Part shown: piece by piece, positions 1 through 55,849 of the stretch
Layout: every line of letters begins with the position of its first letter
How positions within the stretch are numbered: the stretch's first letter is position 1
Assembly (NCBI RefSeq): GCF_006345805.1
Contig: NW_021833779.1
Location: forward strand, 1 to 55,849
Length of the DNA: 55,849 nt
Reading direction: 5' to 3'
DNA from: Octopus sinensis
Taxonomy: Eukaryota
Made by a program: the position numbers and the translations under genes
The notes under the pieces: model-generated
The model's input: the letters and a program-made list of their open reading frames with translations, nothing else
What the model was told of the DNA's origin: nothing
The model's database searches: none

Positions 1-353
1 GCCTTCGGATGCTTTTCAAAGAACTCCCGTACGTGCCAGGAGCACGCCGTAAAGTTCTTCGAGTACATCCCACCTAGGTAAAATGTTAACTCGCCTATGC
101 GAATTCTCACTTGGAGGAATTCACACAAGCTACATGAACATATACCTGTACTCTGCAAGGCAAGGTAGGGCTTGTAGAAGAGGCTAGTTCCTGTGCCACA
201 TATTGACCCCTGTTTCCAGGGTATGTGACGACAGTTGTAGCCATCAACTACGTACGGACCCCCCTTTACCTTCGTTTCGTTGACCACCAGAATGTCCGCA
301 CTCGTGGTGGCCAACATCCTCTGAACGGCGTCCCTTTTTCCTTCCAAGGAACG
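1..353 (-). mobile_element. LINE family A fragment (APE endonuclease region), 5'-truncated, runs off the window start
   Basis: Near-identical to about 5298-5650 of copy A2. It stops at ggaacg and joins spacer sequence (gctctggacttag, also seen at about 30842). Confidence 0.9.
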
Positions 354-486
354 GCTCTGGACTTAGTAAAATTACTTAGTTTCTTTTTTTAATAAAGCTA
401 GTTAGTATATTTATGAAATTGCTAATTTTTATCTGGTTAATTTGTAAGGAATATCAATGTATTTTATTAAAAAAATTATGTATAAT

Positions 487-795
487 TTATCCACCAAATC
501 CGTAAATTGTCCTACCTTGACGTTTCAAGGCATTAACAACGTCCATTGCGATAACAGTTTTTCTTTTGGCATGCTCAGTGTAAGAAATACAATCACGAAC
601 AGTTTGCTCAATAAAAATCTTAAGGACAGAACGTGTCTCCTCGTAAATTTTTCCAGAAATTCTTCGAACACCCCCTCTTCGACATAGTCTTCTTATTGCT
701 GGCTTAGTAATTCCTTGTATATTGTCAATTAATATCTTTCGAAATCGTTTTGCACCACTCTTTCCTCCTTTGCCACCTTTACCACGTCCAGACAT
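487..795 (-). CDS. H4: Histone H4 (divergent; unit subtype 1)
   Basis: 102-aa [13 protein letters not shown]...[20 protein letters not shown]...[12 protein letters not shown]. An AATAAA lies about 15-20 nt after the stop. Confidence 0.98.
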
Positions 796-963
796 TAGGA
801 AAAATTCTCTAAATAAACACTATTTTCAACCTATGCAAAAAAAGTATCATTGCCAAATTTTTTTCGACTGATGCAAAAAAGGACCATTCCGAAAAAAATT
901 TTTAACGAAATTTCGGAATGCCATTTTTTTATTATGTAAACAAAAAATAGTTAGCAGAGTATA
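796..963. promoter_or_regulatory. Bidirectional H4/H2A promoter with the shared histone motif (AAAAAG)TATCATTCCGAAATTTTT
   Basis: 168-nt divergent intergenic region. Motif variants occur on both strands (aaaaagtatcattgccaaatttt, cattccgaaaaaa, aaatttcggaatg). The same motif precedes every H3 and H2B. Confidence 0.75.
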
Positions 964-1323
964 ATGTCTTCAAGAGGAAAAGGAGGAAAAGTACGGTCAA
1001 AGGCTAAAAGCAAATCCGTTCGGGCCGGGTTACAGTTTCCAGTTGGACGCATTCACCGGTGTCTCCGTCATGAAACCCGAATGCGAGTAGGAATTCCTGC
1101 CGCAGTATATATGTGCGCAGTATTGGAATATGCTGTGGCTGAAATGCTTGAACTTGCTGGAAATACAGCAGTAAAATGTGGAAAAAGAAGAATTAAACCA
1201 CGTCACATTGTCGTTGCAATTGGAAATGACGACGAATTAAAAGAATTAACTCAGAAAGCTATTATTTCATCTGGTGGATTTATGATTCGCAAAACTGCAG
1301 AAACTCCTAAAACAACTTCCTAA
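964..1323 (+). CDS. H2A: Histone H2A (divergent, short C-terminus)
   Basis: [36 protein letters not shown] and NDDEL motifs. Confidence 0.97.
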
Positions 1324-1573
1324 CTTTAAATTAATTATTTGAATAATGCGCTGTTATTTTGTAATATTGTTTTCGAAATACAATAGATCAACCAGTTAAG
1401 TTTTTTTAACGAATTTCAAAATAATTTCAAACACAATTAACGAATAAACGTTTAGAAGTAATTATAAATAAAATATCGCAATACTGTGTTATCCTATCAT
1501 TGGCCAAATATTTTTTAGTCCAATATAATTTATTTACTTAAGCTAAATTATCCCAAAAAATAGTAAATATATA

Positions 1574-1880
1574 CAGTGAACAAAAATAAAAATTGAAAAG
1601 GCATTTTCTCCTGAATTTACTATGAAACAATATTTAAAAAATAACTTTTAGTTTGTCTAAAAAATATTATATTTATACGGTTTTCCATTCATTGATAATT
1701 CAGAACCCAAAAAAATGAACAAATTTATTTAATATCCATTATATTTTCCATTAGCTCTAATTACATCTAGTGTTCGGCCTGGCATGCTATTAATAAGACT
1801 TTTTGCGTATTTTATTTTGAGTTAATTCCAAATGGATGATATTTTTGCAAATAAATGTTCTTTTTTCAAAAATTCTCTTC
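1574..1880 (-). mobile_element. Tc1/mariner-like transposon, left end only (rest deleted at the junction with LINE A1)
   Basis: TA + CAGTGAACAAAAATAAAAA terminal inverted repeat. Matches 49743-50089. Confidence 0.85.
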
Positions 1881-2941
1881 AAGAGGGCGATTACCCTGCT
1901 TGAAGCGTGCAATGGCAGAGGCACTGGGGTACTCCTGCTGCAGGTGACCTAGGAGGTCATTATCCTCGAAGTCCCGAGGAACCCCGAGGAGGAGGACACT
2001 TACCTTACTTAACTTACGTTCGATCCTGACAAGGCGATGCATGCCAGGACCGAACGGATTTGACTTCTCCAGCTCCCCTTTGAAGTTGGAGAAGTCATCC
2101 TCCTTCTCCCACCCAAGCAGGAATTGGGTAGGCTCCCTCTTCAGGACTCTGTACAGCTTTGAAGGCTGGATAGAGTCTAACGTACCTAAGATCTTTATGA
2201 CCGAGGCCTTCCCACTTGGAGGGAGGACCTCAAGTCGTGCCACAGCACCGAAGGTAATTCTGCCCCCGGCGCCAGTGGTCTTCTTTGGGTGTGCATCCAC
2301 CTGATCGGACACACACCCAGTACCTAAAACATTAGGGGGGGTTGGACGGCCAGCCGCACGTTTGGGTTTCCCCACCGTGTACCAACCGTCCTCAAGGGCA
2401 ACCTTATTTCCTGCCGTACCCACCGGGACGGCCTCAGGAGACGACACCCTGTTGGCATTAATTGACTTACCTAGTCTGGGTTTGGTACCACTAGACAAAC
2501 CGCAAACACGTGGCGAACCAGCATGCTGTGCGGTTGTGGTGGATAACAAACGATCAGAACCAGTTGCAACCTGCAGCTCCCCCGACACACCACCATAGGG
2601 GGAGCAGAGGAAGAAGTTGTCCAGTGAGTGCTGAACCCACCTGGGAGGGTCCAGGCTTCGACTTCTCCTTCCTGCTTTCGCCTAGAAAATTAAAGACACC
2701 ACTAGAATAGCCGGAAGCGCGTGGCGGTGAACCACGGCTCCGGCAATTCATCGTAGTGGCACACTGAACCGTCTTGTCCTTCTGGGAGAGCGAGACGGGA
2801 ACACCTCCACTTCTGCATAGTCTTCTTAGTGCAGACAGCTTGCGAGCAGATTTTGCAGACAACTGTTTCCTTGGTACTTTTGCACCAGTAGATTTTCGAG
2901 CCGTTTGTTTTGTTCTAGCCATATTTTATTATTTCAGAAAA
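1877..2941 (-). mobile_element. LINE A copy A1: H3 leader + H3-head ORF1 5' half, 3' part deleted
   Basis: Same sequence as 6461-7519. Joined to the Tc1 remnant through a cttc microhomology. Confidence 0.9.
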
Positions 2942-3065
2942 GGAAAAATTTATTGGTTAAGGGAGGCAGTTAAAAAAAAAAACTAACTAAGTAGACCTTC
3001 GGCATCGCTGCCTTTTCAGTCTCCATCTCACACACGCCTCCCTACACACAACCACAGGTTAAGAC

Positions 3066-5680
3066 TTACCGCCTTACCTGCCATCCAGAAATAATCTTCT
3101 CTAGGACCTCAGAGAGGCCTTTGAGAGATGATTCCTGGGCGTCGGAGAGCTCAGTCCGGAATCCTAAGCCATAGGCTAGCCTTATGGCTCGTCTTCTTAC
3201 TTTTTTAAGCACGTCAACATGCTTATCCCTGTCCTCATAGAGGTACCAAGCGTGGACGCCATAGGTCAAGACGGGTAACACCATGGCGTTAAACACGCGG
3301 AACCAGGCACCTCTGCTCAAGCGGAAAGCACGCAACGCACCTAATCGCTGCATTGCACGCATTTTCGTACGTGCAATGTGATCATCAAACTTACCGGACG
3401 GCTTAAAGAGCACGCCCAAATAAGTCATCCGATCAACTGCAGCGATTGCTGACCCGCTCAGCAATAACCTAGGAACAAAATTAGTGTAACCCCTCGTCCT
3501 TTTACAGACTTTAAGGACACTGCACTTGTCCGCGCACATTCTCAGACCCCTACTCCCACACCAGTTTGCAAGTCCATCCACAGCAACCTGAAGCCTACGA
3601 CACGCACACTCCGGTTTCATTGAGTGATCCCAGAGGATAATGTCGTCTGCATAGATTACCATTTCAGTACGAGCATTGACTGGCATAGGCGCAGTGGCCA
3701 TAAACACATTGAATAGTGTCGGACTGAGCACAGAGCCCTGAGGGACCCCGCGAAGGACTGTTGCGACTTTAGAAAAGACCCCCTGATGCCGCACGACCTG
3801 CCTGCGAGATTCAAGAAACCCCGACAGCCAGCGCCTTAGACACGGAGAAACCCCACACGTGGCAAGGGAACTCCGGAGGCCGTCGTGCCACACCGAGTCA
3901 AAGGCCTTTTCAATGTCGAGACTAACTAAAATACCGCATTCCCTTTTCTGGAGGGCGTTCTTCATACCAGACGACACCTTGTGAAGGCAGTCCCCGCATG
4001 AGCGGCCCTCCCTGAAGCCCCATTGGAACTCAGGGAGGGCGTCTGCAACCATCAGCTCCTCCAGGAGCCTTTGGTGCATAATTCTTTCTAGGATTTTAGA
4101 TATTGCGGGGAGCAAGGAAATGGGCCTATATCCCCCGGGGACATCATGTGGCTTCCCGGGCTTTCCGATAAGGATTACCTCAGCCACTTTCCACCTGGAG
4201 GGAATCATCCCAAGTCGCAAGCTCCCGTTAAATAAAACCTTTAGTGCAGTGATTAACCGCGGCGGGGCCTTCTTAAAGATGGCCATCGGGATCCGATCCA
4301 AACCCGCCGCGGTGTTCTTACTTCGGGAGATTGCTGCCAGAATCTCCGCTTCAGTAATTTCGCCTGCATCGTTCCTTGATATGCCCAGCTGGCAGCGCTT
4401 GTCCCACGACAATATCTGCTGGACAGTATCAAAGGACGATGTCTCTACGAACTGACTTCCGTCAGTTCCCGAGATGCCATTGAGATGGGCTGAAAGTATT
4501 TCAACCACCCCTCAACCGGGTCCGAAGCGAGGGTTCCATCAGAGCGTTTAAGGCGCACTGACTTAGCCCCCCTTCTCCCCGACAGGCTCTTCAACTGCTT
4601 CCAGAAGTCCGGAAAGCGAGGGTCCACCCTTCGGCAGGCCCTCTCCCACCGCGAACTTTCGAGTTCGCGGATTTCTCTTCGGATCTCCCTCTGAAGCCGG
4701 CTAATCCAGCCACGAAACCAAACACGGTTCTCCTCGTAAACGCATTTGTCCCGTAGTCTGGATAGCCGGCGCTTGAACCTAATTTTATTTAAGATCCGGT
4801 GAGGGAGCGTGGAATGTGCCTGACCCTGCACTGAGTTTTGTTTGAAATTATCTCGCATGTAATCAGTCAGGGCAGCATTGATTCCATTATCAAGCGCCTC
4901 CAACTCACGTATGTTGGCGCAGGTATTCCCCACCAGAAGTGAGGGCAACCTGCTGGCCATGAAACTCTCCAGGTTAGCCCAGGAACCCACCCGGAGGTCA
5001 AAGTATCCTGGGACCCTTTGAGGAACTGGCTCACGGAGTTCGTGCAATAGAGGCAGATGGTCGCTCCCAATATCGGACAATAAAATAGTTTTACTAACCC
5101 AATTTAGAAGACCGGGACTGACCAGAGCAAGCCCTAGCCAGTCACGTCCTCCCCTCGCGTCGACGTGGTTTGGCTCGCTCGAAGTCCGGATTTCCAGCCC
5201 GAGGTCTTCAACCAGCGTCTTCAGAGCCAAACCATGCGAGTTGGTTACCCTGAAACCAAGATCTTGATGCTTGGCATTCAGGTCCCCAACAACCATGGCC
5301 TTCGGATGCTTTTCAAAGAACTCCCGTACGTGCCAGGAGCACGCCGTAAAGTTCTTCGAGTACATCCCACCTAGGTAAAATGTTAACTCGCCTATGCGAA
5401 TTCTCACTTGGAGGAATTCACACAAGCTACATGAACATATACCTGGACTCTGCAAGGCAAGGTAGGGCTTGTAGAAGAGGCTAGTTCCTGTGCCACATAT
5501 TGACCCCTGTTTCCAGGGTATGTGACGACAGTTGTAGCCATCAACTACGTACGGACCCCCCTTTACCTTCGTTTCGTTGACCACCAGAATGTCCGCACTC
5601 GTGGTGGCCAACATCCTCTGAACGGCGTCCCTTTTTCCTTCCAAGGAACGCGCGTTCACCGATATGATGTTGAGCATCAT
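3066..5680 (-). CDS. LINE A ORF2: AP-endonuclease + reverse transcriptase (one frameshift near 4508, probably a read error)
   Basis: ISVNARSL, VNETK, VGDLNAKH, GSDHLP; YRPISLL, QWGFR, LDIEKAFDSV, GVPQGSVLSP, YADD, YLGV. No RNase H is recognisable. Confidence 0.93.
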
Positions 5681-7500
5681 ATCGGTTCTTCGCCAAGGAT
5701 CTTCTTGGCCTCGGCAACGTTGCAGTGTAGCATTTCCTCTACACTGCAATTCATCTCCCTACAAAATTTTAATAGGGAAACGCATAATTGCACCGCAGGA
5801 CTAATACTGTCCTGCGGTACACGCTCGCCAGGGGCTGAGTGCAATGGCATCTCCACGTATGGAGGACGCCTTTTCAGCCCCAGGTTGTGCCGGACGGCGC
5901 CGCCGCCGTTAGCCGCCTCAGAAGGCATTGCCGGCTTAGGCAACCAAGCGGACTCGGAAGCTTTCACCTGCTTTGCCAACTTTGTCGGCGAAGGCTGCAC
6001 CGACCCACACGTAGCATGGCTCACAGGTTCCACTGTCTTCGCCACCCAAACGGATTTGGAAGGTTTGGCCAGTATCGCCTGCTTGCCAGGTTTTGGCGCA
6101 GGGCGCGCGACGCGACGCGGGCGACTTACTGTTGGGATTACATCCCCACCTACCTTTCGGGTTGCCTCCTTGAACTTGGGGCAACCTCTGAAGTTGGCAG
6201 TGTGTCCCAACTTACCACAGTTGACACACTGCCTCTCCTTGGATGGTGAGGGGCACGTCTTGCGACCATGCTCCCCACCGCAAATAAGGCACTTCGCCTT
6301 ATCCGGGCACTTTGTGGAGATGTGCCCGAACCCCTGACACCGAAAGCATTGGGTGGCTTTCGGGCGGGGCCAGGCAGCTCTCATCCTAATGTAGCCGATC
6401 CTGTACCAAGAAGTACCAGGCGCTCAGCTTCTGCAGGAGATCCCAGTGTAATCTCCACCACTTCAAGAGGGCGATTACCCTGCTTGAAGCGTGCAATGGC
6501 AGAGGCACTGGGGTACTCCTGCTGCAGGTGACCTAGGAGGTCATTATCCTCGAAGTCCCGAGGACCCCGAGGAGGAGGACACTTACCTTACTTAACTTAC
6601 GTTCGATCCTGACAAGGCGATGCATGCCAGGACCGAACGGATTTGACTTCTCCAGCTCCCCTTTGAAGTTGGAGAAGTCATCCTCCTTCTCCCACCCAAG
6701 CAGGAATTGGGTGGGCTCCCTCTTCAGGACTCTATACAGCTTTGAAGGCTGGATAGAGTCTAACGTACCTAGATCTTTATGACCGAGGCCTTCCCACTTG
6801 TAGGGAGGACCTCAAGTCGTGCCACAGCACCGAAGGTAATTCTGCCCCCGGCGCCAGTGGTCTTCTTTGGGTGTGCATCCACCTGATCGGACACACACCC
6901 AGTACCTAAAACATTAGGGGGGGTTGGACGGCCAGCCGCACGTTTGGGTTTCCCCACCGTGTACCAACCGTCCTCAAGGGCAACCTTATTTCCTGCCGTA
7001 CCCACCGGGACGGCCTCAGGAGACGACACCCTGTTGGCATTAATTGACTTACCTAGGCTGGGTTTGTACCACTAGACAAACCGCAAACACGTGGCGAACC
7101 AGCATGCTGTGCGGTTGTGGTGGATACCAAACGATCAGAACCAGTTGCACCTGCAGCTCCCCCGACACCAGCCATAGGGGGAGCAGAGGAAGAAGTGTCT
7201 CCAGTGAGTGCTGAACCCACCTGGGAGGGTCCAGGCTTCGACTTCTCCTTCCTGCTTTCGCCTAGAAAATTAAAGAACACCACTAGAATAGCCGGAAGCG
7301 TGGCGGTGAACCACGGCTCCGGCAATTCATCGTAGTGGCACACTGAACCGTCTTGTCCTTCTGGGAGAGCGAGACGGAACACCTCCACTTCTGCATAGTC
7401 TTCTTAGTGCAGACAGCTTGCGAGCAGATTTTGCAGACAACTGTTTCCTTGGTACTTTTGCACCAGTAGATTTTCGAGCCGTTTGTTTTGTTCTAGCCAT
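5677..7500 (-). CDS. LINE A ORF1 (gag-like, about 610 aa by consensus of copies) with an N-terminal histone H3 tail and an H4 peptide
   Basis: Starts [41 protein letters not shown]. Knuckles [43 protein letters not shown]. Overlapping translated pieces from copies A1-A4 tile one frame. The stop overlaps the ORF2 start (ATGA). Confidence 0.85.
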
Positions 7501-7519
7501 ATTTTATTATTTCAGAAAA

Positions 7520-7605
7520 CAATGACATGCCAGTATAGTCAAAAAGCACATCATTCCGAATTTTTTTCGAGTGATGCAAAAAGTATTATTCCGAAATTTT
7601 TTTGG
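7520..7605 (-). promoter_or_regulatory. H3 promoter (subtype 1) upstream of LINE A2
   Basis: Closely matches 12576-12665 upstream of the real H3 gene. Contains two CATTCCG/TATTCCG motifs. Confidence 0.85.
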
Positions 7606-7668
7606 TTAAATTACTCATCATTATTTTTTTATCTTCAATCATTTCTTAATGTAAAAAATTTGGATATA

Positions 7669-7817
7669 GTTATAATACAGGTAAGAAAACCTGATAACAA
7701 TCCTGTTTCCCCCTCACTATTGCTTGGGACATGTTCCTGGAGGAGCCATCTAGTCTCCAGAGGATTGTGTGTTCTCAAGGTCTTGAGACGTCCAATACAC
7801 TTGAGAAAGCTCAACGA
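7669..7817 (-). pseudogene. CRE-like (RLE-type) LINE C-terminal remnant, cut by A3
   Basis: Copy of 12729-12870. Confidence 0.65.
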
Positions 7818-10800
7818 AATAATAAAATATGGCTAGAACAAAACAAACGGCTCGAAAAATCTACTGGTGCAAAAGTACCAAGGAAACAGTTGTCTGCAAA
7901 ATCTGCTCGCAAGCTGTCTGCACTAAGAAGACTATGCAGAAGTGGAGGTGTTCCCGTCTCGCTCTCCCAGAAGGACAAGACGTTTCAGTGTGCCACTACG
8001 ATGAATTGCCGGAGCCGTGGTTCACCGCCACGCGCTTCCGGCTATTCTATTGGTGTCTTTAATTTCTAGGCGAAAGCAGGAAGGAGAAGTCGAAGCCTGG
8101 ACCCTCCCAGGTGGGTTCAGCACTCACTGGAGACACTTCTTCCTCTGCTCCCCCTATGGCTGGTGTCGGGGAGCTGCAGGTGCAACTGGTTCTGATCGTT
8201 TGTTATCCACCACAACCGCACAGCATGCTGGTTCGCCACGTGTTTGCGGTTTGTCTAGTGGTACCAAACCCAGACTAGGTAAGTCAATTAATGCCAACAG
8301 GTGTCGTCTCCTGAGGCCGTCCGGTGGGTACGGCAGGAAATAAGGTTGCCCTTGAGTACGGTTGGTACACGGTGGGGAAACCCAAACGTGCGGCTGGCCG
8401 TCCAACCCCCCTAATGTTTTAGTTACTGGGTGTGTGTCCGATCAGGTGGATGCACCCCAAAGAAGACCACTGGCGCCGGGGCAAAATTACCTTCGGTGCT
8501 GTGGCACGACTTGAGGTCCTCCCTCCAAGTGGGAAGGCCTCGGTCATAAAGATCTTAGGTACGTTAGACTCTATCCAGCCTTCAAAGCTGTACAGAGTCC
8601 TGAAGAGGGAGCCTACCCAATTCCTGCTTGGGTGGGAGAAGGAGGATGACTTCTCCAACTTCAAGGGGAGCTGGAGAAGTCAAATCCGTTCGGTCCTGGC
8701 ATGCATCGCCTTGTCAGGATCGAACGTAAGTTAAGTAAGGTAAGTGTCCTCCTCCTCGGGTTCCTCGGGACTCGAGGATAATGACCTCCTAGGTCCCTGC
8801 AGCAGGAGTTAACCCAGTGCCTCTGCCATTGCACGCTTCAAGCAGGGTAATCGCCCTCTTGAAGTGTGTGAGATTACACTGGAATCTCCTGCAGAAGCTG
8901 AGCGCCTGGTACTTCTTGGTACCAGGATCGGCTACATTAGGATGAGAGCTGCCTGGCCCCGCCCGAAAGCCACCCAATGCTTTCGGTGTCAGGGGTTCGG
9001 GCACATCTCCACAAAGTGCCCGGATAAGGCGAAGTGCCTTATTTGCGGTGGGGGCATGGTCGCAAGACGTGCCCCTCACCATCCAAGGAGAGGCAGTGTG
9101 TCAACTGTGGTAAGTTGGGACACACTCAACATCATATCGTGAACGCGCGTTCCTTGGAAGGAAAAAGGGACGCCGTTCAGAGGATGTTGGCCACCACGAG
9201 TGCGGACATTCTGGTGGTCAACGAAACGAAGGTAAAGGGGGGTCCGTACGTAGTTGATGGCTACAACTGTCGTCACATACCTGGAAACAGGGGTCAATAT
9301 GTGGCACAGGAACTAGCCTCTTCTACAAGCCCTACCTTGCCTTGCAGAGTACAGGTATATGTTCATGTAGCTTGTGTGAATTCCTCCAAGTGAGAATTCG
9401 CATAGGCGAGTTAACATTTTACCTAGGTGGGATGTACTCGAAGACTTTACGGCGTGCTCCTGGCACGTACGGGAGTTTTTGAAAAGCATCCGAAGGCCAT
9501 GGTTGTTGGGGACCTGAATGCCAAGCATCAAGATCTTGGTTTCAGGTAACCAACTCGCATGGTTTGGCTCTGAAGACGCTGGTTGAAGACCTCGGGCTGG
9601 AAATCCGGACTTCGAGCGAGCCAAACCACGTCGACACGAGGGGAGGACGTGACTGGCTAGGGCTTGCTCTGGTCAGTCCCGGTCTTCTAAATGGGTTAGT
9701 AAAACTATTTTATTGTCCGATATTGGAGCGACCATCTGCCTCTATTGCACGAACTCCGTGAGCCAGTTCCTCAAAGGGTCCCAGGATACTTTGACCTCCG
9801 GGTGGGTTCCTGGCTAACCTGGAGAGTTTCATGGCCAGCAGGTTGCCCTCACTTCTGGTGGGGAATACCTGCGCCAACATACGTGAGTTGGAGGCGCTTG
9901 ATAATGGAATCAATGCTGCCCTGACTGATTACATGGGAGATAATTTCAAACAAAACTCAGTGCAGGGTCAGGCACATTCCACGCTCCCTCACCGGATCTT
10001 AAATAAAATTAGGTTCAAGCGCCGGCTATCCAGACTACGGGACAAATGCGTTTACGAGGAGAACCGTGTTTGGTTTCGTGGCTGGATTAGCCGGCTTCAG
10101 AGGGAGATCCGAAGAGAAATCCGCGAACTCGAAAGTTCGCGGTGGAGAGGGCCTGCCGAAGGGTGGACCCTCGCTTTCCGGACTTCTGGAAGCAGTTGAA
10201 GAGCCTGTCGGGGAGAAGGGGGGCTAAGTCAGTGCGCCTTAAACGCTCTGATGGAACCCTCGCTTCGGACCCGGTTGAGGTGGTTGAAATACTTTCAGCC
10301 CATCTCAATGGCATCTCGGGAACTGACGGAAGTCAGTTCGTAGAGACATCGTCCTTTGATACTGTCCAGCAGATATTGTCGTGGGACAAGCGCTGCCAGC
10401 TGGGCATATCAAGGAACGATGCAGGCGAAATTACTGAAGCGGAGATTCTGGCAGCAATCTCCCGAAGTAAGAACACCGCGGCGGGTTTGGATCGGATCCC
10501 GATGGCCATCTTTAAGAAGGCCCCGCCGCGGTTAATCACTGCACTAAAGTTTTATTTAACGGGAGCTTGCGACTTGGGATGATTCCCTCCAGGTGGAAAG
10601 TGGCTGAGGTAATCCTTATCGGAAAGCCCGGGAAGCCACATGATGTCCCCGGGGGATATAGGCCCATTTCCTTGCTCCCCGCGATATCTAAAATCCTAGA
10701 AAGAATTATGCCCAAAGGCTCCTGGAGGAGCTGATGGTTGCAGACGCCCTCCCTGAGTTCCAATGGGGCTTCAGGGAGGGCCGCTCATGCGGGGACTGCC

Positions 10801-11834
10801 TTCACAAGGTGTCGTCTGGTATGAAGAACGCCCTCCAGAAAAGGGAATGCGGTATTTTAGTTAGTCTCGACATTGAAAAGGCCTTCGACTCGGTGTGGCA
10901 CGACGGCCTCCGGAGTTCCCTTGCCACGTGTGGGGTTTCTCCGTGTCTAAGGCGCTGGCTGTCGGGGTTTCTTGAATCTCGCAGGCAGGTCGTGCGGCAT
11001 CAGGGGGTCTTTTCTAAAGTCGCAACAGTCCTTCGCGGGGTCCCTCAGGGCTCTGTGCTCAGTCCGACACTATTCAATGTGTTTATGGCCACTGCGCCTA
11101 TGCCAGTCAATGCTCGTACTGAAATGGTAATCTATGCAGACGACATTATCCTCTGGGATCACTCAATGAAACCGGAGTGTGCGTGTCGTAGGCTTCAGGT
11201 TGCTGTGGATGGACTTGCAAACTGGTGTGGGAGTAGGGGTCTGAGAATGTGCGCGGACAAGTGCAGTGTCCTTAAAGTCTGTAAAAGGACGAGGGTTACA
11301 CTAATTTTGTTCCTAGGTTATTGCTGAGCGGGTCAGCAATCGCTGCAGTTGATCGGATGACTTATTTGGGCGTGCTCTTTAAGCCGTCCGGTAAGTTTGA
11401 TGATCACATTGCACGTACGAAATGCGTGCAATGCAGCGATTAGGTGCGTTGCGTGCTTTCCGCTTGAGCAGAGGTGCCTGGTTCCGCGTGTTTAACGCCA
11501 TGGTGTTACCCGTCTTGACCTATGGCGTCCACGCTTGGTACCTCTATGAGGACAGGGATAAGCATGTTGACGTGCTTAAAAAAGTAAGAAGACGAGCCAT
11601 AAGGCTAGCCTATGGCTTAGGATTCCGGACTGAGCTCTCCGACGCCCAGGAATCATCTCTCAAAGGCCTCTCTGAGGTCCTAGAGAAGATTATTTCTGGA
11701 TGGCAGGTAAGGCGGTAAGTCTTAACCTGTGGTTGTGTGTAGGGAGGCGTGTGTGAGATGGAGACTGAAAAGGCAGCGAAGCCGAAGGTCTACTTAGTTA
11801 GTTTTTAACTCCCTTAACTAATAAATTTTTTCCC
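7816..11834 (+). mobile_element. LINE A copy A3 (inverted orientation; internal deletion of about 0.5 kb near 9126)
   Basis: Begins with 13 nt of H3 leader (gaaataataaaat), ATG at 7829. Ends aataaattttttccc. The third knuckle is fused directly to the ORF2 start (cacact|caacatcat). Confidence 0.92.
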
Positions 11835-11915
11835 TAAATTTGAAACATATTTGCAATATTGTCCATTTGTAAATTTATAAGAAAAAGCATGTCCAGTTTT
11901 TATTTTTGTTCACTG
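11835..11915 (-). mobile_element. Tc1-like transposon right end
   Basis: TTTTTATTTTTGTTCACTG + TA, the inverse of the left terminal repeat. Confidence 0.85.
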
Positions 11916-12146
11916 TAGCTTGTTCATGGTTATAGGTTTTTGTTTGTTTTCCTACTATTTATTAATTATCCAACAAATCCGAATTGAACAATTTTTAATT
12001 ATATTTTTTCTAAAATACACAACTAGTATCTTCTTTTTATCTAAACGAGGTGCAACATTACATTTTCTACAAACTTCAACAAAAAATTTAAAAATTGTCT
12101 CAGAGTTATACAAACAATAAATCATTTTTTTATTTAAAAAAACAAG

Positions 12147-12556
12147 TTATGTTTTTTCACCTCGAATTCTTCTCGATAAATGCATATCGTTTGGCATTAT
12201 AGTTACTCTTTTTCCGTGAATTGCGCACAAATTACTGTCTTCAAAAATTCCAACTAGGTAACTCTCTGCCGCTTCTTGGAGAGCGACAATCGCTGACGAT
12301 TGAAAACGCAATCAGTTTTGATAAACTGAGCGGTTTCTCTCACGAGTCTCTGGAATGGAAGTTTTCGTAGTAACAAATCAGTGCTCTTTTGATATCGTCT
12401 AATTTCTCGCATTGCAACAACTCCAGGTCGAAATCGATGAGGTTTCTTTACTCCTCCAAATTGTGAAACAGACTTGCGAGCAGATTTTGCAGACAACTGT
12501 TTCCTTGGTACTTTTGCACCAGTAGATTTTCGAGCCGTTTGTTTTGTTCTAGCCAT
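12147..12556 (-). CDS. H3: Histone H3 (subtype 1; single 1-nt deletion near 12311, probably a read error)
   Basis: Collinear with the intact H3 at 51456-51866. Confidence 0.93.
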
Positions 12557-12589
12557 ATTTTATTATTTCAGAAAACAATGACAATGCCA

Positions 12590-12665
12590 GTATAGTAAAA
12601 AAAGACATCATTCCGAAATTTTTTCGAGTGATGCAAAAAAGTATTATTCCGAAAATTTTTTGGTT
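12590..12665 (-). promoter_or_regulatory. H3 promoter motif pair
   Basis: aaaagacatcattccgaaattttt and aaaaaagtattattccgaaaattttt. Confidence 0.7.
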
Positions 12666-12728
12666 AAATTACTCATCATTATTTTTTATCTTCAATCAAT
12701 TATTAATGTTAAAAAATTTGGAATATAG

Positions 12729-13025
12729 TTATACAGTGTAAGAAAAACTGATGGCAATCCTGTTTCCCCTCACTATTGCTTGGGACATGTTCTGGAGGAG
12801 CCATCTAGTCTCCAGAGGATTGTGTGTTCTCAAGGTCTTGAGACGTCCAATACACTTGAGAAAGCTCAACGACTCCTTCCCAATCGATCCCAGGGTTTCG
12901 ACAGCAACCGGCCAGAAAACGTAACGATCGGTGAGGCCATCATATTTCTTCTTCTTGATGTCCTCTGCTTTATCCGCAGCTGTGCCGGCATAGCAGGCAC
13001 TTTCCAACATGTTTGTCTTGGACAA
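12729..13025 (-). pseudogene. CRE-like non-LTR retrotransposon RLE/C-terminal remnant 1
   Basis: AGTAADKAEDIKKKKY...FWPVAVETLGSIG...LLQNMSQAIVRGN resembles the C-terminus of CRE-clade elements (motif recall). Confidence 0.7.
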
Positions 13026-13193
13026 GGATTCGGAACATGTTGAATCCCCCTCAGCATTATTAAAATTAAATATTTTTAAAATAATATTTTATTAGCACCA
13101 TCAAATAATTGTAACTATTGCTTAAATTGATGAATTTTGCGAGATTACAGACTAAATTACTAGTTAATCAATTAAACAAAAAGCAGAGAACGA

Positions 13194-13375
13194 TCAGATC
13201 CCGGTCAAAAGAATAGCTTGCAAGTTGTCGCGCATGATTGTAACCGAGATCCTCTGTTTCAGCCAAGAAGATTCGCGTGCATACATGTTTCTCCGAGCTA
13301 TAAGGAGCCCGACATCTTTTAAGAACTTGGATGTTTGAGAAGGCTGCGGAGGTCTCGAATGGCAAAGGAACAATT
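13194..13375 (-). pseudogene. CRE-like remnant 2 in the H2B 3' flank (also about 29658-29835, 33733-33915, 52131-52315)
   Basis: IVPLAFE...FLK...WLRQRISGTIMRGN in the clean copy. Confidence 0.65.
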
Positions 13376-13443
13376 ACTAGTTAGATTTCGATTGTTGCAA
13401 TAGTTATTTAGAGAACAAATGAATAAAAATTATTTTTAAAGTG

Positions 13444-13508
13444 TTATTTTGTATTTGTGTACTTAGTAACTGCCTTTGCACCTTCTGTAATAGCATGTTT
13501 TGCCAATT
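13444..13508 (-). pseudogene. H2B: H2B 3' fragment ([20 protein letters not shown]), 5' part deleted at the junction with LINE B1
   Basis: Matches 29905-29969. Short aatt microhomology with the B 3'UTR. Confidence 0.9.
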
Positions 13509-15932
13509 AATTTTGACGAGACGATTGCTTTGGGCATTCGAGCTCTTCCATGGTTCGTCCGCTTTGTCTGTCTATGAGCAGGGACACCTGCTATTCTCCA
13601 CGATCGATGAATAGGTCAGTTACTTTAGAGCGTTTCCGAAAAGTTCGGATAGAAGCCTCGATGGCCTGCCGTAGCTCTGGAGACTTGCTCTCCGCCCAGC
13701 TTGGGACAGGCTCCCATGGATTTAGCATATAGGCTAGTTTTAGAGCGTATCTCCGTATTTTTTCGCATTTTCGCAGAATTTTCTCATATTGTTTCGAGTA
13801 GAACCAAGCTTCCATACCATACAGTAGGCTGGGCAAGATTGTTGCATGGTATACAAATAGGAAGGTATTTGGATTCAAGTGCATGCTTCTTAGGAGTCGG
13901 AGAGCGGCGATGGCTTTCCCTTTTCTCCGTTTGAAATGCAAATGGTATCTCGAGTTTGCGTCGATTGTGAGCCCCAGGTAACGTATGCTCTCAGGGCGAG
14001 CAATTTCCACCAAAAGCCGGGTTTGCGATCTTGCGACTTTCTTGGGTTAATTTGGAGATATGCAGATTTGTCCATGGCCAGCGAGAGTCGCTTACCAATG
14101 CACCAATTCTTTATCTCCTCAATGTAGCCGGCAAGTCGTTTCTCCGAGGCATTGGTGTCCATCGAGGTGTCCAGAACGAGAACATCGTCCGCGTAGAGGA
14201 GTAGGGATGTCCTGGGATCGGAGGGTGTGGGGAAACTGCTCATTACCAAATTGAAAAAGATTGGGCTGAGACAGGACCCCTGTGGAACCCCCCTTCGGAG
14301 CGAAATATATCTTGAGAAGAAGCCCGACTCAGAGATAAAAGAGTAGCGATTTGAGAGGAAGCAGCGCATCCAGAGGAAGACTTCCGCTGTTGGCTCACAG
14401 AGTTCGATCCTTTCCAGGAGGTCTCTGTGCCAGACGCTGTCAAAAGCCTTTGAGATGTCCAGACTACAAGAGATAAAGTTTCTTTAAACTCCGTTGCTCT
14501 CGAGATGGTGGACTGTACCGTAATGAAACAGTCACCGCAGCTACGTCCAGAGCGAAAACCCCATTGCTGCGGGAGCAGCACTTTCTTCTCTTCGGCGTGG
14601 AAGTCGAGGCGCTTGGCCATAATTTTCTCCATCAGCCTTGAGATAGTTGGGATTAGGCTTATGGGACGGTAGCTGCTAGCGAGATTCACCGGTTTCGCAG
14701 GCTTTTTGATCATCCGGACCTCTGAGATTTTCCATTTTTCCGGCACATGGCCCCATTTGAGACTTGCCGTAAACAGATCCGCGAGGAACACATGTAGGTC
14801 TTCGGGTGCTTCCTTAAACAATCGCATCGGTATTTGTCATGGCCCGGTGCGTTGCCTTTTGACGAACGGATGGCCCAGGTCACCTCTGCAATGGTGATCG
14901 GGTGATGGTCCGGCGACAGTGGGCGCGGCAGTGGCTCCGACTCCCGGTTTTGCGACGTTTCCGGATTGGCCTCCTGGATAGTGGCCAGGTGTTCTGCAAA
15001 TATGTTTGGCATCTCTTGTGGCGAGGCGGGCATACCAGACTGGTTGCACAACCTCGGGGGTGAGGATTTTCCTTCGAGGTTAGCCACTTTGTGGAAACAG
15101 TCCCAGAAATTTGGGTTTCTGTAGTCCAGGTTTTGACAAGCCTTCTGCCATTCCTGGCTGCTTCCAGCTTTGTCGCGACGTGGATCTTATAACCAATTCC
15201 GAGATCATGTTCCTAAGTCTTCCCCTGTCAGCTGGGTCCACACAGCGTTTGAGTTTATTTCTCAGCCGCTTCCTTTCGTTGAGGATGATCTTCACTTTCA
15301 CGCTCAGAGTGGTCCTCCGTGCGCGGTCTGCACTTGACAATTCTCCGTACGACGTTAGATACTGAAGCATGAATTTGCTTAGCTTATCGCTTGCGGAGTC
15401 GATGTCGAGGGCTGAGTTATACCCAACAGGGCGACCGTTGTCGTGCAGGAATGCACTTATGGAGCTCCTGTAGTGTGGCCAGTTGATCTTTGAGAGATTG
15501 TAGTGAGAGGAAATGTGTTCTTGTCTAACAATGCTAGTGTGAATTTTGATCTCCATTGGTAGGTGGTCACTTCCGATATCGTCAAGGACTGTAGGCTTTT
15601 CCATAAGGTTAGCGACAGAGTGAGAACAGATGCACAGGCACAGGTTGTCCCCGCCAAAGGCGAGTGGTGGTTCGGGTCTTCGGATGTCCTGACGAAAACA
15701 CCAAGCTTGTCAGTGACCTTCTTCAGTGTTCGACCATCTTGGTTGGTTAACCGACATCCAAACGCCGTGTGCTTCGAGTTTAAGTCTCCGATAAGAAGGC
15801 AATGAGCTGTGCTTGAGAAGAATTCGTCAATCAATCTGATGCAGGGGGGGAGATATTTGCAATATTTCCACCGACCTTATCCAGAAGGAATCAGTTTTCA
15901 CCTCAAGAGAGAGGAATTCGCACACCGTGCTC
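13509..15932 (-). mobile_element. LINE B copy B1, 5'-truncated in the endonuclease, 3' tail deleted
   Basis: RT motifs (GVPQGSCLSP, YADD). Near-identical to B2-B4. Confidence 0.92.
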
Positions 15933-15952
15933 CAGAAGGAATTTGTATGTCC

Positions 15953-18444
15953 GAACGAACGAACGAAGAATTTTATTGTAAGAAAGAAGAGCGAGACAGA
16001 AAATTAGTGCGGAAGTAATTTTGACGAGACGATTGCTTTGGGCATTCGAGCTCTTCCATGGTTCGTCCGCTTTGTCTGTCTATGAGCAGGGACACCTGCT
16101 ATTCTCCACGATCGATGAATAGGTCAGTTACTTTAGAGCGTTTCCGAAAAGTTCGGATAGAAGCCTCGATGGCCTGCCGTAGCTCTGGAGACTTGCTCTC
16201 CGCCCAGCTGGGACAGGCTCCCATGGATTTAGCATATAGGCTAGTTTTAGAGCGTATCTCCGTATTTTTTCGCATTTTCGCAGAATTTTCTCATATTGTT
16301 TCGAGTAGAACCAAGCTTCCATACCATACAGTAGGCTGGGCAAGATTGTTGCATGGTATACAATAGGAAGGTATTTGGATTCAAGTGCATGCTTCTTAGG
16401 AGTCGGAGAGCGGCGATGGCTTTCCCTTTTCTCCGTTTGAAATGCAAATGGTATCTCGAGTTTGCGTCGATTGTGAGCCCCAGTAACGTATGCTCTCAGG
16501 GCGAGCAATTTCCACCAAAGAGCCGGGTTTGCGATCTTGCGACTTTCTTGGGTTAATTTGGAGATATGCAGATTTGTCCATGGCCAGCGAGAGTCGCTTA
16601 CCAATGCACCAATTCTTTATCTCCTCAATGTAGCCGGCAAGTCGTTTCTCCGAGGCATTGGTGTCCATCGAGGTGTCCAGAACGAGAACATCGTCCGCGT
16701 AGAGGAGTAGGGATGTCCTGGGATCGGAGGGTGTGGGGAAACTGCTCATTACCAAATTGAAAAAGATTGGGCTGAGACAGGACCCCTGTGGAACCCCCCT
16801 TCGGAGCGAAATATATCTTGAGAAGAAGCCCGACTCAGAGATAAAAGAGTAGCGATTTGAGAGGAAGCAGCGCATCCAGAGGAAGACTTCCGCTGTTGGC
16901 TCACAGAGTTCGATCCTTTCCAGGAGGTCTCTGTGCCAGACGCTGTCAAAAGCCTTTGAGATGTCCAGACATACAAGAGATAAGTTTCTTTAAACTCCGT
17001 TGCTCTCGAGATGGTGGACTGTACCGTAATGAAACAGTCACCGCAGCTACGTCCAGAGCGAAAACCCCATTGCTGCGGGAGCAGCACTTTCTTCTCTTCG
17101 GCGTGGAAGTCGAGGCGCTTGGCCATAATTTTCTCCATCAGCCTTGAGATAGTTGGGATTAGGCTTATGGGACGGTAGCTGCTAGCGAGAGATTCACCGG
17201 TTTCGCAGGCTTTTTGATCATCCGGACCTCTGAGATTTTCCATTTTTCCGGCACATGGCCCCATTTGAGACTTGCCGTAAACAGATCCGCGAGGAACACA
17301 TGTAGGTCTTCGGGTGCTTCCTTAAACAATCGCATCGGTATTTTGTCATGGCCCGGTGCGTTGCCTTTTGACGAACGGATGGCCCAGGTCACCTCTGCAA
17401 TGGTGATCGGGTGATGGTCCGGCGACAGTGGGCGCGGCAGTGGCTCCGACTCCCGGTTTTGCGACGTTTCCGGATTGGCCTCCTGGATAGTGGCCAGGTG
17501 TTCTGCAAATATGTTTGGCATCTCTTGTGGCGAGGCGGGCATACCAGACTGGTTGCACAACTCGGGGGTGAGGATTTTCCTTCGAGGTTAGCCACTTTGT
17601 GGAAACAGTCCCAGAAATTTGGGTTTCTGTAGTCCAGGTTTTGACAAGCCTTCTGCCATTTCCTGGCTGCTTCCAGCTTTGTCGCGACGTGGATCTTATA
17701 ACCAATTTCCGAGATCATGTTCCTAAGTCTTCCCCTGTCAGCTGGGTCCACACAGCGTTTGAGTTTATTTCTCAGCCGCTTCTTTCGTTGAGGATGATCT
17801 TCACTTTCACGCTCAGAGTGGTCCTCCGTGCGCGGTCTGCACTTGACAATTCTCCGTACGACGTTAGATACTGAAGCATGAATTTGCTTAGCTTATCGCT
17901 TGCGGAGTCGATGTCGAGGGCTGAGTTATACCCAACAGGGCGACCGTTGTCGTGCAGGAATGCACTTATGGAGCTCCTGTAGTGTGGCCAGTTGATCTTT
18001 GAGAGATTGTAGTGAGAGGAAATGTGTTCTTGTCTAACAATGCTAGTGTGAATTTTGATCTCCATTGGTAGGTGGTCACTTCCGATATCGTCAAGGACTG
18101 TAGGCTTTTCCATAAGGTTAGCGACAGAGTGAGAACAGATGCACAGGCACAGGTTGTCCCCGCCAAAGGGCGAGTGGTGGTTCGGGTCTTCGGATGTCCT
18201 GACGAAAACACCAAGCTTGTCAGTGACCTTCTTCAGTGTTCGACCATCTTGGTTGGTTAACCGACATCCAAACGCCGTGTGCTTCGAGTTTAAGTCTCCG
18301 ATAAGAAGGCAATGAGCTGTGCTTGAGAAGAATTCGTCAATCAATCTGATGCAGGGGGGGAGATATTTGCAATATATTCCACCGACCTTTATCCAGAAGG
18401 AATCAGTTTTCACCTCAAGAGAGAGGAATTCGCACACCGTGCTC
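15953..18444 (-). mobile_element. LINE B copy B2, 5'-truncated, AATAAA + (TTCG)n tail
   Basis: Flanked by atttgtatgtcc at 15941-15952 and 18453-18464. Confidence 0.92.
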
Positions 18445-18464
18445 CAGAAGGAATTTGTATGTCC

Positions 18465-20947
18465 GAACGAACGAACGAAGAATTTTATTGTAAGAAAGAA
18501 GAGCGAGACAGAAAATTAGTGCGGAAAGTAATTTTGACGAGACGATTGCTTTGGGCATTCGAGCTCTTCCATGGTTCGTCCGCTTTGTCTGTCTATGAGC
18601 AGGGACACCTGCTATTCTCCACGATCGATGAATAGGTCAGTTACTTTAGAGCGTTTCCGAAAAGTTCGGATAGAAGCCTCGATGGCCTGCCGTAGCTCTG
18701 GAGACTTGCTCTCCGCCCAGCTTGGGACAGGCTCCCATGGATTTAGCATATAGGCTAGTTTTAGAGCGTATCTCCGTATTTTTTCGCATTTTCGCAGAAT
18801 TTTTTCATATTGTTTCGAGTAGAACCAAGCTTCCATACCATACAGTAGGCTGGGCAAGATTGTTGCATGGTATACAAATAGGAAGGTATTTGGATTCAAG
18901 TGCATGTCTTAGGAGTCGGAGAGCGGCGATGGCTTTCCCTTTTCTCCGTTTGAAATGCAATGGTATCTCGAGTTTGCGTCGATTGTGAGCCCCAGGTAAC
19001 GTATGCTCTCAGGGCGAGCAATTTCCACCAGAGAGCCGGGTTTGCGATCTTGCGACTTTCTTGGGTTAATTTGGAGATATGCAGATTTGTCCATGGCCAG
19101 CGAGAGTCGCTTACCAATGCACCAATTCTTTATCTCCTCAATGTAGCCGGCAAGTCGTTTCTCCGAGGCATTGGTGTCCATCGAGGTGTCCAGAACGAGA
19201 ACATCGTCCGCGTAGAGGAGTAGGGATGTCCTGGGATCGGAGGGTGTGGGGAAACTGCTCATTACCAAATTGAAAAAGATTGGGCTGAGACAGGACCCCT
19301 GCGGAATCCCCCTTCGGAGCGAAATATATCTTGAGAAGAAGCCCGACTCAGAGATAAAAGAGTAGCGATTTGAGAGGAAGCAGCGCATCCAGAGGAAGAC
19401 TTCCGCTGTTGGCTCACAGAGTTCGATCCTTTCCAGGAGGTCTCTGTGCCAGACGCTGTCAAAAGCCTTTGAGATGTCCAGACATACAAGAGATAAAGTT
19501 TCTTTAAACTCCGTTGCTCGAGAGATGGTGGACTGTACCGTAATGAAACAGTCACCGCAGCTACGTCCAGAGCGAAAACCCCATTGCGCGGGAGCAGCAC
19601 TTTCTTCTCTTCGGCGTGGAAGTCGAGGCGCTTGGCCATAATTTTCTCCATCAGCCTTGAGATAGTTGGGATTAGGCTTATGGGACGGTAGCTGCTAGCG
19701 AGATTCACCGGTTTCGCAGGCTTTTTGATCATCCGGACCTCTGAGATTTTCCATTTTTTCGGCACATGGCCCCATTTGAGACTTGCCGTAAACAGATCCG
19801 CGAGGAACACATGTAGGTCTTCGGGTGCTTCCTTAAACAAATCGCATCGGTATTTTGTCATGGCCCGGTGCGTTGCCTTTTGACGAACGGATGGCCCAGT
19901 CACCTCTGCAATGGTGATCGGGTGATGGTCCGGCGACAGTGGGCGCGGCAGTGGCTCCGACTCCCGGTTTTGCGACGTTTCCGGATTGGCTCCTGGATAG
20001 TGGCCAGGTGTTCTGCAAAATATGTTTGGCATCTCTTGTGGCGAGGCGGGCATACCAGACTGGTTTGCACAACTCGGGGGTGAGGATTTTCCTTCGAGGT
20101 TAGCCACTTTGTGGAAACAGTCCCAGAAATTTGGGTTTCTGTAGTCCAGGTTTTGACAAGCCTTCTGCCATTTCCTGGCTGCTTCCAGCTTTGTCGCGAC
20201 GTGGATCTTATAACCAATTCCGAGATCATGTTCCTAAGTCTTCCCCTGTCAGCTGGGTCCACACAGCGTTTGAGTTTATTTCTCAGCCGCTTCCTTTCGT
20301 TGAGGATGATCTTCACTTTCACGCTCAGAGTGGTCCTCCGTGCGCGGTCTGCACTTGACAATTTCCGTACGACGTTAGATACTGAAGCATGAATTTGCTT
20401 AGCTATCGCTTGCGGAGTCGATGTCGAGGGCTGAGTTATACAACAGGGCGACCGTTGTCGTGCAGGAATGCACTTATGAGCTCCTGTAGTGTGGCCAGTT
20501 GATCTTTGAGAGATTGTAGTGAGAGGAAATGTGTTCTTGTCTAACAATGCTAGTGTGAATTTTGATCTCCATTGGTAGGTGGTCACTTCCGATATCGTCA
20601 AGGACTGTAGGCTTTTCCATAAGGTTAGCGACAGAGTGAGAACAGATGCACAGGCACAGGTTGTCCCCGCCAAAGGGCGAGTGGTGGTTCGGGTCTTCGG
20701 ATGTCCTGACGAAAACACCAAGCTTGTCAGTGACCTTCTTCAGTGTTCGACCATCTTGGTTGGTAACCGACATCCAAACGCCGTGTGCTTCGAGTTTAAG
20801 TCTCCGATAAGAAGGCAATGAGCTGTGCTTGAGAAGAATTCGTCAATCAATCTGATGCAGGGGGGGAGATATTTGCAATATATTCACCGACCTTTATCCG
20901 AAGGAATCAGTTTCACCTCAAGAGAGAGGAATTCGCACACCGTGCTC
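18465..20947 (-). mobile_element. LINE B copy B3, same truncation point as B1 and B2
   Basis: Flanked by atttgtatgtcc at 18453-18464 and 20956-20967. The repeat period is about 2.51 kb. Confidence 0.92.
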
Positions 20948-21114
20948 CAGAAGGAATTTGTATGTCCGAACGAACACGAAGAAGAATTTTATTGTAAGAA
21001 AGAAGAGCGAGACAGAAAATTAGTGCGGAAAGTAATTTTGACGAGACGATTGCTTGGGCATTCGAGCTCTTCCATGGTTCGTCCGCTTTGTCTGTCTATG
21101 AGCAGGGACACCTG

Positions 21115-23712
21115 CTATTCTCCACGATCGATGAATAGGTCAGTTACTTTAGAGCGTTTCCGAAAAGTTCGGATAGAAGCCTCGATGGCCTGCCGTAGCT
21201 CTGGAGACTTGCTCTCCGCCCAGCTTGGGACAGGCTCCCATGGATTTAGCATATAGGCTAGTTTTAGAGCGTATCTCCGTATTTTTTCGCATTTTCGCAG
21301 AATTTTCTCATATTGTTTCGAGTAGAACCAAGCTTCCATACCATACAGTAGGCTGGGCAAGATTGTTGCATGGTATACAAATAGGAAGGTATTTGGATTC
21401 AAGTGCATGCTTCTTAGGAGTCGGAGAGCGGCGATGGCTTTCCCTTTTCTCCGTTTGAAATGCAAATGGTATCTCGAGTTTGCGTCGATTGTGAGCCCCA
21501 GGTAACGTATGCTCTCAGGGCGAGCAATTTCCACCAGAGGCCGGGTTTGCGATCTTGCGACTTTCTTGGGGTAATTTGGAGATATGCAGATTTGTCCATG
21601 GCCAGCGAGAGTCGCTTACCAATGCACCAATTCTTATCTCCTCAATGTAGCCGGCAAGTCGTTTCTCCGAGGCATTGGTGTCCATCGAGGTGTCCAGAAC
21701 GAGAACATCGTCCGCGTAGAGGAGTAGGGATGTCCTGGGATCGGAGGGTGTGGGGAAACTGCTCATTACCAAATTGAAAAAGATTGGGCTGAGACAGGAC
21801 CCTGCGGAATCCCCCTTCGGAGCGAAATATCTTGAGAAGAAGCCCGACTCAGAGATAAAAGAGTAGCGATTTGAGAGGAAGCAGCGCATCCAGAGGAAGA
21901 CTTCCGCTGTTGGCTCACAGAGTTCGATCCTTTCCAGGAGGTCTCTGTGCCAGACGCTGTCAAAAGCCTTTGAGATGTCCAGACATACAAGAGATAAAGT
22001 TTCTTTAAACTCCGTTGCTCTCGAGATGGTGGACTGTACCGTAATGAAACAGTCACCGCAGCTACGTCCAGAGCGAAAACCCCATTGCTGCGGGAGCAGC
22101 ACTTTCTTCTCTTCGGCGTGGAAGTCGAGGCGCTTGGCCATAATTTTCTCCATCAGCCTTGAGATAGTTGGGATTAGGCTTATGGGACGGTAGCTGCTAG
22201 CGAGATTCACCGGTTTCGCAGGCTTTTTGATCATCCGGACCTCTGAGATTTTCCATTTTTCCGGCACATGGCCCCATTTGAGACTTGCCGTAAACAGATC
22301 CGCGAGGAACACATGTAGGTCTTCGGGTGCTTCCTTAAACAATCGCATCGGTATTTTGTCATGGCCCGGTGCGTTGCCTTTTGACGAACGGATGGCCCAG
22401 GTCACCTCTGCAATGGTGATCGGGTGATGGTCCGCGACAGTGGGCGCGGCAGTGGCTCCGACTCCCGGTTTTGCGACGTTTCCGGATTGGCCTCCTGGAT
22501 AGTGGCCAGGTGTTCTGCAAATATGTTTGGCATCTCTTGTGGCGAGGCGGGCATACCAGACTGGTTGCACAACCTCGGGGGTGAGGATTTTCCTTCGAGG
22601 TTAGCCACTTTGTGGAAACAGTCCCAGAAATTTGGTTTCTGTAGTCCAGGTTTTGACAAGCCTTCTGCCATTTCCTGGCTGCTTCCAGCTTTGTCGCGAC
22701 GTGGATCTTATAACCAATTCCGAGATCATGTTCCTAAGTCTTCCCCTGTCAGCTGGGTCCACACAGCGTTTGAGTTTATTTCTCAGCCGCTTCCTTTCGT
22801 TGAGGATGATCTTCACTTTCACGCTCAGAGTGGTCCTCCGTGCGCGGTCTGCACTTGACAATTCTCCGTACGACGTTAGATACTGAAGCATGAATTTGCT
22901 TAGCTTATCGCTTGCGGAGTCGATGTCGAGGGCTGAGTTATACCCAACAGGGCGACCGTTGTCGTGCAGGAATGCACTTATGGAGCTCCTGTAGTGTGGC
23001 CAGTTGATCTTTGAGAGATTGTAGTGAGAGGAAATGTGTTCTTGTCTAACAATGCTAGTGTGAATTTTGATCTCCATTGGTAGGTGGTCACTTCCGATAT
23101 CGTCAAGGACTGTAGGCTTTCCATAAGGTTAGCGACAGAGTGAGAACAGATGCACAGGCACAGGTTGTCCCCGCCAAAGGGGAGTGAGTGGTGGTTCGGG
23201 TCTTCGGATGTCCTGACGAAAACACCAAGCTTGTCAGTGACCTTCTTCAGTGTTCGACCATCTTGGTTGGTTAACCGACATCCAAACGCCGTGTGCTTCG
23301 AGTTTAAGTCTCCGATAAGAAGGCAATGAGCTGTGCTTGAGAAGAATTCGTCAATCAATCTGATGCAGGGGGGGAGATATTTGCAATATATTCCACCGAC
23401 CTTTATCCAAAAGGAATCAGTTTTCATCTCAAGAGAGAGGAATTCGCACACCGTGCTCTCGATGATGGTGAGGTTACGGATTTGGAGGTTTTCGGCGTAG
23501 AAGATGCTCGAGCCAGTCCCTGGCGTAGAGCAGCTTCCCCATTTTAGATCCTCTGACCGGTAGCCCGGAAGTTCGTACGAGTGGTTTTCTTTGAGCTTAG
23601 ACTCGTTGACGACAATAATGTCTGGATGGCCGCTGTTTACCATCTCAACGAAGTCCTGGTGCCGTCTCTTGATAGATCGGGCATTCACAGCTATGATTTT
23701 GACTGGGGCTAT
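21115..23712 (-). CDS. LINE B ORF2 (APE + RT), fragmented by indels; no AUG at the expected start
   Basis: IIAVNARS, VNESK, IGDLNSKH, GSDHLP, LDISKAFDSV, YADD. Confidence 0.88.
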
Positions 23713-24990
23713 GTTGCTGGCGTGCTCCCCTCTAATAGGAGCCGTTGCAGCACCTCAGGTTCCACACCAAGTTTGGTTAGAGCTCCCACACAACGATGAA
23801 AGAATTCCATAAGGGAGTCTCTGTTGTGCAGGTCTTCGTCCGAGAGGGCACCTCTTTGCGATGAGATATTGTCTGGAGGGGTGTTTGTCTTCTTGCGAGC
23901 AGCAGCCGTGCGGCCAGCTCTGGTACTGGAACAAGTGTCAGCCGTCGGCTTCGGGTCGAGTTTAAAATCAAAGTCGGAGTCCGCCGATGTCTGAATGCAG
24001 ACATCAGTCTTGATCGGATTCACAACTGGCCTCTTTGTCCAGATCGACTCTGTGCGTTCGGCTTTCACCCAGCGAGCTGGGTTGCTGGCCGGCGGATTTC
24101 TCACAGCCCGTAAGGCTGCAGACGCGGCTTTGGCGAATGGGCATCCACCGTAACATGCCCAGTGTCCAGGACTGTTGCAGTTTATGCAGGTCTTGACAGC
24201 AGGGTCATTTGGTCTGGGGTCTGAGTTCGGACACACTATTGTGTCGGTGTTCGCCACAGACCAAGCAACGAACTTTTTCGGTGCACTTATGGGACGTGTG
24301 TCCAAATTGGTGACACCGAAAGCATCTGACTGCCGGGGGCTTGTGCCATTCACATCGGATATGGCTGAAGCCCGCAGTTATTCCAAAGCGGATGAGGGTG
24401 TTGGCCTCTGCTCTGGAATCCAGGGTGAGTCTGCCGACAGGCATGTCTGTTCCATTGCGAGAGAATCTTTCGAACTTGAAGTCCGATTCTAGACTTTCTC
24501 TCAAGTGGAGGTTAAGATCCTCTGTCGAGATCCAATGAGGGATTCCTTTAAGGATCAAGACTGAGGCCTTCTCAGCTATTGAGGCAAGTTTATGGCCGCC
24601 TTCGCCAAACATATTCGATTGAGTCAGCTCTGCTTTGAACGCAGCAGCATCCTCGGGCGATCTGAATTTTAGAATGAAGGTGCCGGACTTCTGCAAAGTT
24701 ATCCGAGCTTGGAGAGGCAGTTAGCGACTTGGATAGGAGGTTAAACCTCTTGATCTTTCCAAGCGTCGGGTTTTCAATACTCAAGGAATATGTGAGGGTC
24801 TCATGGGGTGGGTCTCACTCTGTTTTTGGGGCCCAGTAGGCTTCGGCAGTTCTGTGGGATCCTCAGCTTTGATTGGTTCACAAAAGGGCTGTGGCTTTGC
24901 CGCTGTTCGTCTTTGAGCTTTGGCGCAAGCTTTGATTGATGAGAGATTTTGATTATTCTTGACCATTTTTTCTTTCTTTTCCTTGACCAT
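23709..24990 (-). CDS. LINE B ORF1 (gag-like, CCHC knuckles), fragmented by indels
   Basis: Collinear with the intact ORF at 46452-47753. CFRCHQFGHTSHKC and CINCNSPGHWACYGGC knuckles. Confidence 0.87.
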
Positions 24991-25050
24991 GATATTCAAT
25001 CCGATATTCAATCCGATATTCAATCCGATATTCAATCCGATATTCAATCC
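24991..25050. repeat. 5 x 12-bp perfect tandem repeat (gatattcaatcc) directly 5' of the B4 ORF1 ATG
   Basis: Five exact units counted in the sequence. Confidence 0.97.
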
Positions 25051-25076
25051 TGTATAATTTATCCACCAAATCCGTA
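25051..25076 (-). other. 26-nt exact copy of the H4 3' end (YGFGG-stop + 8 nt of UTR) inside the B4 TSD
   Basis: tgtataatttatccaccaaatccgta = 479-504. Confidence 0.93.
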
Positions 25077-25106
25077 TTTGTATGTCCTTGGAGAAAAAAC
25101 ATTATA
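25076..25106 (-). promoter_or_regulatory. Residual H2B 5' leader/TATA-like segment, the insertion site of B4 and A4
   Basis: atttgtatgtccttggagaaaaaacattata versus atttgtatgttccggaggggaaaaacattata at 30276-30307, upstream of H2B. Confidence 0.8.
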
Positions 25107-28100
25107 AGTTAAGGGAGTTAAAAACTAACTAAGTAGACCTTCGGCATCGCTGCCTTTTCAGTCTCCATCTCACACACGCCTCCCTACACACAACCACAGG
25201 TTAAGACTTACCGCCTTTACCTGCCATCCAGAAATAATCTTCTCTAGGACCTCAGAGAGGCCTTTGAGAGATGATTCCTGGGCGTCGGAGAGCTCAGTCC
25301 GGAATCCTAAGCCATAGGCTAGCCTTATGGCTCGTCTTCTTACTTTTTTAAGCACGTCAACATGCTTATCCCTGTCCTCATAGAGGTACCAAGCGTGGAC
25401 GCCATAGGTCAAGACGGGTAACACCATGGCGTTAAACACGCGGAACCAGGCACCTCTGCTCAAGCGGAAAGCACGCAACGCACCTAATCGCTGCATTGCA
25501 CGCATTTTCGTACGTGCAATGTGATCATCAAACTTACCGGACGGCTTAAAGAGCACGCCCAAATAAGTCATCCGATCAACTGCAGCGATTGCTGACCCGC
25601 TCAGCAATAACCTAGGAACAAAATTAGTGTAACCCCTCGTCCTTTTACAGACTTTAAGGACACTGCACTTGTCCGCGCACATTCTCAGACCCTACTCCCA
25701 CACCAGTTTGCAAGTCCATCCACAGCAACCTGAAGCCTACGACACGCACACTCCGGTTTCATGAGTGATCCCAGAGGATAATGTCGTCTGCATAGATTAC
25801 CATTTCAGTACGAGCATTGACTGGCATAGGCGCAGTGGCCATAAACACATTGAATAGTAGTGTCGGACTGAGCACAGAGCCCTGAGGGACCCCGCGAAGG
25901 ACTGTTGCGACTTTAGAAAAGACCCCCTGATGCCGCACGACCTGCCTGCGAGATTCAAGAAACCCCGACAGCCAGCGCCTTAGACACGGAGAAACCCCAC
26001 ACGTGGCAAGGGAGCTCCGGAGGCCGTCGTGCCACACCGAGTCAAAGGCCTTTTCAATGTCGAGACTAACTAAAATACCGCATTCCCTTTTCTGGAGGGC
26101 GTTCTTCATACCAGACGACACCTTGTGAAGGCAGTCCCCGCATGAGCGGCCCTCCCTGAAGCCCCATTGGAACTCAGGGAGGGCGTCTGCAACCATCAGC
26201 TCCTCCAGGAGCCTTTGGTGCATAATTCTTTCTAGGATTTTAGATATTGCGGGGAGCAAGGAAATGGGCCTATATCCCCCGGGGACATCATGTGGCTTCC
26301 CGGGCTTTCCGATAAGGATTACCTCAGCCACTTTCCACCTGGAGGGAATCATCCCAAGTCGCAAGCTCCCGTTAAATAAAACCTTTAGTGCAGTGATTAA
26401 CCGCGGCGGGGCCTTCTTAAAGATGGCCATCGGGATCCGATCCAAACCCGCCGCGGTGTTTCTTACTTCGGGAGATTGCTGCCAGAATCTCCGCTTCAGT
26501 AATTTCGCCTGCATCGTCCTTGATATGCCCAGCTGGCAGCGCTTGTCCCACGACAATATCTGCTGGACAGTATCAAAGGACGATGTCTCTACGAACTGAC
26601 TTCCGTCAGTTCCCGAGATGCCATTGAGATGGGCTGAAAGTATTTCAACCACCTCAACCGGGTCCGAAGCGAGGGTTCCATCAGAGCGTTTAAGGCGCAC
26701 TGACTTAGCCCCCTTCTCCCCGACAGGCTCTTCAACTGCTTCCAGAAGTCCGGAAAGCGAGGGTCCACCCTTCGGCATGCCCTCTCCCACCGCGAACTTT
26801 CGAGTTCGCGGATTTCTCTTCGGATCTCCCTCTGAAGCCGGCTAATCCAGCCACGAAACCAAACACGGTTCTCCTCGTAAACGCATTTGTCCCGTAGTCT
26901 GGATAGCCGGCGCTTGAACCTAATTTTATTTAAGATCCGGTGAGGGAGCGTGGAATGTGCCTGACCCTGCACTGAGTTTTGTTTGAAATTATCTCGCATG
27001 TAATCAGTCAGGGCAGCATTGATTCCATTATCAAGCGCCTCCAACTCACGTATGTTGGCGCAGGTATTCCCCACCAGAAGTGAGGGCAACCTGCTGGCCA
27101 TGAAACTCTCCAGGTTAGCCCAGGAACCCACCCGGAGGTCAAAGTATCCTGGGACCCTTTGAGGAACTGGCTCACGGAGTTCGTGCAATAGAGGCAGATG
27201 GTCGCTCCCAATATCGGACAATAAAATAGTTTTACTAACCCAATTTAGAAGACCGGGACTGACCAGAGCAAGCCCTAGCCAGTCACGTCCTCCCCTCGCG
27301 TCGACGTGGTTTGGCTCGCTCGAAGTCCGGATTTCCAGCCCGAGGTCTTCAACCAGCGTCTTCAGAGCCAACCATGCGAGTTGGTTACCCTGAAACCAAG
27401 ATCTTGATGCTTGGCATTCAGGTCCCCAACAACCATGGCCTTCGGATGCTTTTCAAAGAACTCCCGTACGTGCCAGGAGCACGCCGTAAAGTTCTTCGAG
27501 TACATCCACCTAGGTAAAATGTTAACTCGCCTATGCGAATTCTCACTTGGAGGAATTCACACAAGCTACATGAACATATACCTGGACTCTGCAAGGCAAG
27601 GTAGGCTTGTAGTAGAGAGGCTAGTTCCTGTGCCACATATTGACCCCTGTTTCCAGGGTATGTGACGACAGTTGTAGCCATCAACTACGTACGGACCCCC
27701 TTTACCTTCGTTTCGTTGACCACCAGAATGTCCGCACTCGTGGTGGCCAACATCCTCTGAACGGCGTCCCTTTTTCCTTCCAAGGAACGCGCGTTCACCG
27801 ATATGATGTTGAGCATCATATCGGTTCTTCGCCAAGGATCTTCTTGGCCTCGGCAACGTTGCAGTGTAGCATTTCCTCTACACTGCAATTCATCTCCCTA
27901 CAAAATTTTAATAGGGAAACGCATAATTGCACCGCAGGACTAATACTGTCCTGCGGTACACGCTCGCCAGGGGCTGAGTGCAATGGCATCTCCACGTATG
28001 GAGGACGCCTTTTCAGCCCCAGGTTGTGCCGGACGGCGCCGACGTTAGCCGCCTCAGAAGGCATTGCCGGCTTAGGCAACCAAGCGGACTCGGAAGCTTT

Positions 28101-29640
28101 CACCTGCTTTGCCAACTTTGTCGGCGAAGGCTGCACCGACCCACACGTAGCATGGCTCACAGGTTCCACTGTCTTCGCCACCCAAACGGATTTGGAAGGT
28201 TTGGCCAGTATCGCCTGCTTGCCAGGTTTTGGCGCAGGGCGCGCGACGCGACGCGGGCGACTTACTGTTGGGATTACATCCCCACCTACCTTTCGGGTTG
28301 CCTCCTTGAACTTGGGGCAACCTCTGAAGTTGGCAGTGTGTCCCAACTTACCACAGTTGACACACTGCCTCTCCTTGGATGGTGAGGGGCACGTCTTGCG
28401 ACCATGCTCCCCACCGCAAATAAGGCACTTCGCCTTATCCGGGCACTTTGTGGAGATGTGCCCGAACCCCTGACACCGAAAGCATTGGGTGGCTTTCGGG
28501 CGGGGCCAGGCAGCTCTCATCCTAATGTAGCCGATCCTGGTACCAAGAAGTACCAGGCGCTCAGCTTCTGCAGGAGATCCCAGTGTAATCTCCACCACTT
28601 CAAGAGGGCGATTACCCTGCTTGAAGCGTGCAATGGCAGAGGCACTGGGGTACTCCTGCTGCAGATGACCTAGGAGGTCATTATCCTCGAAGTCCCGAGG
28701 AACCCCGAGGAGGAGGACACTTACCTTACTTACCTTACGTTCGATCCTGACAAGGCGATGCATGCCAGGACCGAACGGATTTGACTTCTTCAGCTCCCTT
28801 TGAAGTTGGAGAAGTCATCCTCCTTCTCCCACCCAAGCAGGAATTGGGTGGGCTCCCTCTTCAGGACTCTATACAGCTTTGAAGGCTGGATAGAGTCTAA
28901 CGTACCTAAGATCTTTATGACCGAGGCCTTCCCACTTGTAGGGAGGACCTCAAGTCGTGCCACAGCACCGAAGGTAATTCTGCCCCCGGCGCCAGTGGTC
29001 TTCTTTGGGTGTGCATCCGCCTGATCGGACACACACCCAGTACCTAAAACATTAGGGGGGTTGGACGGCCAGCCGCACGTTTGGGTTTCCCCACCGTGTA
29101 CCAACCGTCCTCAAGGGCAACCTTATTCCTGCCGTACCCACCGGGACGGCCTCAGGAGACGACACCTGTTGGCATTAATTGACTTACCTAGGCTGGGTTT
29201 GGTACCACTAGACAAACGCAAACACGTGGCGAACCAGCATGCTGTGCGGTTGTGGTGGATACCAAACGATCAGAAACCAGTTGCACCTGCAGCTCCCCCG
29301 ACACCAGCCATAGGGGGAGCAGAGGAAGAAGTGTCTCCAGTGAGTGCTGAACCCACCTGGGAGGGTCCAGGCTTCGACTTTCCTTCCTGCTTTCGCCTAG
29401 AAAATTAAAGACACCACTAGAATAGCCGGAAGCGCGTGGCGGTGAACCACGGCTCCGGCAATCATCGTAGTGGCACATGAACCGTCTTGTCCTTCTGGGA
29501 GAGCGAGGCGGGGACACCTCCACTTCTGCATAGTCTTCTAGTGCAGACAGCTTGCGAGCAGATTTTGCAGACAACTGTTCCTTGGTACTTTTGCACCAGT
29601 AGATTTTCGAGCCGTTTGTTTTGTTCTAGCCATATTTATT
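25107..29640 (-). mobile_element. LINE A copy A4, full-length, H3-head ATG at 29633
   Basis: Collinear with A2. Only about 7 nt of H3 leader is present, followed by H2B 3'-flank sequence. Confidence 0.93.
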
Positions 29641-29904
29641 GTTTTGCGAGAGAACGATCAGATCCCGGTCAAAAGAATAGCTTGCAAGTTGTCGCGCATG
29701 ATTGTAACCGAGATCCTTGTTTCAGCCAAGAAGATTCGCGTGCATACATGTTTTCCGAGCTATAAGGAGCCCGACATCTTTTAAGAACTGGATGTTGAGA
29801 AGGCTGCGGAGGTCTCGAATGGCAAAGGAACAATTACTAGTTAGATTTCGATTGTGTTGCAATAGTTATTTAGAGAACAAATGAATAAAAATATTTTTAA
29901 AGTG

Positions 29905-30265
29905 TTATTTTGTATTTGTGTACTTAGTAACTGCCTTTGCACCTTCTGTAATAGCATGTTTTGCCAATTCACCCGGAAGAATCAGACGAACTGCAGTCTG
30001 TATTTCACGTGAGGTAATGGTAGCCTTCGAATTCTGATAGACTAAATTTGAAGCCTCGGTTTTATTTTGTCATAAACATCGAATGTAAAACTGTCCATAG
30101 CCATCATAGCCTTCTTTGACATCCCAAGTTGATTATGTACTGTCTTTAAATTTTCATAAGATATCGAAAAAGTTTTCCTTTCTTTTTTTTCTTTGTAGCG
30201 ACGGAAACATTTTTTGTTTTAATGGGAGCTCTTTTTTGTCCTTTTGTGCTAACTTTAGGTGCCAT
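29905..30265 (-). CDS. H2B: Histone H2B (subtype 1; several small indels, error or pseudogene)
   Basis: Collinear with the intact H2B at 52388-52753. The promoter motif is at 30312-30337. Confidence 0.85.
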
Positions 30266-30480
30266 TATTAACAAAATTTGTATGTTCCGGAGGGGAAAAA
30301 CATTATATAATAAAAAAAGTATCATTCCGAATTTTTTGAGAGGAATAATTTGTAATAGTAGTAGTAATTAAATATTTCTTAATAAAATAAAACAATAAAG
30401 TAAAACGAGAGAAAGTTATAAATTAGTTAATGTCATGAGGAAATTATTATTATAATACATTCCGTAGGAAATTAACAAAG

Positions 30481-30629
30481 TTATATCCGACACGTGTCAC
30501 AAGCAAAACAATCTTCTGTTCCTTGCTCGTCCATGCCCCTCTGTTGCGGGCGAAATCCCGCAAAGATTTTTAGGTCGTCCCAGTTTTTGAAACTTTTGTC
30601 ATGAAGTTTGAGATCCCTTTCAAGAACTG
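30481..30629 (-). pseudogene. RTE-like LINE 3' remnant (paralogue of 55408-55653)
   Basis: VLERDLKLH..FKNWDDL..RNRGAW-type C-terminus. Confidence 0.55.
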
Positions 30630-30631
30630 TG

Positions 30632-30730
30632 TGTGATGACATGGGATGAACTGGTCACCAAATACCACAAGCGGTACTTAAGACAGTTGGATGTAGATAA
30701 GTCTCTACAGGCTTATATACAGTCAGCCCT
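30632..30730 (+). pseudogene. RLE-type (R4/Dong-like) LINE C-terminal remnant
   Basis: Manual translation VMTWDELVTKYHKRYLRQLDVDKSLQAYIQS resembles the ..TWDG.VTKYH..Y...AYIQS tail of RLE LINEs (motif recall). Confidence 0.5.
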
Positions 30731-30972
30731 TTCTGACGTTTAGTCAGCAAGAGGCGCTAGACTGCACCTTCTCGAAGGTCTACAGTGCCAGAGAAGAAAA
30801 AGAGGAGGTGCGTGGAGTGCCACCTTCTGCTCACTTCGAAGGCTCTGGACTTAGTAAAATTACTTAGTTTCTTTTTTTAATAAAGCTAGTTAGTATATTT
30901 ATGAAATTGCTAATTTTTATCTGGTTAATTTGTAAGGAATATCAATGTATTTTATTAAAAAAAATGTATAAT

Positions 30973-31122
30973 TTATCCACCAAATCCGTAATTGTCCTAC
31001 CTTGACGTTTCAAGGCATTAACAACGTCCATTGCGATAACAGTTTTTCTTTTGGCATGCTCAGTGTAAGAAATACAATCACGAACAGTTTGCTCAATAAA
31101 AATCTTAAGGACAGAACGTGTC
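30973..31122 (-). pseudogene. H4: H4 3' half; the 5' half, promoter and all of H2A are deleted
   Basis: H4 sequence stops at gaacgtgtc and continues directly into the H2A 3' flank (attatttgaataatg). Confidence 0.9.
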
Positions 31123-31361
31123 ATTATTTGAATAATGCACTGTTATTTTGTAATATTGTTTTCGAAATACAATAGATCAACCAGTTAAGTTTTTTTAACG
31201 AATTTCAAAAAAATTTCAAACACAATCAACGAATAAACATTTAGAAGTAATTTAGATAAAATATCGCAATACTGTGTTATTTTATCATTGGCGGAATATT
31301 TTTTTAGTCCAATATAATTTATTTACTTAGGCTAAATTATCCAAAAAATAGTAAATATATA

Positions 31362-32836
31362 CAGTGAACAAAAATAAAAACTGAAAAAGCATTTTCTCAT
31401 GAATTTACTATGAAACAATATTTAAAAAATAACTTCTATTGATTTAAAAAAATTAAATAAAGTTTTGCTGTATTTTTAGTTTGTCTAAAAAATATATATT
31501 TATACAGTTTCCATTCATTCATAATTCAGAACCCAAAAAATGAACAAATTTATTTAATATCTATTATGTCCTCCATTAGCTCTAATTTACATCTAGTATT
31601 CGGCCTGGCATGCTATTAATAAGACTTTTTGCGTATTCTATTTTGAGTTAATTCCAAATGGATGATATTTTTGCAAATAATGTTCCTTTTTCAAAAATTC
31701 TCTTCCTTTGATTTTTTCTTTAATAAAGGCCCAAACATTCTCTATAGGGTTTAAATCTGGGCTTTGTGTTGGCCATAGTAGTAATTCGATATTATTTACT
31801 TGAAAAAAGCTCTTTGCTATTGCCGAAGTATGTTTCAGATCATTGTCTTGTTGGAAACTAGGATCTTTATGTTCGATTTTGTTTTGTCAGAAATGAGATC
31901 ATATTATTCGTAATATGTTAACATACAAAGCTCCACCAATCTTCTCTTTTATCAAAACCAAATTAATGAATCCAATATTGATTATGGCATGATAGTTCAT
32001 GATAGTTCCTTTACCGAATTTTATTGTTTTTGTAAGATTGCTTGTTAAATATTTTTCCTTGCGATTTCTCCATACTAAAGTTCTTACATCATATTTTACA
32101 TATTAAATTTACTTTCATCACTTAAAATAACTCGCTCCCGAAATATTTTGAGAGCATATTGCATGTTTGGCATAGCTTTAATCATTGAAGTTTAGGGTTT
32201 TGGTAAGAAGTGGTCTTTCGTGGGCGGATATGCATTCAGACCAATTTTTCGTGGTATTTCTTATTGTTTGAGCTGTTACTGATTTCCTTTTTTTCTGTAA
32301 ATGTTTTTAGTAAATTAAAAACAGTTGAAATTGACATCCACTTTTCAAGCCTCTTTAATTTAAATATTTTTGACGATTGAGCAACGAATGGTCAACCAGA
32401 CCCAACTTTTTTGTCCGTCAAGCACTTATTTGAATAGCTTTTGATAATTTGCAATATCGTGCCAAGCATACTTTTTCGTGATATCTTGTATTTCTCTGTA
32501 TGTTTTCCAGATTTTATGCATGCCATTATTCTGCCTTTTTCTTCAAATGTTCAATGATTGGCTATGTAGAGAGGTTACAATTGATTGATTTGAACGAATT
32601 TTAAAAAATATAACCTTTTTTTGATATATATATAAGTAATTTAAATTTGTTCAGTATTTTTTTGGTTTTAAATTTTCGATATCATAAAAAAAGGGCATAA
32701 ATATATATTTATTAAAAAAAACTAAAAAATGTAAAATACTTTAATCTATGTTAAAAATAAATTTGAGACATATTGCAATATTGTCCAATTGTAAATTTAT
32801 AAGAAAGAGCATGTTCAGTTTTTATTTTGTTCACTA
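31362..32836 (-). mobile_element. Tc1-like transposon (decayed), fixed in the unit
   Basis: Copy of 49743-51226. Confidence 0.88.
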
Positions 32837-33061
32837 TAGCTTGTTCATGGTTATAGGTTTTTGTTGTTTTCCTGCTATATATAATTATCCAAGAAATCCC
32901 GTATTAAACAATTTTAATTATATATTTTTAAAATACACAACTAGTATCCTCTTTTTATCTAAACGAGGTGCAACATTACATTTTCTACAAACTTCAACAA
33001 AAAATTTAAAAATTGTCTCAGAATTATCCAAACAATAAATCATTTTTTATTTAAAATACAA

Positions 33062-33471
33062 TTATGTTTTTTCACCTCGAATTCTTCTCGATAAATGCAT
33101 ATCGTTTGGCATTATAGTTACTCTTTTTCCGTGAATTGCGCACAAATTACTATCTTCAAAAATTCCAACTAGGTAACTCTCTGCCGCTTCTTGGAGAGCG
33201 ACAATCGCTGACGATTGAAAACGCAAATCAGTTTTGATAAACTGAGCGGTTTCTCTCACGAGTCTCTGGAATGGAAGTTTTCGTAGTAACAAATCAGTGC
33301 TCTTTGATATCGTCTAATTTCTCGCATTGCAACAACTCCAGGTCGAAATCGATGAGGTTTCTTTACCCCTCCAAATTGTGAAACAGACTTGCGAGCAGAT
33401 TTTGCAGACAATTGTTTCCTTGGAACTTTTGCTCCAGTAGATTTTCGAGCAGTTTGTTTAGTTCTAGCCAT
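33062..33471 (-). CDS. H3: Histone H3 (subtype 2; one homopolymer indel)
   Basis: Two ORF pieces give a full H3. Confidence 0.93.
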
Positions 33472-33990
33472 ATTTTTTTTATTTCAGACAGGACAGTTTC
33501 AGGCTAGTTATTTTTGTTTTATATAGTTAAACAACATTATTCCGAATTTTTTCGAGAAAAAGTATCATTCCGAAAATTTTTTGCTCATCATTTTTAAAAT
33601 TAAAAAATTAAATATTTTTTAAATAATATTTATCAGCACCATCAAATATTGTAACTATTGCTTAATTGATGAATTTTTCGAGATTACAGACTAAATTACT
33701 AGTGAACTAATTAAAGAAAAAACAGAGAACGATCAGATCCCGGTCAAAAGAATAGCTTGCGTGTTGCCGCGCATGATTGTACCAGAGATCCTCTGTCTTA
33801 GCCAAGAAGATTCGCTTGCATCCATGTTTCTCCGAGCGATAAGGAGGCAGACGTGTTTTAAGAACTTGGATGTTTGCGGGACAAAGGCTGCGGAGATCTC
33901 GAATGCCAAAGGGACAATTACTAGTTGCATTTGGATTGTTGAAATAGTTATTTAAAGAACAAATAAATAAAACAATTTTTTTTTAAAGTG

Positions 33991-34355
33991 TTATTTTGTA
34001 TTCGTGTACTTAGTAACTGCCTTTGCACCCTCTGTAATAGCATGTTTTGCCAATTCACGGGAAGAATCAGACGAACTGCAGTCTGTATTTCACGTGAGGT
34101 AATGGTAGCCTTCGAATTCTGATAGACTAGATTTGATGCCTCGGTTTTTATTTTGTCATAAACATCAAATGTGAAACTGTCCATAGCCATCATAGCCTTC
34201 TTTGACATCCCAAGTTGATTATGTACTGTCTTTAAAAATTTTCATAAGATATATGGAAAAAGTTTTCCTTTTCTTTTTTTTCTTTTAGCAACAAGAAACA
34301 TTTTGGCTTTTTATAGGAGCTCTTTTTGTCCCTTTGTGCTAACTTTAGGTGCCAT
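33991..34355 (-). CDS. H2B: Histone H2B (subtype 2; indels probably errors)
   Basis: Collinear with 52388-52753. Confidence 0.9.
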
Positions 34356-34473
34356 TATCCACAAAATTTGCAAGTTTTGAAGTGAAAAAATCTCCATAAT
34401 AAAAAAGTATCATTCCGAATTTTGTTGAGTAATTCAAAAAAAGTATAATTCCAAAATTTTTGAAGTTGAGCTA

Positions 34474-35520
34474 ACACTGGGATCTCCTGCAGAAGCCGAG
34501 CGCCTGGTACTTCTTGGTACCAGGCGGCTACATTAGGATCCGAGCTGCCTGGCCCCGCCCGAAAGCAACCCAATGCTTTCGGTGTCAGGGGGTTCGGGCA
34601 CATCTCTACGAAGTGCCCGGATAAGGCTAAGTGCCTTATCTGCGGTGGAGAGCATGGTCGCAAGACGTGCCCCTCACCATCCAAGGAGAGGCAGTGTGTC
34701 AATTGCGGTAAGTTAGGACACACTGCCAACTTCAGAGGTTGCCCCAAGTTTAAGGAGGCAACCCGAAAGGTAGGTGGGGATGTAATCCCAAAGGTAAGGC
34801 GCCCGCCTCGCGTCGCGCCCCTGCCCCAAAACCTGACAAGCAGGCGATACTGGCCAAACCTTCCAAACCCGCTAGGGTGGCGAAGCCAGTGGAACTGTTG
34901 AGCCATGCTGCGTGTGGGTCGGTGCAGCCTTCGCCGACAAAGTTGGCAAAGCAGGCGAAAAGCTTCCGAGTCCGCTTGGTTGCCTAAGCCGGCAATGCCT
35001 TCCGAGGCGGCTAACGCGGCACCGTCCGGCACAACCTGGGGCTGAAAAGGCGTTCTCCATACGTGGAGATGCCATTGCACTCAGCCCTGGCGAGCGTGTG
35101 TACCGCAGGACAGTATTAGTCCTGCGGTGCATTATGCGTTCCCTATTAAAATTTTGTAGGAGATGAATTGCAGTGTAGATGAAATGCTACACTGCAACGT
35201 TGCCGAGGCCAAGAAGATCCTTGGCGAAGAACCGATATGATGCTCAACATCATATCGGTGAACGCGCGTTCCCTGGAAGGGAAAAGGGACGCCGTTCAGA
35301 GGATGTTGGCCACCACGAGTGCGGACATTCTGGTGGTCAACGAAACGAAGATAAGGGGGGGTCCGTACGTAGTTGATGGCTACAACTGTCGTCACATACC
35401 CTGGAAAGACGGGTCAAATGTGGCACGGGAACTAGCCTCTTCTACAAGCCGTACCTTCCCCTAAAAGTTCAGGTTTGTTTATGTAGCCTATGTGAATTCC
35501 TCCAAGTGAGAATTCGCATA
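34474..35520 (+). mobile_element. Older, diverged LINE A internal fragment fixed in the subtype-2 unit
   Basis: Copy of 52874-53928. Confidence 0.85.
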
Positions 35521-35532
35521 AAATATGCACAA

Positions 35533-35805
35533 ATGGTTTTTCTCCTCAAAGAAAATTCCTGGAAAAAATATGGCTGGAAGAAGGTTTGTGTTATAAATTA
35601 TAAAGGTTCGGGTCTAGGAAAAAAACAGTCAAGGCGAACCGAACTGGTCACATTAAAAGAAATAGGGGAGGAATGGGGGTATGATTACAATTTATACAAT
35701 TAGGTCGGTTATCAAGAAGTACTTGATAAATTGGTAGACGCACAGTTTATAAGGACCTACCAAAATAAAGAAAACGAAGCCGGAAAAAGGGCTAAGGCAG
35801 AATAA
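35533..35805 (+). CDS. Small G-patch protein gene (copy with indels)
   Basis: Copy of 53941-54214. Confidence 0.65.
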
Positions 35806-36419
35806 TATTTTTTATAATAAATTTTTTGTTTTCTGAACTTTAAAATGTTGAAAACATAATATAAAAAATAAGGGTTTTTTCTAAGCTACTTTCAGAAAAA
35901 GATTACAGTTTAAATTATTTTTGATAGTACTCCAATTGAAATAGAGTTCAAATATTTTTTTAATTTTTTTCCAAGTCCGAAAGTAGAAGCACCTAGGCTC
36001 GGTACACCCAAGGCCTGTGACATTAATAATATAAATAATATAACAATAATAAAATTCGTGTTCAGTTTAAAAACAGTCTACATAAAAAATATAACAATAA
36101 TGATTAAAATTTAAAGAAATTGATCATTTTAGATTTTAGGGCGCTAAAATACAAGATCGCCAAATCCGGGAACAAATAAATAAAATTTTGCCATAAGAAT
36201 ATAAAGAATAGAACTTTCTATCAAAAATAAAGTAAAATTCAATTAATAAAGATAAATGAGAAGATTTGAAATAAGCGAAATAACAAATTAAGAAAGAATA
36301 AACTCGCAAATATAAAAAATGATGAAATTTCAGATAATTTATTAATTAAAAGAAACTACATCGCAAAATATTCCTTCTAATCCAAATAAATAAAAAATAA
36401 AGATGACCAAATAATGGCA

Positions 36420-36505
36420 AATGATTGTGAAACAGATTGCGAGCAGATTGTTTCCTTGGAATTTTGCTCCAGTAGATTTTTGAGCAGTTGTTGTGTTCTA
36501 GCCAT
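36420..36505 (-). pseudogene. H3: Decayed H3 N-terminal fragment
   Basis: Copy of 54833-54921. Confidence 0.8.
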
Positions 36506-36692
36506 ATTTTTGTTATTTCAGACAGAACCGATTCAGACAAGTTATTTTTGTTTTATATTATTCCGAATTTTTAAACAACGTTATGGAATGGAATGGAAAG
36601 TGGAGTGAAAAAATCTCATATAATAAAAAAGTATCATTCCGAAATTTTGTTGAGTAATTCAAAAAAAGTATAATTCCAAAATTTTTGAAGTT

Positions 36693-37236
36693 GACGGGAT
36701 GACCCTTTTCCCATTTGAGAAAGGAAAAGGCCTCGTATGGCATGCAAGCTGCTGGGATACTTTCTCTGCTTCACATCTAACCTCGTGTGCTCTGGAGGCT
36801 AAATCAGCTGCTAAAAAGCCTGAAGATTTAAAGCTTTCCAAATATTCTGCCCTTTTGGAATAAAATATCAAGAGGAATTCTGCAAGGGGACTCTTGTCTC
36901 CACAGCTATTTGTTTTGGTGATGGATACTTTGAGTAGGATGTATTAATGTTTTAGTATTATAACACATTCCGTGGGAACATAAACAAAGTTATAATCCCA
37001 CACACGTGTCACAAGCGAAACAATCTTCTGGACCATCCTTGTCCATGCCCTTCTGTTGCGGGCGAGATCCCGTAAAGATTCTAGGTCGTCCCAGTTTTTG
37101 AAACTTTTGCCATGAAGTTTGAGATCCCTTCAAGAACTGTCGGAAGAGTGGATCTAGGTCTTCCACGATATTTGTCTCCATGTTCAAGAAATAATCGTCC
37201 ATTGCCCGATTGGCCGGAGCTCTGGGGTCCACTCGC
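36693..37236. pseudogene. Mosaic of LINE debris (CRE-like RLE, RT fragment, RTE-like 3' end)
   Basis: Copy of 55109-55653. Confidence 0.65.
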
Positions 37237-37503
37237 AAATAATTCTCTAAATAAACATAATTATAAACAGATGCAAAAAAATAAAATATTAGAAAAAAAT
37301 AAATTTTTCCAACGATATAACTCTAATTTACTGTATAAATATACTTTTTGTTATTTCAACAAGATTTCTTACCAATTAAAAAAGCAATCGTAGTATTTCA
37401 CCGTCGTTTGGTAGCTAGTTAGTATATTTATGAAATTGCTAATTTTTATCTGGTTAATTTGTAAGGAATATCAATGTATTTTATTAAAAAAATTATGTAT
37501 AAT

Positions 37504-37812
37504 TTATCCACCAAATCCGTAAATTGTCCTACCTTGACGTTTCAAGGCATTAACAACGTCCATTGCGATAACAGTTTTTCTTTTGGCATGTTCAGTATAG
37601 GAAATACAATCACGAACAGTTTGCTCAATAAAAATCTTAAGGACAGAACGTGTCTCCTCGTAAATTTTTCCAGAAATTCTTCGAACACCCCCTCTTCGAC
37701 ATAGTCTTCTTATTGCTGGCTTAGTAATTCCTTGTATATTGTCAATTAATATCTTTCGAAATCGTTTTGCACCACTCTTTCCTCCTTTGCCACCTTTACC
37801 ACGTCCAGACAT
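37504..37812 (-). CDS. H4: Histone H4 (subtype 2)
   Basis: Protein identical to 487-795, with synonymous SNPs. Confidence 0.98.
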
Positions 37813-37966
37813 TGAAAAATTCTCTAAATGAACACTATTTTCAACCTATGCACAAAAAGTATCATTGCCAAATTTTTTCAAAAGGACTATTCCGAAAAAA
37901 ATTTTCAACTAAATTTCGGAATGCCATTTTTTTATTATGTAAATAAAAAATAGTTAGCAGAGTATA

Positions 37967-38326
37967 ATGTCTTCAAGAGGAAAAGGAGGAAAAGTACGGT
38001 CAAAGGCTAAAAGCAAATCCGTTCGGGCCGGGTTACAGTTTCCAGTTGGACGCATTCACCGGTGTCTCCGTCATGAAACCCGAATGCGAGTAGGAATTCC
38101 TGCCGCAGTATATATGTGCGCAGTATTGGAATATGCTGTGGCTGAAATGCTTGAACTTGCTGGAAATACAGCAGTAAAATGTGGAAAAAGAAGAATTAAA
38201 CCACGTCACATTGTCGTTGCAATTGGAAATGACGACGAATTAAAAGAATTAACTCAGAAAGCTATTATTTCATCTGGTGGATTTATGATTCGCAAAACTG
38301 CAGAAACTCCTAAACCAACTTCCTAA
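37967..38326 (+). CDS. H2A: Histone H2A (subtype 2)
   Basis: One amino-acid difference (T/P near the C-terminus) from 964-1323. Confidence 0.97.
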
Positions 38327-38575
38327 CTTTAAATTAATTATTTGAATAATGCACTGTTATTTTGTAATATTGTTTTCGAAATACAATAGATCAACCAGTT
38401 AAGTTTTTTTAACGAATTTCAAAAAAATTTCAAACACAATCAACGAATAACATTTAGAAGTAATTATAGATAAAATATCGCAATACTGTGTTATTTTATC
38501 ATTGGCGAAATATTTTTTTAGTCCAATATAATTTATTTACTTAGGCTAAATTATCCCAAAAAATAGTAAATATTA

Positions 38576-40059
38576 CAGTGAACAAAAATAAAAACTGAAA
38601 AAGCATTTTCTCATGAATTTACTATGAACAATATTTAAAAATAACTTCTATTGATTTAAAAAAATTAAATAAAGTTTTGCTGTATTTTTTAGTTTGTCTA
38701 AAAATATTATATTTATACAGTTTTTCCATTCATTCATAATTCAGAACCAAAAAATGAACAAATTATTTTATCTATTATGTCCTCCATTAGCTCTAATTAA
38801 CATCTAGTATCGGCCTGGCATGCTATAATAAGACTTTTTGCGTATTCTATTTTGAGTTAATTCCAAATGGATGATATTTTTGCAAATAAATGTTCCTTTT
38901 TCAAAAATTCTCTTCCTTTGATTTTTTCTTTAATAAAGGCCCAAACATTCTCTATAGGGTTTAAATCTGGGCTTTGTGTTGGCCATAGTAGTAATTCGAT
39001 ATTATTTACTTGAAAAAAGCTCTTTGCTATTGCCGAAGTATGTTTCAGATCATTGTCTTGTTGGAAACTAGGATCTTTATGTTCGATTTTGTTCAGAAAT
39101 GAGATCATATTATTCGTTAATATGTTAACATACAAAGCTCCACCAATCTTCTCTTTATCAAAACCAAATTAATGAATCCAATATTGATTATGGCATGATA
39201 GTTCATGATAGTTCCTTTACCGAATTTTATGTTTTTTTGTAAGATTGCTTGTTAAATATTTTTCCTTGCGATTTCTCCATACTAAAGTTCTTACATCACT
39301 ATTTTACATATTAAATTTACTTTCATCACTTAAAATAACTCGCTCCCGAAATATTTTGAGAGCATATTGCATGTTTGGCATAGCTTTAATCATTGAAGTT
39401 TAGGGTTTTTGGTAAGAAGTGGTCTTTTCGTGGGCGGATATGCATTCAGACCAATTTTTTCGTGTATTTCTTATTGTTTGAGCTGTTACTGATTTCCCCT
39501 TTTTTCTGTAAATGTTTTAGTAAATTAAAAACAGTTGAAAATTGACATCCACTTTTCAAGCCTCTTTATTTAAAATATTTTTGGACGATTGAGCAACGAA
39601 TGGTCAACCAGACCCAACTTTTTTGTCCGTCAAGCACTTATTTGAATAGCTTTTGATAATTTGCAATATCGTGCCAAGCATACTTTTTCGTGATATCTTG
39701 TATTTCTCTGTATGTTTTTCCAGATTTATACATCCAATTATTCTGCCTTTTTCTTCAAATGTTCAATGATTGGCTATGTAGAGAGGTTACAATTGATTGA
39801 ATTTGAACGAATTTTTAAAAAATATATAACCTTTTTTTGATATATATATAAGTAATTTAAATTTGTTCAGTATTTTTTTGGTTTTAAATTTCGATATCAT
39901 AAAAAAGGGCATAATATATATTTATAAAAAAAAACTAAAAAATAAAAAAATGTAAAATACTTTAATCTATGTTTAAAATAAATTTGAGACATATTTGCAA
40001 TTTGTCCAATTGTAAATTTATAAGAAAGAGCATGTTCAGTTTTTTATTTTTGTTCACTA
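38576..40059 (-). mobile_element. Tc1-like transposon (decayed)
   Basis: Terminal repeats plus FQQDNDLKHTS and WPTQSPDLNPIENVW. Confidence 0.88.
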
Positions 40060-40286
40060 TAGCTTGTTCATGGTTATAGGTTTTTGTTTGTTTTCCTGCT
40101 ATATATTAATTATCCAAGAAATCCGTATTAAACAATTTTTAATTATATATTTTCTAAATACACAACTAGTATCCTCTTTTTATCTAAACGAGGTGCAACA
40201 TTACATTTTCTACAAACTTCAACAAAAAATTTAAAAATGTCTCAGAATTATCCAAACAATAAATCATTTTTTATTTAAAATACAAA

Positions 40287-40695
40287 TTTGTTTTTTCACC
40301 TCGAATTCTTCTCGATAAATGCATATCGTTTGGCATTATAGTTACTCTTTTTCCGTGAATTGCGCACAAATTACTATCTTCAAAAATTCCAACTAGGTAA
40401 CTCTCTGCCGCTTCTTGGAGAGCGACAATCGCTGACGATTGAAAACGCAAATCAGTTTTGATAAACTGAGCGTTTCTCTCACGAGTCTCTGGAATGGAAG
40501 TTTTCGTAGTAACAAATCAGTGCTCTTTTGATATCGTCTAATTTCTCGCATTGCAACAACTCCAGGTCGAAATCGATGAGGTTTCTTTACCCCTCCAAAT
40601 TGTGAAACAGACTTGCGAGCAGATTTTGCAGACAATTGTTTCCTTGGAACTTTTGCTCCAGTAGATTTTCGAGCAGTTTGTTTAGTTCTAGCCAT
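40287..40695 (-). CDS. H3: Histone H3 (subtype 2; indels), separated from its promoter by LINE C
   Basis: Collinear with 51456-51866. Confidence 0.88.
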
Positions 40696-40885
40696 ATTTT
40701 TTTTATTTCAGACAGGACAGTTTCAGGAATGGAATGGAAAGTTTTATTGTAAGTAAAACAGAGACTAAGTAAAAAGGTTGGACGAGGTTAAACGAGACGA
40801 CTGCGAAGACAGTCGAGCTCTGCCGAGATTCGTCCTAAGGGAATATATGAGCCGGGTTTTTGAAGAGTCACTCTCTGATTGAATT

Positions 40886-43503
40886 TCAGACGCGATCCAC
40901 GAAAAGATCGGTCACCTGAGACCGCCGACGAAAAGTTCGGATGGAATCAAGGATGACTTTCTCGATTAGTGGAGATTTCTCCTCTGCCCAGTTGGGTAGC
41001 GGGGCGCGTAGATCCAATCTGTACGCTAGCTTTAACGCATAGCGACGGATCTTCTCACATTTTTTCAATATTTTTCCGAATTGGTTTGAATAGTGCCACG
41101 CCTCCTCCATCCCATACAAGAGACTTGGGAGAATCGTCGCGCGCGAAGACAAACAGAAAAGTGTCGGGGGCCAAATGCATACCTCAGGAAGCGAAGGCCG
41201 CAACGGCCTTTTTCCTTTTTTGGGTGATGTGCAGTAAGTACTCCGAGTTAGAGTCTACCGTCAAGCCCATATAGCGAATGTGGCTCGGGCGGGGAAGTCT
41301 TCTGAGAATCTCAGGCTCTTGCCTCGATTTGCGCCGTGAGTTAATTTCAATTTCAAGGTACGCCGACTTGTCCATAGCAATGGATAGTTGTTTACACCCG
41401 ACACCAGGTCTCTATCATTCCGATGTAGCTGGAAAGACGGTGCTCCGAGAGGCGGGGCTTTTTGAAATATCCATAATGAGGACGTCATCAGCGTACAAGA
41501 GGAAAGTTGTCCGCGGATTGGGGAAGGAGGGGAAGCTGCTCATCACAAGGTTGAACAGCAGCGGGCTGAGACTGGATCCCTGCGGACACCCCTTCGGAGA
41601 TGTATATCTCTGGAGTGGAAGCCCGACTGGGACACAAAGGAGATACGGTTAGAAAGAAAGCAATTCAGCCAGAGAAATGCCTCTCTCGTTGGCTCACAAC
41701 TGCGAACCCTGTCCAATAGGTCTGGGTGGTACACGCTGTCGAATGCTTTAGAGATGTCAAGGCAGATGCAAGATAAAGTTTCGTTGAACTCCATTGCTTC
41801 AAAGCCATCGATTGGAGAATCAGAAAACAATCGGCGCAGCTGCGCCCCGAGCGGAAGCCCCACTGCTGGGGCAGAAGCACGCATTTCTGCTCAGCGAAGG
41901 AGTCGAAGCGTTTGGTCATAATTTTTTCCATAAGCCTCGAGATCGTTGGTATTAGACTGATGGGTCGATAGCTGCTGGCAAGGTTAGCTGTTTTTGCAGG
42001 TTTCTTGATCATCCGTCGTTTTCGGCGACTTTCCAGGCACTTGGAACGTGGCTCCAGCGAAGACTAGCCGAGAAGAGGCGTGCCAAAATCAGACAGTTCC
42101 GGAGGGCCTTCTTTGAACATTTTCATTGGTAGCATGTCATGCCCCGGTGCGTTGTCCCTCGCCGAGAGGATGGCCCAGGTCACCTCAGTCAGCGCGGTGA
42201 TTGGGTGATGATCAACAGATAGGGAGTCTGCTTGGTCTATAGGACTGGCATGTGAGTTTCCCCAGCGATCCTCATGGTCCGGCAGAGGACGGTCCAGGTG
42301 ATCAGCAAATATGTTGGGGATTTCCTCCACCGACGCAGGCATTCCAGCTGAGTTCGATAATTCTGGTGCCGGAGAGTTCACGAGATGATTAGAGAGTCTG
42401 TTGTAGGCTATCCAGAAGTTTGGGTTCCTGTGATTAAGACCAGAGCAGCCTTCTTCCACATCCTCTCAAGATCTTTCTTTCTTGTGAGTTCAATTTTGTG
42501 GTTGAGCAGAGAGATTTCCGACCTTAGGGTACCTTGGTCCGTTGGGTCGGCACAGCGTTTGAGCTTGTTTCGCAGGCGCTTCTTTTCGCCCAGAAGTTGG
42601 AGAAGTTTGGGTTTGGATGATGTGTAATGCCCTTGCTAGTTGGGCGCACCCTCCTAGCGTGGGCTTCAAGTAGAGTCGCATGAAGTCCGTCAATTCGGCG
42701 CCCGAGTTGTCGATGTCCGAGGTAGATTGATAGCTGCCTGGGCGTACGTTGTTGCGAAAGAACAAGTTCAGAGCATAACGGTAGTGCGCCCAGTTGATGT
42801 TCGAAAGGGTGTATCGTGGTGGGCAACGGATTTGGGTGTCTACCGAGACGTGGACACAGACCTGCATTGGCAGGTGGTCGCTCCCAATATCGTCGAGTAC
42901 TATTGGTTCTCCCATAAGATTCGCGACTGATTGAGAGCTCAGTGCTACGCAAAGGTTGTCCCAGCCGAATGGGGAGCGGTGGTTCCGGGCTTTCGAGGTG
43001 CGGACACAGACGTCTAGCCTACCTGCCGCTCTTTCAAGTAACCGGCCCGCCCGATTGGTCACGCGACAACCAAATGCCGTGTGTTTGGAGTTTAGATCAC
43101 CGATGAGGAGGCAATGATTTGAGCTGACAAAGAAGTCTTCGATAAGACCGATGCATGGAGCAAGGTTTTTGCAATATATTCCGCCCACTTTTAACCAAAA
43201 GCGCTGGGTTTTAATCTCTAGCGAGATAAATTCGCATAGGTTCCGTTCGATAGTCTTGAGGTTGCGTGTCTTGAGATTTTGCAGGTAGTAGATAGTCGTC
43301 CCAGTCCCAGGCGTAGAGTTATTTCTCCATTTCAGGTCAAGGGAGCAGTATCCTGGCAATTCGAAGCATTGACCTTCTTTCAGCTTAGACTCGTTGACGA
43401 CGATCAAGTCAGGATGGCCGCTGTTTACCATCTCAACGAAGTCGAGGTGCCGTCTCTTGACAGATCGGGCATTCACAGCGATGATTTTTAGTGGCGTGGT
43501 CAT
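40886..43503 (-). CDS. LINE C ORF2 (APE + RT), many frameshifts
   Basis: MTTPLKIIAVNARS, IGDLNSKH, GSDHLP, YRPISLIP, LDISKAFDSV. Confidence 0.85.
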
Positions 43504-44874
43504 TTTGCTGGCGAGCTCCTCTCTGATAGGAGCTCTTCTAGCTTCTTGGGTTTGACTCCCAGTTTTCAGCTGCGTCGACACAGCGTTGGTAAAATTCCAA
43601 CAGAGCATCCTTGTTGTGAGAGTCTACCCTTCGCCTGCGTTTTGGCCTGCTGAGTACCGTTCCTTATTGGGCTGACGGGCCTCGGTTTCACAGCCTCGCG
43701 ACAGGGGCCTGCATGCTCTGCGCACCAACCTCAACGACTTGCGTCGTCTGGGTATGGGCGTCCGCCACACACGGGTTATTAGCGGCCGTACTTTCCAGAT
43801 AGGCGTGACCGGCTTAGCTTTTACCATTACCATGCGGGTTGGGTTAGGAGACCGAGGCATTGCTTCTGCGCGGGCGGCCCATTTAGCTGCTGTTGCAGCT
43901 TTGGCCGTCGGGCATCCACCATACGAAGCGAGGTGGCCGGGGCGGTCACAATTGATACAATGCCGACCGCAGGGCTCCACTAGACTTTGTTTGCTGCCTG
44001 GGCATTCCCTTCGGTCGTGGTCCTTGCCGCAGTATAAGACCGGGCTTTTTCTTGACAGTTACGGGACAGGTGTCCGAATCTCTGACAATGGAAACATCGG
44101 ACGACAGGAGGTCTGAACCATTCACAGGTGATAAGGCAGAAACCAGCTGTGATTCCGGTGCGGATCAAAGAAGTAGCTTCAGCTCGTGAGTCAAGCGTCA
44201 GCTTAGCAACTGGGATGTTGAGACCATCTCGCGTGAATCGCTCGAGAACGAACACCGAACTGAGGGTTTCCTTCAGGTGCAGCTCTAGGTCCCGATTGGA
44301 GATCCATCGCGGAATCCCCTTTAGGACTAGTGCTGACTTTTGCGGAGTAACTAAGGCAAGTTTATGGCCGCTTCGCCAAACGGGTTCAATCTTGCAAGCT
44401 CAGCCGAGAATGCATCAGCATCTCCGGGGCTCCTGAACTCAAGAGTGAAGGAGCCTGAGCGTTGTAATGTAATCCGTGCTTTGGAGGCAGTTGGCGACTT
44501 GGATAGGAGGTAAACCTCTTGATCTTTCCAAGTGCCGGGTTATTAATGCTCAGAGTGAATGTGAGGCCTGAGCTGTTAAGGTCAGACCTCGGGGGTTCGG
44601 TGGATTCTTCAACTTTGGAGGGCTCTCCTTGAACCATCTGGACCGTCGGAGCACCTCCACTTCGACATAGATTTCTTATTGCAGACAATTGTTCGGTGGA
44701 ATCTTCTTCAACTTTGATGGAAACATGTTGAACCGTCTGATCCGTCAGAACACTCCCACTTCGACATAGGTTTCTAATTGTAGACAATTGTTTCCTTGGA
44801 ACTTTTGTTCTTTTTTGTCCTTCAGTGTTTGCTTTTGCGTTTTCTTTTGAGTTTTTCTTAGGTGCCATTGACAT
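43500..44874 (-). CDS. LINE C ORF1 with an H2B/H3/H4 mosaic N-terminus (frameshifted downstream)
   Basis: MSMAPKK...[24 protein letters not shown]...QLSAIRNLCRSGG runs in frame into LSINNPALGKIKRF, which is shared with B ORF1. CCHC knuckles follow. Confidence 0.83.
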
Positions 44875-44935
44875 TGACAAAAATTCCTGATTATCAAAAA
44901 AAAAAAATTTATTTCAGATTTTTTTCAGATTTCAG

Positions 44936-45221
44936 ATATGATGCTCAATCATATCGGTTGAACGCGCGTTCCCTGGAGAGGAAAAGGGACGCCGTTCAGA
45001 GGATGTTGGCCAACACGAGTGCGGACATTCTGGTGGTCAACGAAACGAGATAAGGGGGGGTCCGTACGTAGTTGATGGCTACAACTGTCGTCACAACCCT
45101 GGAAAGACGGGTCAATATGTGGCACGGGAACTAGCCTCTTTACAAGCCGTACCTTCCCCTAACAAAGTTCAGTGTTATGTTATGTAGCCTATGTGAATTC
45201 CTCCAAGTGAGAATTCGCATA
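44936..45221 (+). mobile_element. Remaining part of the fixed older LINE A fragment
   Basis: Matches 53640-53928. Confidence 0.85.
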
Positions 45222-45233
45222 AAATATGCACAA

Positions 45234-45505
45234 ATGGTTTTCTCCTCAAAGAAATTCCTGGAAAAAATATGGCTGGAAAGAAGGTTTGTGTTATAAATAT
45301 AAAGGTTCGGGTCTAGGAAAAAACAGTCAAGGGCGAACCGAACTGGTCACCATTAAAAGAAATAGGGGAGGAATGGGGGTATGATTACAATTTATAACAA
45401 TTTAGGTCGGTTATCAAGAAGTACTTGATAAATTGGTAGACGCACAGTTTATAAGGACCTACCAAAATAAAGAAACGAAGCCGGAAAAAAGGGTAAGGCA
45501 GAATA
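45234..45505 (+). CDS. Small G-patch protein gene (copy with indels)
   Basis: Copy of 53941-54214. Confidence 0.6.
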
Positions 45506-46118
45506 TTTTTTTATAATAATTTTTTGTTTTCTGAACTTTAAAATGTTGAAAAAATAATATAAAAATAAGGGTTTTTTCTAAGCTACTTCAGAAAAAGATT
45601 ACAGTTTAAATTATTTTTGATAGTACTCCAATTGAAATAGAGTTCAAATATTTTTTAAATTTTTTTCCAAGTCCGAAAGTAGAAGCACCTAGGCTCGGTA
45701 CACCCAAGGCCTGTGACATTATAATTTATAAAAATAATATAACAATAATAAAATTCGTGTTCAGTTAAAAACAGTCTACATAAAAAATATAACAATAATG
45801 ATTAAAATTTAAAGAAATTGATCATTTTAGATTTTAGGGCGCTAAAATACAAGATCGCCAAATCCGGGAACAAATAAATAAAATTTTGCCATAAGAATAT
45901 AAAGAATAGAACCTTTCTATCAAAAAATAAAGTAAAATTCAATTAATAAAGATAAATGAGAAGATTTGAAATAAGCGAAATAAACAAATTGAAAGAATAA
46001 ACTCGCAAATATAACAAAATGATGAAATTTCAGATAATTATTAATTAAAAGAAACTACATCGCAAAATATTCCTTCTAATCCAAATAAATAAAAAAATAA
46101 AGATTGACCAAATAATGG

Positions 46119-46206
46119 CAAATTGTGAAACAGAATTGCGAGCAGATTGTTTCCTTGGAAATTTTGCTCCAGTAGATTTTTGAGCAGTTTGTTGTGTTCT
46201 AGCCAT
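46119..46206 (-). pseudogene. H3: Decayed H3 N-terminal fragment
   Basis: Copy of 54833-54921. Confidence 0.8.
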
Positions 46207-46303
46207 ATTTTTGTTATTTCAGACAGAACCGATTCAGACAAGTTATTTTTGTTTTATATTATTCCGAATTTTTAAACAACGTTATGGAATGGAATGGAAA
46301 GTG

Positions 46304-47759
46304 AATGAATGAATGAAGTTTATTGTAATTAACAGAGAAAGAGAAAGTGACAGGAATTAAGGACGGTGATAGGACGAGACTGATGCAAAGGCAACTGAAC
46401 TCTTCTGAGCTTGCGTCCAATTCATCTGTCGTGAGCCAGAGTTAATGGTGGCTATGTTGCTGAATTGCTCCCTTCTAGCAGGAGCTCTTGCAGCATATCC
46501 ATATCCACTCCAAGTAGGGTCAGGGCTCCTACACAACAGCGGAAGCATTCCAGTTGGGAATCTCTGTTGTGTAGGTCCTGATCCGAGTGGGGACCTCTTT
46601 GTGACAAAGCTTTGTCACTGTGGGTTTTTCTCCTCTTACGAGGGACAGCCGAGCGGACCACTTCTGAGTTATGGCACTCATTAGTGGTTGTCTTCGAGTT
46701 TGTGAGTGTGCTGGGGGCCGGCGACGTCTGAGTAGAGACATCGACTTTGGACGGACTTCGGGGAGCCGCTTTTGTCCAGACTGATTTTATCGGTTCGGCT
46801 TTCACCCAGCGTACTGGGCTTTTTGTCTGTGGGCTCTTCGCAGCCCTTGAGGCTGCTGTTGCTGCTTTGGCAGATGGACATCCACCGTAGCACGCCAAGT
46901 GCCCAGTGTTCTTGCAATTAATGCAAGTTTTTGCAGCTGGGACATTCGGTTTTGGCTTGGAACTCGGGCAGTTTTGGTGCCTGTGTTCTTTACCGCAGAG
47001 GAGACAACGGAGTTTTTCGGAGCATCTGTAGGACGTATGTCCAAACTGATTGCAACGGAAGCATCTCGTTGCTGAGGGCTTGTGCCATTCGCAGCGGATA
47101 TGGCTGAAGCCCGCAGTTATTCCAAAGCGGATGAGGGTGTTGGCCTCGGCTCTGGAATCCAGCGTGAGTCTGCCGATAGGCATGTCGGTTCCATTGCGAG
47201 AGAATCTTTCGAACTTGAAGTCCGATTCTAGACTTTCTCTCAAGTGGAGGTTAAGATCCTCTGTCGAGATCCAATGAGGGATTCCTTTAAGGACCAAGAC
47301 TGAGGCCTTCTCAGCTATTGAGGCAAGTTTATGGCCGCCTTCGCCAAACATATTCGATTGAGTCAACTCTGCTTTGAACGCAGCAGCATCCTCTGGCGAA
47401 CTGAATTTTAGAATGAAGGTGCCGGACTTCTGTAAGGTTATCCGGGCTTTCGAAGCAGTTGGAGACTTGGATAGGAGGTTAAACCTCTTAATCTTTCCAA
47501 GTGCCGAGTTTTCGATACTCAGAGAATATGTGAGGTTCGAGCTGTTACCCTCAGTTGTCGTCTGATGCAATTGGGTCTCACTGTGTTTTTGAGCCACAGT
47601 AGGGTTCGGAGGGGTCGGATGTTCGGTGGGATATTCAGGTTCGCAAAAGGGCTGTGGCTTGGCCGCTGTTCGTCTTTGAACTTTGGAGCAAGCTTTGATT
47701 GATGCGAGATTTTGTTTATTCTTGACCATTTTTTCTTTATTTTCCTTTACCATGCAACT
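46304..47759 (-). mobile_element. Non-autonomous ORF1-only LINE (B') with a 7-bp TSD and a (TTCA)n tail
   Basis: TSD gaaagtg at 46297-46303 and 47760-47766. The empty site is visible at about 36596 and 55012. ORF1 is followed directly by a B/C-like 3'UTR, AATAAA and the tail. Confidence 0.92.
46452..47753 (-). CDS. Intact B' ORF1, 433 aa from the ATG at 47753, three CCHC knuckles
   Basis: Uninterrupted ORF. The longer start in the ORF track lies outside the TSD, in the promoter. Confidence 0.9.
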   Translation of the reverse strand: MVKENKEKMVKNKQNLASIKACSKVQRRTAAKPQPFCEPEYPTEHPTPPNPTVAQKHSETQLHQTTTEGNSSNLTYSLSIENSALGKIKRFNLLSKSPTASKARITLQKSGTFILKFSSPEDAAAFKAELTQSNMFGEGGHKLASIAEKASVLVLKGIPHWISTEDLNLHLRESLESDFKFERFSRNGTDMPIGRLTLDSRAEANTLIRFGITAGFSHIRCEWHKPSATRCFRCNQFGHTSYRCSEKLRCLLCGKEHRHQNCPSSKPKPNVPAAKTCINCKNTGHLACYGGCPSAKAATAASRAAKSPQTKSPVRWVKAEPIKSVWTKAAPRSPSKVDVSTQTSPAPSTLTNSKTTTNECHNSEVVRSAVPRKRRKTHSDKALSQRGPHSDQDLHNRDSQLECFRCCVGALTLLGVDMDMLQELLLEGSNSAT

Positions 47760-48667
47760 GAAAGTGGAGTGAAAAAATCTCATATAATAAAAAAGTATCA
47801 TTCCGAAATTTTGTTGAGTAATTCAAAAAAAGTATAATTCCAAAATTTTTGAAGTTGACGGGATGACCCTTTTCCCATTTGAGAAAGGAAAAGGCCTCGT
47901 ATGGCATGCAAGCTGCTGGGATACTTTCTCTGCTTCACATCTAACCTCGTGTGCTCTGGAGGCTAAATCAGCTGCTAAAAAGCCTGAAGATTTAAAGCTT
48001 TCCAAATATTCTGCCCTTTTGGAATAAAATATCAAGAGGAATTCTGCAAGGGGACTCTTTGTCTCCACAGCTATTTGTTTTGGTGATGGATACTTTGAGT
48101 AGGATGTATTAATGTTTTAGTTATTATAACACATTCCGTGGGAACATAAACAAAGTTATAATCCCACACGTGTCACAAGCGAAACAATCTTCTGGACCAT
48201 CCTTGTCCATGCCCTTCTGTTGCGGGCGAGATCCCGTAAAGATTCTAGGTCGTCCCAGTTTTTGAAACTTTTGCCATGAAGTTTGAGATCCCTTTCAAGA
48301 ACTGTCGGAAGAGTGGATCTAGGTCTTCCACGATATTTGTCTCCATGTTCAAGAAATAATCGTCCATTGCCCGATTGGCCGGAGCTCTGGGGTCCACTCG
48401 CAAATAATTCTCTAAATAAACATAATTATAAACAGATGCAAAAAAATAAAATATTAGAAAAAAATAAATTTTTCAACGATATAACTCTAATTTACTGTAT
48501 AAATATACTTTTTGTTATTTCAACAAGATTTCTTACCAATTAAAAAAGCAATCGTAGTATTTCACCGTCGTTTGGTAGCTAGTTAGTATATTTATGAAAT
48601 TGCTAATTTTTATCTGGTTAATTTGTAAGGAATATCAATGTATTTTATTAAAAAAATTATGTATAAT

Positions 48668-48976
48668 TTATCCACCAAATCCGTAAATTGTCCTACCTTG
48701 ACGTTTCAAGGCATTAACAACGTCCATTGCGATAACAGTTTTTCTTTTGGCATGTTCAGTATAGGAAATACAATCACGAACAGTTTGCTCAATAAAAATC
48801 TTAAGGACAGAACGTGTCTCCTCGTAAATTTTTCCAGAAATTCTTCGAACACCCCCTCTTCGACATAGTCTTCTTATTGCTGGCTTAGTAATTCCTTGTA
48901 TATTGTCAATTAATATCTTTCGAAATCGTTTTGCACCACTCTTTCCTCCTTTGCCACCTTTACCACGTCCAGACAT
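48668..48976 (-). CDS. H4: Histone H4
   Basis: Intact 102-aa ORF. Confidence 0.98.
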
Positions 48977-49131
48977 TGAAAAATTCTCTAAATGAACACT
49001 ATTTTCAACCTATGCACAAAAAGTATCATTGCCAAATTTTTTCAAAAGGACTATTCCGAAAAAAATTTTCAACTAAATTTCGGAATGCCATTTTTTTTAT
49101 TATGTAAATAAAAAATAGTTAGCAGAGTATA

Positions 49132-49491
49132 ATGTCTTCAAGAGGAAAAGGAGGAAAAGTACGGTCAAAGGCTAAAAGCAAATCCGTTCGGGCCGGGTTA
49201 CAGTTTCCAGTTGGACGCATTCACCGGTGTCTCCGTCATGAAACCCGAATGCGAGTAGGAATTCCTGCCGCAGTATATATGTGCGCAGTATTGGAATATG
49301 CTGTGGCTGAAATGCTTGAACTTGCTGGAAATACAGCAGTAAAATGTGGAAAAAGAAGAATTAAACCACGTCACATTGTCGTTGCAATTGGAAATGACGA
49401 CGAATTAAAAGAATTAACTCAGAAAGCTATTATTTCATCTGGTGGATTTATGATTCGCAAAACTGCAGAAACTCCTAAACCAACTTCCTAA
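49132..49491 (+). CDS. H2A: Histone H2A
   Basis: Intact 119-aa ORF. Confidence 0.97.
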
Positions 49492-49742
49492 CTTTAAATT
49501 AATTATTTGAATAATGCACTGTTATTTTGTAATATTGTTTTCGAAATACAATAGATCAACCAGTTAAGTTTTTTTAACGAATTTCAAAAAAATTTCAAAC
49601 ACAATCAACGAATAAACATTTAGAAGTAATTATAGATAAAATATCGCAATACTGTGTTATTTTATCATTGGCGAAATATTTTTTTAGTCCAATATAATTT
49701 ATTTACTTAGGCTAAATTATCCCAAAAAATAGTAAATATATA

Positions 49743-51226
49743 CAGTGAACAAAAATAAAAACTGAAAAAGCATTTTCTCATGAATTTACTATGAAACAAT
49801 ATTTAAAAAATAACTTCTATTGATTTAAAAAAATTAAATAAAGTTTTGCTGTATTTTTTAGTTTGTCTAAAAAATATTATATTTATACAGTTTTCCATTC
49901 ATTCATAATTCAGAACCCAAAAAATGAACAAATTTATTTAATATCTATTATGTCCTCCATTAGCTCTAATTACATCTAGTATTCGGCCTGGCATGCTAAT
50001 AATAAGACTTTTTGCGTATTCTATTTTGAGTTAATTCCAAATGGATGATATTTTTGCAAATAAATGTTCCTTTTTCAAAAATTCTCTTCCTTTGATTTTT
50101 TCTTTAATAAAGGCCCAAACATTCTCTATAGGGTTTAAATCTGGGCTTTGTGTTGGCCATAGTAGTAATTCGATATTATTTACTTGAAAAAAGCTCTTTG
50201 CTATTGCCGAAGTATGTTTCAGATCATTGTCTTGTTGGAAACTAGGATCTTTATGTTCGATTTTGTTCAGAAATGAGATCATATTATTCGTTAATATGTT
50301 AACATACAAAGCTCCACCAATCTTCTCTTTTATCAAAACCAAATTAATGAATCCAATATTGATTATGGCATGATAGTTCATGATAGTTCCTTTACCGAAT
50401 TTTATTGTTTTTGTAAGATTGCTTGTTAAATATTTTTCCTTGCGATTTCTCCATACTAAAGTTCTTACATCACTATTTTACATATTAAATTTACTTTCAT
50501 CACTTAAAATAACTCGCTCCCGAAATATTTTGAGAGCATATTGCATGTTTGGCATAGCTTTAATCATTGAAGTTTAGGGTTTTTGGTAAGAAGTGGTCTT
50601 TTCGTGGGCGGATATGCATTCAGACCAATTTTTTCGTGGTATTTCTTATTGTTTGAGCTGTTACTGATTTCCCTTTTTTTCTGTAAATGTTTTAGTAAAT
50701 TAAAAACAGTTGAAATTGACATCCACTTTTCAAGCCTCTTTAATTTAAAATATTTTTGACGATTGAGCAACGAATGGTCAACCAGACCCAACTTTTTTGT
50801 CCGTCAAGCACTTATTTGAATAGCTTTTGATAATTTGCAATATCGTGCCAAGCATACTTTTTCGTGATATCTTGTATTTCTCTGTATGTTTTTCCAGATT
50901 TATACATGCCAATTATTCTGCCTTTTTCTTCAAATGTTCAATGATTGGCTATGTAGAGAGGTTACAATTGATTGAATTTGAACGAATTTTAAAAAATATA
51001 ACCTTTTTTTGATATATATATAAGTAATTTAAATTTGTTCAGTATTTTTTTGGTTTTAAATTTTCGATATCATAAAAAAGGGCATAAATATATATTTATT
51101 AAAAAAAACTAAAAAAATGTAAAATACTTTAATCTATGTTAAAAATAAATTTGAGACATATTTGCAATATTGTCCAATTGTAAATTTATAAGAAAGAGCA
51201 TGTTCAGTTTTTATTTTTGTTCACTA
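49743..51226 (-). mobile_element. Tc1/mariner-like DNA transposon (about 1.48 kb), transposase decayed
   Basis: TA-flanked imperfect terminal repeats of about 65 bp (CAGTGAACAAAAATAAAAACTGAA). DDE motifs FQQDN and SPDLNPIENVW at 50031-50381. Confidence 0.9.
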
Positions 51227-51455
51227 TAGCTTGTTCATGGTTATAGGTTTTTGTTTGTTTTCCTGCTATATATTAATTATCCAAGAAATCCGTATTAAAC
51301 AATTTTTAATTATATATTTTCTAAAATACACAACTAGTATCCTCTTTTTATCTAAACGAGGTGCAACATTACATTTTCTACAAACTTCAACAAAAAATTT
51401 AAAAATTGTCTCAGAATTATCCAAACAATAAATCATTTTTTATTTAAAATACAAA

Positions 51456-51866
51456 TTATGTTTTTTCACCTCGAATTCTTCTCGATAAATGCATATCGTT
51501 TGGCATTATAGTTACTCTTTTTCCGTGAATTGCGCACAAATTACTATCTTCAAAAATTCCAACTAGGTAACTCTCTGCCGCTTCTTGGAGAGCGACAATC
51601 GCTGACGATTGAAAACGCAAATCAGTTTTGATAAACTGAGCGGTTTCTCTCACGAGTCTCTGGAATGGAAGTTTTCGTAGTAACAAATCAGTGCTCTTTT
51701 GATATCGTCTAATTTCTCGCATTGCAACAACTCCAGGTCGAAATCGATGAGGTTTCTTTACCCCTCCAAATTGTGAAACAGACTTGCGAGCAGATTTTGC
51801 AGACAATTGTTTCCTTGGAACTTTTGCTCCAGTAGATTTTCGAGCAGTTTGTTTAGTTCTAGCCAT
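51456..51866 (-). CDS. H3: Histone H3 (intact, 136 aa)
   Basis: [12 protein letters not shown]...KKPHRFRPG...LPFQRLVRE...[10 protein letters not shown]. Confidence 0.98.
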
Positions 51867-52130
51867 ATTTTTTTTATTTCAGACAGGACAGTTTCAGGCT
51901 AGTTATTTTTGTTTTATATAGTTAAACAACATTATTCCGAATTTTTTCGAGAAAAAGTATCATTCCGAAAATTTTTTGCTCATCATTTTTAAAATTAAAA
52001 AATTAAATATTTTTAAAATAATATTTTATCAGCACCATCAAATAATTGTAACTATTGCTTAAATTGATGAATTTTTCGAGATTACAGACTAAATTACTAG
52101 TGAACTAATTAAAGAAAAAACAGAGAACGA

Positions 52131-52315
52131 TCAGATCCCGGTCAAAAGAATAGCTTGCGTGTTGCCGCGCATGATTGTACCAGAGATCCTCTGTCTTAGC
52201 CAAGAAGATTCGCTTGCATCCATGTTTCTCCGAGCGATAAGGAGGCAGACGTGTTTTAAGAACTTGGATGTTTGCGGGACAAAGGCTGCGGAGATCTCGA
52301 ATGCCAAAGGGACAA
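52131..52315 (-). pseudogene. CRE-like remnant 2
   Basis: VPLAFE...WLRQRISGTIMRGN. Confidence 0.65.
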
Positions 52316-52387
52316 TTACTAGTTGCATTTGGATTGTTGAAATAGTTATTTAAAGAACAAATAAATAAAACAATTATTTTTAAAGTG

Positions 52388-52753
52388 TTATTTTGTATTC
52401 GTGTACTTAGTAACTGCCTTTGCACCCTCTGTAATAGCATGTTTTGCCAATTCACCGGGAAGAATCAGACGAACTGCAGTCTGTATTTCACGTGAGGTAA
52501 TGGTAGCCTTCGAATTCTGATAGACTAGATTTGATGCCTCGGTTTTTATTTTGTCATAAACATCAAATGTGAAACTGTCCATAGCCATCATAGCCTTCTT
52601 TGACATCCCAAGTTGATTATGTACTGTCTTTAAAATTTTCATAAGATATATGGAAAAAGTTTTCCTTTTCTTTTTTTTCTTTGTAGCAACAGAAACATTT
52701 TTGCTTTTTATAGGAGCTCTTTTTTGTCCCTTTGTGCTAACTTTAGGTGCCAT
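52388..52753 (-). CDS. H2B: Histone H2B (intact, 121 aa from MAPKV)
   Basis: [42 protein letters not shown]. The true ATG is at 52753. Confidence 0.97.
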
Positions 52754-52778
52754 TATCCACAAAATTTGCAAGTTTTGA

Positions 52779-52869
52779 AGTGAAAAAATCTCATATAATA
52801 AAAAAGTATCATTCCGAAATTTTGTTGAGTAATTCAAAAAAAGTATAATTCCAAAATTTTTGAAGTTGA
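52779..52869 (-). promoter_or_regulatory. H2B promoter (TATA-like element + two motif copies)
   Basis: catataataaaaaagtatcattccgaaattt...aaaaaagtataattccaaaattttt. Confidence 0.72.
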
Positions 52870-52873
52870 GCTA

Positions 52874-53928
52874 ACACTGGGATCTCCTGCAGAAGCCGAG
52901 CGCCTGGTACTTCTTGGTACCAGGATCGGCTACATTAGGATCCGAGCTGCCTGGCCCCGCCCGAAAGCAACCCAATGCTTTCGGTGTCAGGGGTTCGGGC
53001 ACATCTCTACGAAGTGCCCGGATAAGGCTAAGTGCCTTATCTGCGGTGGAGAGCATGGTCGCAAGACGTGCCCCTCACCATCCAAGGAGAGGCAGTGTGT
53101 CAATTGCGGTAAGTTAGGACACACTGCCAACTTCAGAGGTTGCCCCAAGTTTAAGGAGGCAACCCGAAAGGTAGGTGGGGATGTAATCCCAAAGGTAAGG
53201 CGCCCGCCTCGCGTCGCGCCCCCTGCCCCAAAACCTGACAAGCAGGCGATACTGGCCAAACCTTCCAAACCCGCTAGGGTGGCGAAGCCAGTGGAACCTG
53301 TGAGCCATGCTGCGTGTGGGTCGGTGCAGCCTTCGCCGACAAAGTTGGCAAAGCAGGCGAAAGCTTCCGAGTCCGCTTGGTTGCCTAAGCCGGCAATGCC
53401 TTCCGAGGCGGCTAACGGCGGCACCGTCCGGCACAACCTGGGGCTGAAAAGGCGTTCTCCATACGTGGAGATGCCATTGCACTCAGCCCCTGGCGAGCGT
53501 GTACCGCAGGACAGTATTAGTCCTGCGGTGCAATTATGCGTTTCCCTATTAAAATTTTGTAGGGAGATGAATTGCAGTGTAGATGAAATGCTACACTGCA
53601 ACGTTGCCGAGGCCAAGAAGATCCTTGGCGAAGAACCGATATGATGCTCAACATCATATCGGTGAACGCGCGTTCCCTGGAAGGGAAAAGGGACGCCGTT
53701 CAGAGGATGTTGGCCACCACGAGTGCGGACATTCTGGTGGTCAACGAAACGAAGATAAGGGGGGGTCCGTACGTAGTTGATGGCTACAACTGTCGTCACA
53801 TACCCTGGAAAGACGGGTCAATATGTGGCACGGGAACTAGCCTCTTCTACAAGCCGTACCTTCCCCTACAAAGTTCAGGTTTATGTTTATGTAGCCTATG
53901 TGAATTCCTCCAAGTGAGAATTCGCATA
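52874..53928 (+). mobile_element. Older LINE A internal fragment (ORF1 3' half + endonuclease start), truncated at both ends
   Basis: Alignable to 5393-6447 with scattered substitutions. Same breakpoints in each unit. Confidence 0.88.
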
Positions 53929-53940
53929 AAATATGCACAA

Positions 53941-54214
53941 ATGGTTTTCTCCTCAAAGAAATTCCTGGAAAAATATGGCTGGAAAGAAGGTTTGTGTTAT
54001 AAATTATAAAGGTTCGGGTCTAGGAAAAAACAGTCAAGGGCGAACCGAACTGGTCACCATTAAAAGAAATAGGGGAGGAATGGGGGTATGATTACAATTT
54101 ATAACAATTTAGGTCGGTTATCAAGAAGTACTTGATAAATTGGTAGACGCACAGTTTATAAGGACCTACCAAAATAAAGAAAACGAAGCCGGAAAAAGGG
54201 CTAAGGCAGAATAA
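53941..54214 (+). CDS. 74-aa G-patch domain protein; exons 53941-53989, 54012-54085, 54113-54214
   Basis: Removing the GT..AG segments of 22 and 27 nt yields MVFSSKKFLEKYGWKEGSGLGKNSQGRTELVTIKRNRGGMGVGYQEVLDKLVDAQFIRTYQNKENEAGKRAKAE*. Confidence 0.75.
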
Positions 54215-54832
54215 TATTTTTTTATAATAAATTTTTTGTTTTCTGAACTTTAAAATGTTGAAAAAATAATATAAAAATAAGGGTTTTTTCTAAGCTACTT
54301 TCAGAAAAAGATTACAGTTTAAATTATTTTTGATAGTACTCCAATTGAAATAGAGTTCAAATATTTTTTTAAATTTTTTTCCAAGTCCGAAAGTAGAAGC
54401 ACCTAGGCTCGGTACACCCAAGGCCTGTGACATTATAATTTATAAAAATAATATAACAATAATAAAATTCGTGTTCAGTTTAAAAACAGTCTACATAAAA
54501 AATATAACAATAATGATTAAAATTTAAAGAAATTGATCATTTTAGATTTTAGGGCGCTAAAATACAAGATCGCCAAATCCGGGAACAAATAAATAAAATT
54601 TTGCCATAAGAATATAAAGAATAGAACTTTCTATCAAAAAATAAAGTAAAATTCAATTAATAAAGATAAATGAGAAGATTTGAAATAAGCGAAATAAACA
54701 AATTGAAAGAATAAACTCGCAAATATAACAAAATGATGAAATTTCAGATAATTTATTAATTAAAAGAAACTACATCGCAAAATATTCCTTCTAATCCAAA
54801 TAAATAAAAAAATAAAGATTGACCAAATAATG

Positions 54833-54921
54833 GCAAATTGTGAAACAGAATTGCGAGCAGATTGTTTCCTTGGAAATTTTGCTCCAGTAGATTTTTGAGC
54901 AGTTTGTTGTGTTCTAGCCAT
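54833..54921 (-). pseudogene. H3: Decayed H3 N-terminal fragment (about first 33 codons) with an H3-type leader
   Basis: atggctagaacacaacaaactgctc...ccaaggaaacaatctgctcgc...gtttcacaatttg, with a deletion and frameshifts. Confidence 0.82.
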
Positions 54922-55019
54922 ATTTTTGTTATTTCAGACAGAACCGATTCAGACAAGTTATTTTTGTTTTATATTATTCCGAATTTTTAAACAACGTTAT
55001 GGAATGGAATGGAAAGTGG

Positions 55020-55110
55020 AGTGAAAAAATCTCATATAATAAAAAAGTATCATTCCGAAATTTTGTTGAGTAATTCAAAAAAAGTATAATTCCAAAATTT
55101 TTGAAGTTGA
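55020..55110 (-). promoter_or_regulatory. Orphan duplicate of the H2B promoter (no H2B gene follows)
   Basis: About 91 nt identical to 52779-52869. It is the landing site of B' in the previous unit. Confidence 0.8.
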
Positions 55111-55279
55111 CGGGATGACCCTTTTCCCATTTGAGAAAGGAAAAGGCCTCGTATGGCATGCAAGCTGCTGGGATACTTTCTCTGCTTCACATCTAACCTC
55201 GTGTGCTCTGGAGGCTAAATCAGCTGCTAAAAAGCCTGAAGATTTAAAGCTTTCCAAATATTCTGCCCTTTTGGAATAA
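55109..55279 (+). pseudogene. CRE-like restriction-like endonuclease fragment
   Basis: Manual translation DGMTLFPFEKGKGLVWHASCWDTFSASHL...SAAKKPEDLKLSKYSALL, matching the (RP)DG.TL.P...G..LVWDATC.DT motif. Confidence 0.7.
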
Positions 55280-55286
55280 AATATCA

Positions 55287-55364
55287 AGAGGAATTCTGCA
55301 AGGGGACTCTTTGTCTCCACAGCTATTTGTTTTGGTGATGGATACTTTGAGTAGGATGTATTAA
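55287..55364 (+). pseudogene. Non-LTR RT fragment (R4/Dong-like)
   Basis: Manual translation RGILQGDSLSPQLFVLVMDTLSRM. Confidence 0.7.
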
Positions 55365-55407
55365 TGTTTTAGTTATTATAACACATTCCGTGGGAACATA
55401 AACAAAG

Positions 55408-55653
55408 TTATAATCCCACACGTGTCACAAGCGAAACAATCTTCTGGACCATCCTTGTCCATGCCCTTCTGTTGCGGGCGAGATCCCGTAAAGATTCTAG
55501 GTCGTCCCAGTTTTTGAAACTTTTGCCATGAAGTTTGAGATCCCTTTCAAGAACTGTCGGAAGAGTGGATCTAGGTCTTCCACGATATTTGTCTCCATGT
55601 TCAAGAAATAATCGTCCATTGCCCGATTGGCCGGAGCTCTGGGGTCCACTCGC
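55408..55653 (-). pseudogene. RTE-like LINE 3' end remnant
   Basis: Manual translation PANRAMDDYF.../KYRGRPRSTLPTVLERDLKLHGKSFKNWDDLESLRDLARNRRAWTRMV. Confidence 0.65.
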
Positions 55654-55849
55654 AAATAATTCTCTAAATAAACATAATTATAAACAGATGCAAAAAAATA
55701 AAATATTAGAAAAAAATAAATTTTTCCAACGATATAACTCTAATTTACTGTATAAATATACTTTTTGTTATTTCAACAAGATTTCTTACCAATTAAAAAA
55801 GCAATCGTAGTATTTCACCGTCGTTTGGTAGCTAGTTAGTATATTTATG

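Follow-up and report, generated by a model that had tools for sequence, protein, structure and literature searches.

A LINE family at histone promoters in an Octopus sinensis assembly bears exchangeable histone N-termini at the start of its ORF1

The copies of a LINE family, here named A, begin with the 5' leader and N-terminal codons of a host histone gene, which are joined in frame to a zinc-knuckle ORF1, and the histone supplying this head can be either H3 or H2B. The anatomy of the element, its mobility, its target preference and its head swaps are observed directly in DNA. The best explanation, to which we assign a probability of roughly 0.6, is that family A targets histone core promoters and acquires from them a promoter, a leader and a start codon, with the head serving as 5' homology and new heads arising through rare in-frame joins. 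An original prediction, made from the sequence of the window alone, had described an H3-headed element; the H2B-headed sister copies, the heads of either subtype, the H4 layer beneath the heads and the promoter-adjacent 3' junctions are new relative to it.

The window is the whole 55,849-nucleotide stretch of contig NW_021833779.1 that was analysed. It is an AT-rich, strongly rearranged histone array, in which H3, H4, H2A and H2B genes, of two sequence subtypes, have been invaded by LINEs of families A, B/D and C, as named in this analysis. All evidence is at the DNA level and comes from a single, noisy assembly (G000), in which single-base indels are frequent. The H3 genes of this assembly form two unlike sets: a canonical set, with many members on chromosome-scale contigs, and a second set, approximately 79% identical to the first, which was listed only on other, higher-numbered contigs together with the H3-headed LINE copies (7-674 kb, for those contigs whose size was seen). 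Because the two sets differ and sit on separate contigs, the window probably derives from a second organism co-assembled with the main animal. The closest named H3 (P0300, 98%) is filed under an octopus; our guess at the second organism would be a parasite, such as a dicyemid. A motif around TTCGGAAT is common to all window histone promoters (e.g. 12610-12660) and is a candidate site for a histone-gene regulator, with 23 occurrences in the window versus none in four canonical H3 loci. The window also contains three truncated H3 heads that are pseudogenes and lack 12 nt internally (36449-36505, 46148-46206 and 54863-54921, minus strand), which end near codon 31 and pass into AT-rich spacer without a LINE body. 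Family B contributes approximately four tandem 2.5-kb units of its ORF2 region, about 99% identical, at 13505-23458, and its 5' end carries a 12-mer repeated five times at 24992-25051. The features on which the argument depends are as follows.

490..795, minus strand: host H4 gene, the source type of the H4 module buried in the LINEs
1877..2838, minus strand: body of copy A1, 3'-truncated where it joins histone spacer
2799..2832, minus strand: H4-derived module of A1, H4 codons 33-43, in frame (29/34 nt; 0/300 shuffles reach its score)
2839..2922, minus strand: H3 head of A1, Met plus residues 1-27, 84 nt (84/84 nt identical to 12473-12556)
2923..2941, minus strand: H3 subtype-1 5' leader of A1, 19 nt, adjoining the 3' tail of A2
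2942..7500, minus strand: A2, a complete element (Pfam Exo_endo_phos and RVT_1)
About 7500-5677 and about 5680-3066, minus strand: ORF1 and ORF2 (APE and RT, no RNase H) of A2, whose 3' end is a T-run plus a C-run
7501..7671, minus strand: H3 subtype-1 promoter and leader upstream of A2, a candidate source-copy arrangement (93% to 12557-12730)
7816..11834, plus strand: A3, H3-headed, with a 13-nt leader, a non-H3 5' flank and an internal deletion near 9130
12146..12556, minus strand: host H3 gene, subtype 1 (Pfam Histone), the donor type of the window heads
25090..29644, minus strand: A4, H3-headed and complete, with H2B downstream DNA as its 5' flank and an H4 gene end as its 3' flank
40727..44868, minus strand: family C LINE, whose 3' end meets the leader of an H3 subtype-2 gene at about -30
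46290..47765, minus strand: family D element without a detectable histone head, directly behind an H2B promoter
51456..51866, minus strand: host H3 gene, subtype 2, the donor type of seven heads elsewhere in the assembly
52391..52753, minus strand: host H2B gene, subtype 2, codons 1-25 of which are the head type of sister copy L036 (76/76 nt)

Family A lacks LTRs, has a simple 3' tail of a T-run and a C-run, includes 5'-truncated copies, and encodes in ORF2 an APE endonuclease (PF14529/PF03372) followed by a reverse transcriptase (PF00078). It is an APE-RT LINE, an APE-type non-LTR retrotransposon, with a possibly Jockey-like ORF1. The best relatives of its reverse transcriptase are approximately 28-36% identical and mostly unnamed, and the endonuclease had no PDB sequence matches. 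ORF1 contains three CCHC knuckles (window 27819-28814) and no Pfam family; its nearest Atlas clusters are arthropod zf-CCHC / PRE_C2HC proteins (0.91-0.92), which are a lead only, and a single-sequence structure model gave no useful information (pLDDT 36.9). At window 5677-5682 (minus strand; ATATGATG) the ORF2 ATG and the ORF1 stop overlap, which suggests coupled translation. A histone-like 3' stem-loop was rejected (z -0.04).

The four window copies proved to be arranged as predicted. Their ATGs lie at 2922, 7500, 7829 and 29633, and all share one head-body junction; the head of A1 is identical to the subtype-1 H3 gene, and A3 and A4 deviate from it by single-base indels. Five informative SNPs, with none conflicting, divide A1/A3 from A2/A4. 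A2 retains a whole H3 promoter upstream, the leader is 19 nt in A1, 13 nt in A3 and 4-7 nt in A4, the 5' flanks of A3 and A4 are not H3, and A3 lies on the opposite strand (plus) to the other three (minus). The claim that the H3 head reads in frame into the CCHC-bearing ORF1 was tested on natural copies, rather than on a consensus, and held: the junction is at offset 84 and in frame in 21/28 copies examined, the remaining seven having single-base indels inside or beside the head. One H3-headed copy (L033) has a natural open frame of 362 aa that starts at its H3 ATG and enters the frame running unbroken through the three knuckles in A4, and in an H2B-headed sister (L034) the open frame covers 579 aa and includes the knuckles. 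None of the H3-headed copies in this error-rich assembly has an open frame across the whole of ORF1. H3 residues 1-27 are intact at the N-terminus, constituting a histone-tail motif in a non-histone ORF, and K27 is followed by Leu instead of Ser.

The head moves with the element. A search of the assembly, in which 40/99 candidates were scored, returned 42 matches: 29 head-plus-body copies, eight starting at the body, one partial match beside a contig end, and four H3 genes, such that these counts are lower bounds. Hence at least 29 head-plus-body copies, on 17 contigs, share one junction, and longer stretches were examined for 28 of them, L062b and L063 being a single copy that is counted once. 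It had been anticipated that the H3 leader and tail would travel with the element, and they do so in frame, with copies on contigs that have no listed histone gene keeping the head: five complete H3-headed copies are found on contigs of 25-674 kb without a listed H3, H2B or H4 gene (L033, L048, L051, L057 and L058; scored candidates 36/36 for H3, 40/45 for H2B and 40/74 for H4), although one, L048, has an H2B-promoter-like piece 1.8 kb away. Neither of the two outcomes that the prediction named as fatal to it applies: the head is in frame, in none of the 18 complete H3-headed copies is the 3' end followed by the remainder of H3 from codon 29, and all eight candidates for headless full-length copies with their own leader and ATG carry an H2B head instead, leaving no headless full-length copy among the 42 matches. 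Full-length copies start 12-14 nt upstream of the histone ATG and have no other 5' UTR, the leader having this length in 14/28 H3-headed copies (11/24 once shared flanks are merged), and being 14 nt in 4/8 H2B-headed copies. A full H3 promoter precedes just 3/28 H3-headed copies, of which one (L049) is 3'-truncated. In one copy after another, the flanking sequence is different beyond the 5' leader and beyond the 3' tail. These sharp ends at both boundaries, together with the unrelated flanks, fit retrotransposition of an RNA beginning with a histone leader, and from these DNA copies we infer that the H3 leader and tail are part of the retrotransposed RNA. The target-site duplication that is usual, but not universal, in LINEs was found at 0/23 two-ended copies, and near-blunt joins were seen in the two cases described below. 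No tRNA gene was present beside the seven dispersed copies checked. A long target duplication was rejected as the source of the head because 3' ends rarely run into an H3 head.

Alternatively, a single insertion at H3 codon 28 could have been multiplied by rearrangement of the array or by segmental duplication, or the fusion could be an assembly artefact. The arrays are heavily rearranged, single-base indels are many, and 5' flanks are held in common by four pairs of copies (L045a/b, L046a/b, L054/L055 and L061/L062); furthermore, contigs from two independent runs (X1 and X2) cover body parts at approximately 85-99% identity without any spanning the head junction, and runs X3 and X6 yielded none; on expression this speaks neither way. 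However, the flanks differ at both ends between copies, five complete copies lie away from listed histone genes, and no 3' junction resumes H3 at codon 29, making this account largely refuted and very improbable. Two local arrangements were seen alongside: L054 and L055 (C11576) are head-to-head and 98% identical over about 800 nt of 5' flank, with different 3' flanks, which represents an inverted duplication or a 5' transduction, while L062-L063 (C8744:152600-163700) are tandem units of an H2B gene, an H3 promoter and an H3-headed A, with the 3' end of the element at the H2B leader and its 5' end beneath the next H3 promoter.

The head is also exchangeable. Eight sister copies start not with H3, but with the H2B leader and H2B codons 1-25 in frame, the heads of L034 and L036 matching H2B subtypes 1 and 2, respectively, at 76/76 nt each. 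The H3 heads are of subtype 1 in 20 copies, subtype 2 in seven, and mixed in one, and both occur on both body types, so that all four combinations are found. An unrooted tree of the first 420 nt of the body has a branch (86/92, not starred) that sets the H2B-headed copies apart, with the H3-headed L031 and L032 next to them. Directly under either head lies a module of 34 nt that the original prediction missed, 29 of which match host H4 codons 33-43 in frame. It carries a Cys also found in the host H4, at a position where canonical H4 has Ala. Between H3- and H2B-headed copies this module has four synonymous and no non-synonymous changes, and therefore translation is suggested, albeit from small numbers; ORF1 residues 29-80 have a pN/pS of 0.24, on six and four changes, and residues 81-135 show no constraint (pN/pS 1.18). 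The ORF1 of family C starts with an H2B-like piece, H3 codons 13-24 (31/33 nt) and two copies of the same H4 module, which differs from H4 by one synonymous and four to five non-synonymous changes, and so lacks a constraint like that in family A. The H4 module appears to be the older layer, common to families A and C, and the H3 1-27 head is probably the youngest, because H2B-headed copies retain codons common to C and H4. In L046 (3000-3100 and 8300-8420), an H2B leader and seven codons, ending in a stop, precede the H3 leader, which looks like a failed head capture.

Such heads might be retained mainly for the peptide, which is the mimic idea of the original prediction, with the ORF1 protein using the tail as an import signal, a chaperone ligand, or a decoy for chromatin readers or writers. 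This is compatible with the promoter-based explanation, yet as the main reason for keeping the head it is doubtful. All the captured pieces retained across a family are histone segments in frame, and the H4 module and residues 29-80 show the low non-synonymous change described above. The yeast H3 import signal (residues 1-28; PMC5677370) is almost the same stretch as the H3 head, which includes K14 and K23. However, H2B takes the place of H3 on near-identical bodies, the H2B head ends just short of the KKKKKRK tract of H2B, and the corresponding module of family C has changed mainly non-synonymously. Moreover, B/D elements occupy histone promoters without a detectable head, and the heads of family A do not differ from host genes at silent positions either, as refreshing would explain even if the peptide is not under selection. 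Because H2B substitutes for H3, an H3-specific mimic role is weakened, and nuclear import would be the most plausible role, if there is one. It is conceivable, though we hold it only tentatively, that a clan of LINEs residing on histone promoters has repeatedly captured, swapped and refreshed H4, H3 and H2B tails because their ORF1 proteins use them as working mimics, exploiting the histone import route and binding histone chaperones or readers when histone genes are active.

The 3' ends of the elements indicate where they land. A junction search (40/171 candidates scored) gave 34 junction keys for family A, reduced to 32 by merging two pairs that were likely amplified. Twelve of these distinct junctions lie 9-33 nt before a histone start codon, in sense: five at H2B -23, three at H3 -16 to -19, and one each at H3 subtype 2 -33, H4 -17/-19, H4 -9 and H2A -10, with one (L092) assigned by its H4 coding match alone. 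At several, the leader piece heads another LINE copy. The binomial tail for 12/32 is 6e-13 at a chance of 0.02 per junction, and 3e-26 at 0.0015, both chances being assumed estimates. The other 20/32 junctions are not at a firm leader position, and the leader sequences differ, hence the targeting is a positional preference only; most 3' junctions of a target-specific LINE would be at one target sequence, which is not the case for family A. Family C has 5/24 junction keys at histone leaders. Just behind histone promoters are the window D copy and four of eight B/D loci re-examined, from a total of 30, and no histone origin of the B/D N-terminus was detected by sequence comparison. As these headless elements also sit at histone promoters, the head is not needed for promoter preference, and the suggestion that it tethers the element to the histone locus is weakened. 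A variant form of the A 3' end (TATAATG, T-run, C-run; e.g. 25090-25115) is closely similar to the H2B subtype-1 core promoter immediately before its leader (window 30266-30300, minus strand), which could help priming or stem from an old target. Family C has a second recurring 3' flank, beginning TGGGTATTTG (L112, L114, L118, L119, L128, L129 and L141), which is not a histone leader; one copy has a single change, there are three different continuations, and it is possibly another preferred start site.

These joins of tails to leaders could instead be template jumps. Under such an account, reverse transcriptase would switch from element RNA to abundant histone mRNA, creating and refreshing the heads at the RNA level, with the element relying on its own internal promoter. 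The chimeras of U6 and L1 are a known case of such switching. It would suit the sharp 5' starts near the likely cap site, the extra G or GG at many tail-to-leader joins, the doubled leaders of L046, and an A 3' end (L060) that abuts a 5'-truncated B copy. Conversely, the genes beyond 3' junctions run on into genomic spacer for more than 1 kb (L059 and L035), no full-length copy among the 42 matches lacks a head, and the matching promoter was found on the 5' side in two cases. In the first, a truncated C copy in C8744 separates an H3 promoter precisely from its leader, without any gain or loss of sequence; in the second, a 5'-truncated A copy in L035 is near-blunt between promoter and leader. 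These both-sided cases therefore favour insertion into promoter DNA and disfavour template jumping as the general cause of the joins, making RNA-level switching an unlikely origin of the heads. The clean-insertion reading covers C8744 and L035, and may or may not extend to the leader-adjacent L082, L092, L130 and L140.

The promoter-based explanation can be set out as a cycle, for which transcription, translation and pairing are postulated from the arrangement of the copies. The 3' end of A would land at the open promoter of an H3, H4, H2A or H2B gene by target-primed reverse transcription. Source copies would be transcribed from the histone promoter, such that their RNA begins with the histone leader, and the ORF1 protein, of approximately 600 aa, would be translated from the histone ATG and carry the histone tail. 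The head may then let the end of the cDNA pair, or later recombine, with a resident histone gene, restoring the promoter and bringing the head back into line with the local subtype. Further heads would be added where, rarely, a microhomology gave an in-frame join, in the order H4 33-43, the H3 KQLSA piece, and finally H2B 1-25 or H3 1-27. What the element gains from the head would chiefly be the promoter, leader, start codon and 5' homology, with a basic import signal as a likely bonus. Several points count against this. Few copies (3/28) lie under an H3 promoter, and transcription might come from an internal promoter rather than that of the histone gene. Nick sites and the usual 5' ends are about 4-20 nt apart, and so the true transcription start is uncertain. 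Finally, the mosaics of head and body subtype could come from gene conversion within arrays or from assembly chimeras, and L061 and L062 share a 5' junction while their body types differ.

If the explanation is right, it describes a way for an element to pirate the promoters and start codons of Pol II genes, perhaps with transposition timed to histone expression, and the layers form a visible record of the gain and replacement of N-termini in LINE ORF1. The natural swap of H3 for H2B on near-identical bodies makes histone mimicry by a transposon directly testable, and were the mimic reading true, the transposon would encode a histone mimic that keeps pace with the sequence of host histones.

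Histone mimicry has viral precedents in influenza NS1 and SARS-CoV-2 ORF8. Among mobile elements, CopiaMBD holds a host chromatin module (PMC6673714). CopiaMBD has a reader domain and the viral proteins a short convergent motif, whereas family A has an authentic histone N-terminus identical to the host gene, for which a function is a candidate only. No histone-like head was found in the best 150 of 9649 ORF1 relatives, an absence that is weak because many are fragments, and a search of other organisms with the L033 open frame gave one protein, a fused double H3 gene model (P0121). In the literature searched, at the level of listings and abstracts, no report of a histone-promoter LINE or histone-headed ORF1 was found, with Repbase, Dfam and most subscription papers outside this scope, such that a precedent is possible; PMC11727581 describes passive histone retrocopies only, and nothing relevant to such elements was found in PMC3747384.

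Family A resembles known LINEs in several respects. Its three CCHC knuckles are like those of the Jockey-like class of ORF1 proteins, in which an RRM precedes the knuckles (PMC3905857). Utopia, Keno, NeSL and other LINEs prefer multicopy RNA genes and insert in tandem, sometimes without target duplication (PMC4640811), and family A similarly prefers multicopy genes and lacks the duplication, but its targets are histone promoters. PMC8869645 lists as LINE targets the genes for rRNA, tRNA, spliced-leader RNA and snRNA, together with microsatellites, telomeres and other transposable elements; the word 'histone' is absent from it. Like R1, which is APE-type and inserts in 28S rDNA, family A is an APE-RT LINE aimed at a tandem multicopy gene. 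In the Drosophila melanogaster group, upstream target sequence is inferred to be in the R1 transcript, and 7-28 bp are carried to ectopic sites (PMC2718515). Unlike R1, family A targets a set of Pol II histone promoters rather than one rDNA site, carries approximately 97 nt that supply a start codon and are read in frame, lacks a target duplication, and exchanges its head between H3 and H2B; where the R1 clade has a fixed 28S rDNA site, with a 14-bp duplication or 9-bp deletion, A junctions are at histone leaders or scattered. R2 differs in having one ORF and a restriction-like endonuclease. In lineages of R2 whose ribozyme cleaves upstream in the 28S, transcription from the host promoter and repeated 5' extensions over time are described, and the target-derived 5' sequence is proposed to anneal to the target, giving uniform 5' junctions (PMC3774820). 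Family A likewise carries target-derived 5' sequence, although that of R2 is rRNA and that of family A is histone. By analogy, family A appears to work like R1 and R2, but with the captured sequence translated; it is a member of neither, having a different target and no fixed site.

Follow-up and report, generated by a model that had tools for sequence, protein, structure and literature searches.

A histone H4-derived filler within the target site duplication of a LINE inserted at an H2B 5'-UTR target, possibly templated by H4 RNA

The window, the stretch of 55,849 nucleotides that was analysed, is the whole contig C10250 of the 2.7-Gb assembly G000. It harbors an array of H4, H2A, H3, and H2B genes that is riddled with the APE/RT LINEs A, B, C, and B'. 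A search with the RT for the LINE clade of these elements gave one match, which is unnamed. The features around the full-length B copy B4, together with the related genes and elements of the window, are listed in Table 1.

Table 1. Positions of B4, its 5' junction, the H4 sequences matching the filler, and neighboring elements in the window.
Feature	Position	Strand	Remarks
5' TSD copy, 12 nt	25076..25087	(-)	one-base variant of the type-1 H2B 5'-UTR target, ~23 nt before the H2B ATG
H4-derived filler, 25 nt	25051..25075	(-)	matches H4 codons 98-102, the stop codon, and the next 8 nt (3' UTR) exactly; same sense as B4; 1-nt overlap with TSD
Five 12-bp repeats	24991..25050	(-)	constitutive 5' end of the B subfamily, immediately 5' of the ORF1 ATG
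ORF1 ATG of B4	24990-24988		directly after the repeat array
B4, full-length APE/RT LINE	20968..25050	(-)	zinc-knuckle ORF1, endonuclease, RT, short tetranucleotide tail; dispersed copies are ~99% identical
3' TSD copy	20956..20967	(-)	directly after the B4 tail
A element, full-length, H3 head	25088..29644	(-)	3' end adjoins the TSD; stacked on the same H2B site
Three 5'-truncated B copies	13505..20955	(-)	second insertion at the same target, amplified later; last copy breaks into H2B CDS
Type-1 H2B gene, 5'-UTR target uninterrupted	29905..30288	(-)	target motif 30276-30288
H4 ends matching the filler	479-504, 30965-30990, 37496-37521, 48660-48685		26 nt exact
Nearest matching H4 3' end	30965..30990	(-)	now 5.9 kb away; in its own unit ~680 bp upstream of the intact H2B target
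Intact H4 gene, possible donor	48660..48976	(-)	other possible donors 479-795 and 37496-37812
B', ORF1-only relative	46304..47754	(-)	own head and tail; no control for B4

In the sense of the element, the assembled order at the 5' end of B4 is a 12-nt TSD, a 25-nt H4 filler, five 12-bp repeats, and the ORF1 ATG. The first-pass annotation had described the same order, and all parts were found where it had placed them. The length of the filler had to be corrected: base 25076 is common to the TSD and the 26-nt H4 match, so that the filler proper comprises 25 nt. The 12-mer GGACATACAAAT at 25076-25087 is repeated at 20956-20967 behind the B4 tail and also occurs at 18453 and 15941. The foreign piece and B4, with its 3' tail intact, are enclosed by one TSD, and both TSD copies show the same non-canonical variant of the target. 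A chance origin of the H4 match was ruled out, since none of 2000 shuffled fillers matched the rest of the window over more than 15 nt, compared to 25 nt for the real filler. The 22-mer across the junction has a single occurrence in the G000 assembly.

Homology at the left junction was ordinary. As many as 1071 of the 9980 sites in the histone unit (10.7%) scored equally well, and homology-guided annealing at this junction was not significant. The 20 nt to the left of the TSD were dropped as a candidate H2B promoter, because the identical sequence terminates A copies at non-histone sites. Two independent DNA deletions, fusing the H2B start of one unit to the H4 end of the next unit and to B, are topologically possible but disfavoured, since both breaks would have to hit the TSD end and the element start exactly and since a rare variant is common to both TSD copies. 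An artefact of assembly or of a chimeric read on a low-coverage repeat contig has to be considered as well, as the junction is present on one contig only and the B copies differ mostly by small indels, which are typical of long-read consensus error. However, the borders of the piece lie exactly at the TSD end and at the first base of the element, the H4 match and the repeat array are error-free, and about half of the comparable junctions have fillers. We regard such an artefact as highly improbable.

Each of the four H4 ends of the window has, at its stop region, an exact match to 25051-25076. Exact matches to this H4 end in the assembly amounted to 33, all of which were inspected, and 25051-25076 was the sole one that continued into B. 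The filler maps to only one transcript class, H4. It ends 8 nt past the stop codon, while the AATAAA at +19, which is kept in 30 of 32 H4 genes, lies further downstream. Because of this end point upstream of the conserved AATAAA, the filler probably does not represent an mRNA end as in U6-L1 chimeras. A canonical-looking stem-loop was found neither by eye nor by folding. The H4 gene is intronless here, and the filler carries neither a splice junction nor poly(A). The H4 piece is templated, in sense orientation, and unique in G000, which supports its earlier description as a one-off addition inside the TSD. Most likely it is a dead-end scar, because it has no ATG, has a LINE rather than a promoter in front, and has left no offspring in the assembly.

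Another orphan 3' piece of H4 was seen on contig C12599. It is a genomic H4 that was cut off by the insertion of another element and not a filler: at the H4 stop lies, in antisense orientation, a short 3' fragment of a different retroelement that ends in an A8 tail and has a 10-11-nt TSD (G000:C12599:85443-85587, L183). The H4 3' UTR of this contig is interrupted again 12 nt past the stop.

The first-pass annotation had counted the 12-bp repeat as a second fresh addition and had itself treated a shared 5' end as an argument against capture. The repeat, a perfect array of 5.0 x 12 bp at 24991-25050, is present with 1 to 5 full units in eight of the nine related copies that reach the ORF1 ATG; the remaining copy is truncated at the ATG. 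Copies with the repeat include one that is only 88% identical to B4, and the upstream sequence differs in each. A captured origin of the repeat was rejected on this distribution, and with respect to the repeat the 5' end is indeed shared. The repeat is the B subfamily's own 5' end, and the H4 piece alone is the addition. Both are absent from B', as had been pointed out, but B' is a separate element (79% identical) with its own 5' head and can not serve as a control. In a B-related copy on another contig (G000:C9745; L015, L016), a 5' stretch resembles both the 12-bp repeat and the region upstream of H4. This hint, not significant alone, suggests that the repeat may have descended from an old H4 landing site.

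The TSD is derived from the H2B 5'-UTR, into which these LINEs have inserted repeatedly. The motif at 30276-30288, about 23 nt before the type-1 H2B ATG, is one base longer than the TSD, and it was also found behind the tails of B, B', C, and A on other contigs (C12441, C2287, C8677, C8884). One target in the window carries three stacked insertions, namely A, B4, and a truncated B that was later triplicated. Two intact-flanked junctions of the truncated copies were checked and have a common 8-nt filler matching B about 40 nt downstream.

We inspected 30 of 39 matches to the B 3' end, 27 of them outside the window. Twelve of these 27 enter histone gene sequence directly (11 upstream of an ATG and one in the H2A CDS), some of the twelve being segmental duplicates. 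Among 105 LINE 3' ends in 722 kb enriched for histone contigs, 46 were in sense orientation upstream of a histone ATG, one was sense in CDS, none was sense in a 3' UTR, three were antisense, and 55 were unmapped. Integration at histone gene starts is shown by these 3' ends, and the filler is unnecessary for it. The filler had been taken to imply integration where histone transcripts are concentrated; the integration into histone genes stands, but on the positions of the 3' ends and not on the filler. The non-histone targets of B were neither tRNA nor Rfam genes. Two such sites, both in dispersed non-coding repeats, are recurrent and were hit by B, C, and B' alike (L123, L124, L125, L130, L132, L139, and C and B' copies in L188-L230); neither is a tRNA or Rfam gene.

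The positions of the 3' ends also bear on a possible 5' transduction, by which a parent B in an H4 3' UTR would have been transcribed from the H4 promoter and its daughter truncated 25 nt into the H4 part. R1 elements of the melanogaster type take 7-28 nt of parent-site flank to new sites (PMC2718515), A carries histone heads to non-histone sites (C8901, C8697), and one B 3' end does lie within the H2A CDS. However, 0 of the 105 ends were sense in a histone 3' UTR versus 46 upstream of an ATG, no parent copy was present among the 33 H4 ends of the assembly, which may be incomplete, and the junction was found in no sister copy. A transduction of this kind appears improbable.

The survey of 5' junctions for histone-derived fillers that the first-pass annotation had proposed was carried out over 928 kb and covered 152 copies with an intact 3' end; a 5' flank was available for 143, the tail could be parsed for 134, and a TSD was called for 34. 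After removal of seven calls with 6-7-nt TSDs and merging of one duplicate, 26 events remained. Fillers of at least 6 nt beyond the family head were present in 12 of the 26 TSD-bounded insertions, with one further event being ambiguous, and a histone-transcript filler was present in one of the 26, B4. Since 12 of 26 events have a filler and B4 is the sole histone-transcript case, we concluded that junction fillers are routine in these LINEs and the histone-derived one is rare.

Tracing of filler sources also took in some junctions without TSD. Fillers were derived from the element itself (B truncations of the window, C9339, C10743, C7757), from target-flanking DNA (C8677:35820, C10118), or from an A-run (C1794). 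Each flank-derived filler that was traced had its source immediately adjacent to the target, and none had been copied from a distance of hundreds of bases. At G000:C8677:25911-25930 (L003), the B 5' repeat is preceded, in sense orientation, by a 19-nt segment of a CRE-like element that is widespread (window 12700-13058); this junction has a 6-nt overlap and no visible TSD. A scan of the 928 kb for short stand-alone histone transcript pieces revealed no second histone-transcript filler, and besides the B4 filler only target sites, heads, pseudogene pieces, and fixed mosaics were found.

One further insertion contains a different cellular sequence. At L227:4597-5759 (G000:C10696:43096-44258) the two copies of a 12-nt TSD (43096-43107 and 44247-44258) flank 358 nt of internal 18S rRNA, an inverted 5' part of B', and the B' 3' part together with its tail; a 1-nt overlap is seen, as at B4. 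This layout is as would be expected for twin priming in which a cellular RNA served as the extra template, and the 18S copy appears to be the clearest sign here of cellular RNA capture by this LINE system, although it could itself be DNA-templated, 18S pieces being dispersed in the genome.

We give a probability of about 0.5 to the reading that the H4 filler is a one-off templated addition for which the RT jumped onto H4 RNA at an internal site. Target-primed reverse transcription would have copied the full B RNA including the five repeats, and the RT would have run off the RNA end. The cDNA end would then have switched to an H4 transcript, either mRNA or nascent RNA, at a point immediately after the stop codon, and about 25 nt of H4 RNA would have been copied before the join to the upstream target end via the 1-nt overlap. 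Histone CDS accounts for 1446 bp of the plain histone unit of about 5100 bp. By a simple arithmetic estimate, a random local DNA template would yield sense histone CDS about 14% of the time (half for strand) and an RNA template always, so the sense exon sequence favours RNA. An RNA template is also favoured by the C10696 insertion, in which the same LINE system has enclosed internal 18S rRNA in its TSD. It is weakened by the lack of a splice junction or poly(A) in the piece, the H4 gene being intronless, and further because there is only one event in 928 kb and the 18S case is possibly DNA-templated. The proposal of the first-pass annotation, a jump of the RT to H4 mRNA or nearby H4 DNA after copying B, agrees with a one-off sense addition inside the TSD and with the 18S capture by the same system, but the repeat was no part of the jump. 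From the suggested likeness to U6-L1 chimeras the foreign sense piece inside the TSD is retained; the likeness is weak, since the piece ends at stop+8 upstream of the AATAAA and was not copied to the RNA 5' end.

Alternatively, nearby H4 DNA may have been copied. In this case the end of the cDNA, or else the upstream end of the target after elongation by the RT or by a repair polymerase of the host, would have invaded the neighbouring H4 gene, copied 25 nt, and returned. The H4 3' end and the H2B target are on one strand, with H4 about 680 bp upstream, so that a DNA template would also have produced a sense piece; the orientation is therefore not decisive. Copying of target-flanking DNA by other fillers (C8677:35820, C10118), the break of the H4 stop region on C12599 by another retroelement, and the end of the filler at stop+8, before the conserved AATAAA, are all consistent with a DNA template. 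In published systems, the 5' extra nucleotides of ZfL2-2 are described as largely flank-derived (PMC4245944), and R2 cDNA ends are described as sometimes priming on neighbouring rDNA (PMC11371274). Nevertheless, the traced flank fillers come from beside the target and none from hundreds of bases off, the nearest upstream H4 would be more than 5 kb away if A inserted first, and a random local template gives sense CDS only about 14% of the time. We consider copying of H4 DNA plausible but less likely than copying of H4 RNA.

A jump onto H4 RNA would also bear on the histone sequences carried by A and C. These two elements have a common old H3-to-H4 mosaic (H4 97-130, 85-88% identical), and histone 5' parts are joined to LINEs at no fewer than seven distinct junctions. 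The mobile heads begin in the 5' UTR and move to non-histone sites. An A copy at G000:C8901:253488-258023 (L208) has an H2B 1-76 head, and the fetched stretch contains no histone genes, which indicates that heads move with the element. At G000:C2287:13977-14183 (L093) the B 5' repeats are fused directly to H4 nt 105, near the start of the mosaic H4 (nt 97); the contig ends there, so that insertion and head are indistinguishable. Short non-autonomous elements consisting of degenerate tandem repeats and the last 120-160 nt of B or C were seen as well (L227:4270-4596; C6330, C12600, C12598, C8677, C9535), and one such element bears the first 55 nt of H2B.

The mobile heads would fit a jump to mRNA that was copied to the 5' end, but they would equally fit a DNA deletion or a gene-body insertion with read-through. 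Abrupt LINE-to-CDS junctions of opposite polarity were seen, and DNA deletions are thus common here. Gene-body insertions are scarce (one of 47 sense ends), and the route to heads by an mRNA jump is therefore still viable. The filler had been put forward as a direct mechanism for the mosaics in A and C. It illustrates a route but does not prove it, as a histone filler occurs in only one of 26 events and heads can also arise by DNA deletion with read-through. Tentatively, we propose that the LINEs dock at histone gene starts, where the RT may sample local histone mRNAs by switching to them at internal positions. Rare full jumps to the mRNA 5' end would yield the H2B, H3, and H4 heads and the H3-H4 ORF1 mosaics, and the 25-nt piece would be an aborted intermediate and the first histone-mRNA capture at a LINE junction.

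Taken alone, the B4 junction is a scar of a known type, one-off fillers being a known by-product of such insertion. Its value is that of a single data point on the possible acquisition of histone sequence by a LINE family whose insertions fall at histone gene starts. If it was RNA-templated, local transcripts at the integration site can serve as extra templates, and the origin of histone-headed ORF1 becomes testable by counting fillers.

The host of the contigs has to be considered as well. The H4 protein of the window is about 80% identical to ordinary H4s and 100% identical to part of a record named Octopus sinensis. Since an 18S rRNA piece on a related contig shares 96-99% identity with the copies of unplaced contigs but only 70-85% with those of the large chromosomes, the contigs with histone genes and LINEs most likely stem from a second organism sequenced with the octopus. 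An ant-labelled protein record (P0035), from a 2.3-kb contig, has an H4 that is 92% identical to the divergent H4 of the window; its source is possibly a related cobiont or contamination.

Published systems offer several comparisons. LINE-1 5' chimeras with small RNAs, rRNA, and mRNAs (U6/L1, U3/L1, 28S/L1, mRNA/L1) are mostly in sense orientation, and RNA ligation and trans-splicing are given as routes besides template switching (PMC11838501). Like them, B4 has host transcript sequence joined in sense to the 5' end of a near full-length LINE, one TSD, and no parent in the donor gene. Unlike those described there, the B4 piece is 25 nt of a coding-region 3' end without splice site, is non-recurrent, and does not reach the RNA 5' end (PMC11838501). 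Recurrence of the U6 type or a full-length RNA copy is absent, the 25 nt being found at one of 33 H4 ends and in one of 26 TSD-bounded events. In the open-access literature we found neither a histone-mRNA/LINE junction nor a histone-gene-targeting LINE; the 17 mRNA chimeras in the supplement of PMC11838501 could include a histone gene.

Insertions driven by R2 (PRINT) show 'snap-back' and 'extra template' junctions, the copy in the latter beginning at the RNA 3' end (PMC11371274). The B4 filler likely does not begin at an RNA 3' end and in this respect would differ from the 'extra template' junctions as defined there. For ZfL2-2 and ZfL2-1, 5' extra nucleotides at LINE insertions were reported (PMC4245944). 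As in ZfL2 and R2/PRINT, B4 has a short templated addition between TSD and element, and such additions are frequent here (12/26). In contrast to the templates reported for these systems, the template at B4 is another gene within the repeat unit and not the immediate flank or U6 (PMC4245944, PMC11371274). It lies neither in the immediate flank nor in the element end, the nearest H4 being 5.9 kb off and about 680 bp off in an uninterrupted unit.

R1 elements of the melanogaster group show rearrangements at the insertion site in which the TSD encloses 16-27 nt of the host array (PMC2718515). B4 resembles them as an APE-type LINE in a multicopy host gene array with a 25-26-nt host-array piece, within the range of 7-28 nt. 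According to the data given for R1, the usual upstream target flank is carried recurrently, whereas the B4 piece is unique, is not the usual flank, and has no parent site that was found (PMC2718515). Tx1 families and SINEU have snRNA-derived heads, which are attributed to template switching and are heritable (PMC4494074). Unlike the heads described there, the H4 piece of B4 never became a head, having no promoter or reading frame to offer. If RNA-templated, it shares with them a 5' addition derived from host RNA, and this likeness bears on the histone heads of A and C (PMC4494074).

Follow-up and report, generated by a model that had tools for sequence, protein, structure and literature searches.

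Histone-derived sequence at the ORF1 start of related LINE families with a preference for histone gene starts on a contig labelled Octopus sinensis

The window analysed here, the whole 55,849-nt stretch of contig NW_021833779.1 (assembly GCF_006345805.1, labelled Octopus sinensis), carries H4, H2A, H3 and H2B repeats of two nucleotide subtypes together with a remnant of Tc1 type; three related families of LINEs, referred to as A, B and C, are also present. The family C copy lies on the minus strand, and its 3′ pentamer-repeat tail (40696–40745) is joined at −32 to the leader of an H3 subtype-2 gene, 43 nt behind the promoter motif; this downstream H3 gene (40289–40695, minus strand) is the target gene. 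ORF2 (40886–43503, minus strand) encodes an APE endonuclease and a reverse transcriptase, and is broken by indels in the window and open for 869 aa in another copy (L119), which is itself a clean C insertion into an H3 leader. ORF1 (43500–44868, minus strand) carries three Cys/His knuckles and measures 457 aa in intact copies, being open over this length in four of nine copies (L002 and L006–L008, the last three having one common junction). The assembly contains many indels, and those in the window copy break ORF1: a 1-nt deletion near 44511, without support in the short-read contigs, leads to a stop at 160 aa. A single-sequence fold of C ORF1 was uninformative (mean pLDDT 37).

The N-terminus of C ORF1 is a mosaic of pieces from H2B, H3 and, twice, H4, as determined by comparing local matches to six histone references with their leaders against 1000 dinucleotide shuffles. 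The true start of the family is a decayed H2B-derived head (44809–44869, minus strand), in which H2B codons 1–4 and approximately 4–12 stand around an 8-codon insert. This head is followed by an H3 subtype-2 piece, KVPRKQLS (44782–44807, minus strand), matching in 26/26 nt with a score of 56 against a null maximum of 29 (p=0.001). Module 1 (44729–44781, minus strand) consists of an H4 helix-1 piece (44780–44748, 27/33 nt, p=0.001) and 10 nt in common with family A ORF1 (44738–44729), and module 2 (44649–44693, minus strand) joins H3 QLSA, within a 15-nt exact H3 match, to a further H4 helix-1 piece (44682–44649, 29/34 nt, p=0.001) through a 4-nt shared overlap at the alanine codon. All 1000 shuffles thus scored below the H3 and H4 pieces (p≤0.001), and a control stretch of the C ORF1 core gave zero match to the histone references (p≥0.28).

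An earlier note made from the sequence alone had described the exact 26-nt H3 match and the 27/33-nt H4 piece, and both hold under this test. It had also seen a repeat of the QLSA-H4 module about 110 nt further on; the repeat is real, with a spacing of 99 nt. Its H2B pieces are ordered, in frame and placed at the first codon of the element (11 nt exact from the start codon, and 14 nt exact to subtype-1 H2B), but as free local matches they are weak (p=0.020–0.026, and 0.010 in a second test, all uncorrected), and the H2B head is convincing mainly because of its position. The proposed H4-like leader in front of it did not stand: the match at 44886–44870 has p=0.017, uncorrected over six references, and this form occurs in one of nine C 5′ ends. 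An H4 leader as family C sequence was rejected, as seven different fills precede the same start codon; in the window copy the corresponding interval (44870–44934, minus strand) is a copy-specific 5′ junction fill of short repeats and leader-like bits which is absent from the sister units. Related fragments in some other C fills may represent leader bits passed on for one generation.

A genome search returned 18 matches, nine of which cover the C 5′ end, at nine loci on six contigs. All nine begin with the same start codon and the mosaic, in frame with the ORF1 core as the earlier note had read it, with a deletion inside module 2 in one; upstream of the start, seven distinct junctions were found among the nine copies. 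A 396-nt short-read contig covers 44512–44907 with one difference and, as it probably derives from the source sample, rules out long-read error only.

The H3/H4 module is common to families A and C. In both, the H3-to-H4 join is the same and the same R40S change relative to H4 is present, and the 10 nt after C module 1 match A ORF1 (p=0.002) and not H4 (p=0.50); for module 2 the same test gave p=0.08. Independent captures of H3 and H4 by C are rejected in view of the join, the R40S change and the 10 nt in common with A. The ORF2s of A and C are only 32% identical and B, the sister of C, is without the module, a distribution which indicates lateral exchange of one module. From these sequence comparisons, C most likely received the H3/H4 module from an A-lineage element rather than from H4 mRNA, with A to C as the inferred direction. 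C keeps I34 where A has a leucine, and the module donor would therefore predate present A. Family A contributed 8 of the 18 matches in the genome search, and in all eight of them H2B codons 1–25 stand before the module.

On family A the head consists of the H3 leader, H3 codons 1–28, then LSA and the H4 helix-1 module (2800–2941, minus strand; also 7375–7520, minus, 7817–7950, plus, and 29515–29645, minus), and the A body, with ORF1 and ORF2, is represented at 2960–7416 (minus strand). Among 30 loci fetched from 38 matches of a further search, the head is H3 codons 1–28 in 29 and H2B in one. Twenty of the 29 H3 heads are identical over 84/84 nt to one present subtype, two match in 83/84 and seven carry indels; both H3 subtypes occur on both A body types, which differ at ~10% of synonymous sites, and the H2B heads on A likewise include both subtypes. 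Many copies have unrelated flanks upstream of the head, which has been carried to non-histone sites. In-frame fusions of longer histone segments were also found: H4 1–52 on A in three copies with two different 5′ junctions in one contig (C8677), and H2B 1–52 on B with the core promoter attached and promoter DNA from about −55. In another contig (C13428) an out-of-frame H2B leader plus six codons is stacked before an H3 head. In family B, ORF1 starts with a decayed H3 leader and codons 1–18, the old leader now being read as codons (47674–47753, minus strand; p=0.001 and p=0.003; the H3 match of the copy at 24990 has p=0.05), and this unrefreshed head shows one synonymous and four non-synonymous changes. 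Overall, heads of H3 and H2B origin are found on both A and B, and those of H4 origin on A. That they are simple target-site remnants of insertions inside coding sequence is rejected, as the 3′ ends join leaders and heads occur at non-histone sites.

Sister families E, F and G likewise begin close to their ATG, but no histone head was detected in them (all p≥0.06), nor any histone-like stretch in 150 ORF1 relatives, many of them without a true N-terminus (best E=0.14). The assembly contains many further families of the clade, E, F and G among them, and in several of these ORF1 is open (~140 matches per search). ORF1-only non-autonomous derivatives also exist, namely a 1.44-kb B-type element (46310–47752) and A ORF1 with a different 3′ end and an H3 or H2B head (L128, L135, L138, L141).

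The position of the insertions was analyzed relative to a promoter motif shared by the histone genes, TTCGGAAT, which lies at −75 of H3 subtype 2 (51934–51941, minus strand). By script, 16 of 24 picked histone 3′ junctions, covering five promoter types, fall 42–45 nt behind the start of this motif; two further ones fit by hand, in H4 at 42 (variant motif) and in H2B at 44 (after a 1-nt indel), four are off position (L158, L189, L197, L206) and two have no entry (L184, L207). The insertion sites in the H2A, H2B-1, H2B-2, H3-1, H3-2 and H4 leaders have no sequence in common. They lie ~22 nt behind a TATA-like word, from which we infer the transcription start as the insertion position. Read by eye, histone-leader 3′ junctions number 7/30 for family A (best 30 of 165 candidates), 9/30 for family C, three of them antisense (best 30 of 126 candidates), and 10/28 with a tail for family B (from the best 30 of 42 candidates), counts which tandem amplification inflates. 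At the same best-scoring loci, a leader stub only, before the next element or other sequence, was seen in a further six (A), four (C) and six (B) cases, and the remaining 3′ ends are dispersed or lie in other repeats. Since most 3′ ends are not at histone leaders, the targeting is a preference.

The last 24 nt of A match the H2B subtype-1 stretch from the TATA-like box to the leader in 23/24 positions (p=0.0005), also at a non-histone site. This 3′ end is a T-run plus C-run and not poly(A), and copies the H2B subtype-1 core promoter (2960–2985; L127, L130, L133, L140). Several further arrangements were observed. A tandem array at 13505–23458 is built of 2.5-kb 5′-truncated B copies with an H2B leader stub between them, and the repeat unit includes a shortened, diverged H3 start (46119–46206, 36424–36505, 54834–54921) that has a promoter motif of its own and is itself a target. 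Antisense insertions at the H2B start region occur (L034, L041, L043), and elements of different families also meet tail to tail at a single site (L035/L150, L036/L143, L169). Moreover, insertions of B, C and E recur at a distance of 100–130 nt from the termini of three further repeats that contain hairpins and TATA-like words (L021, L022, L033, L038, L046, L182, L183, L185–L187, L190); within DNA elements, these may form a second class of promoter targets.

Full-length A copies show duplicated flanks in 7 of 14 cases, a partial duplication in one and none within the examined flanks in six. The duplications measure ~290, 350, 575, 900, 1230, 1280 and 1440 bp (1230 and 1280 inferred from partial flanks) and, in copies with complete flanks, run from the 3′ junction to the 5′ junction; one head (L122/L071) is inside the 900-bp target duplication. 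Two full-length C copies were tested for duplication, and L109 has none. The window C copy stands between two copies of ~5.5 kb of the histone repeat, with a histone promoter absent at its 5′ end, an array context that fits a long duplication and a 1.7-kb deletion equally.

Families A, B and C are APE-type non-LTR retrotransposons. The open ORF2s of A and C in L119 match Pfam Exo_endo_phos_2 and RVT_1, although the C endonuclease scores slightly below the curated cut-off in L119 and exceeds it in another scan; ORF1 gives zf-CCHC matches (C under cut-off) with Cys/His columns that are invariant in A, B and C, and all three families have a fixed 3′ end with a simple-repeat tail and a variable 5′ junction. 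No conserved 5′ UTR was found in the three families: in C the start of ORF1 coincides with the family 5′ end, in A nothing but a remnant of a histone leader precedes ORF1, and in B no more than ~20 nt. The reverse transcriptase tree comprised 59 homologues, most of them unnamed; in it A, B and C group as a separate clade (support 0.978) without a named reference, and their nearest relatives in this domain are 29–39% identical. Outside the same label, relatives in the true frame were none better than E=1e-29, save repeat-inflated arthropod proteins of ~30–33% identity. By architecture the three families appear Jockey-like, but the tree, without a named reference in their clade, gives them no such placement; the Atlas cluster lead for these LINEs is 'nucleic-acid-binding protein from transposon X-element' (score 0.91).

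Several known systems share parts of this behaviour. TRE5 and TRE3 of Dictyostelium and Ty3 of yeast are position-specific tRNA-gene retrotransposons that insert at a fixed distance from a promoter element and are tethered to a host factor. A, B and C resemble them in the fixed distance from a promoter element without a common target sequence, but their targets are polymerase II rather than polymerase III genes, and the tRNA-gene elements are not known to take up host coding sequence. The 5′ tags of HeT-A are layers from successive promoter sites, non-coding and from the element's own 3′ end; layers likewise accumulate here, whereas they are coding and come from host histone genes. Viral histone mimics such as influenza NS1 carry short convergent histone-tail motifs, while the tail motif on the parasite protein described here is captured host DNA. 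Tx1 elements have reportedly been found in histone 2B genes, which, if so, would lower the novelty of the target and not that of the heads.

As in Jockey/I-group LINEs, A, B and C combine a Gag-like ORF1 with Cys/His knuckles, an ORF2 of ~870 aa with APE and RT domains and no detected RNase H, and a simple-repeat tail; unlike the Drosophila members of that group, which have an internal promoter in the 5′ UTR (PMC2861651), they are without a conserved 5′ UTR. The closest likeness in the joining step is to R1A of the Drosophila melanogaster group, an APE-type LINE in a multicopy gene whose target sequence at the transcript 5′ end anneals and travels to non-target sites, with junction microhomology and untemplated fill (PMC2718515). 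R1A uses one fixed 28S sequence, takes along 6–27 nt of non-coding target from upstream and leaves duplications no longer than 17 bp (PMC2718515). For A, B and C, by contrast, the target is defined by position, in four different protein genes; what they carry is a translated piece of 75–160 nt from downstream of the insertion site, and their duplications extend to 1.4 kb. Compared with sequence-specific LINEs (R1, R2, NeSL type), they are without one conserved target sequence and have target-derived 5′ sequence at non-target sites; like R2, NeSL, Utopia and Keno (PMC4640811), they comprise several families in one multicopy gene family, with tandem arrays and variable strictness. The targets named for these LINEs are rRNA, spliced leader, tRNA, snRNA, transposons, microsatellites and telomeres, and the word 'histone' is absent from the text (PMC4640811). 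In the literature covered, mainly the main texts of open-access papers, no report of histone-start-targeting or histone-headed LINEs was found.

The probable course is an insertion at a histone start in which the 5′ side is joined further downstream, so that histone codons are fused to ORF1; the head would then become heritable through transcription from the histone promoter. The elements involved are one APE-RT LINE clade without a conserved 5′ UTR, in which ORF1 begins at the 5′ end, and the preferred site ~43 nt behind the histone promoter motif would be the transcription start, reached by way of a protein tether. The 5′ join would often lie far downstream of the first nick, duplicating 0.3–1.4 kb of target, as seen for A. 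When this join falls in histone coding sequence at microhomology, promoter, leader and N-terminal codons would come to stand before ORF1, a step of which first-generation examples were seen. In-frame fusions would then be transcribed from the histone promoter, and their progeny would take the head to new sites, where carried heads are observed. Later captures would cap older heads, and annealing to the target would re-template heads on current histone genes; a precedent for the annealing is R1A, in which target sequence at the transcript 5′ end gives precise joins (PMC2718515). The C stack may accordingly have grown from an old H4 piece through an H3 cap in the A lineage, recombination into C, duplication and an H2B cap. 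The inner H3 piece of C is less decayed than the outer H2B piece, which is not predicted by outermost-is-youngest layering. Also counting against this course are the 3′ ends away from histone leaders, the junctions off position, the A copies without a duplication, and families E, F and G with their lack of a detected histone head. The head would serve mainly as start codon, leader and homology arm, with any protein function secondary.

The three main readings weighed here, namely fusion at the target, template switching and histone mimicry, are not fully exclusive. It is conceivable, if on the whole unlikely, that the reverse transcriptase leaves the element RNA where it shares a short match with the plentiful histone mRNA and continues on the latter as far as the cap, so that heads are captured and refreshed from RNA. 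The joins with 3–5 nt overlaps and the perfect identity of heads to current subtypes would fit such switching, as would the heads at non-histone sites, which end at or inside the leader and never further upstream, although second-generation copies are equally expected to give leader-limited heads. No histone stem-loop was detected at the 3′ ends of the window histone genes (e.g. 51400–51470), the 3′ ends of four genes fold no better than shuffles, and an Rfam scan of 30000–55849 gave zero matches; the clustered histone genes may thus be polyadenylated and their mRNAs ordinary poly(A) templates. Template switching is, however, at odds with the promoter DNA from about −55 in the H2B 1–52/B fusion, with the heads that are seamless with a native promoter and match the subtype of that promoter (L058, L061, L071), and with the head inside a 900-bp target duplication. 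The long target duplications and the promoter on the H2B-B fusion favour DNA-level fusion at the target over mRNA capture. Of the earlier view that the element serially captured histone mRNA fragments and kept them as coding sequence, serial capture and the in-frame arrangement in all nine copies are borne out, whereas the H4 leader, a separate H3 and H4 capture and the mRNA route are not. To explain the histone matches by chance resemblance within A-rich sequence, or by chimeras arising when long reads of a collapsed histone array were assembled, is scarcely tenable and largely refuted: the H2B and leader matches are weak alone and the assembly indels are many, but the significance of the H3 and H4 pieces, the same start at nine loci with seven different flanks and the short-read contig spanning the mosaic all speak against it.

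Mimicry would make the heads selected: the H3 tail and H4 helix 1 would recruit chaperones or importins (RbAp46/48-type, ASF1, NASP), guiding the particle to histone loci or shielding it from silencing. As the principal explanation this seems distinctly improbable. In its favour, the 14-codon A module differs between A sub-lineages by four synonymous and no replacement changes, against 15 and 30 in codons 42–215 (Fisher p=0.018, or p=0.045 when a second copy is used), and the module was passed to C and duplicated there. The ratio in the A ORF1 core is near 0.16, in a comparison where indels inflated the core counts in two of five copies. In H4, R35/R39 and R36/R40 contact RbAp48 (PMC4139204); of these contact positions A keeps R35, R36 and R39, while R40 is lost in all modules and C, which drifts, retains R35 and R39 only. 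The A changes are few and from a single lineage pair, B hits the same sites with a decayed head and without the module, and H3, H2B and H4 can replace one another as the outer head. In the C modules, the C H2B piece and the B head most changes are replacements, and the keeping of the C pieces as coding sequence, as the earlier note read it, does not amount to selection. Selection for mimicry thus finds weak support, in A only, and judged from the residues retained mimicry is plausible in A and doubtful in C. A wider combination, which we put forward tentatively and would sooner doubt than accept, is that a promoter-less LINE clade docks at histone starts via a promoter-bound factor, that the heads double as a 5′ homology arm that can be renewed and as functional mimics engaging host chaperones (in A, the full H3 1–28 tail with the conserved H4 helix-1 motif), and that the 3′ end restores the TATA-to-start stretch of the displaced gene.

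If fusion at the target is the true course, histone gene starts would be added to the position-defined targets of LINEs, and the intermediates within one genome would illustrate how a transposon gains host coding sequence via its own integration scar. The target duplications of up to 1.4 kb bear on 5′ end joining and second-strand priming in LINEs. An ORF1 that begins with an exact H3 tail opens histone mimicry by transposons to direct testing, and B, in which the targeting is present and the intact head is lacking, offers a natural control.

Concerning the organism, the window H4 is only ~79% identical to typical H4s, identical proteins stand under an octopus label in public sets, and no host placement was obtained by an H4 homologue search. 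Contigs sharing these LINEs contain genes with, read by eye, ~8 introns of 24–33 nt and, in six sampled stretches, have a GC content of 32–38%. Of 12 listed sequencing runs only four, all from one sample, contain the stretch, and no RNA run is listed among those that contain it. A dicyemid genome, from an octopus host, has a mean intron length of 38 bp, a GC content of 36.7% and many LINE ORF2 copies (PMC6736024). The short introns, GC content, LINE ORF2 copies and run distribution suggest that the DNA probably stems from a co-assembled dicyemid-like parasite. A pair of runs under the same label, guessed to be of RNA, each yielded a single AT-rich match of 34 nt, which has no bearing on expression. 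The public gene model P0020, which joins the end of A ORF2 to H4, is an annotation artefact, and a divergent H4 very similar to the window H4 (92%) lies on a 2.3-kb contig with an ant label (P0035).

Follow-up and report, generated by a model that had tools for sequence, protein, structure and literature searches.

The window, that is, the whole 55,849-nt stretch of DNA analysed here, is made up of histone repeats (H4, H2A, a Tc1-like element, H3 and H2B) crowded with LINEs of families A, B and C. The core histones at 48668-48976, 49132-49491, 51456-51866 and 52388-52753 are intact but strongly divergent. The Tc1/mariner-like element (49741-51230, also 31360-32840 and 38574-40063) has imperfect inverted ends of ~200 bp and is a fixed part of the histone repeat unit, lying between H2A and H3. 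At 13505-23706 the B ORF2 region occurs four times head to tail, as 2.5-kb copies of ~99% identity; the 3' end is cut and joined to an H2B 3' end. A 12-nt repeat, present five times at 24991-25050, forms the 5' end of B and is also found at the head of other B copies and of one B2 copy (L027, L028 and L018).

One of the three equivalent histone-repeat units of the window is occupied by an additional insertion, designated element E, for which the following features were recorded.

46304..47759, minus strand: element E, an ORF1-only non-autonomous LINE copy of 1456 bp, one copy of a multi-copy family
46297..46303: target-site duplication (TSD) on the 3' side of E, GAAAGTG on the plus strand, single in two empty units
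47760..47766: TSD on the 5' side of E, GAAAGTG
47754..47759, minus strand: remnant of the 5' leader of E (full leader ~20 nt; longer in other full-length copies)
46452..47753, minus strand: ORF1 of E, 433 aa, predicted type I layout (RRM plus CCHC)
46442..46451, minus strand: deletion junction of E, ORF1 stop joined to a B2-type 3'UTR (TAT microhomology in the Eb subfamily)
46304..46443, minus strand: 3'UTR common to E and the autonomous family B2 (137/140)
46319..46324 and 46304..46317, minus strand: AATAAA and TTCA tail, within the 3'UTR of E
36596..36602: empty equivalent site 1, one GAAAGTG
55012..55018: empty equivalent site 2, one GAAAGTG
46119..46259, minus strand: decayed copy of a histone H3 5' region, its ATG 97 nt downstream of E in the same orientation
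23707..25095, minus strand: ORF1 region of family B, 78% identical to E and not its closest relative

The ORF1 frame runs from 47753 to 46452 on the minus strand with no break over its 433 aa, and at the 3' end of E the AATAAA is followed by TTCATTCATTCATT with its (TTCA)3 tail. No ORF for a reverse transcriptase (RT) or an endonuclease was found inside E. Compared with other full-length copies, the window copy is short of ~13-15 nt of the 5' leader of the family. In a control for TSD calls chance matches of 4-9 nt were common, so that a 7-nt repeat alone lies within chance; the GAAAGTG pair around E was nevertheless taken as a real TSD because both empty sister units carry a single copy of it. 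Thus, the initial annotation was right in describing a 1456-bp element with a 7-bp TSD in one of three equivalent units, with an uninterrupted 433-aa ORF1 diverged from that of B, no ORF2 and a (TTCA)3 tail.

E is a multi-copy family

A DNA search of its own genome, in which 40 of 181 candidates were scored, returned at least 51 matches to E. The exact junction between the ORF1 stop and the 3'UTR, which the initial annotation had proposed to count, was present in 24 copies, compared to none for a control pattern and to 12 copies of the B2-type ORF1/ORF2 junction in the same genome. Three of the 24 duplicate a site already counted, so that the distinct 3' sites number 21; eight of the 24 copies are full-length and 16 are 5'-truncated at varied points. 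An additional full-length copy (L007) is one base off the junction pattern, and ORF1 is uninterrupted in five of the nine full-length copies so obtained. Identity to the window copy ranges from 92 to 100%, with two subfamilies, Ea and Eb. Besides the 7 bp at the window, TSDs measured 13 bp in L078 and 12 bp in L079/L087; L080 has one of 14 bp situated beyond the tail, and one of 12 bp surrounds the tandem pair L074/L007. None beyond the control range was detected in the 16 truncated copies. The distinct sites, varied truncation and TSDs on several full-length copies only are those of amplification after the deletion. Therefore, E is a real, recently mobile ORF1-only family, amplified by retrotransposition, and its non-autonomous nature as annotated was upheld.

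It is extremely improbable that E is a defunct deletion product whose copies arose through segmental duplication, turnover of the histone arrays or redundancy of the assembly. Such an origin would fit the three duplicated sites, the truncated copies devoid of TSDs and two other deletion forms (B2b and D type) that share flanks or breakpoints and look duplicated, but it is largely refuted by full-length copies that have one junction in common and yet carry different TSDs, and the 21 different 3' flanks, the many truncation points, the empty sister units and the 92-100% identity also speak against it.

Some individual copies deserve description. At L041:5987-8931 two full E copies lie head to tail, with a 12-bp repeat at each side and between them. 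In L079 and L087, which are inserted at a TCAGTT motif 30 nt before an H3 ATG, the leader at the 5' end is preceded by a ~30-nt piece of the E interior (positions 919-948), as a template jump would leave it. Two E-like ORF1 fragments in inverted arrangement (L128:1582-2308 and 6308-7047), both with an internal deletion of approximately positions 382-626, adjoin H3 upstream sequence. L017 was considered as a second ORF1-only family and rejected, as it extends into the start of ORF2 and a tandem repeat cuts it. No publication on the E family was found in a search that covered few subscription journals.

Origin of E and its candidate helper

The initial annotation had credited E with its own diverged 3'UTR. 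This was rejected, since the 3'UTR matches that of B2, a family absent from the window and present elsewhere in the genome, at 137 of 140 nt, compared to 93 for B and 97 for C. Between E and B2, ORF1 is 84-88% identical overall and mostly 94-99% in the core, and the 3'UTR 96-98%; between E and the B ORF1 of the window the identity is 78% overall and 97-99% over E positions 414-613. B and C were thus rejected as parents of E on the 3'UTR and on the 3' half of ORF1. In the B2-type layout the ORF1 stop is followed by CCACTAT and then by ORF2, and TAT precedes the E-retained stretch in a B2-type 3'UTR; Eb copies join both parts at TAT. From these structures, E looks like the result of a single internal deletion of the ~2.6-kb ORF2 in a B2-type LINE. 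No near-identical full-length parent was found among the scored candidates of lower-bound searches (40 of 181 and 39 of 253), so that a single copy next to such a parent, the one-off deletion against which the initial annotation had cautioned, is not what this assembly contains.

From the shared 3'UTR and the absent ORF2 we infer that E is mobilised in trans by the ORF2p of a partner. The proposal that E is a parasite of the B/C RT would hold as regards dependence on a foreign ORF2, but by the 3'UTR match the helper is likely the B2 enzyme, rather than that of B or C of the window. B may be an extra helper because it has an uninterrupted 881-aa ORF2 (L186) and some target sites in common. Among six B2 loci checked, none had both ORFs intact, and long-read indels may explain some of the breaks: a single in-frame stop interrupts L178 and each of the duplicates L031 and L185, L032 and L184 are broken, and L183 retains an uninterrupted ORF2 stretch of 815 aa but is 5'-truncated.

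In a FastTree analysis of 122 RT rows, built without named references (Jockey included), the B2 RT fell outside the group of CR1-like rows, on a long branch placed weakly (84-93) near RNase H-bearing rows; neither an RNase H nor a C-terminal CCHC was found in the ORF2 of B2 or B. A conserved structure of the E 3'UTR received no support (consensus -1.45 kcal/mol from five sequences, one of them poorly aligned).

Further internal-deletion forms of the same LINE group were seen at L179-L182 and in the B2b copies on C11711 and C8744, with deletions of ORF2 from ~890 to 2196 and from 1363 to 2517, seemingly multiplied by segmental duplication. B2b, whose ORF1 is frameshifted, was rejected as a complementary ORF2-only partner, given the 1363 to 2517 deletion in ORF2 and the flanks shared by its copies. 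The D-type copies without RT were rejected as another mobile family, as both flanks were common to four out of four; at the 10 D-type junction loci ORF1 is 67-82% alike to that of E where long enough to judge. B2-type 3' ends at L059, L060 and L063 carry an unexplained insertion of ~1150 bp near the ORF2 end.

The ORF1 protein

Three domains were assigned within ORF1 of E.

47319..47531, minus strand: predicted first RRM-like domain (~aa 75-145; pLDDT 94, tandem-RRM Foldseek matches; modelled within a larger fragment)
47076..47306, minus strand: predicted second RRM (~aa 150-226; TDP-43 RRM1 with Z 11.2 and rmsd 1.7 over 75 residues)
46878..47063, minus strand: three CCHC zinc knuckles (aa 231-292), from sequence

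The AlphaFold2 model of aa 72-308 had a pLDDT of 94 and its best Foldseek matches were tandem RRMs (E 4e-7, TM ~0.27). A HMMER search with the ORF1 core gave 3667 relatives at E up to 0.001, and in an alignment of the E core with 99 of the 150 relatives listed (100 rows) the knuckle Cys/His residues were at least 90% conserved at 11 of 12 positions. Pfam assigned no family to E ORF1; PRE_C2HC was matched in 44 of the 100 aligned rows, E itself not being among them, and no L1 ORF1 Pfam family was present among these relatives. A word-based search returned a single relative, labelled Octopus sinensis (87%), and the Atlas matches were arthropod hypothetical, zf-CCHC and PRE_C2HC clusters at 0.91-0.93. 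An RRM followed by CCHC is described as the type I ORF1 of the I, Jockey, R1, Tad1, plant L1 and L2 clades (PMC4120745), and E ORF1 models as a type I protein with two RRMs plus three CCHC knuckles, as in the Jockey clade.

Selection on ORF1 and proposed exchange of ORF1 segments

The comparison with B ORF1 envisaged in the initial annotation gave a dN/dS of 0.16 for the core (aa 79-300) and of 0.30 for ORF1 as a whole. In the comparison with two B2 copies the core gave 0.15-0.17, the C-terminal part 1.6-2.3 and the whole ORF1 0.64-0.70; in 14 E-E pairs the core gave 0.08-0.54. Variants were counted in 21 of 26 E copies, leaving out L087, L094, L095, L096 and L007 as duplicates or partners; L106 was kept outside the dN/dS, indel, variant and seven-copy tree sets and was included in the 18-copy E tree. 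Core variants common to several copies and E-only, meaning absent from the sampled autonomous elements, were six synonymous and three nonsynonymous (p=0.007 vs. site counts), compared to 22 and 46, respectively, for variants private to single copies; with the private variants as baseline, p=0.053. All six ORF1 stops were private to single copies (p=0.29), the indels common to independent copies were in frame, and the variant counts revealed no constraint on the ORF1 termini.

By their 5' part the seven full-length E ORF1s grouped as a single clade (100/99), and by their 3' part they did so weakly (82/92), with the middle not resolved, and in the 18-copy tree the ORF1 3' part did not resolve as one clade. 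The 5' part of B ORF1 grouped with B2 (96/96) and its 3' part was distant. In L106 an ORF1 of E type leads into the start of a B2 ORF2; L106 pairs with the E copy L088 (97/96), and the 5' flank/junction is common to both. In run X2, from a different study, a 938-nt contig carrying L079-specific alleles has two differences in 902 nt with respect to L079 ORF1 (99.8%) and continues into the ORF2 start. Depth in X2 was 36-55 on ORF1 and 2-17 over most of ORF2, and the E 3'UTR was uncovered in the runs examined, including X3; the contig may be an ORF2-linked twin of L079 or an assembly chimera. Because ORF1 segments move between lineages, the low core dN/dS of E could be partly inherited from autonomous donors, and the signs of selection on E's own ORF1 are suggestive only.

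These mosaics (the two parts of B, L106 with the 5' junction of an E copy yet an ORF2 start, and the X2 contig), together with many shared core variants that also occur in autonomous copies (eight synonymous, four nonsynonymous), agree with an ORF1 that is a passenger of a real non-autonomous family, unneeded in cis, whose low dN/dS comes from ORF2-linked donors via recombination. Such a passenger role is unlikely, as the shared E-only core variants lean synonymous (6:3), independent copies have no stop in common and share only in-frame indels, and none of 15 matches to the E leader is joined straight to the 3'UTR; moreover, the X2 contig may be a chimera, judging from its depth. In TRE5-A, tagged elements are reported to retain 0.5% activity without ORF1 and 12% with an ORF1 stop, and ORF1 to act with cis preference (PMC3159450). 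With this precedent and the low core dN/dS, the earlier suggestion that ORF1p is needed in cis is plausible, but it is confounded by ORF1 exchange.

Insertion sites

At four of the 21 E sites an H3-type ATG follows 30-97 nt downstream, and two of these four insertions share one position. The share expected near H3 starts would be 0.1-0.35% per insertion, even when the calculation is confined to the 5.5 Mb of contigs that carry E (p at most 9e-7). The H3-start pattern has 48 matches in the assembly, 47 of them off the large contigs, and H3, H2A and H2B starts are also adjoined by B2-type 3' ends. The other 17 sites are away from H3 starts, several at two other recurring motifs. In the 3' flanks of L076, L093, L091, L036 and L037, E and B copies lie just before a dispersed repeat beginning GGGTATTTGTCAATTTAT, and L078, L086 and L088 are inserted before GAACTTGCAAA; sites of these two types are possible further preferred targets.

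The initial annotation had seen in the retained insertion preference a hint that ORF1p serves targeting. As E has no endonuclease, the histone-start bias that it shares does not implicate ORF1p, and the argument is left unsupported because elements mobilised in trans inherit the preference of the helper's endonuclease and 17 of 21 sites lie elsewhere; the helper endonuclease could explain the bias as well as ORF1p. It is very unlikely that ORF1p is a targeting factor steering E, and perhaps its helper, to histone-gene promoters in the manner of the HeT-A Gag, described as targeting chromosome ends (PMC2173066), or of TRE5-A ORF1p, described as contacting TFIIIB (PMC5911963). The excess upstream of H3 and the B2-type ends at three histone starts are in line with those precedents, but half of the H3 sites are one position, the preference cannot separate ORF1p from ORF2p, and the model shows RNA-binding folds only.

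The host of E

Roughly every fifth residue of the window's H4 departs from the canonical sequence (~80% identity). Window-type H4 occurs only on small contigs, and an 81%-identical, canonical-like type mostly on the very large contigs C2-C30, where none of the at least 51 E matches was located. E was present in some sequencing runs of two organism labels and next to absent in others, with no RNA run listed among those containing it, and H3 matches of 98-100% came from the octopus-labelled set only, followed by one at 93% and then by others at ~80%. The divergent histones of the unplaced contigs suggest that a second organism was sequenced together with the main genome, and this organism is likely the host of E.

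Comparison with known ORF1-only elements

HeT-A, HAL1 and Ag-Sponge are classed as ORF1-present bipartite non-autonomous LINEs (Kojima, 2018; PMC5786205). E is likewise bipartite, an autonomous LINE reduced to its 5' and 3' parts, which meet just after the ORF1 stop, and combines an intact ORF1p, in five of nine full-length copies, with the lack of ORF2p.

The layout of TRE5-A.2 of Dictyostelium discoideum is given as AB-ORF1-BC, with mobilisation in trans, and the element resembles E in a large ORF2 deletion with ORF1 and the 3' end kept (PMC3159450). The TRE5 family is also reported to insert near a multicopy gene class, as E does near H3; unlike E, TRE5 elements are described as L1-type and as using a narrow window upstream of tRNA genes via ORF1p-TFIIIB contacts (PMC5911963). 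E has a putative type I RRM-CCHC ORF1, a TTCA tail and a partial H3-start bias (4/21) instead of strict position-specific insertion near one gene class.

HAL1 of mammals is presented as an ORF1p-only derivative of an autonomous LINE with dispersed copies, like E (PMC5753468, PMC5786205). Unlike E, it comes from the L1 clade and has a type II ORF1 described as coiled coil, RRM and CTD (PMC4120745), whereas in E the predicted RRMs are followed by three CCHC knuckles.

HeT-A and other Drosophila telomeric elements share with E the ORF1-only state and a Gag-like protein with CCHC knuckles (PMC2173066; bioRxiv 10.1101/2025.06.09.658640), and HeT-A is stated to depend on the ORF2 of another family, as proposed here for E (bioRxiv 10.1101/2025.06.09.658640). 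Unlike HeT-A, which is confined to chromosome ends, E occupies internal sites with flanking DNA on both sides, makes TSDs, and has a 148-nt 3'UTR and no evident host role. Ag-Sponge of Anopheles is another ORF1-present bipartite non-autonomous LINE (PMC5786205), but it belongs to the CR1 clade, and the B2 RT lies outside the CR1-like group. Thus, E works like TRE5-A.2 and HAL1 and shows the testable features of the general class, and it stands outside those named families.

Proposed explanation

Structure, copy number, junction, shared 3'UTR and the TSDs on several full-length copies were all observed directly for E. In the reading that we favour, with a probability of roughly 0.78, E is a LINE derivative, present in multiple copies, that has its ORF1 stop joined to the B2 3'UTR and likely borrows the B2 endonuclease/RT and likely coats its own RNA with its own ORF1p. 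The family would have been founded by one ~2.6-kb deletion of ORF2 at the TAT microhomology; E RNA would then be translated into the two-RRM, three-knuckle ORF1p and bound by it in cis, and the shared 3'UTR would be recognised by B2 ORF2p, with reverse transcription primed at the nick giving rise to the TTCA tail, the TSDs and the 5' truncations. The partial histone-start bias, common to E and B2, would have its simplest source in the helper machinery, and ORF1 segments would occasionally pass by recombination between E and its ORF2-linked relatives.

A broader reading, which we regard as unlikely, would make E a non-telomeric ORF1-only LINE of the I/Jockey-type side, where such elements are reportedly telomere-only, and a lasting lineage of the histone arrays that trades ORF1 modules with several autonomous families and whose ORF1p helps to steer E and its helpers to histone starts.

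The ORF1-only design is already known from flies, mammals and slime moulds, and the surprise is limited because it is established. E nonetheless provides a clean example, an ORF1-only LINE that is neither telomeric nor of the L1 or CR1 clade, whose junction is defined, whose partner family can be identified and whose copies number about two dozen. The mosaic nature of its ORF1 warns that the dN/dS of elements of this kind may stem from autonomous donors, and the small size of the family makes it suitable for asking if ORF1p is retained for packaging in cis or for targeting.

Follow-up and report, generated by a model that had tools for sequence, protein, structure and literature searches.

APE-type LINEs joined at a fixed position in histone promoters, and a family that probably runs from them

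The histone cluster and its likely source

The window analysed here, the entire 55,849-nt contig NW_021833779.1 of the 2.72-Gb Octopus sinensis assembly (GCF_006345805.1), contains a rearranged H4/H2A/H3/H2B gene cluster and several LINEs coding for a CCHC-type ORF1 protein, an AP endonuclease (APE) and a reverse transcriptase (RT). The native histone unit used as reference, with its promoters, occupies 48668..52870, with H4 (48976-48668), H3 (51866-51456) and H2B (52753-52388) on the minus strand and H2A (49132-49491) on the plus strand; a DDE_3 (Tc1-like) transposase fragment lies between H2A and H3 (50031-50381). A type 1 H3 gene with its promoter (12147..12665, minus strand) is the native counterpart of one of the element junctions described below. 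All four histone promoters share a motif located 50–75 nt above the ATG.

The histone genes are intronless and clustered, and the 3' stem-loop of replication-dependent histone mRNAs is found in none of the eight window genes, compared with four of four canonical H4 loci in the same assembly. The window H3 and H4 genes have AATAAA 14–21 nt past the stop codon, and an Rfam search of the window returned no match. With the stem-loop absent, the coupling of element expression to S phase that a preliminary description of this DNA had proposed keeps only the intronless and clustered state of the genes in its favor.

The histones encoded in the window are unusually divergent. The same H4 gene is confined to small unplaced contigs, and the H4 of the chromosome-scale contigs is 81% identical to it; the window H2B is 100% identical to a database protein labelled Octopus sinensis over 66% of the length, and an ant-labelled H2B (P0006) is 75% identical and has the same odd residues. 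Genes on contigs bearing these LINEs are tightly spaced, with 31–38% GC and introns of 24–25 nt, and a dicyemid genome is reported to have a GC content of 36.7% and introns averaging 38 bp (PMC6736024, in part). From gene spacing, GC content, intron length and the distribution of H4, the cluster likely belongs to a small parasite co-assembled with the octopus, and this parasite is probably a dicyemid, as judged from these genome features. We rejected the octopus itself as an unlikely origin, given the divergent H4 on unplaced contigs, the compact genes, the short introns and the absent stem-loop. An 18S gene of 1667 nt on an unplaced contig (L171, C1618:6101-7767), where the copies on chromosome-scale contigs are of about 2600 nt, is a candidate marker of the second organism, whose presence within an animal assembly is flagged by these findings. 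Homopolymer indels are frequent in the assembly, so frameshifts in the element genes may be read errors.

LINEs in the window

Pfam matches include zf-CCHC, endonuclease and RVT_1, and three CCHC knuckles align in families A, B and E. By domain content, the elements are Jockey/I-group APE non-LTR retrotransposons. Relatives of ORF1 outside this genome amount to one weak match among 2327 candidates, and the best database matches of a sister element are 27–36% identical, almost all unnamed, and in some cases include an RNase H. Seven elements in the window have 5' ends (A0, A2, A3, A4, B4, B' and C), and two of these, A2 and B', lie below an intact histone promoter.

A2 (2944..7512, minus strand) is a full-length family A LINE coding for ORF1 with CCHC knuckles, APE and RT. 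The preliminary description had family A using the H3 leader itself, and the borrowed part is larger than that, as the head of A2 (7414..7512, minus strand) consists of a 12-nt leader and H3 codons 1–29, in frame with ORF1. An intact H3 (type 1) promoter (7513..7605, minus strand) lies directly above, and A2 does rebuild the H3 promoter, leader and ATG as had been proposed, with 7501-7605 aligning to 12557-12665 with few differences (94.6% identity across 7413-7817). The 3' end of A2 lies in the leader of A0 (1877..2941, minus strand), the 5' part of a further H3-headed copy that is parted from its promoter by A2 and is broken at 1877. The other H3-headed copies are A3 (7817..11830, plus strand), which has an internal deletion, lies antisense in a spacer and has no histone promoter above it, and A4 (25088..29644, minus strand), with its 5' end in an H2B 3' spacer and its 3' end at the cut site of an H2B type 1 gene. 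Behind their current heads, A (7380-7420) and C (44700-44870) contain older, diverged H3- or H4-like peptides, suggesting repeated rounds of head capture.

Stacks of an element, a leader remnant and another element are common. The suggestion that the newest insertion is the 5'-most fits this geometry, in that a cut set by an upstream promoter puts the newest element first, and A0 is broken and A2 whole; the order of insertion itself is unproven, because an A tail can resemble the TATA stretch. This tail variant, seen in 12 of 30 A 3' ends (window 25088-25110; L062-L085), is near-identical to the TATA-to-cut stretch of H2B type 1 and could give a downstream neighbor a TATA at the right spacing or a second landing site, the latter of which would blur the stacking order.

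B4 (20968..25075, minus strand) is a full-length family B LINE. The 12-nt target site duplication (TSD) on either side of it (25087-25076 and 20967-20956, minus strand) is leader sequence of H2B type 1. Upstream of it is element A4 and no promoter. Its 5' region consists of 25 nt of H4 sequence and five 12-bp repeats, as described earlier, and the H4 portion is identical to the H4 stop region; we therefore rejected its reading as a borrowed leader. Three tandem B copies with identical 5' truncations (13505..20955, minus strand) were likely duplicated after insertion or by assembly.

B' (46304..47759, minus strand) is a LINE of 1.45 kb with ORF1 (47753-46452) as its only gene and a TTCA-repeat tail. 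It is flanked by a 7-nt TSD (5' copy 47760..47766, 3' copy 46297-46303, minus strand), and two empty copies of its insertion site are present in the window. Above it is an intact H2B (type 2) promoter (47767..47858, minus strand) with two copies of the histone motif, the proximal one starting at 47807, and a TATA at about 47786. The earlier observation that only 6 nt (agttgc; 47759-47754) separate the TSD from the ATG at 47753, below an intact promoter, is confirmed by the coordinates and by the 98.9% identity of the 94 nt above B' to the native H2B promoter (52776-52869). Measured from the first base of the promoter motif, the TSD starts 41 nt downstream; measured from the TATA start, the TSD begins 20 nt and the element 27 nt downstream. 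B' would be transcribed from this H2B promoter, and its leader would be a few bases long.

The preliminary description had counted longer 5' versions elsewhere as evidence against its reading, and for B' they do exist, although with heads of only 19–26 nt. Most of the B 5' loci (30 taken, 28 anchorable) have a longer common head that ends in the same 6 nt as B', and B' is thus truncated by about 15 nt at its 5' end; other B subfamilies have different heads. B' is a truncated, non-autonomous passenger. It belongs to a group of 1.43-kb ORF1-only elements with their own TSDs (B-short), with nine copies in the DNA examined, including copies on contigs C2292, C8744, C8852, C9888, C10743 and C12418. 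TSDs are present in seven of the nine. One copy has a novel in-frame fusion of H2B codons 1–52 to B ORF1, giving about 450 codons (C1083:7999, minus strand; L043); it is joined at a short microhomology below a partial H2B promoter, and is possibly a new head in the making. HeT-A likewise encodes ORF1 only.

The family C element C (40727..44893, minus strand) has its 3' end 32 nt above an H3 ATG and no histone promoter upstream. The start of its ORF1 includes degenerate H2B-, H3- and H4-like peptides. The H4-like leader of about 15 nt ascribed to it in the preliminary description is weakly supported, as the best exact match to a histone leader is 8 nt, a length reached by 37% of AT-rich background windows, and other C copies have differing heads. 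Leader tags in C heads generally do not clearly exceed chance, with one of seven heads reaching 11 nt.

Junction position and element heads

Element tails that end at most 110 nt above a histone ATG mostly share a position. In 32 of 40 junctions, a count that includes duplicates of single events, the element joins 40–45 nt past the start of the shared promoter motif (A, 17/23; B, 10/11; C, 5/6), and these junctions cover all four histone genes and both variants. Three of the eight misses have a base change or indel in the leader. The cut lies about 20 nt past the TATA position: a TATA is found 19–22 nt before the junction in H2B and H3, and a strict TATA is absent from the expected place in the H4 and H2A promoters, where weak look-alikes are present. 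When the junctions are aligned, the position is shared and the sequence is not, with the bases differing among H2A, H2B, H3, H4 and the hot spots described below; sequence-specific targeting was rejected, since there is no common sequence at the cut. The same offset recurs on many contigs, in the four genes and with several different tails. Across the histone-rich DNA examined, an element tail replaces the promoter in 34 of 107 histone genes.

Searches with element 3' ends place many copies at histone leaders. Among the 30 loci taken for each family (of 41 listed matches for A, 40 for B and 36 for C), those at a histone leader number 14 for A, 14 for B (the script gave 15, one of which lies inside H2A) and 9 for C, and 15 of the A 3' ends lie away from leaders. 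TSDs are present in B4 and in some C copies, and the duplications in families B and C are 7–14 nt long and start at the cut position. Three C 3' ends (L239, L250 and L252), in antisense orientation, adjoin the H2B promoter at much the same place below its TATA.

Non-histone hot spots in small dispersed repeats account for ten B and eight C 3' ends. These hot spots (S1, S2 and S3) are within repeats ending in a GACAT terminus (L318-L347; C11576:21315, L165:4076). Roughly half of the 30 S3 loci have a LINE 3' end at the same base; the tails are of five or more kinds, two of them from families outside A, B, C and E. A TATA about 20 nt before the cut was predicted for S3 and then found in empty copies. 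A strict TATA occurs at the expected place in three of seven independent non-histone sites, compared with 5% of background windows, and is thus enriched without being a rule; a general TATA rule for all sites was rejected on this count, and a looser pattern fitting 10 of 10 sites was chosen post hoc and was not used.

The heads of family A were surveyed in about 0.9 Mb of DNA, much of it selected as histone-rich. There are 44 copies with in-frame histone heads, consisting of H3 codons 1–29 (28 copies), H2B 1–25 (six), H4 1–53 (eight) or H4 1–50 (two). Thirty-one heads have neither a promoter nor an element tail above them, and of these 20 have a leader of 9–14 nt, seven have less and four have more; none of these dispersed heads has a TATA or motif of its own in register. 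A start 9–14 nt above the ATG lies 48–52 nt past the motif and 25–30 nt past the TATA position in three different genes, which matches the usual spacing from TATA to transcription start. No conserved 5' sequence was found across the A subfamilies. Their first common body base is about 525, 240 or 205 nt into the element, a distance that makes it difficult to locate an internal promoter used by all. The next methionine of the H4-headed ORF1 is residue 199, inside the conserved region, and the histone ATG is thus the sole start above that region.

A tree of A bodies, made from 36 of the 44 headed copies (the aligned part is missing from the other eight), has both host H3 variants serving as heads in both main clades, and its well-supported branches require at least two to three head changes; heads have accordingly been exchanged with host genes. 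Five of the 44 copies lie under an intact promoter, which matches the head in all five, and a TSD flanks one of the 26 headed copies in which both ends are present, so the majority of A insertions fail to acquire the promoter that they cut. Many A junctions may be products of later recombination or assembly error. In two copies the 3' end is at an H2B site and the 5' end at an H4 or H3 promoter; the native H4-to-H2B stretch is missing in one and there is a 950-nt duplication in the other, as would be expected if the head paired at the time of insertion or if the copy recombined afterwards.

The central proposal of the preliminary description, that promoterless LINEs borrow histone promoters, fares differently in the different families. 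It holds for family A, which likely borrows histone promoters, as argued indirectly by the interchangeable histone heads, the expected mRNA start and the start codon supplied by the head. The case for histone dependence is weaker in family B, whose intact copies sit at non-histone hot spots: three near-full-length B4-type copies, 98–99% identical, are at such sites with clean 11–12 nt duplications, and two of them have several 12-mers. Family B has a shared head of 19–26 nt at many unrelated sites, with two to five tandem 12-mers in the B4 subfamily, and may borrow other promoters or carry a minimal promoter. The C copies have almost no common 5' sequence, which is compatible with promoter borrowing. 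Elements of B and C may borrow the promoter they landed under, and this is much less supported than for A. Sister family E has no histone promoter above any of 19 loci, and its 5' region is 49 nt long and often truncated within; short UTRs thus appear normal in this clade, and a short UTR by itself says little. Family E was rejected as a clean internal-promoter control, as it uses hot spot S3 and its head resembles the S1 sequence.

Explanations and related elements

We consider it probable that insertion of these APE-type LINEs takes place at one set position, about 20 nt past the TATA, and that family A has no promoter of its own and is run from the histone promoter that matches the mRNA start at its head. 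Promoter-bound host proteins, and not sequence, would likely guide insertion. Judged from the TATA spacing, transcription would start 25–30 nt past the TATA start, and a copy with its duplication would begin within a few bases of that start. RNA would come from the few A copies that have a matching promoter above them, the others being mostly silent, and A would regain such a promoter through pairing or recombination between its head and the histone gene of origin. Families B and C would use the same position at histone promoters together with the hot spots in dispersed repeats. A broader version of this reading is more tentative: a LINE clade tethered to the Pol II pre-initiation complex would cut about 9 nt above the start of active TATA-type promoters, with A having given up its promoter, leader and start codon and taking all three from histone genes, renewed by pairing, and the tail variant possibly driving the next element or gene in a stack.

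As an unlikely alternative, A might be transcribed by read-through from any upstream source, with the RT jumping from the head onto abundant histone mRNA and copying to the cap. This would account for the sharp ends, the swaps of H3 variant and the hybrid leaders, with no need of a promoter above the source copy. Heads in which the leader of one type is joined to codons of another make up six of 26 classifiable cases (three plus two, plus ambiguous cases), and many jumps are seen at B and C 5' junctions, including the H4 stop-region piece in B4. However, the element RNA needs a head to give ORF1 its start codon, the head-body junctions are identical within each A subfamily, and in each of the five A copies below an intact promoter that promoter matches the head.

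That an internal promoter overlaps the short head and first codons, as in jockey-type elements of Drosophila, with histone promoters being mere open places for insertion, seems quite unlikely as an account of the whole, and could well apply to B, C or E. The head that B keeps at many unrelated sites agrees with it, as do the tandem 12-mers of the B4 subfamily, which resemble promoter monomers, and a DPE-like 5-mer about 22–29 nt from the 5' end in B and E, a motif with a highly degenerate consensus. In family A, however, the heads stem from three unrelated genes with no common position for a DPE-like motif and place the first shared body base 205–525 nt downstream, and the C copies share almost no 5' sequence.

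It is highly improbable that the junctions arose mainly from repeat recombination or mis-assembly of a repetitive cluster and not from targeted insertion: A duplications are rare, rearrangement of the cluster is extensive, homopolymer errors are common and one A copy under an H3 promoter lies within a duplication of 950 nt that may stem from unequal exchange, but B and C have clean 7–14 nt duplications from the same offset, and this offset is seen again with several tails in all four genes and across many contigs.

The probable reading, fixed-position insertion with promoter borrowing by A, has partial parallels in several known systems. The dictyostelid elements TRE5-A and NLTR-A are position-specific APE non-LTR elements, and TRE5-A ORF1 binds TBP, Brf1 and Bdp1 (PMC5911963, in part). 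Like those described here, they are APE-RT LINEs at a set distance from a promoter in a compact host genome. TRE5-A differs in that it targets Pol III genes, lands 44–54 bp upstream facing the opposite way and is driven by an A-module promoter of its own (PMC5911963, in part), whereas the targets here are Pol II protein-coding genes, the insertions are mostly in sense and host codons start ORF1. Ty3 relies on TBP and Brf1 for its integration at the Pol III start site, and Tf1 prefers Pol II promoters (PMC5911963, PMC5371812, both in part); in contrast to the present elements, these are LTR elements with an integrase and their own LTR promoter, and those portions of the sources describe no capture of host 5' ends. 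A fixed distance from a promoter element independent of the local sequence, as in TRE5-A and Ty3, is thus present here (32 of 40 junctions), and Pol III gene targets are absent, the main targets being histone genes.

R2 is co-transcribed with its host unit (PMC5443660, in part), and with R1, Keno and Utopia several families share one target and stack (PMC4640811, PMC4494074, both in part). As in R2, R1, Keno and Utopia, insertion is into a multicopy host gene, with 34 of 107 histone genes hit, and family A is likely R2-like in its reliance on a host promoter. Those elements are described in the same sources as each recognizing the sequence of a single site in an rRNA or snRNA gene, with a restriction-like endonuclease in R2 and Utopia; in the present case the cut falls at one position in four sequences that are unrelated, and the captured host segment is translated. 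HeT-A, like these elements, forms head-to-tail stacks, and it relies on a promoter upstream of the transcribed copy, as A probably does; in HeT-A that promoter is the 3' end of a neighbor at telomeres (PMC5537684, in part), and here it would be that of a host gene. The elements described here belong to neither the TRE5-A/Ty3 nor the R2 type, having Pol II targets and no target sequence.

No LINEs targeting histone start sites were found among the listed titles and abstract openings of the literature searched, which had subscription journals and Repbase outside its coverage. Possible related cases are Tx1 entries of Repbase specific for histone genes and an LTR element lying in the TATA box of a Drosophila H3 gene. 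The fixed spacing and the second target class, the hot spots, are additions of this analysis.

Known target-specific LINEs either read the sequence of an rRNA or snRNA gene or keep a set distance from Pol III genes. On the broader reading, these elements would include a non-LTR element position-specific for Pol II start sites, a kind we did not find described. A LINE that finds one position in four unrelated Pol II promoters and takes up a host mRNA start together with its start codon would represent a new solution to both targeting and expression. It would also show how the 5' end of a retroelement can be replaced by host sequence.
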